Shown: positions 1 to 64,000 of the stretch, one piece after another
How the letters are laid out: every line of letters begins with the position of its first letter
Position numbering within the stretch: the stretch's first letter is position 1
Source of the DNA: Selaginella moellendorffii
Lineage: Eukaryota > Plantae > Lycopodiophyta
Assembly (NCBI RefSeq): GCF_000143415.4
Contig: NW_003314264.1
Coordinates: 2,365,710 to 2,429,709 of the forward strand
Direction: 5' to 3'
DNA length: 64,000 bases
Translations under genes and position numbers: made by a program
Notes under the pieces: model-generated
Databases searched by the model: none
What the model was told of the DNA's origin: nothing
What the model saw: only the letters and a program-made list of their open reading frames with translations

Positions 1-356
1 CATCTCGGGTCCACCTTGGACTCCAACTTGGGTCCATCTCAGACTCCATCTCGGGTCCACCTCAGACTCCACCTCGGGTCCATCTCAAACTCCACCTCGG
101 ACTCCATCTTAGGTCCATCTCGGACTCTTCCACGTGTCATGTGTTGGTCCTTTTGGGTCTCTTTTTAGGGCCTTGCTTATTGCTCACTTTGTGCTTATTC
201 CTCGAGCACTTTGTTGGGAGTTCCACTCCCGCTCTTGACCTTTCAAGTCGAAGCTTTTAGTCCAAACGTGTTATGCTCGTTTGGCTTTCGCTTCGGCCAC
301 TACCACATGGCACCCTTCCGGCTCCACTTTGGGGCTTAGGGATTTTGTATCTCACA
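1..356 (-). mobile_element. Partial LTR (5' end on minus strand) of an LTR retrotransposon running off the window start
   Basis: 1-125 is a degenerate 12-bp tandem array (gggtccatctca/gactccacctcg) whose reverse complement resembles the gagtccgagatc array in the LTRs at 44144/48390. The GC-richer block ends abruptly at ...gtatctcaca, which reads TGTGAG on the minus strand, a TG LTR start. Boundary uncertain by about 2 nt. Confidence 0.55.
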
Positions 357-1299
357 CATCGATCATATTACTCATTTGCGGAGAGTTGCCACTATTGTAG
401 TTCTCAAGGACTTTGATGCAATTCGGTGGAATCTTGTTCATGCATAGGATCAATATCATTTGCTTTCCATCAAGGGAAACCTTGAAAGCCCATATAAAAT
501 ATCTAGTATGTATGACAAACTTGTATTTGCCGGTATACATAAAGTCTTTCTTGTATGCTAGGAGAAATTTCTTGCCGATGTTGAGATTGTATGGCTTCTC
601 TATAATCTTTGAAAGCTCGTAAATTTCTAACTTCATATAGCCACTTGTCTAGCTCTTTAGTCCTCTTCTAAGTCAAATTGAGAAGACTCACTCTGATCAT
701 GCTAAGGGATATGGGATTGAAGATGAAGTCTTTGGTGATGTTGTGCACTTGTGTGCTCCATTATTTCCCCATTCCTTGATTAAATGTTAAGTGATCTTAG
801 TTCAAATCTCTAACTTGAATTTTCTTTTTCTTCTTATTGTTTTCTTGATAGAGCTTGTTTTCTTTTGATCTTATGCACAATTGTTTATGAGTGTGGTCTT
901 GTTTTGGTCTAAAACTTTCACATTGTGCCATTTCATGAATCTTTGAGTTGAGTTCTCAAGCTTGATTTAAGAAAATCTTCTTAGAGTTGTCTTTTTTGTA
1001 TTTGAACCTTGAAATTCTTCTTTAAGTTGAATTCTTAAATTTGAATTCTAAGATTTGTCTTTCTATTAAAATTTTGATCTTGATTCTATTTTGTTTTATC
1101 TATGTCAAAGTTTTGAGTTTTGTGCTTAAAGTTCTTGGATTCTAACTAAAGATAATTGGCTCAAAAAAAAAATCAAGATGGGAAGGATCATTTCAACCAT
1201 TTAAAACTTTAGGAATGGTAGTAATTGCAACATTTCACAATGAATATCTTCATATTATCAATATCAACAAGGTTAGGAAATATTGATTAATGGATACTA

Positions 1300-3200
1300 A
1301 TCTTAACAATGATTTAAGAAGGAATAAGCAAAAATTATAACTTTAAAACCCAGCCACTCAAGAACTACAACCTTAAAACTCAGAAATACATTCTTGAAAC
1401 TAAAGAACTTGATCTTCAATTTTAAGTTCTTCACTTTTCTTGAGTATTTTTTAGTATCATAGTCAATTTTTTTCTAGCTTGAATGGCTATGCATCTAGAT
1501 TGTTTGTAATTGTTCTTCATCGAGTTTCTTTAACATTACTAATCTTTTCTTGATTGATTCCCCTTTATTGCTCTCGTATTGTATTACCATTCATAATGAA
1601 GGAACAATGTACTTGAGTGGTGTTAAAGTTTTTAGGTTGTAGGTGAGTTTAAATAATCTTGAATGAGATCATCCTAGTAATTTTTATTTATTTTCATGAT
1701 CTTCTTAAGTATATTCTTAAGGGTCTTACTTGTAAATTTGGCCTAGATAATATGGTATTAAAGCTTTGTACTTTATTGTGGACTCTTTGAGTTAGAATAT
1801 TGATAGTCTTATTTAAGTTTCCATTGTTGAAAAAGTTTGAGAAGAGTCATAGGATAAAGTTCTGGAGTCTACTTTTTCAGTGCATACTTGGTTCTGTAAC
1901 AGATAGTACATTCTCAATAAAATTTTGCTAAAGCATGCTAGAGTGTTGGCCACTAAAGTTCTACTTGTAAAATCTTTTGAGCTGTGATTTCTTCTACAAA
2001 ATTTCCTTCTACTTGTCTGCAATGAGTTTCTTTAAGTAAATCTTGAATTTCATCATATTATACACAACTTCATAGTTTGTTATTTTTTCCTGACTTATAT
2101 TATCTTCCTCCTATAATTAAATATGGTCTTATTCTCAAGATAAATTGTTTGTATTAGTCAAAGGTGGTGTACTAAATCTATAGTCAAGTAGTAGTAAATA
2201 TCATTTATCGCATGTTATTTGCCAAGCTTATGGATAATTTCAAAGTTGTATTCTTAAAGGAGTAAAAATTATCAAATAATTATGCTAGTGAGGATGGTTT
2301 TATTAAGAAGCTGTAGAATTGCTATGTAATCCACCATGATATTTACTTTATTGCCAAGTAAATAATGTTAAAACTTCTAAAGTGTGTAGACCATTCTAAA
2401 ATCTTATTTTTTCTATGGTGATGTAATTCATTTTAGCTCAAATGAGGTTTTAGTTGGTTGGTCTATTTTTAAGATCTTCCTATTATTATGAAAGAATCTC
2501 TTTTATTGTGTAATCTGAGCTGTCGACTTCAATATTGAAATTTTATTATAGTTTGGTTATGCAAGTATTGGTTATGCAACTAGTGGTGGTAAGTTTTGTT
2601 TTAAATATTCTAAATTTTGTTTTGTTAACTCTTTGGTTTTATTGATTTGATTTTAAATGAATTGTTGTTTCTTAAGTATTTATTTTTCAAAAAAATTTTA
2701 AGTTGTTTCTTGAGATTCTTATTCTTTTTAGAAATTTTGTTAATAGTTATATTAGTTTCTAAGTTGTTATTAACACTTATCTTTACGATCATTTGTTGAT
2801 AGAACTTCTTTAAACTTTATATATACTATATATATTTATGTTACTAAGTTAGTAAATCTTTATAGTGCTTTATATAATATATGAATATTTATATATAATT
2901 TTTAATGCCTTCTTTATTGCCTTGTTTGATACTCTTGAGTTATTTAAAATGTTTAACTATAGTCATTCCATGTTAGTATTTTTCTTTGAATCTTTTTATC
3001 TTGTCACCAAAATTGAGTTTTTTGTTATGGTTGTAGTACCATTTAAGTGCTTTGCCTTTAAGAGTGAATAGAAATAAGGTTTATTATTATCTTGTTACTA
3101 ATTAACTTTAATGATCAAGTTAAATTTTTAGAGATGTTTCTTGGCACTTTTAGTTTTTCTGCCAGTGAAAATCAGATAAGTGATTATATTGTTATATAGT
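1300..3200 (-). mobile_element. Highly degenerate Athila-like Ty3/Gypsy relic (gag, RNase H, integrase; protease and RT not seen)
   Basis: Hand translation of the minus strand: gag 'LFLFTLKGKALKWY' (~3085-3040) and 'LKSIKQGNKEGIKNY' (~2940-2895); RNase H 'FNIEVDSSDYTIKEILS*' (~2540-2490) and 'AKMNYITIEK'; integrase zinc finger 'LLKETHCRQVEGNFVEEITAQKILQVEL*WPTL*...ECTICYR...LFQQWKL' (2055-1815); GPY/F-like 'EDQVL*...EWLGF' (~1430-1340). Many stops and frameshifts. Confidence 0.8.
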
Positions 3201-6200
3201 GTTTTGAGTTGATAAAAGCCATTCTTTACCTTTAGTTTAAACTTATTTTTTTGGTAGTTGTATATGATTTAAAATTATTGGTGTAATCTTAAGTCTTTAG
3301 TGATGTTAAGTCTTATTCTAAATCTTCTATTTTTATTTTATTGAGTCTTTGATTTTTTCTATATTATTTTGACATAATTCACCAACTTATATAGTTTAAT
3401 TTGTTTTGTTGTAGTTGTTGATGATGTTATTAAAGATTTTTCCTTGAGTTTAAGTGTTCTTTTCTTATATCTACTTTCTTGAGTTTTTTGTTTTAAATTT
3501 GTTTTTCTTGAGTTCATCTTTTAGTATTTGAAATATGATGTTCTTGTAAAGGAAATTATGTATAGTTATATAATTATATAGTATAAATTAACACAATCTT
3601 ATGTATTGGTATTTATATTGAATCACGATCCACTACTTGCCAATTTTAGAATCAAATATAAGTGCATACTCCTTTATGAGTCCTTATCATAGTAAATTTT
3701 AAAAAATGTTTATAACTTATCTTTAATTGTAATGTGTTTAATTTTTCATATCCTCACTATAAAAGTCCATACTTTCCAATCAATAGTTATATTTTAAGTT
3801 AGGTAATGATTGTATTCAAAATGTTGTTATTTTCAATGTTGTTGAAATAAGTTTAAAAATTATTGATTTATATATGCTTTTATCTTCAATCATTATCTAT
3901 TCATCAAGATAGATTCCAGTAAATGTTTTTACCTAAAAGCTTGTATCTATCATTTTTTCACCCAAATTTTATTTTATTTTTTTCATCAGCTAACTCATGT
4001 ATAGTTGCACTAACAAATATAACGTATCCCTAAAAGAATATTTGTATAATGATATTTTTGATTTCTTGAAGTAAAAAAGTTGGAAGTCTCTTATAGATTC
4101 AATTAACTTCATCTTGTGCTTATTATATTTCTTTTCTTTGACAAATATATTCTCAATCTAGGTAGATGTATAAAAAATGTAAGAAATCTCAAGGATAAGT
4201 CTTTCACATATAAAACTACTTGTTGAAAAAATCTATACTAAACACTATTTGAAAGTTTAGTATTTTCAACACTACCAAGTCTAGTCTTTCTTTCCATTTG
4301 AATATCTTTCAACCTTTGCAATTGTGCTTGCCTTCAATTCATGGTAAAGTAAGGAGGCCTCTACTCAAATTTTTCATCCATATGATAGAATTTTCACTTG
4401 CTAGATGTTATATCAAATTATAATTAGTATTACAAATCACTCATAATCTATATTCATTACTAATACTTTTCCCACTGTAAGTCACTCCCACCATTCCAAA
4501 TTCTCTAGAGAATTTATAAAGAAAATTAATGACATTGAGTCTGGAAGTTTTAACTTTTTTTAACTTACAATTTCATGGATACTCATATTTTATCCCCTTA
4601 ATCTTTTAGTTGTTAGTCACTATCCTCAACATCTCTTGAGTTTTCTATTGCTCTAAGAAATTCCATAACTTCTACTCCACATCAACCCCAAAAATCTACT
4701 CATAACCACTTTGATTAATCATCTCATTGCATATGCAACCATTTCCTTACTCCCACAATCACCTTCACAACTTGTCCTCCAAGAAACCACCATCTTTATA
4801 GCAGAAAAAAAACCATTATTCAAAACACCTCCTCTTAGTTGTATATATTTTCTTGCTTGAGAAAGTAAAACTTAGAGGCTCTACAAAACTTAAACTCTAG
4901 CAAGTGACTTCTCAAGAGTGCTAGAGTATTCATGTAGTCACTAATAAGTTTTGTTTTGTCTAGCAAAAGCTTTATTATGTTCATCTTTCCTTGGAATGCT
5001 AGCTTGTGTAATGACTTATGTTGTGAACTCTTTAGCTAAGTATTAAAGTTCATGTTCATATCTTAAAAAAAAAACTCCCAAGACTTCCAAACTATCACCC
5101 TGGCATGCCTCATGCATTCTTCCTGCACAATTATAGCCCAAAAGCACACTATGGTTGCTTTTCTTGACATAGATATGGCATAATCAAAGCACTTCTATAT
5201 TTGGATTAAAGTTTTAGGTTGCTTTATCAATAATGAACACCATGCCCAACTCAACCAACATAAGAGATTTACTAGCAAAATTCTCTAAATGTCCACTATC
5301 ATATTCTTTGTTAGCTACCAAGTTTTAGGGGTTGGAACTTTAGGAAAATGTAAAGAGTTTGTGCATTGACTCATCAAGTTTTAAGTTAATCTAAAACAAT
5401 GAGTGATCTCATATATTTGATTCACACACTTAGTACAAAAAGTGTTAAACCCTAAACTTTCTAACGTGGCAATTAAGTTGATATTAAAAATCATATATCA
5501 TACTAATGTACAAAACTATGTCAATGTTGTAAGTTGTGTTCAAAGATTATTACATATGTATTTAAATAAATCAAACATGCATGCATTTTAGTTGATTTAG
5601 TTCTAGTATAATAAAATTCTCTACCACACCACCCACCCCAAAACATGCCATCACATTTTGATTGTCATATCTAAGGATCAACAATCAATTACAAGCATAA
5701 CATTATCAATAAATTTATTTTATATAATTTTTAAGGTGTATAAAGTTATATTTTCATTTTAAGATGATCTAATTACATTTAAGAACTTAATCTTTAATAA
5801 TACATCAAATATCTTATTTATTTAATTACTTGGGATTTAGGAATAAGTATATTAGTTGAGGTTTAGACCCTTACTTATATACAATAATGGATGGACTAGA
5901 TTTATTCTTAAATGGACAATCCATATGCTATAGTACTATAATTAGTGTATACTTAACTAAGGTAATATATGTATATTCATATATATATTTACAAACCTTA
6001 TCACCTTTAAAAAATGAAAAAGTGATGATAATAAGTCCAGTGGAACATTTAGAGCTTTTATTAGGCAATTTTAAATTACCATAAGAATCTACAGTTCCCT
6101 TAAAACCACTAATAAAGTTGTTAACAACTATGACTGAAACAAAACCTAAAGCCATGGTATAAATATCAATTGATTACAGAATCCTGATGAATTAATTGCA

Positions 6201-7204
6201 ACTCCATATGCAGTTGTCAAATGTTAAAACCAACTTTAAAGCCATAACTTTGAAGCAAAGTAAAAGACTTCGAGAACATACATCCCATGTTTAAATTTAC
6301 CTATCGATAATTTTCCAAGAACACTATTAATTTGGACTCACAACTATAAATAAAACTTACCTTTACATTTTTTCATTAGTTAATATCTAAAATCTATATT
6401 AACTCAGACTTATAACTTTTGTCTTTGCCTAACACTATATATAAAACATCAAACTCACTCCATTTGTCCTTCATGTTCTTTATATCTCTTAAAGGAAAAA
6501 AAAGTTTTGAAACATTAGCTTCATTCAGATTTATCTAATATCTATATTCAACTTCACTCCATTATTGCATTTGTTCAGCTTCACTATATTGGGGTAAAAA
6601 TTTTCATTTAAACTCACTATATTCATCCTCACTCCATTGTCAAGGTTAAACTCTTGTTTGTTCCTTTTATCTTCTCCTTCGAAAAAAAAAAAGTTTAAAA
6701 TATAAAAGGAAAAAAGGAGAAAGTAAGAAAAAAGACAAAGGAGCATTGGAAGAGGAATTTTGAATAATTATCAAAATAAAAATGGGGAGAAAAATAAAAA
6801 ACATGTTCAAAGCTTGGAGAATAAAAAATTTGCTATGATAAAATACTTTGGTTAGCATGAAATAAATAATAAATTCACATTGCTCAACTTCTTCAACATA
6901 CAATTCAACATTTAAAACAGGAAAATCAATGGAAAAATCTACACTCTCAAGGGAATATATAAACCCTTTAGTAGTAATAGTAAAACAAAAACTTTCAATG
7001 GCATTTACAATTGAGGATATGCACTTAATTTAAAAATATGTGATGATCAAAATAAGAAAAATGATATATTTTGTCTTTAGGTTACATGTTATATTCTATA
7101 TCTAAAAAAAATCCATTACTTTTTTCATTTTAAAATAAGTGAAGTGAAATTTCAAAGCGTTTATGGCAGAATTTACCTACTAGGGTTTTGGCTTACTTGT
7201 ATCA

Positions 7205-7747
7205 ATGGCGATGGCGTCTTGGAGCCCCAGCTCTGTGCGGTGCTCTCCCTTGCCGCCTAAGCGATTGCGGCATCCGGTCGCCTCGGTGATGGAGCGCAAG
7301 GTGCTGCATTGCTCTCGATCGATCATATTTCTGGCATTTTGTGAGTTTTCTCGGCGGTGCTTGTGTCTTCAGATCCGGGAAAAGCTTGGAGCAGACAATG
7401 TTGTGGTCAAGGATGCGTATGGCGATGGAGAGTATCTGAGGTGCGGATTTCGTTAATTTCCCGTGGAATCTTGTTGTTTACATTTTCCTGTTCGTTCTTT
7501 TCTTTCTGACAGCATCAGCGTCGTCGCATCGGTGTTCCAGGGAAAATCGAAGATAGATCGCCAGAAGATGGTCTACAAAGCTGTGTGGGATGAAGTTAAA
7601 TATCAGGAGCACGTCATTGAGCAAATCAGGATGGAGACTCCTGAAGAAGCGTCGGGTAAACTGAACTCTATACAAGGCTTGAGATTGATCAATTTCTTCG
7701 TTTTTTTATTGTTCTTTTTGACAGGATTGGAGCAGACACATCTCTAA
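7205..7747 (+). CDS. Divergent BolA-family protein (BolA4-like paralogue), 4 exons: 7205-7300, 7373-7440, 7513-7655, 7725-7747
   Basis: Spliced product contains '[58 protein letters not shown]', homologous to the BolA4 at 14780-15547, with matching GT-AG intron positions. Confidence 0.85.
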
Positions 7748-8275
7748 ATCCAGGCAAGTGTTCACATCCTTGCAACATTGTGTAGATTTTTCCTTTTCTC
7801 TTTCAGGATATATGAAAGACTTAGTTTCCCCGTTGTGTGTAAAAGTACCTTGTACCCTGGCTGCCGCGGCTGCAATGTCAAATGAATCAACAAAAGCAAC
7901 TTTTGTTCGCTGCCGCGCGGTATTTAGTATTTTTATTCTTATCACATTGCATGTGTTTGGCAAGCTTTAACATGTCTTTGTCGAATTTTCTTGGCATGTG
8001 AGCGGGATGTGATCTGCGAAGATCTTTTGCAAGGTGTACGACAGCGCAGTAAGAATTTTGGACCTTAGCTTAAATAGGTGTCTTATTAATCACGGTCATT
8101 AGTCAGAACACTAGTTTGAGCGATGCGATTGGAAATCACGTTCGCAACTTTTGCAGGAAACAAAAACAAAAGAAAAAAACTCATCTCCAAGAGCCTATAG
8201 TCTGTACAGCAGAATCCAAACTTGTGGAGTCGGCAAGGTACTCGCGCAATATGTGGAGTGAATTTTTATATTTCC

Positions 8276-9664
8276 TCACAGCCTCTGCATCTGTAGGAGC
8301 AAGATCGCGAAAACATGAAAGACTGCCGACGAGAAGCTCGCTACACTGTTGCTAGCAGGCAAACCGGCTGGAGATCCACCCTGTGTCGAGGACGAAAGTG
8401 AACTGCAAGGTGCTAATCCCAAGGCATCCGGGACGTCACTCACCATCGAGTGCTCGTAGCACAGTCCTGTGTTATTCCTGACGATGAGATTGCGTCCAAG
8501 CCTTCCGACTAAACTCGAAGTGAATGGAACCGGGCCGAACAAGGAGTTTGCGCTGAGATTCATGTGGTAGAGGTTTGGCAGCGTGCCGATGTTGGAAGGG
8601 ATCCGTCCGGAGAACTGGTTGCCGTCGAGAGACAGGGAATTGAGCTTCTGCAACGCACCGATAGACGCTGGTATTGGTCCGGCGTAGCGTGAATTGGAGA
8701 GACCGACTGCGATTAAGTTCCCGAGACTGTCCCAGATGTTCGGAAGCTCCGCACCGATGAGATTGCTTCCGAGAAACAGATACTGGAGGCTGGCGAGCTG
8801 TCCCAACTTGTCCGGAAGACGGCCGCTGAGATTGTTATAGCTCAAGTCGAGGAACTGGAGAGCCTGGAGGTTGCAGATATCATCAGCAATTGGACCCTGT
8901 AGCCGGTTGTGACTCAAGTCCATCTTCCGGAGCTCCGCAAGCGAATACAGCTGAGACGGGATCTCTCCGGTTAGCTTGTTCTCACTCAAGTCGAGTATGA
9001 CGAGACTCGTCAGGCCGCCAATGGTTAGAGGGACGCGACCAGCGAGACGATTGTGACTAAGAACCAGCTGCCTCAGAGTTTGCAAGTTGCCTACCTCCGC
9101 TGGGATCGCTCCTTCCAGACTGTTCTCCGCAAGGACGAGCCTCTCCAAGCTGGTGAGATTTCCCAGTTCCACGGGGATGGTGCCTACGAGAGAAGGATTG
9201 TTCTGGAAAGTGAGGTGCTGGAGCGTGTCCTTGAGCTGGATTATCTCCGGGGGTATGGACACAGGCGAGTGGACGAAGCACTTGTAGAAGAAGAGCTTCT
9301 TGAGGTGCTTGAATCTGAAAATTGCGGGGTGGATGGAGGCGTTGAAGCTGCATGGAGGATTGTTGACGTAGTCGGACACCCAGCCGAGGTTGAGCTCCAC
9401 GACGTGGTAGACGTTGTTGGAGTCGATGTCGCAGGTTATGCCGTGGGGGCCTCCGGTGCAGGGATCGCCTGGGAACATCCCCTTCCAATCAATCTCGTAG
9501 TTGATTCCCTGCAAGACTTGGAAGACGGCCGCTGCTTCGACTGGATCTGTGACCGGCTCCTCCTGAGCGTTCATCTGCTGCGACCGAGACAAGACTACGA
9601 GGCAGAAGCTCAAGAGCAGGAGGAAGAGCGAAGACGAGGAGGAAACGAAAGCCGCCGCCGCCAT
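8276..9664 (-). CDS. Single-exon LRR receptor-like protein (TMM/PII-2-type RLP, resembles Arabidopsis At4g28560), no kinase domain
   Basis: 462-aa ORF with signal peptide, N-cap 'DPCTGGPHGITCD...LGWVSDYVNNPPCSFNASI...FKHLKKLFFYKCF', about 9-10 plant LRRs (LxxLxLxxNxLxGxIP), C-cap 'NNTGLC' and a short hydrophobic tail. Confidence 0.9.
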   Translation of the reverse strand: MAAAAFVSSSSSLFLLLLSFCLVVLSRSQQMNAQEEPVTDPVEAAAVFQVLQGINYEIDWKGMFPGDPCTGGPHGITCDIDSNNVYHVVELNLGWVSDYVNNPPCSFNASIHPAIFRFKHLKKLFFYKCFVHSPVSIPPEIIQLKDTLQHLTFQNNPSLVGTIPVELGNLTSLERLVLAENSLEGAIPAEVGNLQTLRQLVLSHNRLAGRVPLTIGGLTSLVILDLSENKLTGEIPSQLYSLAELRKMDLSHNRLQGPIADDICNLQALQFLDLSYNNLSGRLPDKLGQLASLQYLFLGSNLIGAELPNIWDSLGNLIAVGLSNSRYAGPIPASIGALQKLNSLSLDGNQFSGRIPSNIGTLPNLYHMNLSANSLFGPVPFTSSLVGRLGRNLIVRNNTGLCYEHSMVSDVPDALGLAPCSSLSSSTQGGSPAGLPASNSVASFSSAVFHVFAILLLQMQRL

Positions 9665-12600
9665 GGCTTGTGGAAGTTCTCGAGGAAGGAGAAAGAGGTG
9701 CAGCCTTATAAGAGAAGATGGCTGCGCACACAGTGGATGGTGGGTGAATGAGCTCTCTCAAATAGTATGCGGAACTCACAGGGATTGGTAACCGGACCGG
9801 CCAACTGTTTTCCCAGTATGGAACTTTGCGGGCAGCTAAAGACAATGATTAGCCGCTGCGGCTCATTTATCTCAAAATGGCCAGACATCCTCGCTCCAAA
9901 CAGGAGCAAAAGGTGGGACGAAGCGCCATTTATACATGCGCAGCTGAGTGGAAGCTAGAGGCGATATCGGAATGTCAATGCAGAGCAGGAAACAGAACGG
10001 GCAAAGTTAGAAGAAAAAAAGGATGGGCAGCAGAAGCAAGAAACAAAAATCATCAACCGGGAAGCGGAAGTAGAAGTGGGGCTACAGTAAATGACAACAG
10101 AACATCGCTGTGATACGACTAAAGACAGGCACAGGGGAAGGCAGGCTTTACGCTCAGTCTGGGATTTATATACATATGTGGATCATGGAGGCGGCAGGCA
10201 CAGGGAGGATCAGAATGGAGGCGGTCCTTTGTGCTGATAAAAGTCCAAACCACTCGAGAGAGAGCATCTACAGATTTGCGACAAACACTTCACAAAGAGG
10301 AGCAGGAACAGGAACAAGCTTCATATGGGGCCTGTTCATCGGCCAGTGGCGAGAGCATTATTTGCGGTGGATGAAGGTAACAAAGCGCCTGACTCTCTTG
10401 GTCCCCCTTCTCCCTCTTAACCCAGCCAGCCAACCAGCCAGCCAGCCCGCCAGCCGAGCCTTATAGCAAGCCAGTCCCTCCTTTTCGAGCTCGGCTTCTT
10501 CTTAGCCCTGCTGTCCCCACATTAGCTTTCGTCTCTTCTCTCTTTCTTTCTCTTTCACCTTAGCACTTGCCAACATCGTCCCGTACAGAAAGGCATGGTG
10601 CTCGTGCCTTTTCCCTGTGTGGCCCGCGTCGCTCATTCCATCGCTAAAACCGCTGCATCTTTGGCAGCAAGTGTGCAGCCTTCTCCTGAGATCTCCTTCT
10701 CGCTCTTCGCATTTGTTGAGCTAACGAACTTGTCTTGCTAACGTGAAAGTGCAGGAGGGATAAATATATAGGGGGAACTATAGGCGGAAAACAGGAGGGA
10801 AGTCAGAGAAGTACATGACAAGAAGACGACTGCTCAGTGAGCCGAGCAGCCCAAGTCTGAAATCATTGAACAGCGCTTGGGGACAAAGCGGAGTCTGGAG
10901 CTAGCGGCCGCGGGGAAGATGGGAAGGGACAGGTATTTCTCATAAACCTTCAAGACTTTCTTGATCACACTTACAACAAGGAAAGCGTTTGCAAGGGGCG
11001 GTGAGGAAACGAAGGAAGAAGCTATAAAGTGTTGGCCGTTTCAGACTGGGCGTGATCAGCCATTTGAGGTAAAACAATTTGCAGTGCAGTGTGAGGCTAA
11101 GGGCGAAACAACACTTACGAGGGACACAACAAAGTTTAGAAGATAAACAAGAAGAAGAAACGAGAGCGATTGAAGGTATGTAATGCTGCTAGTGGTGTGG
11201 TGGCTGATATATGGTGGAAGCTTGTTGCCAGGATAAAGAGCACAGAGCATTGACAGGCGTGCATTGGAATGCGGATAGCAACTTCCGTAAAAAGGTATGG
11301 TGGCGATATTGTTTACATTGTCAGCTGTTTGTGACCATCGGTGGCGGTGGATGCAACACACATCCCCCTTGAAACAGGCTGCCAAGGGCACATGAAGCCG
11401 TACCTTGTGCTTTGAGGTTGAGCGACATGCTCTCTCCAATTGCTGCTGCCAACATTGCACTTGTCCATTTATTAACTGGTCCCGCGGCTGCAGAATCACG
11501 CAAATTGTTCGCAAAACCATCCATCAAGAGGTATTAAGATCGACTTGAAGCGTAGAGTTTCGTTTGGTGTGGCTGTGGTACCATGTACAGGTGTGATTAG
11601 CTCGGACGTTACAAGAAAAATGGCTGGCTTTCATTCGCGATTGTGCAAAGTACTGAGAAAAGTTGCACTGCTATATAGTGAGTGATTGATCTTTCTTCCT
11701 CGTCTAAACCAAGTTGCAGGACTAAAAACTATCTAGTATGTGCGAGGTACATGCATGTACGCGTCTGGAGGGACATCGCAAACTGCAGCAGGCCGGCCAT
11801 ACAGCCAGGAGGTTTACTTAACAAAACCGAGGTTTGTCTTGAGAACTTTGAAAACCATGATGCAAACTCGAGCTTTGTCTTTGTTGACATTGAAAACTCT
11901 CAGCAGCGGGCCAGCGGCGGCTCTCGAGCGACTCCGTTTTCGTGTCCAAACGGGCTCTCCAAAGGTAACGGACGGAAGTTACCTTTCGTCTCGTAAATGC
12001 AGCGATAGAAGACGTGCCTCGCTCGCTCGCTAGCTAACTCTTGCACTGTGAAGGGAACGAGCGCGTCGACAACGACGAGTGCACCATACTTAATGTCACC
12101 GTCTCAAGATCATCTCTCAAGATCATCGTTTTTCCTAATTCCAGGTTTGATATGCTAGCTATTGCCATAACAAATCTGGACCACGGTATTCCATCTATTG
12201 CAGGACATACAGGAGCGATTCGTGGTCCCCACTGTAACGGATGCTCGTCATAAACATCAGCGCTGCTGCGAGGAGGAAACACACAGCCAGCCTCCGGGTG
12301 AGGTGAGAGAGCCTACTTTTCTCCTTCTTACTAGTCTTGCATTTCTCTTAGTAGCTACACTTGCAGACTTGCAGTGGTGTGTGTGTGGATGATTCTGTTG
12401 CATGGCGTTGACGTTTGCTGTGAGAGAGCTGGGGACTGTTACGGGGTTGCTGTCGTACGTCAGAGATCTCGTTTTGACTTTAATTACCTTCTTTGCGTGG
12501 TTGATGAGTGAGTTCTTTCTTGGTTCCTTTGATTGGTGGTGTTGCTTGTGAAGGCTGGCTCCGTTAAGAAGCTGCAAAGTTTTCTTGATTGGGCAAGGAT

Positions 12601-13606
12601 GCGCGCTCCTTAATCGCGCTGCTGCCAGTGTTTTGATGTGCAACAGGGACGTCCACTCGCCAACAGTGGAAAGGCCGGTTGCTGTCAAGTTATTTTGAGT
12701 ACGTCTCCAAGGTTCATACGCGCAGGGATTGTAAGCCTCAATCGCGAGCGGAGCGAGATGGAAAGAGCAGCTCCGAAAGAGAGAGAGAGAGATGTGTAAA
12801 GAGGCAAGCTTTTTAAGTTCTTGCAATCAATGCCGGGCTCTCAGAGTTATTGCCAACAGCTGTCCGGTGAACCCCGTTTGTGGGATTCAACAGCGCAGAC
12901 AGCGACGGAGGGGTGAGCCGGGGATGAGGAAAAACAAACATTTAAGTTAGCGGAAGGAAGGAGATGTCGCTGAGAAGCGAAAGAAACGAGCGAGCAAAGC
13001 GCGCAACTAAGCAGTGAATGCGGCTGTGAAAGGGAAGGATACCATTTACAGAAAGGAAGAAGATTTCTCGCGTACGAGTTGGAGGTCGATTCAAATCATT
13101 GGCACCATTCGGACAAACCATGATTGTCGATGGACACTTATCCCGACGAGCGACGAACTTCCTCGTACGTATGTTCTTCCTTTTGCTTTCTCGGATCCAC
13201 AACCAACTCGGGTACTCACGAACGATATGATATGATTTGCAGATTGGTTTTCGCAGCTACGTACGCGTCCCGAATCTGCCTAAGAAGCTACCAATCCAGC
13301 CATGGTTTATGCGTGAGTGTCTTGTAGGTAGCTCATACTTACGCTTGCCATTCATAACAGGCTCATGATACACAGCTCTTTGCTTTGACTGCTCGTGAGC
13401 ATGCATGATCATTCGAGCGTGTGTGTCTGTGTGTGCGTAGTTTGCGTGATTGAATTGCAAAGTCATGAGCCTTTCTCTTCTTTTGCTCTTTTTCATTTAA
13501 ATTCCGTGGGAAATGATAGCACAGTCCTGCTGTTAGTTAGATTAAGAGCTGCATATGGATGACTTTGCCCGTGACGCTGTGATTTTGTCAAGCCAAGTTG
13601 GATTCA

Positions 13607-14701
<1,095 letters not shown>

Positions 14702-14779
14702 AAACCCTAAAACTCTGTTTTTAGGTCTTTTTAATAAACCCCTAAAGCTTTGGTTTTTAGGGTTTTTGTTTTTTAAGTT

Positions 14780-15547
14780 CTAGCTCTTGGCCTCGGCTGG
14801 AGTTTTGGTCTTGAGCTGGTCCACGGCGTGAACGGCGTTCTGGAGCTCTTCCCAGATGGCCTTGTATACCATTCTTTGCCTGTTTACTTGGGATTGGCCC
14901 TCGAAAACTTCGGCCACAACCTCGATGCTGTGGAAAGAAAGAAAAAGAAAGAAAGAATTTGTCACTGTGGGATGGGATGCAATCCAAAGTGATGATTTCA
15001 ATCGAAGTATCAACCACCAAAGACATGGAGGAATGGAATTCCAGAAGAAGATGATGGAGATTCCCCAAGCAACAGAGAAAAGGAGAAGAAAATGCGTCTA
15101 CGAACTTCCACAAGGAAAAAAGAAAGAGGGAAGAACAGTACCTGACATGTCGCCCATCTCCATACGCGTCCTTGACGGTCACCTCTTGTGCGTTTAGCTG
15201 CTCTTGAATCTGACCATAGAAAAAGTAAGAGAATCCAATCACTCAAATCACTCAATCGAATCGCCCACCTTGGATTGCATCCCAGCGATCAAGGAATCTA
15301 CAGATCCGGGGCCGGAGACATCCGCCGCTCTGACGCAAAACCTCCGCCACGCCGCCTCGCCCGCCCTGTCCCGCGATCGGGGCTTTTGAAGTGCCGAGCG
15401 CAAAAATCCCCTGCTGCTGCCGCCACCCAGGCAGCTGCTCGATCCCAATCCGCGCATTCGCAGCAGACCTATCATGCCCGGTCGATTCGCAGCCAGCACA
15501 ATCGCAGCTGCGCCGCCGTGAGCAATCCTCGCCATCGCTAGCGCCAT
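14780..15547 (-). CDS. BOLA4: BolA4-like protein with organellar transit peptide, 3 exons
   Basis: '[22 protein letters not shown]|[44 protein letters not shown]'; Ala/Ser/Arg-rich N-terminus. Confidence 0.9.
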
Positions 15548-15838
15548 TGGAAAGAACTTAGGGTTCTTGGAAAGGAATCAAGGAATCTCGCGAATATGCT
15601 TACACTAATTGAGCATATCCTTTGATTATTTGAAATTGCGATAACGCTGACATACTCCTTTTATTGCCGAGTTTCTATTTGGGCTCACGGAATCGCGACC
15701 AAAAAATAAAAACGTTTACGCGCTCTTCGACCGCCACGTTTTTAACGAGCCTTGGGTGCGTTCGCTATTAGGGTTCTGACGCTGCAAGGTACGCAGCAGC
15801 TTAGATTCGATCGCGTTGTCGCGAAATTTCAGCTGGAG

Positions 15839-18566
15839 ATGGAGGAAGCTGGGCGCATCGATCACCTGTCGGGCGAGCGGCAAAAGGCGCAGTTCGATTT
15901 GCAGCCAATGAAGGTGCTACTGGCGGGCGGAGAGCACGAATTGGACGTGGCGCAGCGTGTTGCTGCTATTGTCGCCAGGGATCCGGTAAGCGAAATCGTT
16001 CGCCTTGCTTTTCTTCCTGGTGCAATTTTTATTTGTTCGTTTCCTTTCTCAGGTGTTCAGCAAAGCAAATCGAACGAGGCTAAGTCGAGAAGAACTCTAC
16101 AAAAACAGTCTCCGTAAAGCGTCCCATGGCTGGAAGCTGATCCAGCAACTGAAACTAACAGGTAAGATGCTTGTTTTCCTTCTCCATTTTTTTTTTTCTC
16201 ACTTTCTCGATTGCATTGAACAGAGGAGGAAGCGTTTAAGCTGAGATCTCTTGTGGACGAGCCGACTTTTACAGATTTGCATTGGGTGAGCGCGTAACTG
16301 GTATCTTTGGAATGGAGCTAATAAGTTTTATTTGTAGGGAATGTTTGTTCCAGCCATCAAAGGTCAGGCAACCGACGAGCAGCAAAAATACTGGCTTCCT
16401 CTTGCCTACAAAATGGCTGTGATCGGATGCTACGCACAGACGGAGCTTGGTCATGGATCTAATGTCCAAGGCCTTGAAACTACTGCCACTTTTGATCCTG
16501 CGACCGACGAGTTTGTGATGAACAGCCCAAACCTGACTTCTACAAAGGTAAACAAATCTTTGCAACGAGCATTTTCTAATAAAGCTGTTTTCAGTGGTGG
16601 CCTGGTGGTCTAGGCAAAGCCTCTACACACGCTCTAGTGTATGCTCGACTGATCACCGACAATCACGACTACGGGATCCACGGTATAGTTTGTTTTGGTT
16701 TCTCTTAAGTGCTTAACGTCGTGTTTCCAGCCTTCATTGTCCAGATTAGAAGTTTGGATGATCATAAGCCTTTGCCTGGAGTTACTGTTGCTGATATTGG
16801 TGTAAAGTTTGGAAATGCTGGTTACAACACCATGGACAATGGGCTTTTGCGTTTTGATCAAGTTCGCATACCTCGAAATAACATGCTAATGAAGTAAGAT
16901 ATGTTAGAATGTGTTCTTCGACTTTTCTAATGTTTATTTTCTTTCAGACTTGCTAAAGTTACGAAAGAGGGAAAGTATATCTCCTCGGATGTCCCAAAGC
17001 AGCTCGCTTACGGAGCAATGGTTTATGTTAGACAGAGCATAGTGTCTGATGCGTCCGTATATCTTTCTCGCGCTGTAACGATAGCTGTAAGATACAGCTG
17101 CGTTCGTCGACAGTTCGGTGGTCAAGGAAATGATCCTGAGACGCAGGCAAGTTCTTTCCATATTTTGATTTGGATTTTACTCTGTCGCAACAGGTTATTG
17201 ACTATAAGACTCAACAACATAGGCTTTTCCCGTTGCTAGCAACAACATATGCTTATCGTATTGTCGGGCAGTGGCTGAAATGGCTTTATTCGGACGTCAT
17301 GAATAGATTGGAAAGCCACGATTTTTCAACCTTGCCAGAAGTGCACGCGTGTACATCAGGATTGAAGTCCCTCACTACGTCAGTTGCTGCAGTAAGTCTG
17401 AAAAAACGTATCTTTTGGCATTCTCTAAGGTCACTGTTTGTTCTTCTGCAGGACGGAATTGAAGAATGCAGGAAGTTGTGTGGTGGGCATGGATACCTCT
17501 GCTCCAGTGGTCTTCCAGAATTGTATGCTGCATATGTTCCTGCATGCACCTACGAGGGAGACAATGTCGTTCTTCTTCTTCAGGTAAATCTTCATACAGT
17601 GTCTTCATGTTGCGTATCTAAGTTTTGAGACAGGTTGCAAGGTTTCTATTAAAAACATTGTCCCAACTTGGAGGTGGAGTCAAGCCCGTTGGAACAGCTT
17701 CTTACTTGGGAAATTTACCCGTTCTGACGAAGCAGGGATCTCGGGTTTCTCAAGGTATGCCATTTCGTCCCTCAGTGTTTTCTGTTGCTAAAGTTGCTTG
17801 GAACTTTATAGGAACGGACTGGCTTGACCACTCAAACCTTCTCTACGCCTTCGAAGCCAGGGCAGCCCGCTTGGCTTTAGTTGCTACTCAACTTGTTCAA
17901 AAAGCTGGAAACGAAGCAGGTAAAGAAAGCTTGTTTTGCTAAAATAGTATATGTTTATGGTTCTGCTTCACAGGATTTGAGCAGCATTCGATTGAACTGA
18001 TCGAAGCAGCTCGCGCTCATTGCGAGCTCATGGTTCTCTCAAAGTAAGTCGCTCCTTCCAGTTTTTTCTGCTTTGCTACAGCTTATTTTCCTCGCGCCCA
18101 GATTCGTGGAGAGATTGCAGCGAGGAGTCCCTGGCCGTGGCGTCCAACGTCAGCTCGATATCCTCTGCGAAGTTTACGGCCTCTTCCTACTCGTGTCCCG
18201 AGCTGGAGACTTTCTCTCCACGGGATGCTTGACTCCAACGCAAGTAGCGCTGGCAAAACAGCAGCTCCAGAACTTATACACGGAGGTAACGCCACAAACT
18301 CGATCCTTTTTGGAAGCCATCTTCACCATCCTTCTGTGTTCGTCCAGGTGCGGCCAAACGCCGTGGCTCTAGTCGACGCGTTTGGTCATACTGACCACTA
18401 CCTGGGATCAATCCTTGGTCGCTACGACGGAGATGTGTATCCAAACCTCTACAAAGATGCGTGGGAGGAGCCACTCAACAAAACGGTGGTCACGGATGGC
18501 TACGAAGAGTACATCCGGCCCATTCTCCAGCAAGAGTTTCTCACGAGTCGCAAGGCCAGATTGTAG
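15839..18566 (+). CDS. ACX1: Peroxisomal acyl-CoA oxidase 1, multi-exon
   Basis: '[25 protein letters not shown]', 'KWWPGGLGK', '[15 protein letters not shown]...CTYEGDN', '[12 protein letters not shown]'; PTS1 tripeptide ARL at the C-terminus. Confidence 0.95.
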
Positions 18567-19385
18567 TAAGCCACGAACGGACGGCCGAGATTGGCTGTTA
18601 TTCAAGGGACGGCTAAGATTTTTACCTGGTGGGAATAAAATCCTGTGTTGATGGATTAGGGTTCTAGCTACATTGTACTGGGCGGCTAGGGCTCTTTAGA
18701 TTCTCTATCGCCTCCGCCACGGCGTTGTGGCTGTAGCGATAATCCCCGGGAACAAATTTGGCTGCGTGCGATTCCTGAGCACTCCCAGTTACCGTGTTTC
18801 CTAGATTCTTCTTGGCGATTGGCCGCGCTTTCTATTTCTTGTGGCCGATGATGATGATTCTTTCGAAATGGCGGAGATTGCTTTTCTGTGACGCTGTTTT
18901 CTGTTGTTACACACCCTGATGGCCAGTGTGATCGTGATCAAGGGGCTAGAGAGTAGGGCGGCGAGGTCTTGATTTTCGCCGCGCCTTAGTCGCCCCTTGG
19001 AGAGAGAATTGTTGCTGTTATAGCAGGCATTGGATCGATTTTACCCCAAGCCTGTGTCGGATGGCAACGACAGCTCGAAATTTGTCAGGATTGGTACGAT
19101 GATGAGAATCGCTCTGGATGGGCACGCCGTGATCAGTGGGTAACACTATGAATGGCGCAAAACAAACGACTTCTCCTTCCTCTGAGTACCCTAAAAACGA
19201 TAAAACCCTAGAATCTCCCAAGAACCCTAGAAATTGGTCGGCGCCAGTATCAGCCGGCCACGTATGCGGCCAGATGTCACGCTGTTTATAGGCCGTGTCA
19301 TCGCAGCACATTTCTCTGCTTTTATTTGCGGTGCGTTGTGAGGCTTTGGGGTTTTTCCGCGACTAAAATTGATCGATAGGGAATC

Positions 19386-20157
19386 ATGGGCGCGATCTGG
19401 GCTGTGATCACCAGGCTTCACGCCTTCGCTGGGTAAGCTCTCTCGCAATCGATTCAAGGGCGGAAATCTCACTCCTTTTGGCTTGTTTTTCCCCAATTTC
19501 TTCCATCCAGGCCGGTCATCTCCGTTCTCTACCCGATGTAAGCGCTCTCTCTTTTTTTCTCTCGATTCGTGGCTGAGTCTGCATGTAATCTCTCCCCAGG
19601 CTCGCGTCTGTCAAGGCGATCGAGAGTCCACTCAAGGAAGACGACGAGCAGTGGCTAACATACTGGATCTTGTATTCTTTGATGACGCTGCTTGAGATTG
19701 CCGCTGCTCCAGCGCTGGCCTGGTAAAGTCCCTCTTTTTTTTTTTCTTCTCGGTCTCTTAGATTTTTATTTTTTTTGTGGTCAGGTTTCCTTTGTGGTAC
19801 CCTGTGAAGCTCGCGCTTCTCTGCTGGCTTGTTCTTCCACAGTTTAAAGGCGCGAGCTTTGTCTACAACCAGCTCGTCCGCAAGTACGTGGTTAACAACA
19901 GTGGTGCGATCAAGGAGAAGGTCGGCGATGTCTTGGATCCCCAGACGAGGTCATCGGTGGAGAGATTTATTCACGAGAATGGATTGGATGCGCTGGACAA
20001 GCTACTTTCCGAGGCTGTGAGTTTTCTTTTCTTTTTTTTCTTCTTTCGAGGATCTAAAGCTTTGCTTTTTGTTTGTGATGTTCCTTTCTTGCAGGCGCAG
20101 AAGAACGAGAAGAAACCACTTCCATCTCCGAAGCAAGAATCCCAAGAGAGATATTGA
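19386..20157 (+). CDS. HVA22/REEP family protein, multi-exon
   Basis: 'AIESPLKEDDEQWLTYWILYS', 'FPLWYPVKLALLCWLVLPQFKGASFVYNQLVR' (TB2/DP1/HVA22 domain). Confidence 0.9.
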
Positions 20158-20403
20158 GAAGGAAAAGTCTAGCTTTGGCTGTGGGTGTACATTGTCTTAA
20201 CGTATTCTTCAGGTTTCCTTAGAGTCCTTGCTTGTTGCTTATAAAAGTTTTGTATCTCCCATTGGATCAAAGCCAGATTTTACATAACTGGAGCACCCAA
20301 GTATCATCTGCATCTGTTTGGTTCAAGAACAAAGAAATTTGCTCTTCGCTTGTGAGCGTAAACACTTGCGAAAAATTTCATTCTCATTCCAACCTCGTGA
20401 ACC

Positions 20404-22903
20404 TTATTGTGGATTTGGTGCCCTTCCATTTGCTGCGGACACTCGGGACCCCCACTCGAGGAGCTCTCTGCTCGTGTCGTCCTTGTGACAAATGCATTCG
20501 ATGAAGCAAAAGCAGTCTTTCTTGTCGCCGGTGGCCTGCTTGATTGCTTCCAGGAGATCCTCTTCGGTTTTCACCTGATCGACACAATCGTGAGACGAGA
20601 AATAAATATAAAGAAACCTCTGTGATTACCTTGCACGTCCAGGATTTTCCTTCGCCATTGTGGATGGCGTCTACCAGGCCGGTGTAGTTCCAGTTCTTGA
20701 TCACGTTGTACGGCCCGTCGTGGATTTCGACTTCGATGGTGTATCCTCCGTTGTTAATGAGGAAGATGATGCTCTTTTGCTCTTGCCTGATCATGGTTGA
20801 AACGTCCTGCGCTGTCACCTGTGTAGAAAGCCACACAATAGTATTTTTTGCTCTTTTCAAAAGACGAACAAAGCGCACTCTTTTCTTACCTGGAAACTTC
20901 CATCACCAATGCACGCAATGACACGCTTGTTGGGAACAGCTTGCGCGTATCCCAAAGTCGCACCCACTGACCAGCCTATCGATCCATATTGCATTTGAAA
21001 CTCGTAGCTGTGTGATGCCAGCAGTTAGTACTCTACGAGAAAGCTAAAACATTCTCGAAGTTTCACTTACCCACATCCCTGTGGAAGCTTCAATTTCTGG
21101 CAGTTAAACCACGAGTCTCCGGTCTCGGCAATCACGGCTGTGTTCTCGTTAAGCATGTCCTGGAACCAAGACTACAACGGTCAGACAGAGGATCGAACAA
21201 ACCAGCCTTACTCATAAGGTCCTTGTTGGTGATGTTTTTAAAAGAGGATGGTTGGTTGTTTGCCTGGATGTGCTTGAAGAGCACGTTAACTCTGAGTGGT
21301 TCGCCAGGAATGGCTTTCGGAACGATCCCCCCAGGAATGTAGATCCGCTTGAAGTTGTCAAAAGCCGTTGTGTTCCTCTTTACTTTCTTTGCCAGGCCTT
21401 CAAGGAAGTCCTTCATCAAGCAGCAGCCAAACGCGACACCGTTTGCAATTGTGACCCGGTCCGGCTGCACAATCACGGCCTTTTCCTTTTTGAAGAGAAG
21501 CGAATACCCGACTGAGCTGTAGTCATTGAAGATTGGCCCTGCAAATAAGTAGCAGTCGGCCGACTCCACGATTTCCAAGCAGAAAGGAGTGCTGACGGCC
21601 CCCCAGTAAGTTCCAATGTAATGCTCGTGGGTCTCTGAGACCTGGCCTTTGGCGGAAGGCATCGAAGCCAACGCGTAGCCGGAGGCATTCGCAAGCTCCT
21701 CAAATGCTGCTCCGGCTTTGGCTACTCGCAGCTTAGGACCTCCGACAAGAACTGGCTTAACTGCTGCGTTTAGAACCTCGGCCGTTGCCTCTATAGCTGC
21801 CTCCAAACTCGCGGGATTGCTTTGCCTGTAAAATGTAGCTCTCTCAGTAAAAAAGAACTGGAGCTTTTTTTGCAATAAAAAATATCACAAGAACTAAAAC
21901 ATCCACAAGCAAGAAATGCAACCTTGTCGGAGTTCATAAAAGCATCAGAAAACAAGGAAGCAGCCAAATGCTAGACAAGCAAAACATCAAACGTGTCAAC
22001 AGCTCGCAATGAAAGTAAAAAGCACCTCTTGTGTAGTGCGTAGGGAACAGGCTCCCTGTTGAAGGACGCGTGTGGAATGGCTGGAAGGTTACAACTTATG
22101 CTGATATAAACTGGCTTGCTTTCTTTGAGAGCAGTGGCGATGGCGTAGTCGATGAGTTCGTGTGCATCGTCAATGTGTTGAACTACAGCCTGGAAAAAAC
22201 AAGAGACAAAAAACGTTATACGTCTTAGCAACTAAGACGAACTACAGGAAGAACACGTACGTACCTGTGCGCAAGTCACTTGCTGGAAGCATCGAAACTC
22301 CTGGCTAAAATCCGGAATACCAATGGTGTGGTGGAGAATCCGGTTGGTCCCGAAATCGTTGGAGTTGGGGCCGCCGACGACACATATCACTGGCAGATTC
22401 TCGCTGTAGGCTCCCGCGATGGCGTTGATCACGCTGAGGCCACCAACGGTGAAGGTGACGACGCAGCAGCCCACGCCATTGATCCGGGCGTAGCCATCCG
22501 CGGCATAGCCAGCATTGAGCTCGTTGCAGCACCCAACCACGTTGAGCCCCGGGTCGGCTATGAGATAGTCGAGGAGGATGAGATTGAAATCCCCGGGGAC
22601 CGAGAACACGTCCCTCACCCCGACCTCGACCAGGCGCCGGGCGAGATGCTTGCCGAGCGTGCCCTTGGGATCGTTGCTGGGAGGCCCTGTCATGTTGTAG
22701 GATGCCGATGGAGAAGATCCTGCTGCTGGAGAAGAAGAGCCCTGACTGGGCGAAGGCTGAGGAGCTAGGAGCGACGATGCGGCGACTGTTGGGGACGACG
22801 GATTATCGGCGGCGGCGGCTGCTGGCGATGTCGATCCTCCTCCGAGAACTGCGCTGAGCTTCCTCCCGGTCGGCGAGAACAGCTTGCTAGTCCGCTTTTT
22901 CAT
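20404..22903 (-). CDS. PDC: Pyruvate decarboxylase, multi-exon (start codon uncertain)
   Basis: '[27 protein letters not shown]', '[16 protein letters not shown]', TPP-binding 'GDGSFQVTAQ...[17 protein letters not shown]', C-terminus '[19 protein letters not shown]'. Confidence 0.95.
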
Positions 22904-23202
22904 GTGAAATCAGCATCAAGATCCCTCACCTGCATCGCTCTCCGCGGGGATCACAGCGGTAATGGCATTGGCGCGCAGCGAAGAACCCTAGAGAGGCGCG
23001 TCCAAGGAGCTCAAGTTTGATGCGTCCCTTCGTAGGGCTTGAAGCGCTGGCTGATGTGGCGGGAAAAGATCCAACGGCGGGGCTTTCAAAATGAACGGTG
23101 CAGATTGTTTCAAGGTTTGCCACGTCAGTACAATCACTGACCAGGTTTTAGGGTTCTTGCGAGAGCGATGAGCGCGAGTTTCTTCGTCTTTGATCGCCGG
23201 AG

Positions 23203-25053
23203 ATGGATCTCCAGGGGAAATGCTGGCGGCGGATTGACTCCCGGAGCGGCGGCGCTGGATTCCGTGAGATTGATGAGGCGCAGCACCAGAGAATCAAGAG
23301 AAAGGTATGCCTGCTCGTGGATTCACTCAAGCAATGCAGCCGTGAGAGGGATTTAGAGCGCGGCAGAGCAATCCACGCCGCTGCTCGTAACAGCGGGCTG
23401 GAATCCAATATTTTCCTGGCGAGCTCTTTGCTCTACATGTACTCGAAGTGTGGGAGCATGGTGGACGCTCACAGGGCTTTCGACGACATGGTAGCTCACG
23501 ACGTGGTGACTTGGACGTCGCTGATCCTTGGGTATGCCGAGAATGGGAATGGAAACTCGGCCTTGGAGATTTTCTCGCGAATGCTGCTCGAGAGATGCCC
23601 GCCAAATCCTCGGACATTCGTGGCGGGATTGAAGGCCTGTAGCAGCTTGGCGGAGCAAGAACAGGGACTTGAGATGGTAGTCGACATGGAAAAGAAGAAA
23701 ACGGTGGAACAGCAAAGACAGGAGGTGGAGAAAAAAAAGATGGTGAAAGCTAAAGCTCTGGAGAAAGGCATGGCTCTCCACTCAAGAGCTATGGCGGAGA
23801 AGAGTGATCTAAACATCTTCGTCTCCAACACACTGGTAGACATGTACGCAAACTGTGGGAGCATGGAGGATGCTAGAGCTGCGTTTGAGAGGATGCCTTG
23901 CCGGAGCGTGGTTTCCTGGAGTGCCTTGGTTCTGGGATACGTAAACAACGGGGAGCCAAGCGTTGCTTTGGAGGTGTTTTGCCGGATGCAGAAAGAAGGC
24001 TTTGCTCCAAACTCGCAAACTTTTGTTGCTGCTCTCAAGGCTTGCACCTGCCTGACGCTGGGCGAAGATTGGACTCAAGTTGGCGACGAGTTTTTAAAGA
24101 TAGAATCGTTGGAGAAAGGCATGGCGGTTCATTCTCAAGCTTTGAAGTCGGACCTTCCTTCATCGAACAACTTTGTCATGAACACGCTCGTGGATATGTA
24201 CGCAAGCTCGGGAAGCTTGTGGGACGCGCACAGGGTCTTCCAGGCGATGCCTTGTCACACCGTCGTCTCATGGAATGCCATGATTCTTGGCTACGCCGAG
24301 AATGGGAACGGTCACTTGGCTCTACAGCTCTTCACAGGTATGATATTTGATAGAAGTTGTGCTCCAAATGTATTGACTTGTGCCGCTGCTCTCAAGGCGG
24401 CCTGTGCTAGTGGCTCAACTCTGGAGGCGGGGAAGTTCGTTCATGCGCAGATCTGCAAGCTCGGCTTCGAGAGCGAAACAATTTTACAGGCTTCTCTGAT
24501 GGACGCCTATGGCAAATCCGGGAGCATGTTTGCCGCACAGTTGGTCTTTGAATCGTCTCTAGCTACTAGAGACGTCATCAGGTGGAATGCTCTCATGGGA
24601 GGCTACAGCCGCCAGGGAGACAGCCACCTAGTCTTTGAGCTCTTTGCTGCGTCGCAAGACGAAGGCCTTCGACCCGACAATGCAACACTTCTGTGCATTC
24701 TTTCTACGTGCGCTCACTCGGGTCTGGTGGACAAAGGAAACAAATATTTCCAAGCAATGAGCTCGCAGTTTGGTTTAAGCCCCGGCTACGAGCATTACGT
24801 CTGCATGGTTGATCTCCTCGGACGATCGAACCAGCTAGAGCAGGCACTGGCACTGTTAAGAAGTATGCCCATGGAGCCGGATGTAGCAGCATGGAGAACT
24901 TTGCTTGCAGCCTGTGAGAAGTGGAAGAACGAGAAAGTTGGGAAGATAGCCTTCGAGTCTGCTGTAAGACTGGGTGACAACAACGCTGCTGCCTACACGA
25001 TGATGGCGAACATCTACGAGAGCGAGGATAGAAGAACCGAGGAGAATTCTTAA
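23203..25053 (+). CDS. PLS-class PPR protein (E-type C-terminus, no DYW), single exon
   Basis: 616-aa ORF with repeated 'NTLVDMYAxCGS..DA...F..M...VVSW.A.I.GY', 'HYVCMVDLLGRS', 'WRTLLAAC', 'AYTMMANIY'. Confidence 0.93.
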   Translation: MDLQGKCWRRIDSRSGGAGFREIDEAQHQRIKRKVCLLVDSLKQCSRERDLERGRAIHAAARNSGLESNIFLASSLLYMYSKCGSMVDAHRAFDDMVAHDVVTWTSLILGYAENGNGNSALEIFSRMLLERCPPNPRTFVAGLKACSSLAEQEQGLEMVVDMEKKKTVEQQRQEVEKKKMVKAKALEKGMALHSRAMAEKSDLNIFVSNTLVDMYANCGSMEDARAAFERMPCRSVVSWSALVLGYVNNGEPSVALEVFCRMQKEGFAPNSQTFVAALKACTCLTLGEDWTQVGDEFLKIESLEKGMAVHSQALKSDLPSSNNFVMNTLVDMYASSGSLWDAHRVFQAMPCHTVVSWNAMILGYAENGNGHLALQLFTGMIFDRSCAPNVLTCAAALKAACASGSTLEAGKFVHAQICKLGFESETILQASLMDAYGKSGSMFAAQLVFESSLATRDVIRWNALMGGYSRQGDSHLVFELFAASQDEGLRPDNATLLCILSTCAHSGLVDKGNKYFQAMSSQFGLSPGYEHYVCMVDLLGRSNQLEQALALLRSMPMEPDVAAWRTLLAACEKWKNEKVGKIAFESAVRLGDNNAAAYTMMANIYESEDRRTEENS

Positions 25054-25142
25054 GACGGGTATGGTTTTACTTTGGTATTGCTCTTTATTCTGGTTCTCTC
25101 TTAACATTCCTCCTCAACTTTGCAGGCCTCAAGACCATTTTC

Positions 25143-27092
25143 ATGATCCGAGCTTCGGAAATTTATCCCGTCAATGCATTCGCCCCGAGAGCAGAGATAG
25201 ACTCCTACGCAGCTGCGTTGCAAGAATGCTCCAGAGCGCAGGACCTGGCCAAAGGGAGACAAACTCACGCCAGAATTGTGGAAGCGGGCTGCAACCACGA
25301 CAGATTCCTGTGCAACCTGCTGGTGAGGATGTATGGAGAATGTGGCAGCATTGGTGAGGCCAGCTCCGTCTTCGACAGCATCCACGTCAAGAACCTCTAC
25401 TCATGGAGCATCATGATATCGGCTTGCGTCCAAAATGGACAAGGCTTGAGAGCTCTCAAGCTCCTGTGGAACATGGACCAGGAAGGGATCAGCCCTGACA
25501 GAGTCGTCCTCATCGAGATGTTGGGAGCCTGCTCGCATCCCGAGCTCGTCCTAGTTGGCAAGGCACTCCATGACCGGATTTCAAAGCTGGAAGATTTGAG
25601 AGCTCACGTCTTCGCGGCCACGGCAGTGATCAGCATGTATGGGAGATGCGGCTATCCGGAACTGGCAGTACAGGTTTTCAACGGGATGGAACTCAAGACT
25701 GTGGTGTCCTGGAACGCGATGCTTACCGCTTATGCCCAGCGTGGGTATCACCGGCAGTGTCTCCAACTTTACGAGGACCTGACGAGGCTCTCGGACGTCT
25801 CTCCAAACGCTATCACCTTCGTGGTGGTGGTAGACGCTTGCTCTCTTCTCGGGGACCTGGATCACGGTCGGAGTGTCCACGAGAGAGTAGCCTCACAGGG
25901 ACTGGAGAGCGATCACATCGTGGGAACTTGTCTTCTCAACATGTACTCACGGTGTGGCAGCGTCACCGAAGCCAGGAACGTCTTCGACAAACTCGAGCGG
26001 CCCAACGTTGTCTCCTGGACGTCGATGATAGCCGCATACGCCAACCATAGCTACGATCTTGAAGCTCTCCAGCTGCTTAGAAGGATGGATCTGGAGGGTG
26101 CCAAGGCAGAGGAGATGACACTCGTCAACGCACTCGGTGCCTGCTCCAACCTCAAAGCACTGGAGGAAGGGAGAAAGATCCATGCCCGGCTGAGTTCCAG
26201 TGGCATCCAATCCGACTTCTCGGCCAGCGCGCTTGTCAACATGTATAGCCGCGCAGGGAGCTTGGAGGAAGCCAGAGACGCATTTCGCAGCAGGAAAAAC
26301 AGGAATGCGATCTGCTGGACGGCCATGCTCGCGGCCTATGCCCAGCACGGGCATAACCACGACGCGCTGCGGCTCTACAAGGAAATGGACCTGGAAGGCT
26401 TGAGACCCGACGACGTGACGCACGCCGCGGTCCTTGGAGCCTGTGCTTGCCTGGGAGCTCTCGCGGAAGGCCGGAGAGTCCACCGTCGAATCCTCAGCAC
26501 TCGGAGCTCCTCGGGCTTGGATGTTGTTCTCGGCACAGCCACCGTCAACATGTACGCCAAGTGCGGCCGAGTGGACGAAGCCAAGCTCGCCTTCGACGGC
26601 ATCTCCGACAAGAGCGTCTTCTGCTGGACGGCCATGGTCGGAGCTTACGCACGAAACGGGCACGGCGAGAAGGCCGTGGAGCTCTTCAGAGAGATGGTGG
26701 AGTCGTCGCGGACGCTCCCGAACGACGTGACTTTCACGACCGTGCTCAACGCCTGCAGCCATGCCGGGCTGGTGGACGAAGGCAAGTACTTCTTCGCGCT
26801 CATGGACAAGGTCTACGGGATTGCTCCCAGTGGCGAGCACTACGGCTGCATGATCGACCTGCTGGGACGGGCGGGGCGGCTGGAGGAAGCCGAGCGGATG
26901 ATCACTGGCATGCCATTCCCCGCAGACAAGATCTCGTGGGAAACTTTGCTCGGGGCGTGTAAGTTACACGGTGACATTGGCCGGGGAGCTCGCGTGGCGG
27001 AGCAGGCACTTAGAATGGATCCGGAGAATGCTGCAAACTACGTGATACTTTCGGATCTCTATTTTGCCAGAGGCGAGACAAACATGAACTGA
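25143..27092 (+). CDS. PLS-class PPR protein (E-type C-terminus, no DYW), single exon
   Basis: 649-aa ORF with P-L-S triplets, 'HYGCMIDLLGRAGRLEEAE', 'WETLLGACKLHG', 'ANYVILSDLY'. Confidence 0.95.
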   Translation: MIRASEIYPVNAFAPRAEIDSYAAALQECSRAQDLAKGRQTHARIVEAGCNHDRFLCNLLVRMYGECGSIGEASSVFDSIHVKNLYSWSIMISACVQNGQGLRALKLLWNMDQEGISPDRVVLIEMLGACSHPELVLVGKALHDRISKLEDLRAHVFAATAVISMYGRCGYPELAVQVFNGMELKTVVSWNAMLTAYAQRGYHRQCLQLYEDLTRLSDVSPNAITFVVVVDACSLLGDLDHGRSVHERVASQGLESDHIVGTCLLNMYSRCGSVTEARNVFDKLERPNVVSWTSMIAAYANHSYDLEALQLLRRMDLEGAKAEEMTLVNALGACSNLKALEEGRKIHARLSSSGIQSDFSASALVNMYSRAGSLEEARDAFRSRKNRNAICWTAMLAAYAQHGHNHDALRLYKEMDLEGLRPDDVTHAAVLGACACLGALAEGRRVHRRILSTRSSSGLDVVLGTATVNMYAKCGRVDEAKLAFDGISDKSVFCWTAMVGAYARNGHGEKAVELFREMVESSRTLPNDVTFTTVLNACSHAGLVDEGKYFFALMDKVYGIAPSGEHYGCMIDLLGRAGRLEEAERMITGMPFPADKISWETLLGACKLHGDIGRGARVAEQALRMDPENAANYVILSDLYFARGETNMN

Positions 27093-27167
27093 AAGAAGTT
27101 AAATAGCTTCGGAACCTGGTAAGTTTGTAGTTACGCAGCGATGGATTCGGCAAGAGCTCAGCTTGTA

Positions 27168-27978
27168 CTAGTAGTCATAGACTGGGCCTCTATGCTTTGC
27201 ATCCTTGAGCGCCTGAAAAGCAACGGGTAAAACAAGTGAATAAGATTTTATCAGGAAGCACGAAGAACTTACGCCGCGAAGGAGCTTCTCGAAAGCGTCC
27301 TCTCCATTCTCGAGCACGTACTTGGACGCCAGGTTTCTCGAGTCCACGCCGAGGCTCTCAAACTTCTTGCTGTGCACCGACGGTGAGGTTGCGGCTGGCT
27401 TGCTTATCAGCTGGTTTTTCAGAGGGTGGTCCTTGACGAAGTGCTCGTAGACGTAGGCGGCGCCCTTAAACTGCGGAAGAACAAGCCAGCACGCAGCGAC
27501 GAGCTTGAGAGTCGGCCAGATGGGAATCCTATCACAGAGTGAGAAAACCAAAGAGAGGTTTTGAGAACCCAGCATCGAAAGCAAAAGAAAATGTTTTGAG
27601 AGGATCGAGCGAGCACGGATTACCAGGCCAGAACGGTTCCCAATGCAAGCTCGAGGAGCGTAACAAAGGAGTAAAGAACCCAGTAAGTGAGCCACTGGAC
27701 ATCGTCTTCCTTGTTGGGGCTCTCCACGGCTTGAATGGATGCATACCTGAAACATGGATTAGCCTCCAATCTAACGAAGAAACAAAACAAAACCGATCGA
27801 TCGATCATGGCGCTGCTACTCACAGAGGATATAGAAGCATCATCAGAGGCCTGAAGAACACAGAGCGCGCGGTTAGCTCAGAGCTCAAACAGAGATTGAG
27901 ATTCCAATAGCAAATGTGTGAGAGAGTCTACCCGGCCAATGTGTGAAGCTGGACAACGTAGTTCCAGAAGGATCCCAT
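27168..27978 (-). CDS. Second HVA22/REEP family protein, multi-exon
   Basis: 'MGSFWNYVVQLHTLAG|PLMMLLYP|LYASIQAVESPNKEDDVQWLTYWVLYS...|IPIWPTLKLVAACWLVLPQFKGAAYVYEHFVK'. Confidence 0.9.
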
Positions 27979-28241
27979 TGCCGTCGCGCGCGATCACAAA
28001 AATCCCCCTCTCTCGCGAGTGCTCGAGGAGGAACCCTAGACCCGTAGCTCGTACAGTATCGATGGAGGAAAAAGAAAAAGAGTGGCCCTCTCTTTCTCGC
28101 CCCCTTGTTTGTTTTTCTTTCTATTTTTTGAGGAAGGCCGCATCTTTCATTGCTTTCAAAATCATGATTTATGAGGTTCCGTGCGAACAGGATTAATTTT
28201 CATTGATTTTTACAAAGCTAGAAAAAGTAAGAAAAAAAATG

Positions 28242-28314
28242 CACTCTCGGTGGGACTCGAACCCACAATCCCTTGATTAGAAGTCAAATGCCTTGTCCAT
28301 TAGGCCACGAGAGC
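28242..28314 (-). tRNA. tRNA-Arg (anticodon UCU)
   Basis: Minus strand GCTCTCG-TGGCCTAATGGACAAGGC-ATTTGA-CTTCTAA-TCAAG-GGATT-GTGGGTTCGAGTCCCAC-CGAGAGT-G: 73-nt cloverleaf with A and B boxes, followed by a T-run Pol III terminator. Confidence 0.95.
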
Positions 28315-28451
28315 AACCACTGGACATTCATGAGGTCGAGAAGGTTTCACTTGTGAGATTAGTTTCGAAGTTATAACATAATTCAAAACAAGCTACTGAA
28401 GATCAATTGATTAGTTGGGATGACAAACAACACGAAATATATTAAGATCAA

Positions 28452-29841
28452 TCATATGAGATTTTTGAGCTTGCCACCGCATTTTCGAGTGAATGCATCT
28501 GGCGGATGCAAATACTTCCCAGACACAAACGCGTTGGTCGCAACCTGCGCAAACTTTTCCGTGTAGTGGCTGAAATCCCAGAAAACGAACTGGGCCGGAG
28601 TTGTGCACAAAGTGTAGCCTGGCTGCCCGCATCCAATGCTGATGTTGAAGTTGAAGGGCCCCTCGGCGCCACAGCAAGCTGAACTCGTATCAGTGAATCC
28701 TGCGAGTTTTACAAGAATTTATTGACATCACGATCGAAAAGCTTAATTACCGTGTTTTCCAGGATTGTTCATGACGTCTTTGTGGATTCCTTCGAAGTCC
28801 GCAAATGCAAGAAAGCTATCAGTGTATTTGGCTTTCAGATCTTTGACCAGTTTTCTCAGCATGGCATTGTGCGCAGCAGTCAGGTTGTAGAGCTTCTCCC
28901 TGTTAACAAAATTTCCAAACGATCTGTAGGCTGGATTATCCACTGCCGGAGGCATCCCAATGAACAGAAAGTTTCTCGCCCCGGATCCATGCAACTCCTG
29001 GTAGAAAAAATGTCCACCAGGAACTAAGCTTTTACAATTAAAAGCAAAAGAAAATTTGTTTCACCTCAAAGAAATGCTTTATGGATCCTCTCACAAGTGG
29101 CAACAGCGTACAGTTCAGCACGTCAGGACTCATGCCTCCCTTAAAGAGCCCGACTGTGTAATCGTTGCTTCCAATCTCGCCTATTACGTAGAGTCCCTTG
29201 GAGAACGCAGTCACTGCCTAGAAAACAAAAGAGAAAAAATATCAAATTCTAAGTTTTACCCCTCCCAACTCACCAGCTTGTGTTGTCTCTGCTGCCTAGC
29301 CAGCTTCTTAAATCTTAGAAACCAGCCGAGCTCATCGAGCAGCGAGTAAGGAACTACGGTGGTGACATTGCGAGATTCGTAGAAACTATGCTCGATAGCC
29401 GTTCCTCCACCAAGAGCAAAGTTTGCACCATACCGGAAGCTGGAAGCGAGTGGCTGAAAGTAAGCACCAGGGAAATCCTCAAATCCAAGAGCTTCAGCTG
29501 AAACCATTAAACAGTTTGGTTAGCAAAATGAAAATTTCAGAGTAAAAATTGGACTCGAGACAATCACCCAAGAAATCTGAGATCATCCGGCCGTCGGAGA
29601 AGCGTCCGGTTGCGTGGCCAAAGAATGTCTGCCCGTACGGAAGCTCGTTGCTGATGATCACTGGAGGGACGGGTTGCTGAAACACTTGCGGATACAGAGC
29701 GGCTTTGTTGCCCACATCCAGGTACGAATCTCCAAACACAAACATTGCTGGAAAGCAGAGATTGGAGCCATCAGAAAGCTTAGATGCTGCCCCAGCAGCA
29801 GCAGCAGCAGAAGCAGCGAGGACGAGTAGCAATGCGAACAT
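28452..29841 (-). CDS. GDSL/SGNH esterase-lipase, multi-exon
   Basis: Signal peptide, 'FVFGDSYLDVGN', 'ATGRFSDGR', 'GANFALGG', 'IGSNDY', 'GARNFL', 'ACCG', 'FVFWDFSHYTE' (DxxH). Confidence 0.92.
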
Positions 29842-30270
29842 CTGCACTGCAGCAGGAAAAGTCAAAGCGCAGAAAAATTACTGTAGATTGCATTCTCACC
29901 TTCTCCTACTTCCTTGGAAATGAGGGAACTTCTAGCATATTTAAGCAAAACCATAGACATGATCTGAACATGTCAAGTTGCATAACGTTTCAATAATGTA
30001 TGTCAAAAGCTCAAAAACCTAGGGGAAGCATAAAACCATTTGAGCGTACTCTAAGCTCGCTAACTTTCCAGAGTCGAAAACTAATAAAATCTGATGCAAA
30101 AGCCCTGAGTTGTTCAAAGCTATAGAACGTAGAGGTTGAAATGCCAGTTCTGTAGGTAAGGGACGTGTCATGAGACCACAAATTTCGATTATAACACTCC
30201 TACTCGCTCAGTCTTCGCTTGAGTCCTAGAAATATGGCGTGACCAGGCTTTTATTTAAGAAAAAAATACT

Positions 30271-31838
30271 TCACATTTTTATGTTTCCTGCCGATTGTAT
30301 GCATGAGTAATATAAATCTGTTGTGAAAGTGCATGCTTTTATTTCCTCTTCTACTTCAGAAGTCCGTCTCGCCCAATTCTCTTCGATATCCTGTTTACTA
30401 TACTGAAGAGCTTTATCACCGGTAAAAATTCGGATGATAGAGTTGAAAAATCTAATAGCTCCTCCATCTAAATTTCTTGATATATTCACAGGAAGACTCA
30501 ACTCCTGCTCACATAGATCAAGTGTACCCAAGAGATAATCCCCATCTGGATAGATATTTGGTGCAAAATATTGTTGTCGAAGGTTATGAGTACACTCCTG
30601 TAGCTTGGAGTTCAAGTGCTGTATGAATCTTCCTGTAGAGACAAACGTTAAGTGAGGAAAGTCCCATCTTTGCAAATCTCAAACCTTCAACAGGATCTTT
30701 ACAACAAACTTTGCTTATTTTGCTATGCACGATAGAGACTATGCCTTCACACTTTAACACACCATAACGCCACTCTTTACGCGTTGGGCAAATGCAAGGA
30801 AATGGGTAAACAAACGTTAGCAACCATGCATAATATCAACATAATCGACGTACTCTCTTTAGTCCAATCGTGAATGTAAATTGGAGTATAACTTCCTCTC
30901 TTTGCATTCTGGATAGCAGCCTTGATGGCATAGGCCGAGCCTTGGTCGAGTTTCCTAGAATCGCCGTTTCCATCACACTTGATTATTATCCCTGTCACCA
31001 AATTATCTAAAGGGCCCAGTGTTGTATCGTGTACTTTTCCCTGATCCAGACACGAAACTAAATGAACATGATTAATATACTTGGGATGTGGAAATACCTC
31101 GAAGTCGCATAGATCAAGTCCCGCTAGCTCACCAGCATCTTCATCCCTTCCATACCTTATTTCATCACTTTTTTGCTCAAGGTCCCCTGGAGAGAAGGGA
31201 TTAGAAAAAAACAAAAACTACCATAGCTCTATGTTCACAAGCTTCTTGCCTCCAGCCACGATTTCCACATCCCCAGTGCATAGCAGTTTAATGTTTTGGA
31301 GAAGACTTGCGTACACAATCTTATTAAGTCTATCCTTGTACTGCTTTCTCGTTGTAATTACCGGACGCAAGAGGATATCAATGGCCTTATCAAGAGCTTC
31401 TTCTTTCATCAGCTGTCCATCAACCACATTATCAGAGGGCATGTCCTTCAAGTGTAAGGCGGTTCTGATCTTTAGAAATGGATTGGTAATGGCCAATAGC
31501 CTTCGGTTGCAGTTACTCTTCTGTAGAATGGAGGATAGGACTTCACCAAGACTGCGGAAAAAGGAAGGACATACCTCGACTGTGAATGGATTCTCCAGAA
31601 GTTTTGGTTTCTTTCGAAAAGGTGATGGACCAATTTTGTCGGCAGGTCGCTTGCCACTCGCCTTATCCAACGAAATCTTATACTCTGATTCGACTTGTCT
31701 AATCTCTGCTAGAGCTGCTAGAGCTGCTTTTGCTGCCTTCAATCTAGACGCTTTTAATACTTCTTGCGCTTCCTCTGCTTTATCATGCTCTTTTCGCTTT
31801 TGGCCCAGAAGCCGCGCCAGAGTATCCCACAACCCCAT
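30271..31838 (-). CDS. Uncharacterised multi-exon protein, possibly with a degenerate PD-(D/E)xK/REase-like domain
   Basis: Four consecutive minus-strand ORF blocks (31218-31847, 30777-31214, 30584-30823, 30271-30675) separated by short intron-like gaps. No confident family match. Confidence 0.6.
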
Positions 31839-31991
31839 CGAACACAAATCCCTAAGGTTATAGTTGATTAGGTATTAAAATAACTTGTTAATTTAAAGTA
31901 TATTTGTGGTTTATTTATAAACACGCTGTTAATAAAACTGTGCCCATTATTCATATTAATTTTCATCAAAACAAAACAGAGTTTCAGAGAA

Positions 31992-34313
31992 TTAGCTCAG
32001 AACTACGTCCGCATATGGTTTCCAAATTGCCACTGCCGATTCATCCATTTCCAGCGAAAAGAGCAAGCCTCGGAGCATCAGGATCGTACGAACAACCTTG
32101 GGTTACCAACAAAAAAGCGTCAAGGAGAGAAAGAGCGATTGATTGAGTGCTCACCATCCAAAGCTCTTGATTGAAGGAACGCATTGGGACCTTCCGTAGG
32201 ATGGAGTTTTCGGCCATGGGTGACACCGTTGCTTCTTCGACGTAGCACGTATCAAAGAGCATCCTGGCCATCATGACGAGCACTTCGACGCTCACTTCCT
32301 TTGAAGGCGTAGAAGAATCCTCAAAAACGATTCCCATTTCGCAAAGGACCCGAGCGGCAGCTACAGCGTCGTCACTTGCCAGTGAAATGACCATTCTGGC
32401 AAATTGCTTTCGTGACTCTTCACCAAGCACCTTGCTCTTGGAAAGGAAAACAAAAAAACAAGTTAGAAGGTATAAAGAAAACGAGATGATTTACTTGGCC
32501 GAAATCCAGAAGACCGAGCCGACCATCTGTTAATAAGAGTAAGTTTCCCGCATGCGGATCAGCATGGAAGATGCCATCTATAAGGATCATCTGAGGAACC
32601 ACCAGAATTTAGTCACCACTCACCATGAGCTTGTAGCTTACCTGACCGTAAGCCTCTATGAGATTTTTTACCACGTCTCTTAGTTTTGGTATTCTAGAAA
32701 TACGATTTAAAAACATGCATAAATCATGCCAAAAAATTTAGCAGTACCTTGGTTGCAAAGACTCGTCTGCATTACGATGCAGAATGTGGGTAAATGGTGT
32801 TCCATGAAGCCTCTGGAGTCAAAAGCAAGTAAAAAAGGAACAAAAAAAAATTTAAAAACGAAAAACAATTCTTGGGCTTTTACCTCCATGACTATAAGTC
32901 GCTGCGTGCAAAGATTTTCAATTGGCGAAGGACACACAATCCTTGAAAATCCATGGGTTTCAAGGCTACTTTTAATACGCAGCTGCAAAAGAGCAGGAAC
33001 ATGAGAGACATAATTAGTCGCAGAAAATGAGGAGTATACCATGAACCAGACTTCTCGTTCAAAGTTAAATTCAAGAGGTATTGTCGCCTGGATTTCTTTC
33101 ACAATCTAGAAAACACCAAGAAGATTGACAATGATAGAACACGAAAGCCACATACCGGTGTGAGATCGACTGGTAGCTGTCCTTTTAGAAAACGAGCCAC
33201 CTACAGCAACAGGAGTTCCGGATGATATTCTTTCAAGAGTACAGTGCATACCCTTGCAAGATTTCGTAGATCAGAATGCATTATAGTATCCATTCCGAGA
33301 TGTTGTACTTTAACTACAACCGGTGTTCCGTCGATTAGCGTGGCCCCATGAACCTGTTGAAAGCTATCAGCCTTAATAAAAAATGTTGTAATATACCTGA
33401 GCAATCGACGCTGCGGCAATCGGATCTTCCTCAACATTTGAGAAAAGTGCATCCAGTGGGGTGACAATGTCCTTGCCTTTCGGGCATAATGCAAGCTCCT
33501 TCTCGATACTCTTTTTAACCCGCGAGAAAGGCGTTGGAGGCGCATCGTCAAGGTGTTTCGAGAGCCATTTTCTCCATTGCCCTGGAACAAACTCCTACAC
33601 ACGACAGATTAGTGCAAAAGACCAAAGACTCACTCGTACTTACAGCTTTAGAAGCAAGGATTTGAGCAGACTTCACATAAAATCCACTCATATCCAGCAC
33701 AAGCTGGTGGACCATCTTCCCTCCCCACTCGTGCCGTCTATCCCATAACTTATCCCGTTCGTCTCGGCTCTTGTTCCGTGCGTTCAGCTTTGTGATCATA
33801 TACCTTCCGGACAGAAACACCTATGACTTATAATCAGAAACACCAGGCAAATGCTCAAGTCAATCAGTAAACAAACCTTGTGTATATAGGAAGCAAACGC
33901 CTCCAAAAACGAGCAGTCCGATACAGGTCGGGAAAAATCCACTGGATCAGCGGTCTCGAAATCGTAAGTGTCGTTACAGGAGTAGCGACATATCCCAGAA
34001 ACGCCTCCTGTGGAGGATGGCCGCGGAACTACAAAGATCAAACCAAAGAAGGCAAGTTTGATCAAAACCAAAGAAAGAAAGAACTACAACTGACCTTACG
34101 ACCGAGAAGCGTCATAGCCGAATGACAAAACGCTGCCACTTGCAACGACTGCCAAGCCCATCTAAAGAACAATTTCGACACCAGCAAGACACCAATCGTA
34201 GAAACGAATGCCGTGGCACCGCGAAATGAATTCCGCCGCACGACGATTGGAGCGCGATCTACCAGCGGCCGCGACACCGCCCGGAGGCCCCCGGGCGACC
34301 GCATTCCAGCCAT
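31992..34313 (-). CDS. ABC1K/UbiB-family atypical kinase, multi-exon
   Basis: 'GFYVKSAQILASK', 'PIAAASIAQVHGA', 'VVVKVQH', 'LEFNFERE', 'FHADPHAGNLL', 'LLDFGQ'. Confidence 0.92.
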
Positions 34314-34536
34314 CGCCAGATTCGGCGCCTCGCCCTGCGCATCACGAACGCAATCACGATCGATCCGGTGAAATCGCGAAGGAGCTCGCTTACCCGCGCG
34401 GCGCTCGCTTCCATTGCCACCAGTTGCTAAAACCCTAGATCCCCGCCACGCGTGCTAACGAATAGATGCCACGTGGCACAATTAGCCCTTTTTAATACAC
34501 AAGGCATTCCTTTAGGTTGCACTCTCGCAGAGGAGG

Positions 34537-36444
34537 ATGATCATGAACAAGGAGGCGAGTCACTACATCCATAGTTCGCGAAATCTTCTCCCCAAGGCGA
34601 CTTTCGACAATCTCATGACTTTGTTTCGGAATCTTCGCCACTGCCGCACGGAGTCTTTGATGGGGATTCGACTGCTCCTCGCTCCACACCCCCATTGCTG
34701 GGAGGAATTCCTGCAGTTTTGGCCTGGGGGCGAGAAAGCGATAGAACCGCTGGAGATGGAGTGGTTTGGGCCGAGCTACAAGGTTCTGGAGCAGCGGGAG
34801 AGCCCTAAAGGGGATGGCGGCGTGCTCAACACTACATTGGGCCTCGCCAAGCGGCCCATCGAGAGCCGCACGACCATCAAGACGGTGCACGAGAAGGCGC
34901 TGTTCGATTGCGAGGACGAGCAATTCGAGACCGACATGGCGATCGGGCACCTCGGCTGGGCGATCGATCTCATCGCGCGGCTCACGGAAACAAGGACGAA
35001 AATCGGCAGGAAGAGGGACTTGGATCTCCTGGTGGCTCGACTGTCGATGGCGCTGCAGTGGAGCAAGGCCCAGGTGATCGAGTTACTGCGCAAGGAGGAA
35101 GCAGCGGAGGTTTGCTCGCGGCTCCGGGATGCCAAGGATGCCATGCTCAAGAACAGGGAAAAGGTTCGTACGGAATGGGCCGCGGCGTACAGGGAACACA
35201 CCGGTCACCCCGCGGCGCCGTACGGGGACGTACCGGTCATCGCCGCCGACAGCGCGTTGGTGGCCGAGATCCGCGAGGCACACGACAGGAACTCCGCGAC
35301 CCACTCGCACTACTCCCTCTTGTCGGCGCTCTTGCCGGCCGACATTGCCCTCGACATACGCACGGACGACAATGTCAACGTAGACGTCAACGCGCTGGTC
35401 AACGGCTGCCTGTCCTCGCCGTGCCGCGCCTGGAGCTACTTCCTGGGGAATATCCTCGGCCTCGGGGCGCCGGTACCGCCGGTGGACGCCGGGACGCCGC
35501 TGTACCGCACGGACGACTCCCCCCGCGCCGCCGGCGGCGCCGCGCGGATCTTCTACGGCCCGGAGGAGCTCTACGTGCTACTTCGGCTGTACGCCAAGCT
35601 CCACGACCGCGTCTCTTCGGCCAGGGCGACATGCACGGATCTGGGAAAGCTTCCACTCTATGCGAATTTCCTCGCCTCGGCACCCGGGAGGGATCCATTC
35701 CAAGAACGCGGCTCCGGCGAAGAATGGAGGAGTGCTCTCGGGCACGGGGTATACACAATCCACGAGCTCCTGGCGAGGATCAGCAAGAACATCCGCGAGC
35801 TCCACCCCGATTCCAAGGCCGTTCAGGCGATCCAGCTCCACGAGATCGAGGCGGCGAGGTGGCGGGGCGGCGAGATCGACGACGGCGGCTACTTCGCCAA
35901 CGCCAAGTTCGCGCTGCTACCGTACGAGGGGATCTACCAGTTCGAGGTTGTGGACACCGCTCCCGGGAGGGTGACGATCAACGTGAGGTTTTTTCCCGAC
36001 GAGTTCTCCCGTGTCAGCGATCTCAACACGATCCGGGAGCTCATCGGGTACTACGCGCAGCAGGAATGGGTGGAGGGGCTACTGGCGGATGTGGAGGAGG
36101 AGCAGCGGCGGGGGTGTCCCGTGTTCTTGAGGAGGAACCTCCGGAAGGCCTTGGCTATGGAGGATTACAGGATACATATACTCAATGAGTGTTTGCACAG
36201 GGTGACGGAAAGAGGTCACAGGATAGTGTGTCACACGGAGGACCTTTTGGTGCGATTTAAGGGGAAATTGGCTCAGAAGTTTAAAATTTTCCCTGGGAAG
36301 GAGAAGAGGCCGGCTACTGTGGAGGACGCTCTCGCGCGGTTGAGAGGGAAATTGGCTGATCAGTTTAATGGGACGGACAAGAGGAAGGCTATGAACGGAA
36401 CAGTGGAGGGAGATCACAGGGACAAAAGAGTAAAACGCTGCTAG
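34537..36444 (+). CDS. Intronless, compact, divergent SIN3-like corepressor
   Basis: PAH-like N-terminus ('LLLAPHPHCWEEFLQFWP'), HDAC-interacting motif 'EKALFDCEDEQFETDMAI', Sin3a_C-like motifs 'FYGPEELYVLLRLYAKLHDRV', 'YTIHELLARISK', 'VFLRRNLRK', 'TEDLLVR'. Confidence 0.8.
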   Translation: MIMNKEASHYIHSSRNLLPKATFDNLMTLFRNLRHCRTESLMGIRLLLAPHPHCWEEFLQFWPGGEKAIEPLEMEWFGPSYKVLEQRESPKGDGGVLNTTLGLAKRPIESRTTIKTVHEKALFDCEDEQFETDMAIGHLGWAIDLIARLTETRTKIGRKRDLDLLVARLSMALQWSKAQVIELLRKEEAAEVCSRLRDAKDAMLKNREKVRTEWAAAYREHTGHPAAPYGDVPVIAADSALVAEIREAHDRNSATHSHYSLLSALLPADIALDIRTDDNVNVDVNALVNGCLSSPCRAWSYFLGNILGLGAPVPPVDAGTPLYRTDDSPRAAGGAARIFYGPEELYVLLRLYAKLHDRVSSARATCTDLGKLPLYANFLASAPGRDPFQERGSGEEWRSALGHGVYTIHELLARISKNIRELHPDSKAVQAIQLHEIEAARWRGGEIDDGGYFANAKFALLPYEGIYQFEVVDTAPGRVTINVRFFPDEFSRVSDLNTIRELIGYYAQQEWVEGLLADVEEEQRRGCPVFLRRNLRKALAMEDYRIHILNECLHRVTERGHRIVCHTEDLLVRFKGKLAQKFKIFPGKEKRPATVEDALARLRGKLADQFNGTDKRKAMNGTVEGDHRDKRVKRC

Positions 36445-36599
36445 AACGAGCGGGACAGGAGCGCAGGAGGACTCGAGAGATTTTTTAAGTGCCCGAGAGT
36501 TTGAAGATAACTCCGCCGTTGCATTCAAGTGGACATAGCGTCCATGTAACAACGCCGATTTGTTTGTATGTATTTTTCTGGCAGCTTCACCAGGCTTTT

Positions 36600-38438
36600 G
36601 TGAAGAAACCAGGAGCCTTAGTGTTGTTGCTGCTGCTGCTCGTCCGGGTTTGGAATCCCGATTGGGGAAAGAACCTGGAGGTCAAGAAGCATCGAATATA
36701 AAACAATGTAAGTTTGATTCAACAAACAAACCCGTCTAGAGATCTCGGCTCGCATTCTAGCTTCTGTTCTTCTCCAGTTCTCTTCCAGTCTTCCAATCTC
36801 GTCTGCCAAGCGAAGTTCATGAGCGAAAGGAAATACAGATCAAACGAACTTACTTATAAGGGGGCTGAGATCTTCTTGAGGTCTTCTGGCTCTCAACCAA
36901 AAGTAAGGAGACTGCACTTCAATCGAGAGACATCAGAACATGTACATAAAAACTTGATCAATGTACCTCGTCACGGCTCGAATCATCGTCAGAGATACTT
37001 TCACTACCTCCTTGACAATGCTTTCGGCCTGTAAATCGTAGCACGTTGTGGACGGTTGCATTCTGATAGAAACCTGACCTTTGGTAATCCGTGACAGGAT
37101 GTCATCCACCCTATACAAACTTCTGGAAGGAATCAGAAACGAAAATGTTGAACAAATGCATACTTCTCTTGTGGCTTCCTTGAAAAACTTTTTCTCGATC
37201 GGGATTTTTCCGGAGACTTCGAAGAGCCGCGTGGTTGCTGCAACCAATGGTCTCAGTATGTATACATGTAATCTGCAGTGCCACTACCACGCAAATATCG
37301 AATTTCGAATCAACTATCTCGTTGTTTAAATCAGCCAGAGTCTGCCACAACTCACAATTCAGACAGACAAGTTTTCATATGAACGTGCTTACTTTTCTAA
37401 CAAAAGACTTGTCCTGCTCCATCTTCCCCTTCAAGTACTCAAATACTTCAAATGAAGCCTCTTGCCTAAGCCATCGTACAAAGAAGGAAAAGAAAAATAG
37501 AGAGAAAAAGGCGTGTACCTTGAGAATACTGAGCGAATGGTAGTTTCAGCAAGACGCAGTAACTGGTCCTTCTTCGACAGAGAAGCTTTCAACTCTCTGC
37601 AACATTTCTCCTGCTGTCTAAACTCCTGGCGTGGAGAAAAAAATGTTTATTAACGTTTCTTCTTACTGCGAGCTAAGGACTTACCGCACCTTTTCTTTCA
37701 TCTGTAAAGCCGCCTCTAAACTGTGAACTCTTTCCTGTGAAGTCTCGGGCTGCTGCAGCATGCAAAACAACATCCACGTCAAGTCGAAATCCGCGAGAGG
37801 TTGCATACCTTATTGGAAACTTTGTCGAATTTCCAGTCGTCTAACTTAAGCTGGAGATCCGAGATGGTAGTACGGAGATCGGATGATAGCTGCTGGATAG
37901 AATCCCCATTTTTATCTCTCGATTCAACAACATCTTTCTCCTGGTCACGAAAAAAACCGCGAATAAAATCTCACACTCAAAACAAAATTCGAGAAGTTAT
38001 ACCATAGAGCAGTTACATTTGATGAAATCTTGCCTGATCCACCTGTTCCTTGTGCATCAGCTTCTGCCGAACATCCTCATTGATCTTCTCCTGCCTGGAT
38101 TGATCGATCCAAGACCAAAACATTACAAAATCCAGCACACAAAGCCAGGATTACCTTTCGAGCGCCGATAGCTGTGCACGAAGCGCGATTTGGAGCTGCT
38201 GGATGACGTGATCCTTGGCCTGCATTGCCGCCTCCCAATTCTGGAGCGCATCCCTAGACCTGTTGATGAGCTGATCGTGCTGCTCGCGCAGCTCCACAAG
38301 CTGCTCCTCTTTCCTCCCCAGCGCTGCCTGCAATCCAACCCACGCATTCTTGTCGCCCCCGCCCTTCTTGGGAGGCGGGCTCCCGGGCGGCGATTCGGGC
38401 GGATTATTGGCGGCACTCGCTCTCCGCCTGGCGCTCAT
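36600..38438 (-). CDS. Uncharacterised multi-exon coiled-coil protein (3' end approximate)
   Basis: ATG at 38438, then heptad-rich exons ('LGRKEEQLVELREQHDQL', 'IQQLSSDLRTTISDLQLKLDD', 'ERVHSLEAALQMKEK', 'EIGRLEENWRRTEARMRAEISR') with short introns. Confidence 0.65.
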
Positions 38439-38574
38439 GGGATCAAATCCAAATTTTTTCCAATCCAGCCCTAACCAAAGAATAGACGGCCAGGATTCGT
38501 TGCCCTAAGTTTTAGGGTTCTTCGGCGCCGGAGGCTAGAGCGAGGAGGAGGCGAGGCGGGGCGCGTCGCGAATC

Positions 38575-39702
<1,128 letters not shown>

Positions 39703-40259
39703 GCTGTGTCGCTCACTGGTAGTGCTGCTACTCACCCTTCGCTCCGGCAGAGTGTGGTCAAAGCTCTTGTTTTTTGGGAAATTTAAAAAGACAACTCTTT
39801 TGCTTCACACTTGCTATGGTTTCTCTGCTAAGATTAGCCAAAATCAATCGTTGCTTGAAGCTTCATCCTTTGTCTTGGGAGAGGATCGAACCTTTGAGCT
39901 TTTCTTTGTCCGCATGTGAATCATGCATAAGCGATGTTTGCCATTGTCTTGTTGCTGTTGATTGCTTCAGTAGCTCTAGTGGGACTCCAAATCGATTCTT
40001 TACCCATTGCGCATCACAAAAGAGGGAGATAGGGAGGACACTGGAGCCCAGAGAAATGATCCGCCATAGTCCCGCAAGAGCTAGTGGCGCCACTGGTGAT
40101 CCTCGCGCACGAGATTACCATGCCAAGTCGCAAACATTCTCCTCAGGTAATTGGCATCTCCAGGAGAATGGAGCCTCTGCTGCTGCTAAGCAATCGCCAG
40201 GAGCGCCACTGCTAATCCGGCTGGTGATGAAAATCTCTAGCCTAGCCTAAGAGATCATC

Positions 40260-41986
40260 ATGGAAGATAGAGCTACTGTAGTTCATCCTCAAGTTTGCGA
40301 GATAGAGGTACTCATTCTTTCCTTTCCTCTGTGTTGTCATGAAACTTTGGTCTCTCTAGATTGACAGACCGGTTGCTAGCGAGAAACGAAGACCCAGCTT
40401 GAAGCTCGAGATACCCTCCAAGCCCGCGGATGTTCCCGGGAAACCTCCGGCGGCGACGCCCACGCCGAGATCGAGTGGCAAGAAATCCGTGCAGTTCCAA
40501 ACTTTCAGTAATGCTCTTCCGCCGCAGCCGCCGCCACCGCCATCCATCTCCAACACCCCAGGAGCAGCAACACCCCGATCAAACTTCTCGCTCATGCGGC
40601 TCCTCACTCCCCGCTCCGCAAGAACAGTGTCTCTTCCATTGCGATTCACACTATCGTCTTCTTCGTCCGCGTCTCCGTCGTCTTCTTCGTCGACAGGGGC
40701 CGCGGCAGTGAGTCCAGATGCCATTAGAGAAAATTTGATCTCGTCATCAAAGGTAGAACTTTTCTTTCTTTCTTTCATCGTCAACTTTGTCATCTCGTCT
40801 TCGCAGGACAAGCAGATCAAACGCTCCAAGTCGGCGCTCGATGGTCACCAAAAGGAGAAGAAGCTCACCCGGCTTTACTCCGGAACGTTTCTCGTCAAGC
40901 CGACCACTCCTCGTCCTCGTCCCCGGGAAACTTCACAAGCAGACGACGGAGCCCAAGACACTGACCATGCCAACGACACCCAAGGTACGTAAACTTCCTA
41001 TGATCAAGTTCATGGAGACCATGGTTCCATGATCTGAAAGTTGCAAAACTTTTAGACGGCGAGGACGAGGAGATCCCCGAGGAGGAAGCAGTGTGCCGCA
41101 TTTGCCTGTGCGATCTGGGCGAGGAGGGCAAGACGCTCAAGCTCGAGTGTAGCTGCAAAGGGGAGCTGGCGCTGGCTCACGAGGAGTGTGCTCTCAAGTG
41201 GTTTGGGATTCGAGGCAACCGCGAGTGCGATGTTTGTGGCCAGGAGGTCGTCAATCTCCCCGTCACGCTCGTCAGGCTCCAGCAAAACCAAAACAATATC
41301 AACGCTGAAACTCAAGTTCTCCAGCAAGCTCAAATGGCGCAAATGAGTGCTCTCAACAGGTAGATTCGTCTATCTCGCTCTACAGCTTTGTAGATTCCAT
41401 GGTGTTCTTCCAGGATTTGGCATGACGTTCCCGTGCTCGTCATGATCAGCATGCTCACGTACTTTTGCCTCCTCGAGCAGCTACTGGTGATAATTCTCTG
41501 ATGATTTCGATTGATTTGCGGATGGATTTCTTTGTTGCCTACTACAGGTGAGACGAAAGGGCCCTCGAGCATTGATGCTAGCTCTGCCATTCGCCGTCAT
41601 GTTTGGAATGCTCACTGCCATCACAGCATCAACGCTTGGTAAGATTTCGTTTCTCTCTCTTTCTCTCGAGCTCCTGTCTGTAACAATAGATTCTTTCGAC
41701 GCACAGTGAGGCGGCGTTGTATGTGGCTCTTTGCCATCTTTCAGGTCGGCTTTGTCATACTATTTGCGCATGTTTTCTACAGTTGGGTAAGATCACTCTC
41801 TTAAAACTTTTTTAGCTCTTATTTCAATCCATGATCCAGATGAAGTTGAACCCAATCTTGTCGATTTCGCTGGCCGGTTTTGCGGGATTCGGATTGTCCA
41901 TGATCGTGAATGCTCTCCTCCTGGAATGTTGGAGCTGTAGAACAAGAGCAGCGCGACAAGAAGACGCAAGCCAAGATATCGTGTAA
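40260..41986 (+). CDS. RING-CH (RINGv, MARCH-type) membrane E3 ubiquitin ligase, multi-exon
   Basis: '[62 protein letters not shown]', then '[23 protein letters not shown]' and several TM helices. Confidence 0.92.
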
Positions 41987-42002
41987 ATATGTACTGTAAT
42001 TC

Positions 42003-42851
42003 TTACACACTTGTTTTGTGATAGAACAAAATGTATGCATCGCTCGAGCACCTCGGTAGGTCAAAAATCTCTTCCACCACCTCATCGTCAAAGCTGTACC
42101 ACTTTCCATTTGGAAGTTTGATGGTTGCCGTGTAGTGCCCATAGTCGGAGTCTCCCATATGGTTAATCAATCCATACAGTTTGTACTCCTGTTCCCAAAG
42201 TGTCAAAATCTGTGGAAACTCCACCGTGGTGTCGATCTTCTCCACACTCCCCGAAGAATCGCACTTAAACCTTGCCAAATGGAGGATCAAATTCCGTGGG
42301 AGCTTCCCAAGCTCCAGTTTCTTGACAGCGTCCTTTTGGTTTCTCTTGCACTTTGGGCAGTGCCAGGAATCCAAAACATCGTCTTTGGTGTACTCCCGGA
42401 TGCATGATTCCAGAGAAACCGGCTGCGAGAGAGAGGTGAAAGATTCAGGCGTGGAGGAGACCATGTTGGAGCACTTCGGGCATTTCACTGTGGATTTGGT
42501 TTGGCCCTCGAAGAACTCTGCGACTGGAGAGGGGAGCTCTGGCCGCACCTTTTTTCCTTTAGGGGGATTCTCTTGCTTCTTGAATTCTTGATCCAGGGCA
42601 CCCAAAAGAAAATCGAGATACTCCTGTGCGTCCTGCTGGACGCTCGGATTTGTCAGCTTTGGCCCTGGTTTTACAGACTTGCTTGCGTTATTCCAAATCG
42701 CCCTCACCACTTTCCTAAACTCGATTGCTATCTCACCTCTTACGCTGTCTGATTTCAAGAAGAAGCTAGAGAGCTCCGGAGTGTGCGCAACGCACTGTAA
42801 AGCACTGTTGGCTGAACAAGAATTCCCTTGGTTCTGAAAGCCCACAGCCAT
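42003..42851 (-). CDS. Intronless minimal ubiquitin-specific protease (peptidase C19)
   Basis: Cys box 'GFQNQGNSCSANSALQC', 'QQDAQEYL', two CPKC zinc knuckles, 'LPRNLILHLARF', His box 'HMGDSDYGHYTA...WYSFDD...AYILFY'. Confidence 0.92.
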   Translation of the reverse strand: MAVGFQNQGNSCSANSALQCVAHTPELSSFFLKSDSVRGEIAIEFRKVVRAIWNNASKSVKPGPKLTNPSVQQDAQEYLDFLLGALDQEFKKQENPPKGKKVRPELPSPVAEFFEGQTKSTVKCPKCSNMVSSTPESFTSLSQPVSLESCIREYTKDDVLDSWHCPKCKRNQKDAVKKLELGKLPRNLILHLARFKCDSSGSVEKIDTTVEFPQILTLWEQEYKLYGLINHMGDSDYGHYTATIKLPNGKWYSFDDEVVEEIFDLPRCSSDAYILFYHKTSV

Positions 42852-43021
42852 TTTCCTTGCACACAACCCAAAAGAAAACCTAGAATATTTAAAGAAAACA
42901 AACAGGCATTAAATAGTTTAGTAATAATTATAAAATAATACAATTACCGATTTTTGATAGATTTTAAATGGAGAGTTTTTGATGATAAATGATAATGTTA
43001 AAATTATTTGTAAAATGCCTA

Positions 43022-43196
43022 TGTGAGGGCTAAGTGTACGGTTACGATGCCGTATACTAATATTAGCGTAGTGGGATTTTTGTAGCCGTTGGATTAGTTT
43101 CAATCCAGACCATTCGCTCCTGTATATAAGCTAGGGTTTTTGGGCTAATTGATATGCACATTTCTGTATTCCCTTTCCATATTCCATGCACTCACA
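43022..43196 (+). repeat. 5' LTR of element A
   Basis: Direct repeat of 53237-53411; contains TATATAA; about 11 differences by eye, all transitions. Confidence 0.95.
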
Positions 43197-43215
43197 TTAG
43201 TGGAGGTGAGGGGCA
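43197..43215 (+). promoter_or_regulatory. Probable primer-binding site of element A (tRNA-Ala-like)
   Basis: 'ttagtggaggtgagggg' directly after the LTR resembles TGGTGGAG...GGGG, the complement of a tRNA-Ala 3' end, with G>A decay. Confidence 0.5.
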
Positions 43216-43430
43216 CCTTTGACTGTCCCTAGGGAGTGCTTAGATTTGGGATTTCGGTTTAGATGTAGCTTTTGCATCGTCTAGATCTAGTTTTTTCCAT
43301 TTCCTTTCTTTTGTTCTTTCCTTTCAGGATTTTGGTTTAGATTTAGCTTTTTGCATTGTCTAGATCTACCATTTCTTTCCAGCTTTTTTGTCATTTCTCT
43401 TCTTTTGCTCTTTCTTTTTCGTTCATCTTC

Positions 43431-44143
43431 ATGGCCGATCCGCAATCTCCTCCTTTGACTTTAGAGTAGCAGTTGGTTCAATTGCTTGATGCTATGTGCT
43501 TGCAATTGAACAACCAAACTCAGTTGATGGCGGCATTCACAGCACGTGGTACAACTCCTCCTGCTCTTGGTGCCAATCCTCGCGTTCGGCCGGAGTTTTT
43601 TCGTGGGAATCCTGGGGATGATGTGTACAATTGGTTTGATCACTTTACGGTGATTGCCACATATCATTATTGGGATGATGCTCGACGGTTGCGTGAGTTT
43701 CCCACGTGTCTCCAAGGGACGGCGTTGCAGTGGTACAATGGTTTGAGCGCAGCCACTCGTAGGGATTGGAGTGTTCTCCTGGATGTCTTCAAATGCGCCT
43801 TCGGACATGCCGATGATTGTGATGATGCTTTCCAACATTGCATCGTCTTCGCCAAGGGCCATCTGAATCAGTGATGCAATTTGGCATTCGTTTCCGAAGT
43901 CTTTTGTTTCGTGCGGAGCCAAATATGTCGGAGCGGATCAAGCTAGGAATGTTGTGGCCAGCACTTTGTCAAGATCTTGTCGGACTTGTGCATGCACTTG
44001 CTCCTGCCACCCTTGACGATGCTCTTCGATTGGCACAACGTTATGAGACGTTGCCTCTTCCACTTCTTGCTGCACGTCCTTCCGCTCCACTTCCTATGGG
44101 TGATGGTCCTGTTCTAATGGAGGTTGATGCTACTGCTGCTCGA
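43431..44143 (+). pseudogene. gag of element A (5' part; premature stop and frameshift)
   Basis: 'RPEFFRGNPGDDVYNWFDHF...LQGTALQWY', 'LRQGPSESVMQF', 'PVLMEVDA'; TAG at codon 13; frameshift near 43840. Confidence 0.85.
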
Positions 44144-45294
44144 TGTAAGGAACCAACTCGCCGAGGTGTCGTAGGCTAAAGGAACCCCGAAAGAATGACC
44201 AAAATGACAAAGAGTTCATCGGATGGGACCAAGTCGAAGATCGAGTCCAAGACCGACTCTAGGACCGAGTTCGAGATAGAGTCCGGAATCGAGTCCAAGA
44301 CCGACTCGGGGACCGAGTTCGAGTCCGAGTTCGAGACCGAGTTCGAGACGGAGTCCGAGATCCGAAATCGGGTCCGAGACCGAGTCCGAGGTCGAGTCCG
44401 AGGTCGGGTCCAAGATCGGGTCCGAGATCGAGTCCGAGATCGAGTCCGAGACCGAATCCGAAGTCGGATCCGAAATCGGGTCCGAGATCGAGCCAGAGAC
44501 TAAGTCCAAATACTAATACGGGTCAAGGGGTGAAAGCCCAAAGCGTGCGTCTCCCAGGGGGGGGGAGGGGCTGCAGGGGGTTCCAAAAGTATAGTAGGGA
44601 TAGTAAGGTCCAGGAACCAGTTTAGAAGGGACTCTCCAGTGGGGCTCCCAAACTGACTTGAGGTTGGGACTGGGATCGAGGGGCCTTGGGTGGGAGTGAG
44701 CATGGACTTGGTTGGTGCCGGAGGGGCCATCCAAGGAAGTGCTCAAGAGCAACTCCCACTCCCAAAAGGGAAACCAATTGCGGTGCTCCCGGCTCATGTG
44801 GAGTGGTGCCCCACTTGAGTACCATGTGGCTCATTGGTCCTCGCCCTTCCTAGGGGCTTGGGCCTTCCTTCGGGATGGAAGTGGGGGGCGAGAGGTACCC
44901 ATGCCGGGCCGCTAGGCCACGGTGTTTCGCCCCGGCATCCTGAAGCAAGTGTTGCACTCAAGACTTGGGATTTAAAGGGTCCTATGATCAAGTCTTGTGG
45001 TACCAAAGGATGTTAGGAACCTAGAAGCTTGGTGTGCTTGGCTGCTTGTGCTTGCGGGGAGTGTAGCCGAACCTTAAGTCCAGTCTAACCCGGGGAGGGG
45101 GATTGGGAGTGATTTGGGAATCCGTGGATGGATGGCTAACACTCCGTTGCTCGTGCAGTGAGTAGCTGAGACCAAGTAGGAGCTGGTACCATAGGCGAGA
45201 ACCTTGGCAAGGGAACTTAGCAAAAGCCAAGGCGGTGTTGGACGGATAGACGAGGTAAGCTGGCAAATTGGAAAGGAAAAATTTGTGGCTTACA
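44144..45294 (+). repeat. 5' LTR of element B, with an internal 6/12-bp tandem array (gagtccgagatc-like) at ~44230-44500 and a G run at ~44557
   Basis: Near-identical to 48390-49540 (about 18 differences by eye). Confidence 0.95.
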
Positions 45295-45353
45295 ATTTGG
45301 TATCGGAGCCTTTATCTCAGTTCTAGCGAAGGATAGAGGCGGATTGCTGGGAG

Positions 45354-46994
45354 ATGGCAAGGGCAGGGCGTAAGCGAACCCAGGTGGAGACGGTACCTCC
45401 GCCGGAGCTGGAGCCTCTGGTCGAACAAGAGGCTATAGATGAGGAATCCTTGCATGAGGAGAACTCTAGTGAGGAAACTTCCAAACAGGAGTCCGGTGGC
45501 GAGGTTCGGTCGTCCAAGGCTCGATTGGACGTGCTAAAAGGACAGTTGGCACAGACCAATGCCCTGCTGGAAACTCTCGTACGCAAGCTAAAGCGTGACG
45601 AGAGGCGGAAGAAAAAGAAAAAGACTGCGGATGCTGGCAGCGCAGAAGGTGCGGATCTTTCGGCCGGGACTGAGGCAAAACCAGACAAGGTCGAACAGAT
45701 CGAAGTAGAATCAGTCCCTCAGGCAGTTCCCAAGTACAAACCAAAGCCCCCACCGGTCTTCAAGGGAGTGAACGACTATAAAGTGGTGGAGGATTGGTTT
45801 TACGATATGGAGGACTACTTCCGAGCGTTGCGATTACCGAGCTCGGAGAAGGTCCCATGTGCAAAACTATACTTGGCAGATAATGCCAAGTCTTGGTGGA
45901 GAACGACAGAGGCCAACGAAGGACCAGTGGCCACTTGGGACATGATGAAGGCGAGGATCCGCGCAACATACGTTCCTCCGAATGCCACTCTACATCTGAG
46001 AGATGAGCTGAGTAGGCTGAAGCAGACTGGAACCATCCAGGAATATGTGAATGGGTTCATGGCAAAGAGGATACTTGTCACGGACATGGGGGATATAGAT
46101 GCGTTCCATGCCTTCATATCAGGTTTGCAAACCTGGGCTCGCGGTGAGATGATGCGGTGGAACCTGACCAACTACAAGGAAGCGTTGGATGCGGCCATCA
46201 AGGTGCATTTCAACGATAACCTGCGAAAGGGGAACACAACGGGGTTGGGATCCACATTTAGCAAAGGGGCCAAACCAAGGGGAACGTATAGCAAGGGGAA
46301 ATTCAAAAGGAGTTTCTTTAAGAATGAGTCCTCGGGGTTCCAGAAAGGCAAATCCGGTGGCCAGCGAGCGAGTACGTGGGGGAGTCAAGCGAAAAAAGAC
46401 AAACCCACGGATAAGAAGGTCAAGTCGTATAGCAGCGTGGGAAACAACGTATGCTACAACTGCGGCGAAGCGGGACACTTCTCGAGGGAATGTCCCTACC
46501 CGAAGAAGGCCAGAGCCAATATGGCCATCAAGTCGGGTGAAGTCCAAACTGAGGTATGTGATCCAGTCCCTAACTCAAAGTTACTCATTACACGAGCAAC
46601 TTTGGTAGAGAGTCGTTCGCGACATCTACTAGCCCTCCGAGGGAAGCTCGGAGGTAGCTTTGTTAAGATCCTTATTGACACGAGTGCTTCGGATAATTTT
46701 GTGGCTGCAGACATAGTCCGGCAAGCCGGACTAACGGTGCAGCGGCTAGGCGAACCAAGGACTATAGAGTTTGTTCAGGGTAGCCAAAGCACCGATGAGG
46801 TACTTCGACAAGCGAGAGTCGAAGTGGGGACATGGAAAGTGGACATGGATTTCACCGTCTTGGACATGGCGGGATTTGACGTGATCTTCGGAATGGATTG
46901 GTTTAATCGGTTCGTGGTAGCCCTGCATGGACAAGGTAGGAACTTTGTGGTATTGGCGAATGCCCAAGGAAGAAGATCTAGGGTGGAGGCCTAG
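45354..46994 (+). pseudogene. gag-protease of element B
   Basis: Gag 'YLADNAKSWW', 'LKQTGTIQEY', CCHC 'CYNCGEAGHFSREC'; protease 'ILIDTSASDNF' (DTG>DTS) and 'FDVIFGMDWF'; TAG separates it from the in-frame RT. Confidence 0.9.
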
Positions 46995-47042
46995 GATCTA
47001 AAGGTAGGGCAAAGCAAAGCCAAAGAGTCATGCTTAAACCTG

Positions 47043-48030
47043 GTGTCCACGAGAGGACAACTCACTAAAGGAACTAAAACAGCCTTTTTGTGCTTACTCT
47101 CGGTGAAGAGTGACAAAAAGACAAGAACGGAAGAAGTACCTTTAGTGATCCAGCAGGTGCTGGACCAATTCCAGGATACCATGCCAGAGGAGCTACCGGC
47201 AGGGTTGCCCCCTGCACGACCGATAGAACATAAGATTGAGCTGGTCGAGGGTGCTGAGGCGGTGGTTCGTCCACCCTATCGATTGAACGAAAAAGAACTC
47301 AAGGAGCTCAAGAGCCAACTAGAGGAGTTGGTGGACAAAGGGTATGTTAGGTTGAGCAAGTCGCTGTATGGGGCGCCGGTGCTATTTGTGAAAAAGAAAG
47401 ATGGATCTATGCGCATGTGCATAGACTACCGGTTGCTCAACAAGTATACCAAGAAGAACAAGTACCCTTTGCCAAGGATCGAGGACCTGTTCGATAGGTT
47501 GGGAAAGGCAAAATACTTCTCGAGGATTGACCTAAGGTCAGGATACTACCATATCAGGGTAGCTGAGGAAGATGTCGAGAAGACAACCTATCGAACGAGG
47601 TATGGGAGCTTTGAGTTTCTGGTGATGCCCTTTGGGCTGTGCAATGCGCCGGCAACGTTTTCGGCGTTGATGAACCACATCTTTGTACCCTATCTGGATC
47701 ACTTCGTGGTCGTCTATATCGACGATATCCTGATCTATAGCGAGACGCTAGAGGAGTATGCCGAACACTTGGCGAAGGTGTTTGAGAAACTAAGGGAACA
47801 CAAACTGTATGCTAAAGAGAGCAAATGTGACTTTGCTCAACAAGAGGTAAAGTTTCTCGGGCATGTGGTGGGCCAGGACGGGCTCAAGGTGGACCCGAAG
47901 AAGGTCCAAGCGATCCAGGAATGGGAGCGGCCTTCGAATGTACATGAGTTGAGGGCGTTCTTGGGGCTATGCAACTACTATCGAAAGTTTATCAGACACT
48001 ATTCGAGAGTAGCCCTACCCTTAACGGACC
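47043..48030 (+). pseudogene. Reverse transcriptase of element B, truncated before RNase H
   Basis: '[13 protein letters not shown]', '[11 protein letters not shown]', '[12 protein letters not shown]', '[10 protein letters not shown]', '[12 protein letters not shown]'; homology ends at 'ALPLTD'. Confidence 0.92.
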
Positions 48031-48370
48031 AAACAGGCGCGCCGAAAGTGAGCTAATTAGCATGGGTTAGCTAGTTCGACCAGGCGTAGGGAGCTACGCC
48101 CGACTCCCTGCGGGGATGTCGAATCCGTAAACGTATTCTACGGAGGTTGGGTTCGAGTCCCAACCCCTAGTAAAGCAAGGCTGGGTTCAAGTCCCGACCC
48201 CATACTAGGGCGTGGTGAGGGGAGGAGTATAGGGACACCTATATTCCGTTGTCATGGGCTCTTGGCCGGGGAGGCTAACTTAGGCACACCGCTAAGTGGG
48301 GGGATGCCCCCGGAGACATGGTCAACAAGTCGTAGGATAAAACGAGGCGTTCGATGTGGGCATCGAACTT
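48031..48370 (+). ncRNA. Putative structured cis-RNA element with two tRNA T-arm/B-box hairpins in the 3' region of element B
   Basis: At least nine closely spaced stem-loops readable by eye, including GGTTGGG-TTCGAGT-CCCAACC (48145-48165) and GGCTGGG-TTCAAGT-CCCGACC (48179-48199). Function unknown. Confidence 0.6.
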
Positions 48371-48389
48371 CTTCTATGGGTGGTGGAGT

Positions 48390-49540
48390 TGTAAGGAACC
48401 AACTCGCCGAGGTGTCGTAGGCTAAAGGAACCCCGAAAGAATGACCAAAATGACAAAGAGTTCATCGGATGGGACCAAGTCGAAGATCGAGTCCAAGACC
48501 GACTCTAGGACCGAGTTCGAGATAGAGTCCGGAATCGAGTCCAAGACCGACTCGGGGACCGAGTTCGAGTCCGAGTTCGAGACCGAGTTCGAGACGGAGT
48601 CCGAGATCCGAAATCGGGTCCGAGACCGAGTCCGAGGTCGAGTCCGAGGTCGGGTCCGAGATCGGGTCCGAGATCGAGTCCGAGATCGAGTCCGAGACCG
48701 AATCCGAAGTCGGATCCGAAATCGGGTCCGAGATCGAGCCAGAGACTAAGTCCAAATACTAATACGGGTCAAGGGGTGAAAGCCCAAAGCGTGCGTCTCC
48801 CGGGGGGGGGGGGGGGCTGCAGGGGGTTCCAAAAGTATAGTAGGGATAGTGAGGTCCAGGAACCAGTTTAGAAGGGACTCTCCAGTGGGGCTCCCAAACT
48901 GACTTGAGGTTGGGACTGGGACCGAGGGGCCTTGGGTGGGAGTGAGCATGGACTTGGTTGGTGCCGGAGGGGCCATCCAAGGAAGTGCTCAAGAGCAGCT
49001 CCCACTCCCGAAAGGGAAACCGATTGCCGTGCTCCCGGCTCATGTGGAGTGGTGCCCCACTTGAGTACCATGCGGCTCATTGGTCCTCGCCCTTCTTAGG
49101 GGCTTGGGCCTTCCTTCGGGATGGAAGTGGGGGGCGAGAGGTACCCATGCCGGGCTGCTAGGCCACGGTGTTTCGCCCCGGCATCCCGAAGCAAGTGTTG
49201 CACTCAAGACTTGGGATTTAGAGGGTCCTATGATCAAGTCTTGTGGTACCAAAGGATGTTAGGAACCTGGAAGCTTGGTGTGCTTGGCTGCTTGTGCTTG
49301 CGGGGAGTGTAGCCGAACCTTAAGTCCAGTCTAACCCGGGGAGGGGGATTGGGAGTGATTTGGGAATCCGTGGATGGATGGCTAACACTCCGTTGCTCGT
49401 GCAATGAGTAGCTGAGACCAAGTAGGAGCTGGTACCATAGGCGAGAACCTTGGCAAGGGAACTTAGCAAAAGCCAAGGCGGTGTTGGACGGATAGACGAG
49501 ATAAGCTGGCAAATTGGAAAGGAAAAATTTGTGGCTTACA
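48390..49540 (+). repeat. 3' LTR of element B
   Basis: Direct repeat of 44144-45294, followed by TSD CTCGA. Confidence 0.95.
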
Positions 49541-49545
49541 CTCGA

Positions 49546-52500
49546 GTCTAAGGACGAGCGCGAGGACGTGGTCGTGGCCGTGATGTTTGCTGTTGGGCGT
49601 GTGATGAAGTTGGTCATACTTATCGGCGTTGCCGTCGTTTTCCGGATTAGCGACCTCCATTTCCTGGGTGGAGACCTTGGCGTCAGGAACATCCCCTGGG
49701 TGCTGCTGCAGTGGAAGGTCTAGACACCGAGATGCATCTGGGAAACGAGGAGTCGCGCGAGTAACGAAGGGACCTTGCACGAATAAATTAGTGACCCCTC
49801 CATCTTTCTTTCGAGAGTATCATCAAGGGGTTCACTCGGCACCAGTTCATCCAGTGTTTACTTTCCAAGCTCGTTTTTATAACAAGAGGTCTTCTATTAT
49901 TCTCTCCATGTTGGTTGATATAGGTTCGAATTTATCTTCTATTGCTCGACCTGTTGCCACACGTTGTCATCTACAGTTGCGTCGTGTGGTGGAACCAGTT
50001 TTCATTCTTTATGGCAACGGCCATACACATGCATGTGCACGGGATGAGGTGGACCTGGTTGTGCGTGTGGGCGATCTCGAGCTTGAGTTGCAGTCGTTGC
50101 GGGTGGTGCCAAGTCAAGCTTTTGACCTCATTCTTGGTATGGATTGGTTGCAGCGCAATCATGCCAAGTGTGACTTTGAGGCTTCTCCCCCTTGTCTCAT
50201 ACTTCCTTATGTTTCATCCATTCCTCTCACTTCCATACCTCTTCGTCCCTCTACTTTTACCTCTGCTTCCATTACTTTTGTTCCCCCACTCTTTCCTTCT
50301 GTGTTTCCATCTTTTTCTGCTTTTCCCTTTTCCGATCCCTCCGACGATCTTTGTGTTGCAGTAGTTGACCGGCTCATGAAGGAGTATTCTGATCTCTTTG
50401 AATTTGACCTATCGTCTGGGGCCAAGATTGCCACATGTCATCCGATTCCAACCGGGGATGCTCGTCCAATCAAGGTTCCTGTTCGTCATCGGTCATCTAA
50501 GGAGATCAAGATTTTACGAGCAAACGTCAAGGAAATGCTGGAGAAGGGTGTTATTCGGAAGTCGCGGAGTCCTTGGGCATATGAACCTCATCTTGTGACG
50601 AAGCTTGATGGGAGTATTTGTTTCTGCATCGACTATCGTCTGTTAAACGAAGTGACGATCCCAGATGTGTATCCTCTTCCTCACACTGCTGATCTCTTGG
50701 ATCGTCTGGGGCGAAGTCGTTGGTTCACCAAGCTAGATCTTGCTTCTGGGTATTGGCAAGTACTGATGGCCAAAGAAGATATTCCTAAGACTACTTTTCA
50801 TACACCATTTGGTTTGTACGAGTTTTTGGTGATGCCGTTTGGTTTGAACAATGCTCCAGCAACTTTCCAACGGATGATGGATGAGGTTCTTTGCGATATG
50901 CCGGAGCTGACTGCTGACTTCATTGATGATGTCTTGATCCACTCGGAGGGGACGTGGGAGGAGCACGTTCGTGATGTTTGTAAAGTGTTGGATCGGCTAC
51001 GCGACGTTGGTTTAAAGCTGAAGCGGTCAAAATGCATGTTTGGGTCCAAGGACACAACTTATCTTGGGTACCGTATTTCTTGTGAGGGTTTGCAAGTTGA
51101 TTCTAACAAACTTGTGGCTGTTCTAAAGTTCCCTCCTCCGAAGTGTGTGAATGATGTGCAGCGCTTTTTGGGTAAGGTGCAGTATCTCAGTCGTTTTGTG
51201 GATCATCTTTCCGATGGCACTACACCATTGCGAGCGTTGCTAAAGTCATCCATGTCATCTTTCATCTGGTCTCCAGATTGTGAGCGGGCGTTCGTGGATC
51301 TCAAAGAGCTATATCCTGACTACATTCGACCTTTTAATTTGCGCGTGGATGCTTTTGACATTGGTCTTGGAGGTGTGTTGATGCAATAGAGCTCGAGTGT
51401 GCCTGGTCAGCGCCATCCCATTGCACACATAAGCCGTACATTACAACCAGCGGAGATGAACTACTCCACGACGGAGAAGGAGTGTTTAGCAGCAGTCTGG
51501 GGTTTCGAGAAACTTCATGCATATCTACATGGTTCTCAGACGTTACTTGAAGGTGACCATGCTGCTGTTACTTCATTATTGAAGCGGAAGAACCTGGTTG
51601 GTCGTACGGCTCGATGGGCTTTGAAGCTTCAGATATATGATTTCAATGTTGTTCATCGCCCAGGGAGTTCTATGGCTAATGCTGATGCCCTTTCTCGAGC
51701 TCCTGTTCCTTCTCCACTCACTTCTCATGTTTCTGACGAACCTGTTGTTCCAGCATCTGTGGATTTTCTATACGAGGATTCTGTGCCGGCGGCGGTTGCT
51801 ATCCTTGACGTTCAGTGTCCACAGGGCGTAGAGCAAGATCTACCTTCTCCTGATGAGGTTCGCGAGGCTCAAAAGATTGAGCCGTGGATTCGAAGGCTTC
51901 GAGATGGGTTTGAGAATCCTGCATCACTTGCTGATGACTTGCCTTTCCGGCATTTACATTCTCAATATCACCTTCAAGATGGCCTTCTTTATTTTGTGGG
52001 GACGGATCCTGATGATCATTTACAGCTGGTGGTGCCTTCGGTGTTTATTCCACGGTTTCTCCATGCCTACCATGATTCTCCTGTTCTAGGTGGGCATATG
52101 GGACACCGTCGTGTCACCGAGAAGCTGCACAGGTCTTTCTATTGGCCGGAGATGCGACGTGATATTATCCGGTATGTGCGTAGCTGCGTTTGGTGCCAAG
52201 CTCATAATACTCCCCCTTGTGCTGCGGAAGGATGGTTGGAGTCAATTGCAGTTTCCCGTCCGTTTGAGTTGGTGGCGTTTGATCTTATGGGACCTTTTCC
52301 ACGATCAACTGCTGGCAATGAGTATGTTATTATTGCTTCTGACTACTTGACTCGTTGGGTGGAAGTTGGTGCTCTTGCTAGCGCCTCTGCAACTGCTGTT
52401 GGATACTTCCTCCTCAATTGAGTGGTGTTCCAGCATTCTTGTCCAGAGCGGATTCTTTCGGATAATGGTCCTGCATTTATGGCTGAGGTATTTCATGTTT

Positions 52501-53204
52501 TGACATCTCGGTTGGGGATACGCCACACTTTTACGAGTGCTTATCATCCACAATCAGACGGTCTAGTGGAACGGCTCGTTCGGACATTCAAAGGGATGAT
52601 TGCAAAGTATGTGAACTTTCAGCATTCGGATTGGGATGGTTATTTGCCATCTCTTCGGTATATCTATGTCACAGGGGTGCAGAGTTTTGTTGGTGCTTCA
52701 CCATATAAACTTCTATATGGTCATGATCTAATATTACCAACAGAGCTGGGTTTACCTTCGCGATTGCCACGAGCTCTTGATGCTAGGTTATGGGATCAAT
52801 ATTTAACAAGCATTCTTCCACTTGTCCGAGCAGAGTCTACCGAACACTTAGGCCATGTACAAGTGGGACAACAACGGCACTACAACTCCCATCATTGTCC
52901 ACCTGCAGAGTACAAAGTGGATGATTTGGTGTTAGTCCATTTTCCTCATCTTACGGTACGTGGTTTATCTAAGGGGCTCCTTGCGCAGTGGAAAGGACCG
53001 TATTGGGTGTTGCGGCAAGTTGGACCGCAAGTTTATGAGGTTTGGCATGACGTTCAGCAGGTCGATCCTCCAGAGATTGTGCATGTGCAGCGGTTAAAAC
53101 GCTTCATACAACGGGATCAGGAGCAGTTAATACCATCTACAGATCCGCCGATGCCTCCTCCTGACGTTCCTCCAGATCCCGGCCCATCTACAAGAGAACC
53201 CTGA
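49546..53204 (+). pseudogene. gag 3' end and pol (PR-RT-RH-INT) of element A
   Basis: PR 'MLVDIGSN'/'FDLILGMDWL'; RT 'FCIDYR', 'MPFGLNNAPATFQR', 'FIDD'; RH 'NYSTTEKECLA', 'ADALSR'; INT 'H..GGHMG..C..C', 'SDNGPAF', 'YHPQSDGLVER', 'WKGPY'. Confidence 0.92.
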
Positions 53205-53236
53205 CAGCCTTCCATTATTCCGAGAGGACGGGATGA

Positions 53237-53411
53237 TGTGAGGGCCAAGTGTATGGTTACAATACCGTATACTAATATTAGCATAGTGGGATTTTTGTAG
53301 CCGTTGGATTGGTTTCAATCTGGACCACTCGTTCCTGTATATAAGCTAGGGTTTTTGGGCTAATTAATATGCACATTTCTGTATTCCCTTTCCATATTCC
53401 ATGCACTCACA
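53237..53411 (+). repeat. 3' LTR of element A
   Basis: Direct repeat of 43022-43196, preceded by purine-rich 'gagaggacgggatga'. Confidence 0.95.
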
Positions 53412-54671
53412 CCTATAAATTATTTTTAATTGTGTTATAAGTTTGTATACTTCACATTATAGAACTAAACTTCACTACTCAAATACGTATTCTAAAATTA
53501 TATCAAGGATTAAAATATTAGTGATTTTTAATAATAAAAAAGAAAAAAAATATTTTATTTTTTATAAATAAATTAAGAAATATTTCACACTTTTTCTACA
53601 CACTCTTGTAATAGCAAATATTTCACACTTTTATCTTTTGTATTTTAGCTAATTGAATAAGTCATTGACATCACACAACCAAATTTAAAAAATTGAGAAA
53701 GTGTAATAATTAATATGATTTTATTTTAGGTTATGAGAGTAACTTTAAAAGTTTTAAATACTATTTTTATAAGGATTTTTTACACACTCTTGACGAAAGT
53801 TTCTACACTTAAGAAAATGGGATAAAAGAAACAATGTTACTAGAAAAAATACAATCTTTCAAAATTCCAAGTAGATTACAGTAATGTACTTTTTATCTTT
53901 AAACTTTATAGTTTTAATAAGTTTAAACATCCTTAATTTATATTTAGTGCATGGTAATATTACTCAAAAGTATTAAAAAAATTCAGATGTAATATATCTT
54001 CTTTATAATCTCAAAGAGTTAATACAGAATACGTTTTAATTTTATTCTTCAACATTACATTCCATCTAGCTAAATTATCTTTAATATCCTAAAAAAGAAA
54101 AGGTTTTGATGATCTAATACCCCTTTTGCTAAAGGCTTTTCTTTATTTGGATGCCTTTTGTGCTAAATACAACTGCTGAAAATTTTGATTTTGTGATAAT
54201 ACATCAACAAATGAAACAATTGCATAATGCTGCAAGGAATTTGCTCAAGCTTTAGCATACTATCCTCAAGATTTTGAAGACTGAAGACTAGAGGGACCAA
54301 GAGTGACAAGCAAATCAACTTGTATCACTTACATTGTGGTTTAATGCCTCCAAGTTGCCAAATGACCTTGAAAGCATGTAATAATTGAAGATTAATTCAA
54401 GAATCTACAAGATTGGTTACAAGAGTGAAAGGAATCAAAACCAATGGTCATATTATCCCCAAGATCTCAGAAGACCATCACAAAGATGTTGAAGATTGCT
54501 GAAGTACATCTGGTTGGCTACTTGCACTTAATATATAGAGATCCACTTGCATGGGATCTGGCATTGGTTGATCCTTAGGACACTGCATCGTGAAAGCGTA
54601 AAAAGCAAAAGAGGAAATGCAAAACGAATAATATATTATCGAAGTGACAATCATAACTGGGAATCTAAAAC

Positions 54672-56116
54672 TCATGTGTTAAACTTGTGGCGGTCGTGTG
54701 GAGTGGAGTAGTCGATGACGCTTCCAACAGGGATGACGCCATACGGATTGATGGAGGGATGACTTCCATAGTAGTGCTTTTTGATGTGGTCCATGCGGAC
54801 GGTGTCCGAGATCCCATCCATCTGGTACACGTCCTTGACGAAGTTGAAGAGGTTTGGGTACTCACGGATCAGCTTCTTGTTGCACTTGAAATGAACAACA
54901 TAAACCTGGCATAGGTAATGAATTTGAATAAAACTTCGAGAGAAAGCAAGAAAAAAAAACACCCCAGAGCTTACTTCGTCGAATCTTATGAGCGTCTTGA
55001 AGAGCCGGAGATCTGCCTCGGTGAAAACGTTTCCGCACAGATACCTCTGCTTTGAGAGGATATCCTCGCAGCGATCCAGCGCATTGAACAGAGCCTCAAA
55101 CGCCTGCGACAAGTAAAAGAACTTGGATTCATGGCTTCCGAACGAAGAAAAACTAAAGAAGAAAAGTTCTGAAGAGTTACCTCCTCATAAGGCTTCTGCT
55201 TGGTTGCAAAGCCACAGCGATAAACTCCGTTGTTGATGGAGTCATACACCCAAGCGTTCACTTCATCAATCTTGGCCTGGAGATCTCTCGGGTAAAGGTC
55301 GAAGTCGGGACGCTTTGCAAGATGGTTGAACTTGCTGTTGAGCATGCGAATGATATCAGAGCTCTCATTGTTCACGATAGTTTTCTTTGCTTTGTCCCAA
55401 AGAACCTGTTTACATCAGGCAATCAAGCTCTGAAAACCTTGAAAGGAAAGAAAGAAACGAAGAAAGAAAGGTAGCGAGTACTCACGGGAACAGTGTACTT
55501 TCCAGTGTAGTTTGGATTGGCGATGTCGTAGAGCTCACGGACAGTCTTGGCATTGTTTATGGGGTCAGGCTGAGCACCAGGTTCTTCGTTGTCCGAGGAA
55601 GGAAACGTCCATCCAAAGTGACTCTCGCCTTCTTTGGTTCTCTCCCACTTTGGTTTCGTGGACTACACGTTACGAGAGAAAGGTGTGAAGATCATCCTCA
55701 AGAAAACAAAAGAAGAAGCTTCTAGCACTTAGAATTGTCCAAAGCAACAAGAATACACACCAACCATATGAAGCACAAGAATCGAAGAAACCAACACTCT
55801 GATGTCACAAACAAACACAGGAAATCGAAGAAAACGCTAGCTTCATGCAAGCGCGAGAAAGCTTCTAACTTCCAAAAGAAAGATGGAAATTTCTTGGACA
55901 TACCGTGACGCCAATAGCATGGTCTAAGCCCTTGAGCTTGAGCGTAGCGAAGCACCGGGAAGCCCAGGGACACGCATACGAGATGTAGAGATGGTACCTA
56001 TCGGCCACGGCCGGAATATCACACCCTTCTTTGCTAGAAATCCAGCTGCGAAACGATGACTCGGTGCGCTTGAATTCCCCATCTGTCGATGTCTCATCGA
56101 TCGCCGTCTTTCCCAT
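54672..56116 (-). CDS. Glutathionyl-hydroquinone reductase (Xi-class GST, ECM4/YqjG family), multi-exon; possible longer start at 56353
   Basis: 'GEFKRTESSFR', active site 'YISYACPWASR', 'TVPVLWDK', 'NNESSDIIRM', 'NNGVYRCGFA', 'IRFDEVY', 'HYYGSHPSINPYGVIP'. Confidence 0.93.
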
Positions 56117-56270
56117 CGCTCGTCCAGCTCCAAATCGCCTCTTCTGGATCCGAGCGGCAAATCGCAGTGATCCTCTGGCGATCCCGACGGAGAGAGCCGC
56201 CAGATTGACTTCCTGTTGCCCGCCAGATTGACTTCGATTTGGATTACTTTGGGCTCTGTTTTTCAGGGTT

Positions 56271-58045
56271 ATGATGCTGGGAGCTGCCCGGCGATGGCGA
56301 TGGCGTCTCCCGGCGTGGAATCTGGGAAGCAGGAGCTTGTATTCCACGCTCATGGGTATGTTCTTGCGAAATGTAGGTGGATTGGAGACATGGATTTTCT
56401 ATCTCCAGACAAGCATGCGCCCATTCCCGACGATATTTTGCGAATTTTGGAGAAGAGAATGAGCTCTATTGAAGACCGCCATGCTTGTCTTTCCAAAGCG
56501 CTTCTAGAGGTAAATTGTAGATTCGGATTTCGTCCTTGAAAATACGATCGTGAATGATTTCAGCCTGGGATTGCGTCAGAAAAGCTCATCAAGATGAACA
56601 AGGAGCTTCGCAATCTGGATTACTCCGTGGATATGATCAAGGCGCTGAGAGCCAAAGAAAAGGTTTGACGTCTAAAGTTTGGAAAAAAGAGACTCTTTGG
56701 TTGAATGCAGGAAGTAATTGGCTTGAAAGAATTGGTAAAAGAGTCCGTTGAAGACGAAGAAATGCGTAGGCTGGCCTCTGGAGAACTTCAAACGGCCACC
56801 AGAGAAGTGAGAGATGCCCAGCACGACGTTCTCCTGGAGCTTATACCTAAAGATGAAGCTGATAGCAGAGGTTGTATTCTCGAAGTCAGAGCAGGCAAGT
56901 GCAACCCATAAGCTTGATGTTTGATATGTTTTATCTAATTTTTAGGAGCTGGAGGTGACGAAGCGTCAATTTTTGCGTCTGATCTCTTCAAGATGTAGGC
57001 ACGTCTTTCTGGTTCATTCCGAATGCTTATTAGATTTCTATGAATGCTCTCAGGTATGACAAATATGCTGCAAACAACTCATGGAGGTTTGAAGTTCTGA
57101 GCATTACTACCACCGACACCCGAGGTTACAAGGTAACTATCCGGTTCTCCACGGGCGTATCTAAGCTTGTCTTTATAGGAGGCTAGTGCTGCAATATCTG
57201 GAGATGGTGTTTATGGAGCTCTGAAGTTCGAAAGTGGCGTTCATCGCGTCCAGGTACGAAAGTAATTACCGTGGTTTCATTTTTTTATATGCATCCGTGT
57301 GCAGCGTGTTCCTGTCACTGAGAAGGCTGGGCGTATACACACAAGTACTGCGTCAGTCGCTATTCTTCCCGAAGCGAATGAGGTTCACTCCAGGTTTACT
57401 AAACCTTTGCACTTGCATAGACCATTGATACATGTTTCTTTTTCTCGTTTTTCTGTTGCTGAAGTTTGACTCTGCTGACAGATTGATGTCGAGATCCGTA
57501 ATGACGAGATAAAGATAGACACTTACCGAGCTGGTGGAGCTGGTGGACAGCATGTAAATACTACCTGCAGCGCAGTCCGAGTTACCCACACTCCAACAGG
57601 TATCGTGGTCGCAATCCAAGACGAACGCTCTCAACACAAGGTAGGCCCTTCAACACGCGTGCTTTGCTACAACTGAGCTGAGATTGTATAGAACAAAGCA
57701 AAAGCTTTGAGTATTTTATATGCTAGGCTGTACGAGCTCGAGCGGTCCCGAGCAGTGGCAAGTCGGTCTGAATTACGACAAGATCAGGTAATTCAGTTTA
57801 TTGTCGCAGAACGTTATTTTTTCTACTTTTATAAATTGTCACTCCAGATTGGCTCAAGCGACAGATCGGAGCGCATAAGAACGTATAACTTTCCCCAAGG
57901 TCGGGTAACTGATCATCGAGTGGGAGTGACGCAACACGCGATTGAGCAAATTATGGAGGGGATTGGTCTGGAAATTTTTGTGAATGCGCTCAAGATGCAG
58001 CACGAAGCGAGCGCTTTGGCGTCGCTCAAAGCTGCAGCAGCTTGA
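56271..58045 (+). CDS. prfA: Organellar (probably mitochondrial) peptide chain release factor 1, multi-exon
   Basis: Arg/Trp-rich presequence; 'LEVRAGAGGDEA', '[17 protein letters not shown]' (PxT motif of RF1), '[10 protein letters not shown]', '[19 protein letters not shown]'. Confidence 0.93.
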
Positions 58046-58356
58046 CTGCCCATAAGTTTCACTGTTTTTTTTTCTTCCTATGTTTTTTTTACCGTGTCAG
58101 ATGTTGACAATTGGATTCCGCATTTGTTTGAACGTCAGGTGAGTGTTCTATTATAAATGGCAACAGCACTGACTTGTTTCCATGCACAGGACCGTCATCG
58201 GATCAATGTGCGTGGACGGCACGAAGCTGATCATGTAGGCCTCTTTCGTGCGACGATGTGAGCTAAAAAATGGAGTGGGGGAAGTCAGAGGTGCCAGGCC
58301 ACCTACTTAAACGTTTCTCCTGAAAGAATCAACATCTTGGTCAGTAGCAGAGGAGG

Positions 58357-59075
58357 ATGGTTCATGAAATGACGGCTGCCGATGGGACGCTACGGGTGGT
58401 TTCTTTTCCTTGGTGCATTAAGTTCCGGAGCGTTTGCAAGAATCTCTTGAAGCGGATGAAACTCATCGGTAGAAGGTCGTCAACTCGTGGGGTGCTGGTG
58501 AAGAGCAGCAGCAACAAGCACAGGATCAGTTGGACAGCGAGCTTTGCATACAGGCAGCAGCAGAAGCAAAAGCTCAAGAAGTCGGGAAGCAGTTTATGGT
58601 CGTTTACAGCAAACTCAAGAACAGTGATAGCTGCACGGAAGCTTTAGATCGCCAGGAAGTCATCCACCGCAACTTAGAGGATTCTCAGGCTTCGTCCAGC
58701 AGCTTCTCGTTCAAGAATGATGCGGAGGACCTTGGGCATGGCAAAGGCAAGAAGATTTTGTCACCGCATCCTGGCGTGCAGCGCAGTGAGGCTATGAAGC
58801 TCAAATCGAGGTGGGACGAAGTGGTGGAGATGGTTGTAGCGGACAGCTTTGATGATTTGGTGGACTTGGAGGAATTTCTGGGCTACTATATGCTGCTCAA
58901 TTGCCCCGTCTTTCGAGCCATGGTGCAGAGGTTTTTTAGCGAGTTTTGTGTGGAGTTTTGCGAGGACGAGGAGCTTCTAGCTGTCAGTCTGTTCATCCCA
59001 GAAATGCAGGATTTTCCCTCTTTTGGGAATTCTTCTGAAAGGGAATTAGAATGCTTGCCGCCATCGCCTTGCTAG
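58357..59075 (+). pseudogene. OVATE-like gene split by an apparent frameshift near 58600
   Basis: C-terminal frame has 'EVVEMVVADSFDDLVDLEEFLGYYMLLNCPVFRAMVQRFFSEF' (OVATE-like); the basic N-terminal part starting at ATG 58357 lies in another frame. Confidence 0.6.
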
Positions 59076-59760
59076 TTTAAAGGAATAACGTTTCTAGGAA
59101 AGACGAAAACATCGTTAGTAAAGCATATTTTCACCATAATGAAAATAAAAATGCACTCCATGACTTTTACTTTACATTTGAAAAGTTTCTAAAATATTAA
59201 AGAGTCTTACCTCCATAAAGGTTTGAATAAACAATAGATTAGTTTTGGTTTAAACCAGACGAAAAGGTCGCCTCTTGCTACTCACAAGAAAAAAGTACCA
59301 GTCACTGAAAGTTTCACCTCTCCTCATCTCTCAGGAATCCACCTCTTTTGGTTTAAGCTTAATTTCGCCACAACCAGCTTGCTCTTGCTGCTCCGCCCAG
59401 CACGAGTTTGTGCTAGCCCGCACGACAAAAACAAAATAGATTTTGCCCTTGTTGTAAACTCTGTATGGATCAGCAGGAAATCTGATCCAGACGATAATCT
59501 TGTTGTGGGCTCGTGACATGGATTAAGTGGTCTAAAGTCTCTTCCGTACTAAAGCCTTAAAAAGCTTTTCACAGAAGTTTAAGTAAAACAGGATGCCTCA
59601 TGGATTGTGCATTGCCATGAGGGCTTGCGCAGATTTTACTCATAAAATATACTTTACATTCCAACAAATATTCTATACCGTATCAGAATATTTGTTTGAA
59701 TGTATAGTATATTTTCATCGCCCTTAACAGCATACCTAGATTATTTGGTAGTCAGCAAGA

Positions 59761-60771
59761 ATGAGAGACGTGTTGGTCAAGGACATCCATCATCTCCAAG
59801 ACTATCCAGTCTTTGGTTCACAGACATCGGCTTTTGTTACGTTTGGGAGCGTGGGGGAGCTCATGGCCTTCTTGCGACAGCAGCACCCGCTCTGCCCACA
59901 CGGCTGCGATAGCTCGGCACTCACCAAGTTTGACTATTTCGAAAACCACATGCTGATCCAGCCGCGCTACAAGTGCACGGTGTGCAAACGGCACTTCACC
60001 CTGGGTGGCACAATACGAGCGAAACGAGCCAAGAAAGAAGATGGCGGTCGTCCAAGGAAGAGACCCAAGAAGGAGCAGCAGCAGAACAAGTCAAGGGGGC
60101 AGTGTCTTCCTCGCGAGATGTTGCCTTCGTCGATGATTCCATCGGCCGCAACCAGTGGGAGTCGCGGTTGTGCATCCCCGCGCAGGGCAAGTCGCGGAGC
60201 TTCGAGGAGAACGGCGAGGCCATCACCAAGCACTACAGGTCAATGCCCTAGTCAACTCGTGGTCCGGGATCAGTCGTTGCCAGTCAACGCCTGTGACCTC
60301 GAGGGATACGTGCAAGACGAGGAGATCTTCCAGGAGGTTGAGAAATTGTGGTGTAAAATGGATTTGGAGGACAAGGGTCCTTCCGTGGAGGACGAGGAGA
60401 AGAACTTTCTCAGGGATTTCAATGTCGATGATGGTGATGATCTAGATTTACTACTGGGTCTTGAGGAGTTCAGCCGGGAGTTCAGCAACCCACAGGGCCA
60501 GGGCACCCGATTCGATTTGGGCGAGGAGCAAAACAATTTTGCCATGGAGCTGGTGCGGCAAATGGAGGAAGAATTTCCCATCCCAGCACTAGACGAGGAG
60601 AATGATTTCGCCATGGAGTTGGAGCGGGAAATTGAGGAAGCATCTATGACAGCAAAGAAACAAGCAATGCTTGTATGGAAGGACGAAGTGCGTAAAATTA
60701 GAAATCAAGACAATCTCACATTCACCACAAATCACATTGGTTTTGGAGGTCCCCAAACTCTTAAATGCTGA
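59761..60771 (+). CDS. Intronless protein with a divergent Dof-type C2C2 zinc finger and acidic C-terminal region
   Basis: 'CPHGCDSSALTKFDYFENHMLIQPRYKCTVCKRHFTLGGTIR' aligns to Dof consensus CPRCxSxxTKFCYYNNYxxxQPRxFCxxCxRYWTxGGxLR; NLS-like 'RPRKRPKK'; D/E-rich tail. Confidence 0.78.
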   Translation: MRDVLVKDIHHLQDYPVFGSQTSAFVTFGSVGELMAFLRQQHPLCPHGCDSSALTKFDYFENHMLIQPRYKCTVCKRHFTLGGTIRAKRAKKEDGGRPRKRPKKEQQQNKSRGQCLPREMLPSSMIPSAATSGSRGCASPRRASRGASRRTARPSPSTTGQCPSQLVVRDQSLPVNACDLEGYVQDEEIFQEVEKLWCKMDLEDKGPSVEDEEKNFLRDFNVDDGDDLDLLLGLEEFSREFSNPQGQGTRFDLGEEQNNFAMELVRQMEEEFPIPALDEENDFAMELEREIEEASMTAKKQAMLVWKDEVRKIRNQDNLTFTTNHIGFGGPQTLKC

Positions 60772-61099
60772 TCGATGAGCAATAAATGGATGATAAATGA
60801 AAAGCATTAGTCAATAGAAGTAATTTTGTTTCTGGAACAAGTTCATTACATTATTTGTTATTAGGTGAAGAGTTTTTCATGAAAAAAGACTCACCCATCC
60901 TTTGTGAAAGAAAGAAAAAAAGAAATTAGGGCGAATTAGGTCTCTATAAGGTCGTCCCCGGAGGCAGAGGAGCCGCGATGCTGTGATTGTCAACCGAGCA
61001 GGTATTCTGGTGGCGCCCTTGCCGACAATGCAGCGATCGTCCTAGCGATCGATCGATCGATCGATCGATCGCTCGCTCGCTCCGGAGAAGAGCAGAGAA

Positions 61100-62011
61100 A
61101 TGATCTGGGCAGGATTCGCGTACGCCGCGGGCGCCGCGATCGGCCACAGCTGCATCGATGCCAGCAGGAAATGGGCGTCCCAGCGCTTCTCGGACCGCGA
61201 GCTCGTAGCTCTGGTGGCTCTCCTGGACGCGCTGCTCCTCTCCTCCATGGCGCTCCTCTCCGGCGGCTTCGATCTCTTCTCTTTGACGCGGCTGGACATC
61301 GAGTACGTCGCCGCGCTCCTCGTCACCGCGGCGATCAAGGCTCTGGTGGGGTTCATGTACCAGCGTGCTCTCCACGTCTCCCCTCTCTCGGTCACTGTTC
61401 CTTATCTAGCTTTCACTCCAGTTCTTCTGGTTTTTACGAGCTATGTGATCATCAACGAGCTCCCGAGCTCGCAGGGGCTCATGGGAATCGTGGTGGTCAC
61501 TCTCGGCGGCTACTTCCTCGCGCTGGATCACCCGGCGGAGGTGGAGGTGAAGAAATCCGACGAGTCCCCGGGCAAGATCGTCTCGGTTCTTCCTTTGCTT
61601 CCTTGGAACTCGTCCAAGGCTTGTGACAAGGTCCCAAAGTTTTCCACCGATGGCGATGGTGTCGTGTTGGATCTCAGTGAGAAGAACTCCCCTCCGGTGG
61701 CGATTCCTGGAGGGAATTCTTCCTGGTGGCCACAGATTCAATGGTAAAGATTTCTCTCTTTTTTTTTTCGCTTTTCCTGTTCTAAAGTTTGCAAAAGGGA
61801 AGAGGGGACGCTTCTCATGCTGGGTGTTGCAGCGTTACTGAGCATAAGTAACAGGTTCGTTTTCTCGAGATTCATTTATGGCTTCTCAGCTCCATTGTCT
61901 TTGCAGCCTTGACAAAATGGCTGGTCACTTGGCACCATCGCTTCTCAATTTTGCCGCTCTCCAACGAGGCTTTACGGCCGTTCCCGTGGTTTTATATCTA
62001 CTTGTCACAAG
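61100..62011 (+). CDS. EamA/DMT-family transporter, 5' exons only (3' part replaced by duplicated segment)
   Basis: Multiple TM helices, 'YQRALHVSPLSVTVPYLAFTPVLL...INELPSSQGLMGIVVVTLGGY', second repeat begins 'LLMLGVAALLSISNSLDKMA'; exons ~61100-61743, ~61798-61855, 61907-62011. Confidence 0.8.
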
Positions 62012-62060
62012 GTTGGCTTGTTTATCTCTCTCAGGTGATAGCTTAGCTGACTCCTGCGTC

Positions 62061-63545
62061 AATGCTCTTCCGCTGCAGCCGCCGCCACCGCCATCCATCT
62101 CCAACACCCCAGGAGCAGCAACACCCCGATCAAACTTCTCGCTCATGCGGCTCCTCACGCCCCGCTCCGCAAGAACAGTGTCTCTTCCATTGCGATTCAC
62201 GCTATCGTCTTCTTCGTCCGCGTCTCCGTCGTCTTCTTCGTCGACAGGGGCCGCGGCAGTGAGTCCAGATGCCATTAGAGAAAATTTGATCTCGTCATCA
62301 AAGGTAGAACTTTTCTTTCTTTCTTTCATCGTCAACTTTGTCATCTCGTCTTCGCAGGGCAAGCAGATCAAACGCTCCAAGTCGGCGCTCGATGGTCACC
62401 AAAAGGAGAAGAAGCTCACCCGGCTTTACTCCGGAACGTTTCTCGTCAAGCCGACCACTCCTCGTCCTCGTCCCCAGGAAACTTCACAAGCAGACGATGG
62501 AGCCCAAGACACTGACCATGCCAACGACACCCAAGGTACGGAAACTTCCTATGATCAAGTTCATGGAGACCATGGTTCCATGATCTGAAAGTTTCAAAAC
62601 TTTTAGACGGCGAGGACGAGGAGATCCCCGAGGAGGAAGCAGTGTGCCGCATTTGCCTGTGCGATCTGGGCGAGGAGGGCAAGACGCTCAAGCTCGAGTG
62701 TAGCTGCAAAGGGGAGCTGGCGCTGGCTCACGAGGAGTGCGCTCTCAAGTGGTTTGGGATCCGAGGCAACCGCGAGTGCGATGTTTGTGGCCAGGAGGTC
62801 GTCAATCTCCCCGTCACGCTCGTCAGGCTCCAGCAAAACCAAAACAATATCAACGCTGAAACTCAAGTTCTCCAGCAAGCTCAAATGGCGCAAATGAGTG
62901 CTCCCAACAGGTAGATTCGTCTATCTCGCTCTATAGTTTTATAGATTCCATGGTGTTCTTCCAGGATTTGGCATGACGTTCCCGTGCTCGTCATGATCAG
63001 CATGCTCACGTACTTTTGCCTCCTCGAGCAGCTACTGGTGATAATTCTCTGATGATTTCGATTGATTTGCGAAGTTCTTGGATGGATTCTTTGTTGCCTA
63101 CTACAGGTGAGACGAAAGGGCCCTCGAGCATTGATGCTAGCTCTGCCATTCGCCGTCATGTTTGGAATGCTCACTGCCATCACAGGATCAACGCTTGGTA
63201 AGATTTCGTTTCTCTCTCTTTCTCTCGAGCTCCTGTCTGTAACAATAGATTCTTTCGACGCACAGTGAGGCAGCGTTGTATGTGGCTCTTTGCCATCTTT
63301 CAGGTCGGTTTTGTCATACTATTTGCGCATGTTTTCTACAGTTGGGTAAGATCACTCTCTTAAAACTTTTTTAGTTCTTATTTCAAACCATGATCCAGAT
63401 GAAGTTGAACCCAATCTTGTCGATTTCGCTGGCCTGTTTTGCGGGATTCGGATTGTCCATGATCGTGAATGCTCTCCTCCTGGAATGTTGGAGCTGGAGA
63501 ACAAGAGCAGCGCGACAAGAAGACGCAAGCCAAGATATCGTATAA
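62061..63545 (+). pseudogene. 5'-truncated second copy of the RING-CH E3 gene (possible chimera with EamA)
   Basis: Intact RING-CH and TM exons, stop at 63543-63545; lacks the ATG exon and the start of exon 2 seen at 40260-40509. Confidence 0.75.
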
Positions 63546-63986
63546 ATATGTACTGTAATTCTTACACACTTGTTTTGTGATAGAACAAAATGTATGCATC
63601 GCTCGAGCACCTCGATAGCTCAAAAATCTCTTCCACCACCTCATCGTCAAAGCTGTACCACTTTCCATTTGGAAGTTTGATGGTTGCCGTGTAGTGCCCA
63701 TAGTCGGAGTCCCCCATATGGTTAATCAATCCATACAGTTTGTACTCCTGTTCGCAAAGTGTCAAAATCTGTGGAAACTCCACCGTAGTGTCGATCTTCT
63801 CCACACTCCCCGAAGAATCGCACTTAAACCTTGCCAAATGGAGGATTAAATTCCGTGGGAGCTTCCCAAGCTCCAGTTTCTTGACAGCGTCCTTTTGGTT
63901 TCTCTTGCACTTTGGGCAGTGCCAGGAATCCAAAACATCGTCTTTGGTGTACTCCCGGATGCATGATCCCAGAGAAACCGGCTGCG
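62061..63986 (+). repeat. Near-identical direct duplicate of 40510-42427 (3' part of RING-CH gene plus 3' part of USP gene)
   Basis: Collinear from 'aatgctcttcc' to 'gaaaccggctgcg' with scattered SNPs and a ~9-nt intronic indel near 63071. Confidence 0.95.
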
Positions 63987-64000
63987 CCGTCTCATGGACT
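63562..64000 (-). CDS. Second USP copy, C-terminal part (may continue beyond the window)
   Basis: His box 'HMGDSDYGHYTA...WYSFDD' intact; frame open to the window edge ('VHETAQPVSLGSC'). Confidence 0.8.
   Translation of the reverse strand, partial: VHETAQPVSLGSCIREYTKDDVLDSWHCPKCKRNQKDAVKKLELGKLPRNLILHLARFKCDSSGSVEKIDTTVEFPQILTLCEQEYKLYGLINHMGDSDYGHYTATIKLPNGKWYSFDDEVVEEIFELSRCSSDAYILFYHKTSV

Follow-up and report, generated by a model that had tools for sequence, protein, structure and literature searches.

A chain of hairpins with twin tRNA T-arm look-alikes is the 3' untranslated region of an abundant land-plant Ty3/Gypsy family and a candidate cis-acting RNA signal

In the window (the whole 64,000-nt stretch of Selaginella moellendorffii DNA analyzed here), the reverse transcriptase (RT) of a Gypsy-type retrotransposon breaks off and is followed by a chain of hairpins, two of which resemble the T-arm of a tRNA. 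This arrangement raises the question of what the hairpin chain is and whether it belongs to the retrotransposon family or to this copy alone. Here, we find that the chain is the native 3' untranslated region (3' UTR; pol to purine-rich tract) of a very abundant land-plant Ty3/Gypsy family, and that the element carrying it (44144-49540) is a recently inserted derivative that is not autonomous and retains gag, protease, and most of RT. We give a probability of roughly 0.45 to our best explanation as a whole, in which a native 3' UTR, carried by a deletion derivative, would serve as a cis-acting RNA signal.

The element has the LTR pair, TG..CA termini, target-site duplication, primer-binding site (PBS), purine tract, and gene order of a Ty3/Gypsy retrotransposon, and we hold this reading of its anatomy with high confidence. 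Its parts are as follows.

44139-44143 (left) and 49541-49545 (right), no strand: target-site duplication CTCGA, 5 bp, directly abutting both LTR ends
44144-49540, plus strand: Ty3/Gypsy LTR retrotransposon, 5397 bp (5.4 kb), with paired LTRs, PBS, and gag-PR-RT
44144-45294, plus strand: 5' LTR, 1151 bp, TG...CA, about 25 units of a 12-nt tandem repeat
45298-45310, plus strand: PBS TGGTATCGGAGCC, located by sequence just after the 5' LTR end
45354-46994, plus strand: gag-protease open reading frame (ORF), 546 aa (Pfam Retrotrans_gag, zf-CCHC, RVP_2)
47043-48056, plus strand: RT ORF (Pfam RVT_1, E 6e-39)
48378-48388, plus strand: purine-rich tract GGGTGGTGGAG, immediately 5' of the 3' LTR
48390-49540, plus strand: 3' LTR, 1151 bp, pairing with 44144-45294

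The two LTRs are 98.5% identical (44144-45294 versus 48390-49540). The PBS, TGGTATCGGAGCC at 45298-45310, presumably resembles the complement of the 3' end of initiator tRNA-Met. At the other end of the internal region, the GGGTGGTGGAG tract holds T's and is therefore PPT-like rather than a pure polypurine tract. The gag-protease ORF is closed by an in-frame stop at 46992-46994. Homology to RT stops near 48034 (...PLTDQT), the final seven codons of the RT ORF run into the hairpin chain, and a Pfam search of the sequence from 48034 to the 3' LTR detected neither an RNase H nor an integrase domain. Relative to full-length family members, RNase H and integrase have been lost, as in a non-autonomous derivative.

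Several features of the surrounding DNA were also recorded. Within each LTR (44222-44532 and 48468-48778), about 25 degenerate 12-nt repeat units of the GAGTCCGAGATC type generate long spurious ORFs on both strands. The element is nested inside a compact Gypsy element (43021-53411) with 176-bp LTRs (43021-43196 and 53236-53411; 94% identical, TG..CA), a PR-RT coding region at 49629-51389, and an RH-IN region at 51399-53204; its 5' LTR is followed by TTAGTGGAGGTGAGGGG, in which there is no obvious tRNA PBS. The window also carries PPR, LRR, and other genes, which mark the host as a land plant. A 1.9-kb direct repeat (40510-42427 and 62061-63986; 98% identity, 21.5 kb apart) resembles a segmental duplicate rather than an LTR pair, because genic DNA (an EamA-like ORF at 61100-61747) precedes its second copy.

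The hairpin chain lies between the truncated RT and the purine-rich tract with its 3' LTR. Every hairpin that the initial annotation had listed between 48050 and 48368 was recovered at its coordinates, and the following components were distinguished.

About 48035-48389 (module proper 48035-48377), plus strand: structured 3' UTR module, a hairpin chain, from folding and hairpin density
48056-48075, plus strand: hairpin, 6 bp, local fold
48083-48100, plus strand: hairpin GGCGTAG/CTACGCC, 7 bp with a tetraloop, local fold
48101-48121, plus strand: hairpin, 8 bp with one bulge, local fold
48124-48144, plus strand: hairpin, 6 bp, local fold, the last of three adjacent hairpins spanning 48083-48144
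48145-48165, plus strand: T-arm look-alike 1, GGTTGGG-TTCGAGT-CCCAACC, 7-bp stem, from sequence and pairing
48166-48172 with 48203-48209, plus strand: outer stem CCTAGTA/TACTAGG, 7 bp, enclosing T-arm look-alike 2
48179-48199, plus strand: T-arm look-alike 2, loop TTCAAGT, with one C.A mismatch and one U.G pair
48224-48247, plus strand: hairpin, 10 bp, GACA loop, one G.U pair, local fold
48248-48326, plus strand: branched domain, a basal stem bearing three hairpins, from folding
48349-48368, plus strand: hairpin GTTCGATG-tggg-CATCGAAC, 8 bp, from folding

A model built from the local hairpins pairs 52% of bases (-122.5 kcal/mol). The minimum free energy (MFE) structure pairs 68% (-152.8 kcal/mol) and favors a competing pairing for 48166-48185 over the outer stem CCTAGTA/TACTAGG. 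Compared with dinucleotide shuffles, a check proposed in the initial annotation, the 359-nt stretch folded better than shuffled sequence (z of -3.81 on the plus strand and -4.34 on the minus strand); the two scores are similar, so the folding signal does not tell the strands apart. In 200-nt segments of the hairpin stretch, z ranged from -1.7 to -3.0, roughly the 1st to 10th percentile of the background of 200-nt segments across the window (mean 0; sd 1.2; 5th percentile, -2.0; 1st percentile, -3.1). Three perfect hairpins of at least 7 bp in 359 nt place the stretch in the top 2% of 359-nt segments. The hairpin stretch is structured beyond chance, but moderately so. When the module was paired by RNAduplex with the element's own 5' leader, complementarity was no better than with shuffles. 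Elsewhere in the window, the strongest 200-nt folding z values of the background scan were -4.95 and -3.3 (59601-59800 and 43201-43400). The highest count of perfect hairpins (peak 60701-61359) corresponds to a palindromic (GATC)n microsatellite at 61040-61075 in a genic region, and 60701-61359 was rejected as a comparable UTR.

Both T-arm motifs described in the initial annotation are canonical: at 48145-48165 and 48179-48199, the loops fit the tRNA consensus (G53, T54, T55, C56, R57, A58, and C61), with the closing G-C pair. They belong to a 24-nt unit that has been duplicated (48144-48167 versus 48178-48201; 21/24 identical). The 15-nt core of the first, TGGGTTCGAGTCCCA, is identical to the T-arm of tRNA-Arg(TCT) at about 28241-28314, as had been noted at the outset. 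That tRNA gene, on the minus strand, is genuine (67.5 bits; Rfam RF00005 match at 28242-28314) and follows two tandem intronless PPR genes (616 and 649 aa; 23203-27092). By chance, the twin T-loop pattern would be expected 0.00 times in the window, and it was found once; the single GGTTCRANNCC motif, with three occurrences versus 0.98 expected, is no more frequent than chance. The two B-box/T-loop motifs start at 48150 and 48184, 34 nt apart, in the internal region of the element, and neither LTR (44144-45294 or 48390-49540) contains the T-loop motif. Because the T-arm hairpins are duplicated and canonical, they are probably of tRNA origin.

Beyond the duplicated 24-nt unit, to which the tRNA likeness is confined, the module did not behave as a tRNA or as a tRNA-derived repeat. 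The Rfam tRNA model RF00005 gave no match in 47900-48500 at E values up to 10, in agreement with the earlier remark that there is no canonical cloverleaf, and in the window it matched tRNA-Arg only. ARAGORN proposed a 94-nt tRNA-Arg(gcg)-like structure at 48079-48172 with two acceptor mismatches and a 3-bp D stem. With RF00005 silent and the ARAGORN cloverleaf flawed, a tRNA gene or pseudogene was rejected. The best weak match in 47900-48500 was to the mascRNA/menRNA family RF01684 (16.0 bits, E 2.2, seven non-standard pairs), and this tRNA-like structure was also rejected, the score being far below the 42.5-bit gathering threshold. The initial annotation had offered a Pol III promoter as one option. 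Against it, no A box (TRGCNNAGTGG, up to two mismatches) was found upstream in 47950-48200, and no T-run terminator (at least four T's) was found on the plus strand from 47900 to 49600, including the 1.4 kb downstream. No SINE tail or target-site duplication of its own was found around the module. A tRNA-derived SINE was rejected on the lack of an A box, tail, target-site duplication, or depth excess over RT, and on the contiguity of the module with the LTR in independent contigs. The class of TRIMp3 elements (Cassandra, Helenus, Ajax) was rejected as well, since the T-loops here are internal rather than in the LTR and the element is 5397 bp with gag-PR-RT ORFs.

Whether the module is shared by the family was assessed by comparing the stretch 47531-48730 with contigs and reads of four public runs, including X1, X3, X19, and X23. 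In run X1 (DNA from the same organism), 22,424 contigs aligned, with likeness ranging from <90% to >99%. Summed depth in this run was 0.54-1.37 million for RT, 0.44-1.08 million for the module, and 1.2-1.98 million for the LTR. Module depth is about that of RT, indicating that the module is present in about as many copies as RT, and no part of the module showed in X1 the depth excess typical of a separate short repeat. An independent contig from X3 (48142-48400) runs from the module through the purine tract into the LTR. In a second organism (run X19), a contig extends over 48209-48559 with nine differences. By RT-like depth, thousands of diverged contigs, and the second organism, the module is present in most family members, defective ones included. 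The initial annotation had read the hairpins as a retrotransposon module rather than a SINE private to this copy; the RT-like depth and the contigs bridging the module to the LTR bear this out, and thousands of contigs at that depth contradict the ordinary tRNA-derived SINE in a single copy that it had named as the alternative. Run X23 yielded four RNA-seq reads on the 1200-nt stretch, all in the module (48011-48330) and none in RT or LTR, which are too few to interpret; three of the four share the same minor-variant letters.

The same comparison located the point at which this copy departs from others.

48034-48035, plus strand: copy- or subfamily-specific deletion or recombination junction, from loose ends in runs X1 and X3

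Copies diverge at loose ends that map to 48034, 48035, and 48037 in X1 and X3. Past 48034, other copies continue with ...GGGAAAAGGGAAGATGGTATGGACAG, which translates in frame to GKGKMVWTVE, as a Gypsy RT normally continues; in still other copies, ...GGCATATGTTGGGACCCGA leads into 48035. Because copies either continue RT in frame or enter 48035 differently, 44144-49540 is an internal-deletion or recombinant derivative, and the same divergence identifies the hairpins as the family's own 3' UTR. The original description had placed the hairpins where RNase H and integrase are missing. Both domains are indeed absent; however, the hairpins are no stand-in for them and represent an ordinary 3' UTR moved next to RT at 48034/48035.

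Family variants were then considered for their effect on pairing, as read position by position from the contig variant summary rather than from a family consensus. At 48130, A>G accounts for 99% of depth and adds a G-C pair, extending the third stem (48124-48144) from 6 to 8 bp. The change 48196 G>A converts U.G to U-A, and 48226 A>G converts A-U to G.U. In the 48349-48368 hairpin, a variant form GTTTGATG...CATCAAAC replaces the C-G pair at 48352/48365 with U-A, a compensatory change (taken from the loose-end consensus at 48342; 22 contigs). The sole listed variant that breaks a local stem is at 48248 (5% of depth). The tally, drawn from summary variants only and not from an alignment, is thus three pair-preserving or pair-restoring changes, one compensatory pair, and one low-frequency disruption. 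Other differences, at majority level at 48075, 48221, and 48347 and further ones at 48201, 48257, and 48343, affect either bases outside the local hairpins or long-range helices of the MFE fold, and such helices are therefore unsupported. Listed variants per 100 nt were about equal in the module (3.1), RT (3.6), and LTR (3.2), and variants were not depleted at stem positions. Roughly half of transitions leave pairing intact in any case, and both members of the compensatory pair belong to CpGs. The listed sequence variants would be compatible with constrained local hairpins, but their pattern does not reach significance.

Searches for relatives delimited the family further. No second copy of the module was found within the 64-kb window. 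Protein searches returned no close relatives (best RT identity, 64%). Gag matches were limited to two fragments (75% and 65% identity), both on Logan contig ERR10900155_11727, which has 77% DNA identity to the element and is without the 3' UTR. This contig holds two copies of a family about 77% identical (L023/L024), in opposite orientation and one inserted in the other, and the collection's gene calls on it read through stop codons. The ORF overlapping the module had no matches in a protein search. Two hairpin strings used as queries gave one chance-level match, and none in viral contigs. The family-specific twin T-arm pattern was absent from the metagenomes scanned, and the pattern of a T-arm plus its flank was absent from GTDB genomes. 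A generic twin T-arm pattern occurred at 22 viral and at least 120 metagenome loci, none of which had a Gypsy RT or similarity outside the T-arms; about half of these loci (T-loops 15 to 35 nt apart) overlap a predicted tRNA, mostly tRNA-Leu. The phage and prokaryote twin T-arms have no relation to the plant module and are consistent with integration sites at which a tRNA lies beside a partial copy of its 3' part. Among Gypsy elements, a metagenome chromovirus (L148; 63% RT identity) has a 790-nt 3' UTR without the T-loop motif, and the compact Gypsy host at 43021-53411 has about 31 nt between its integrase stop and 3' LTR, with no T-loop motif. The module is therefore no general requirement of Gypsy elements.

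An internal deletion or template-switch recombination at 48034/48035 took out the end of RT, RNase H, and integrase, and the same event set the 3' UTR directly behind RT. The observations can further be joined in a tentative account of function. We infer that the module may work in cis on the genomic (plus-strand) RNA, as a recognition structure for packaging or reverse-transcribing proteins; defective copies that rely on proteins supplied in trans would need to retain such a signal. Recognition would fall on the T-arm hairpins, as the T-arm-like stem-loop of box B recruits the template in brome mosaic virus (BMV). A tRNA-derived cis signal is our best guess for the module, and we regard the mechanism itself as tentative, with somewhat less than an even chance of being correct. 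Narrower still, and in our view unlikely, is the proposal that a structure-constrained twin T-arm 3' UTR module, mimicking the tRNA elbow, would be a packaging or reverse transcription signal shared by an autonomous chromovirus and its defective parasites (deletion derivatives, LARDs).

The region between pol and the purine tract is the usual site of captured host sequence. An ancestral tRNA- or SINE-derived piece and other palindromic sequence might have been captured there without any function, the hairpins persisting only because the family is young. In favor of such a neutral passenger, the variant density of the module equals that of RT and the LTR, the z-scores are alike on both strands, the tRNA likeness is limited to the duplicated 24-nt T-arm unit, related Gypsy elements are without the module, and in prokaryote and phage contigs partial duplication of a tRNA readily gives rise to twin T-arms. 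On the other hand, thousands of diverged contigs (likeness down to <90%) still have the module at RT-like depth, the listed stem variants are pair-preserving, pair-restoring, or compensatory, and the majority letter at 48130 gives a better stem than the 44144-49540 copy itself. We consider this explanation somewhat unlikely. That the module is instead a private event or artefact, i.e., a tRNA-derived SINE or an assembly chimera in one copy, has next to no probability. Although ARAGORN calls a tRNA-Arg(gcg)-like structure at 48079-48172 and the window holds no second copy, that structure carries two mismatches in the acceptor and a D stem of 3 bp, a SINE tail and target-site duplication are absent, the independent X3 contig (48142-48400) has the module contiguous with the LTR, and the module recurs at RT-like depth in thousands of contigs, in independent runs, and in a second organism.

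Two further explanations grant the T-arms a role of another kind. Enzymes that modify tRNAs also act on stem-loops resembling T-arms in mRNAs and in BMV RNA. The hairpins here might likewise draw host tRNA-binding proteins to the Pol II transcript, affecting its stability, export, or localization rather than its recognition by Gag; candidates would be T-loop modifying enzymes of the Pus4/TruB, Trm2, and Trm6/61 kind, La, and tRNA export factors. The match of both loops to G53-T54-T55-C56-R57-A58...C61 with the closing G-C pair is consistent with such mimicry, as is the weak resemblance to mascRNA (16 bits, E 2.2). However, the mascRNA score is far under the 42.5-bit threshold and includes seven non-standard pairs, and the cloverleaf and acceptor end are absent. 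We judge host-factor mimicry to be improbable. At the DNA level, the two B boxes might act as an internal Pol III promoter for a small RNA, or as TFIIIC-binding insulator or targeting marks. Two exact B-box/T-loop motifs lie 34 nt apart, and Cassandra, Helenus, and Ajax offer precedents inside LTR elements (PMC10886601). Against this stand the lack of an A box (47950-48200) and of a run of at least four T's on the plus strand (47900-49600), the location of the module inside a 5.4-kb Pol II-type element rather than in an LTR, the lack of a depth excess over RT, and the presence of only four RNA reads on the 1200-nt stretch. A Pol III element is the more improbable of these two.

If the module is a cis-acting signal, as we prefer, LTR retrotransposons would have a cis signal that derives from a tRNA, in a manner different from the way Cassandra and Helenus exploit Pol III promoters; this would represent a second route, beside Pol III promoters, by which LTR elements reuse tRNA sequence. 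Hardly any packaging or recognition signals are known for plant LTR retrotransposons, yet these elements make up most of large plant genomes, and it is unclear how helpers recognize non-coding parasites (LARDs, TRIMs, deletion derivatives). A motif pair that autonomous and defective members both retain would be a concrete candidate for such a signal. If the module is a neutral passenger, it would still be useful for recognizing the family, and would give rise to false calls of tRNAs or B boxes in annotation.

Comparison with known systems places the module among familiar kinds of sequence. It shares canonical T-loop/B-box motifs, and a 15-nt identity to the tRNA-Arg T-arm, with tRNA genes, SINEs, and mascRNA, but differs from them in having no cloverleaf, A box, terminator, tail, or private target-site duplication. 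The TRIMp3 elements Cassandra (5S), Helenus (tRNA), and Ajax (5S) carry small-RNA sequence in the LTR with a full promoter and are about 0.3 to 1.3 kb long (PMC10886601). Like them, the element described here is an LTR retroelement with sequence derived from a Pol III small RNA and depends on the proteins of autonomous elements; in contrast, it has T-arm hairpins only, without an A box, and these occupy the internal 3' UTR of a Gypsy derivative that is of Pol II type and 5.4 kb long. Well-conserved RNA structures are described for LARDs and TRIMs (PMC7215508, citing Kalendar 2004). In LARD and TR-GAG elements (PMC4350172), as here, a non-autonomous derivative keeps a structured non-coding region along with LTRs, PBS, and PPT, and these regions are assumed to be cis signals for mobilization in trans (PMC7215508, PMC4350172). 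Compared by description only, the LARD and TR-GAG domains differ in that the descriptions (PMC7215508, PMC4350172) include no tRNA T-arm motif.

Two systems are closer in proposed function. In Ty3, primer-binding segments lie in the 3' UTR beside the PPT, and RNA packaging and localization rely on UTR or POL sequences (PMC4974528). Both are Ty3/Gypsy elements with 3' UTR sequence adjoining the PPT, functional in Ty3 and putatively so here; the Ty3 segments complement the T and D arms of tRNAiMet, whereas the hairpins described here have the sense of the tRNA itself and mimic the T-arm of an elongator-type tRNA. The box B stem-loop of BMV resembles a T-arm. It is a bulged stem-loop needed in cis for recruitment of the template into the replication complex (PMC5869524), and like the T-arm hairpins it sits within a longer structured RNA; BMV, however, is an RNA virus that uses protein 1a and a single box B, so that the likeness is one of mechanism by analogy only, without homology. 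The kind of sequence behind the module is a known one, namely, structured non-coding domains and small-RNA-derived sequence in LTR retroelements.
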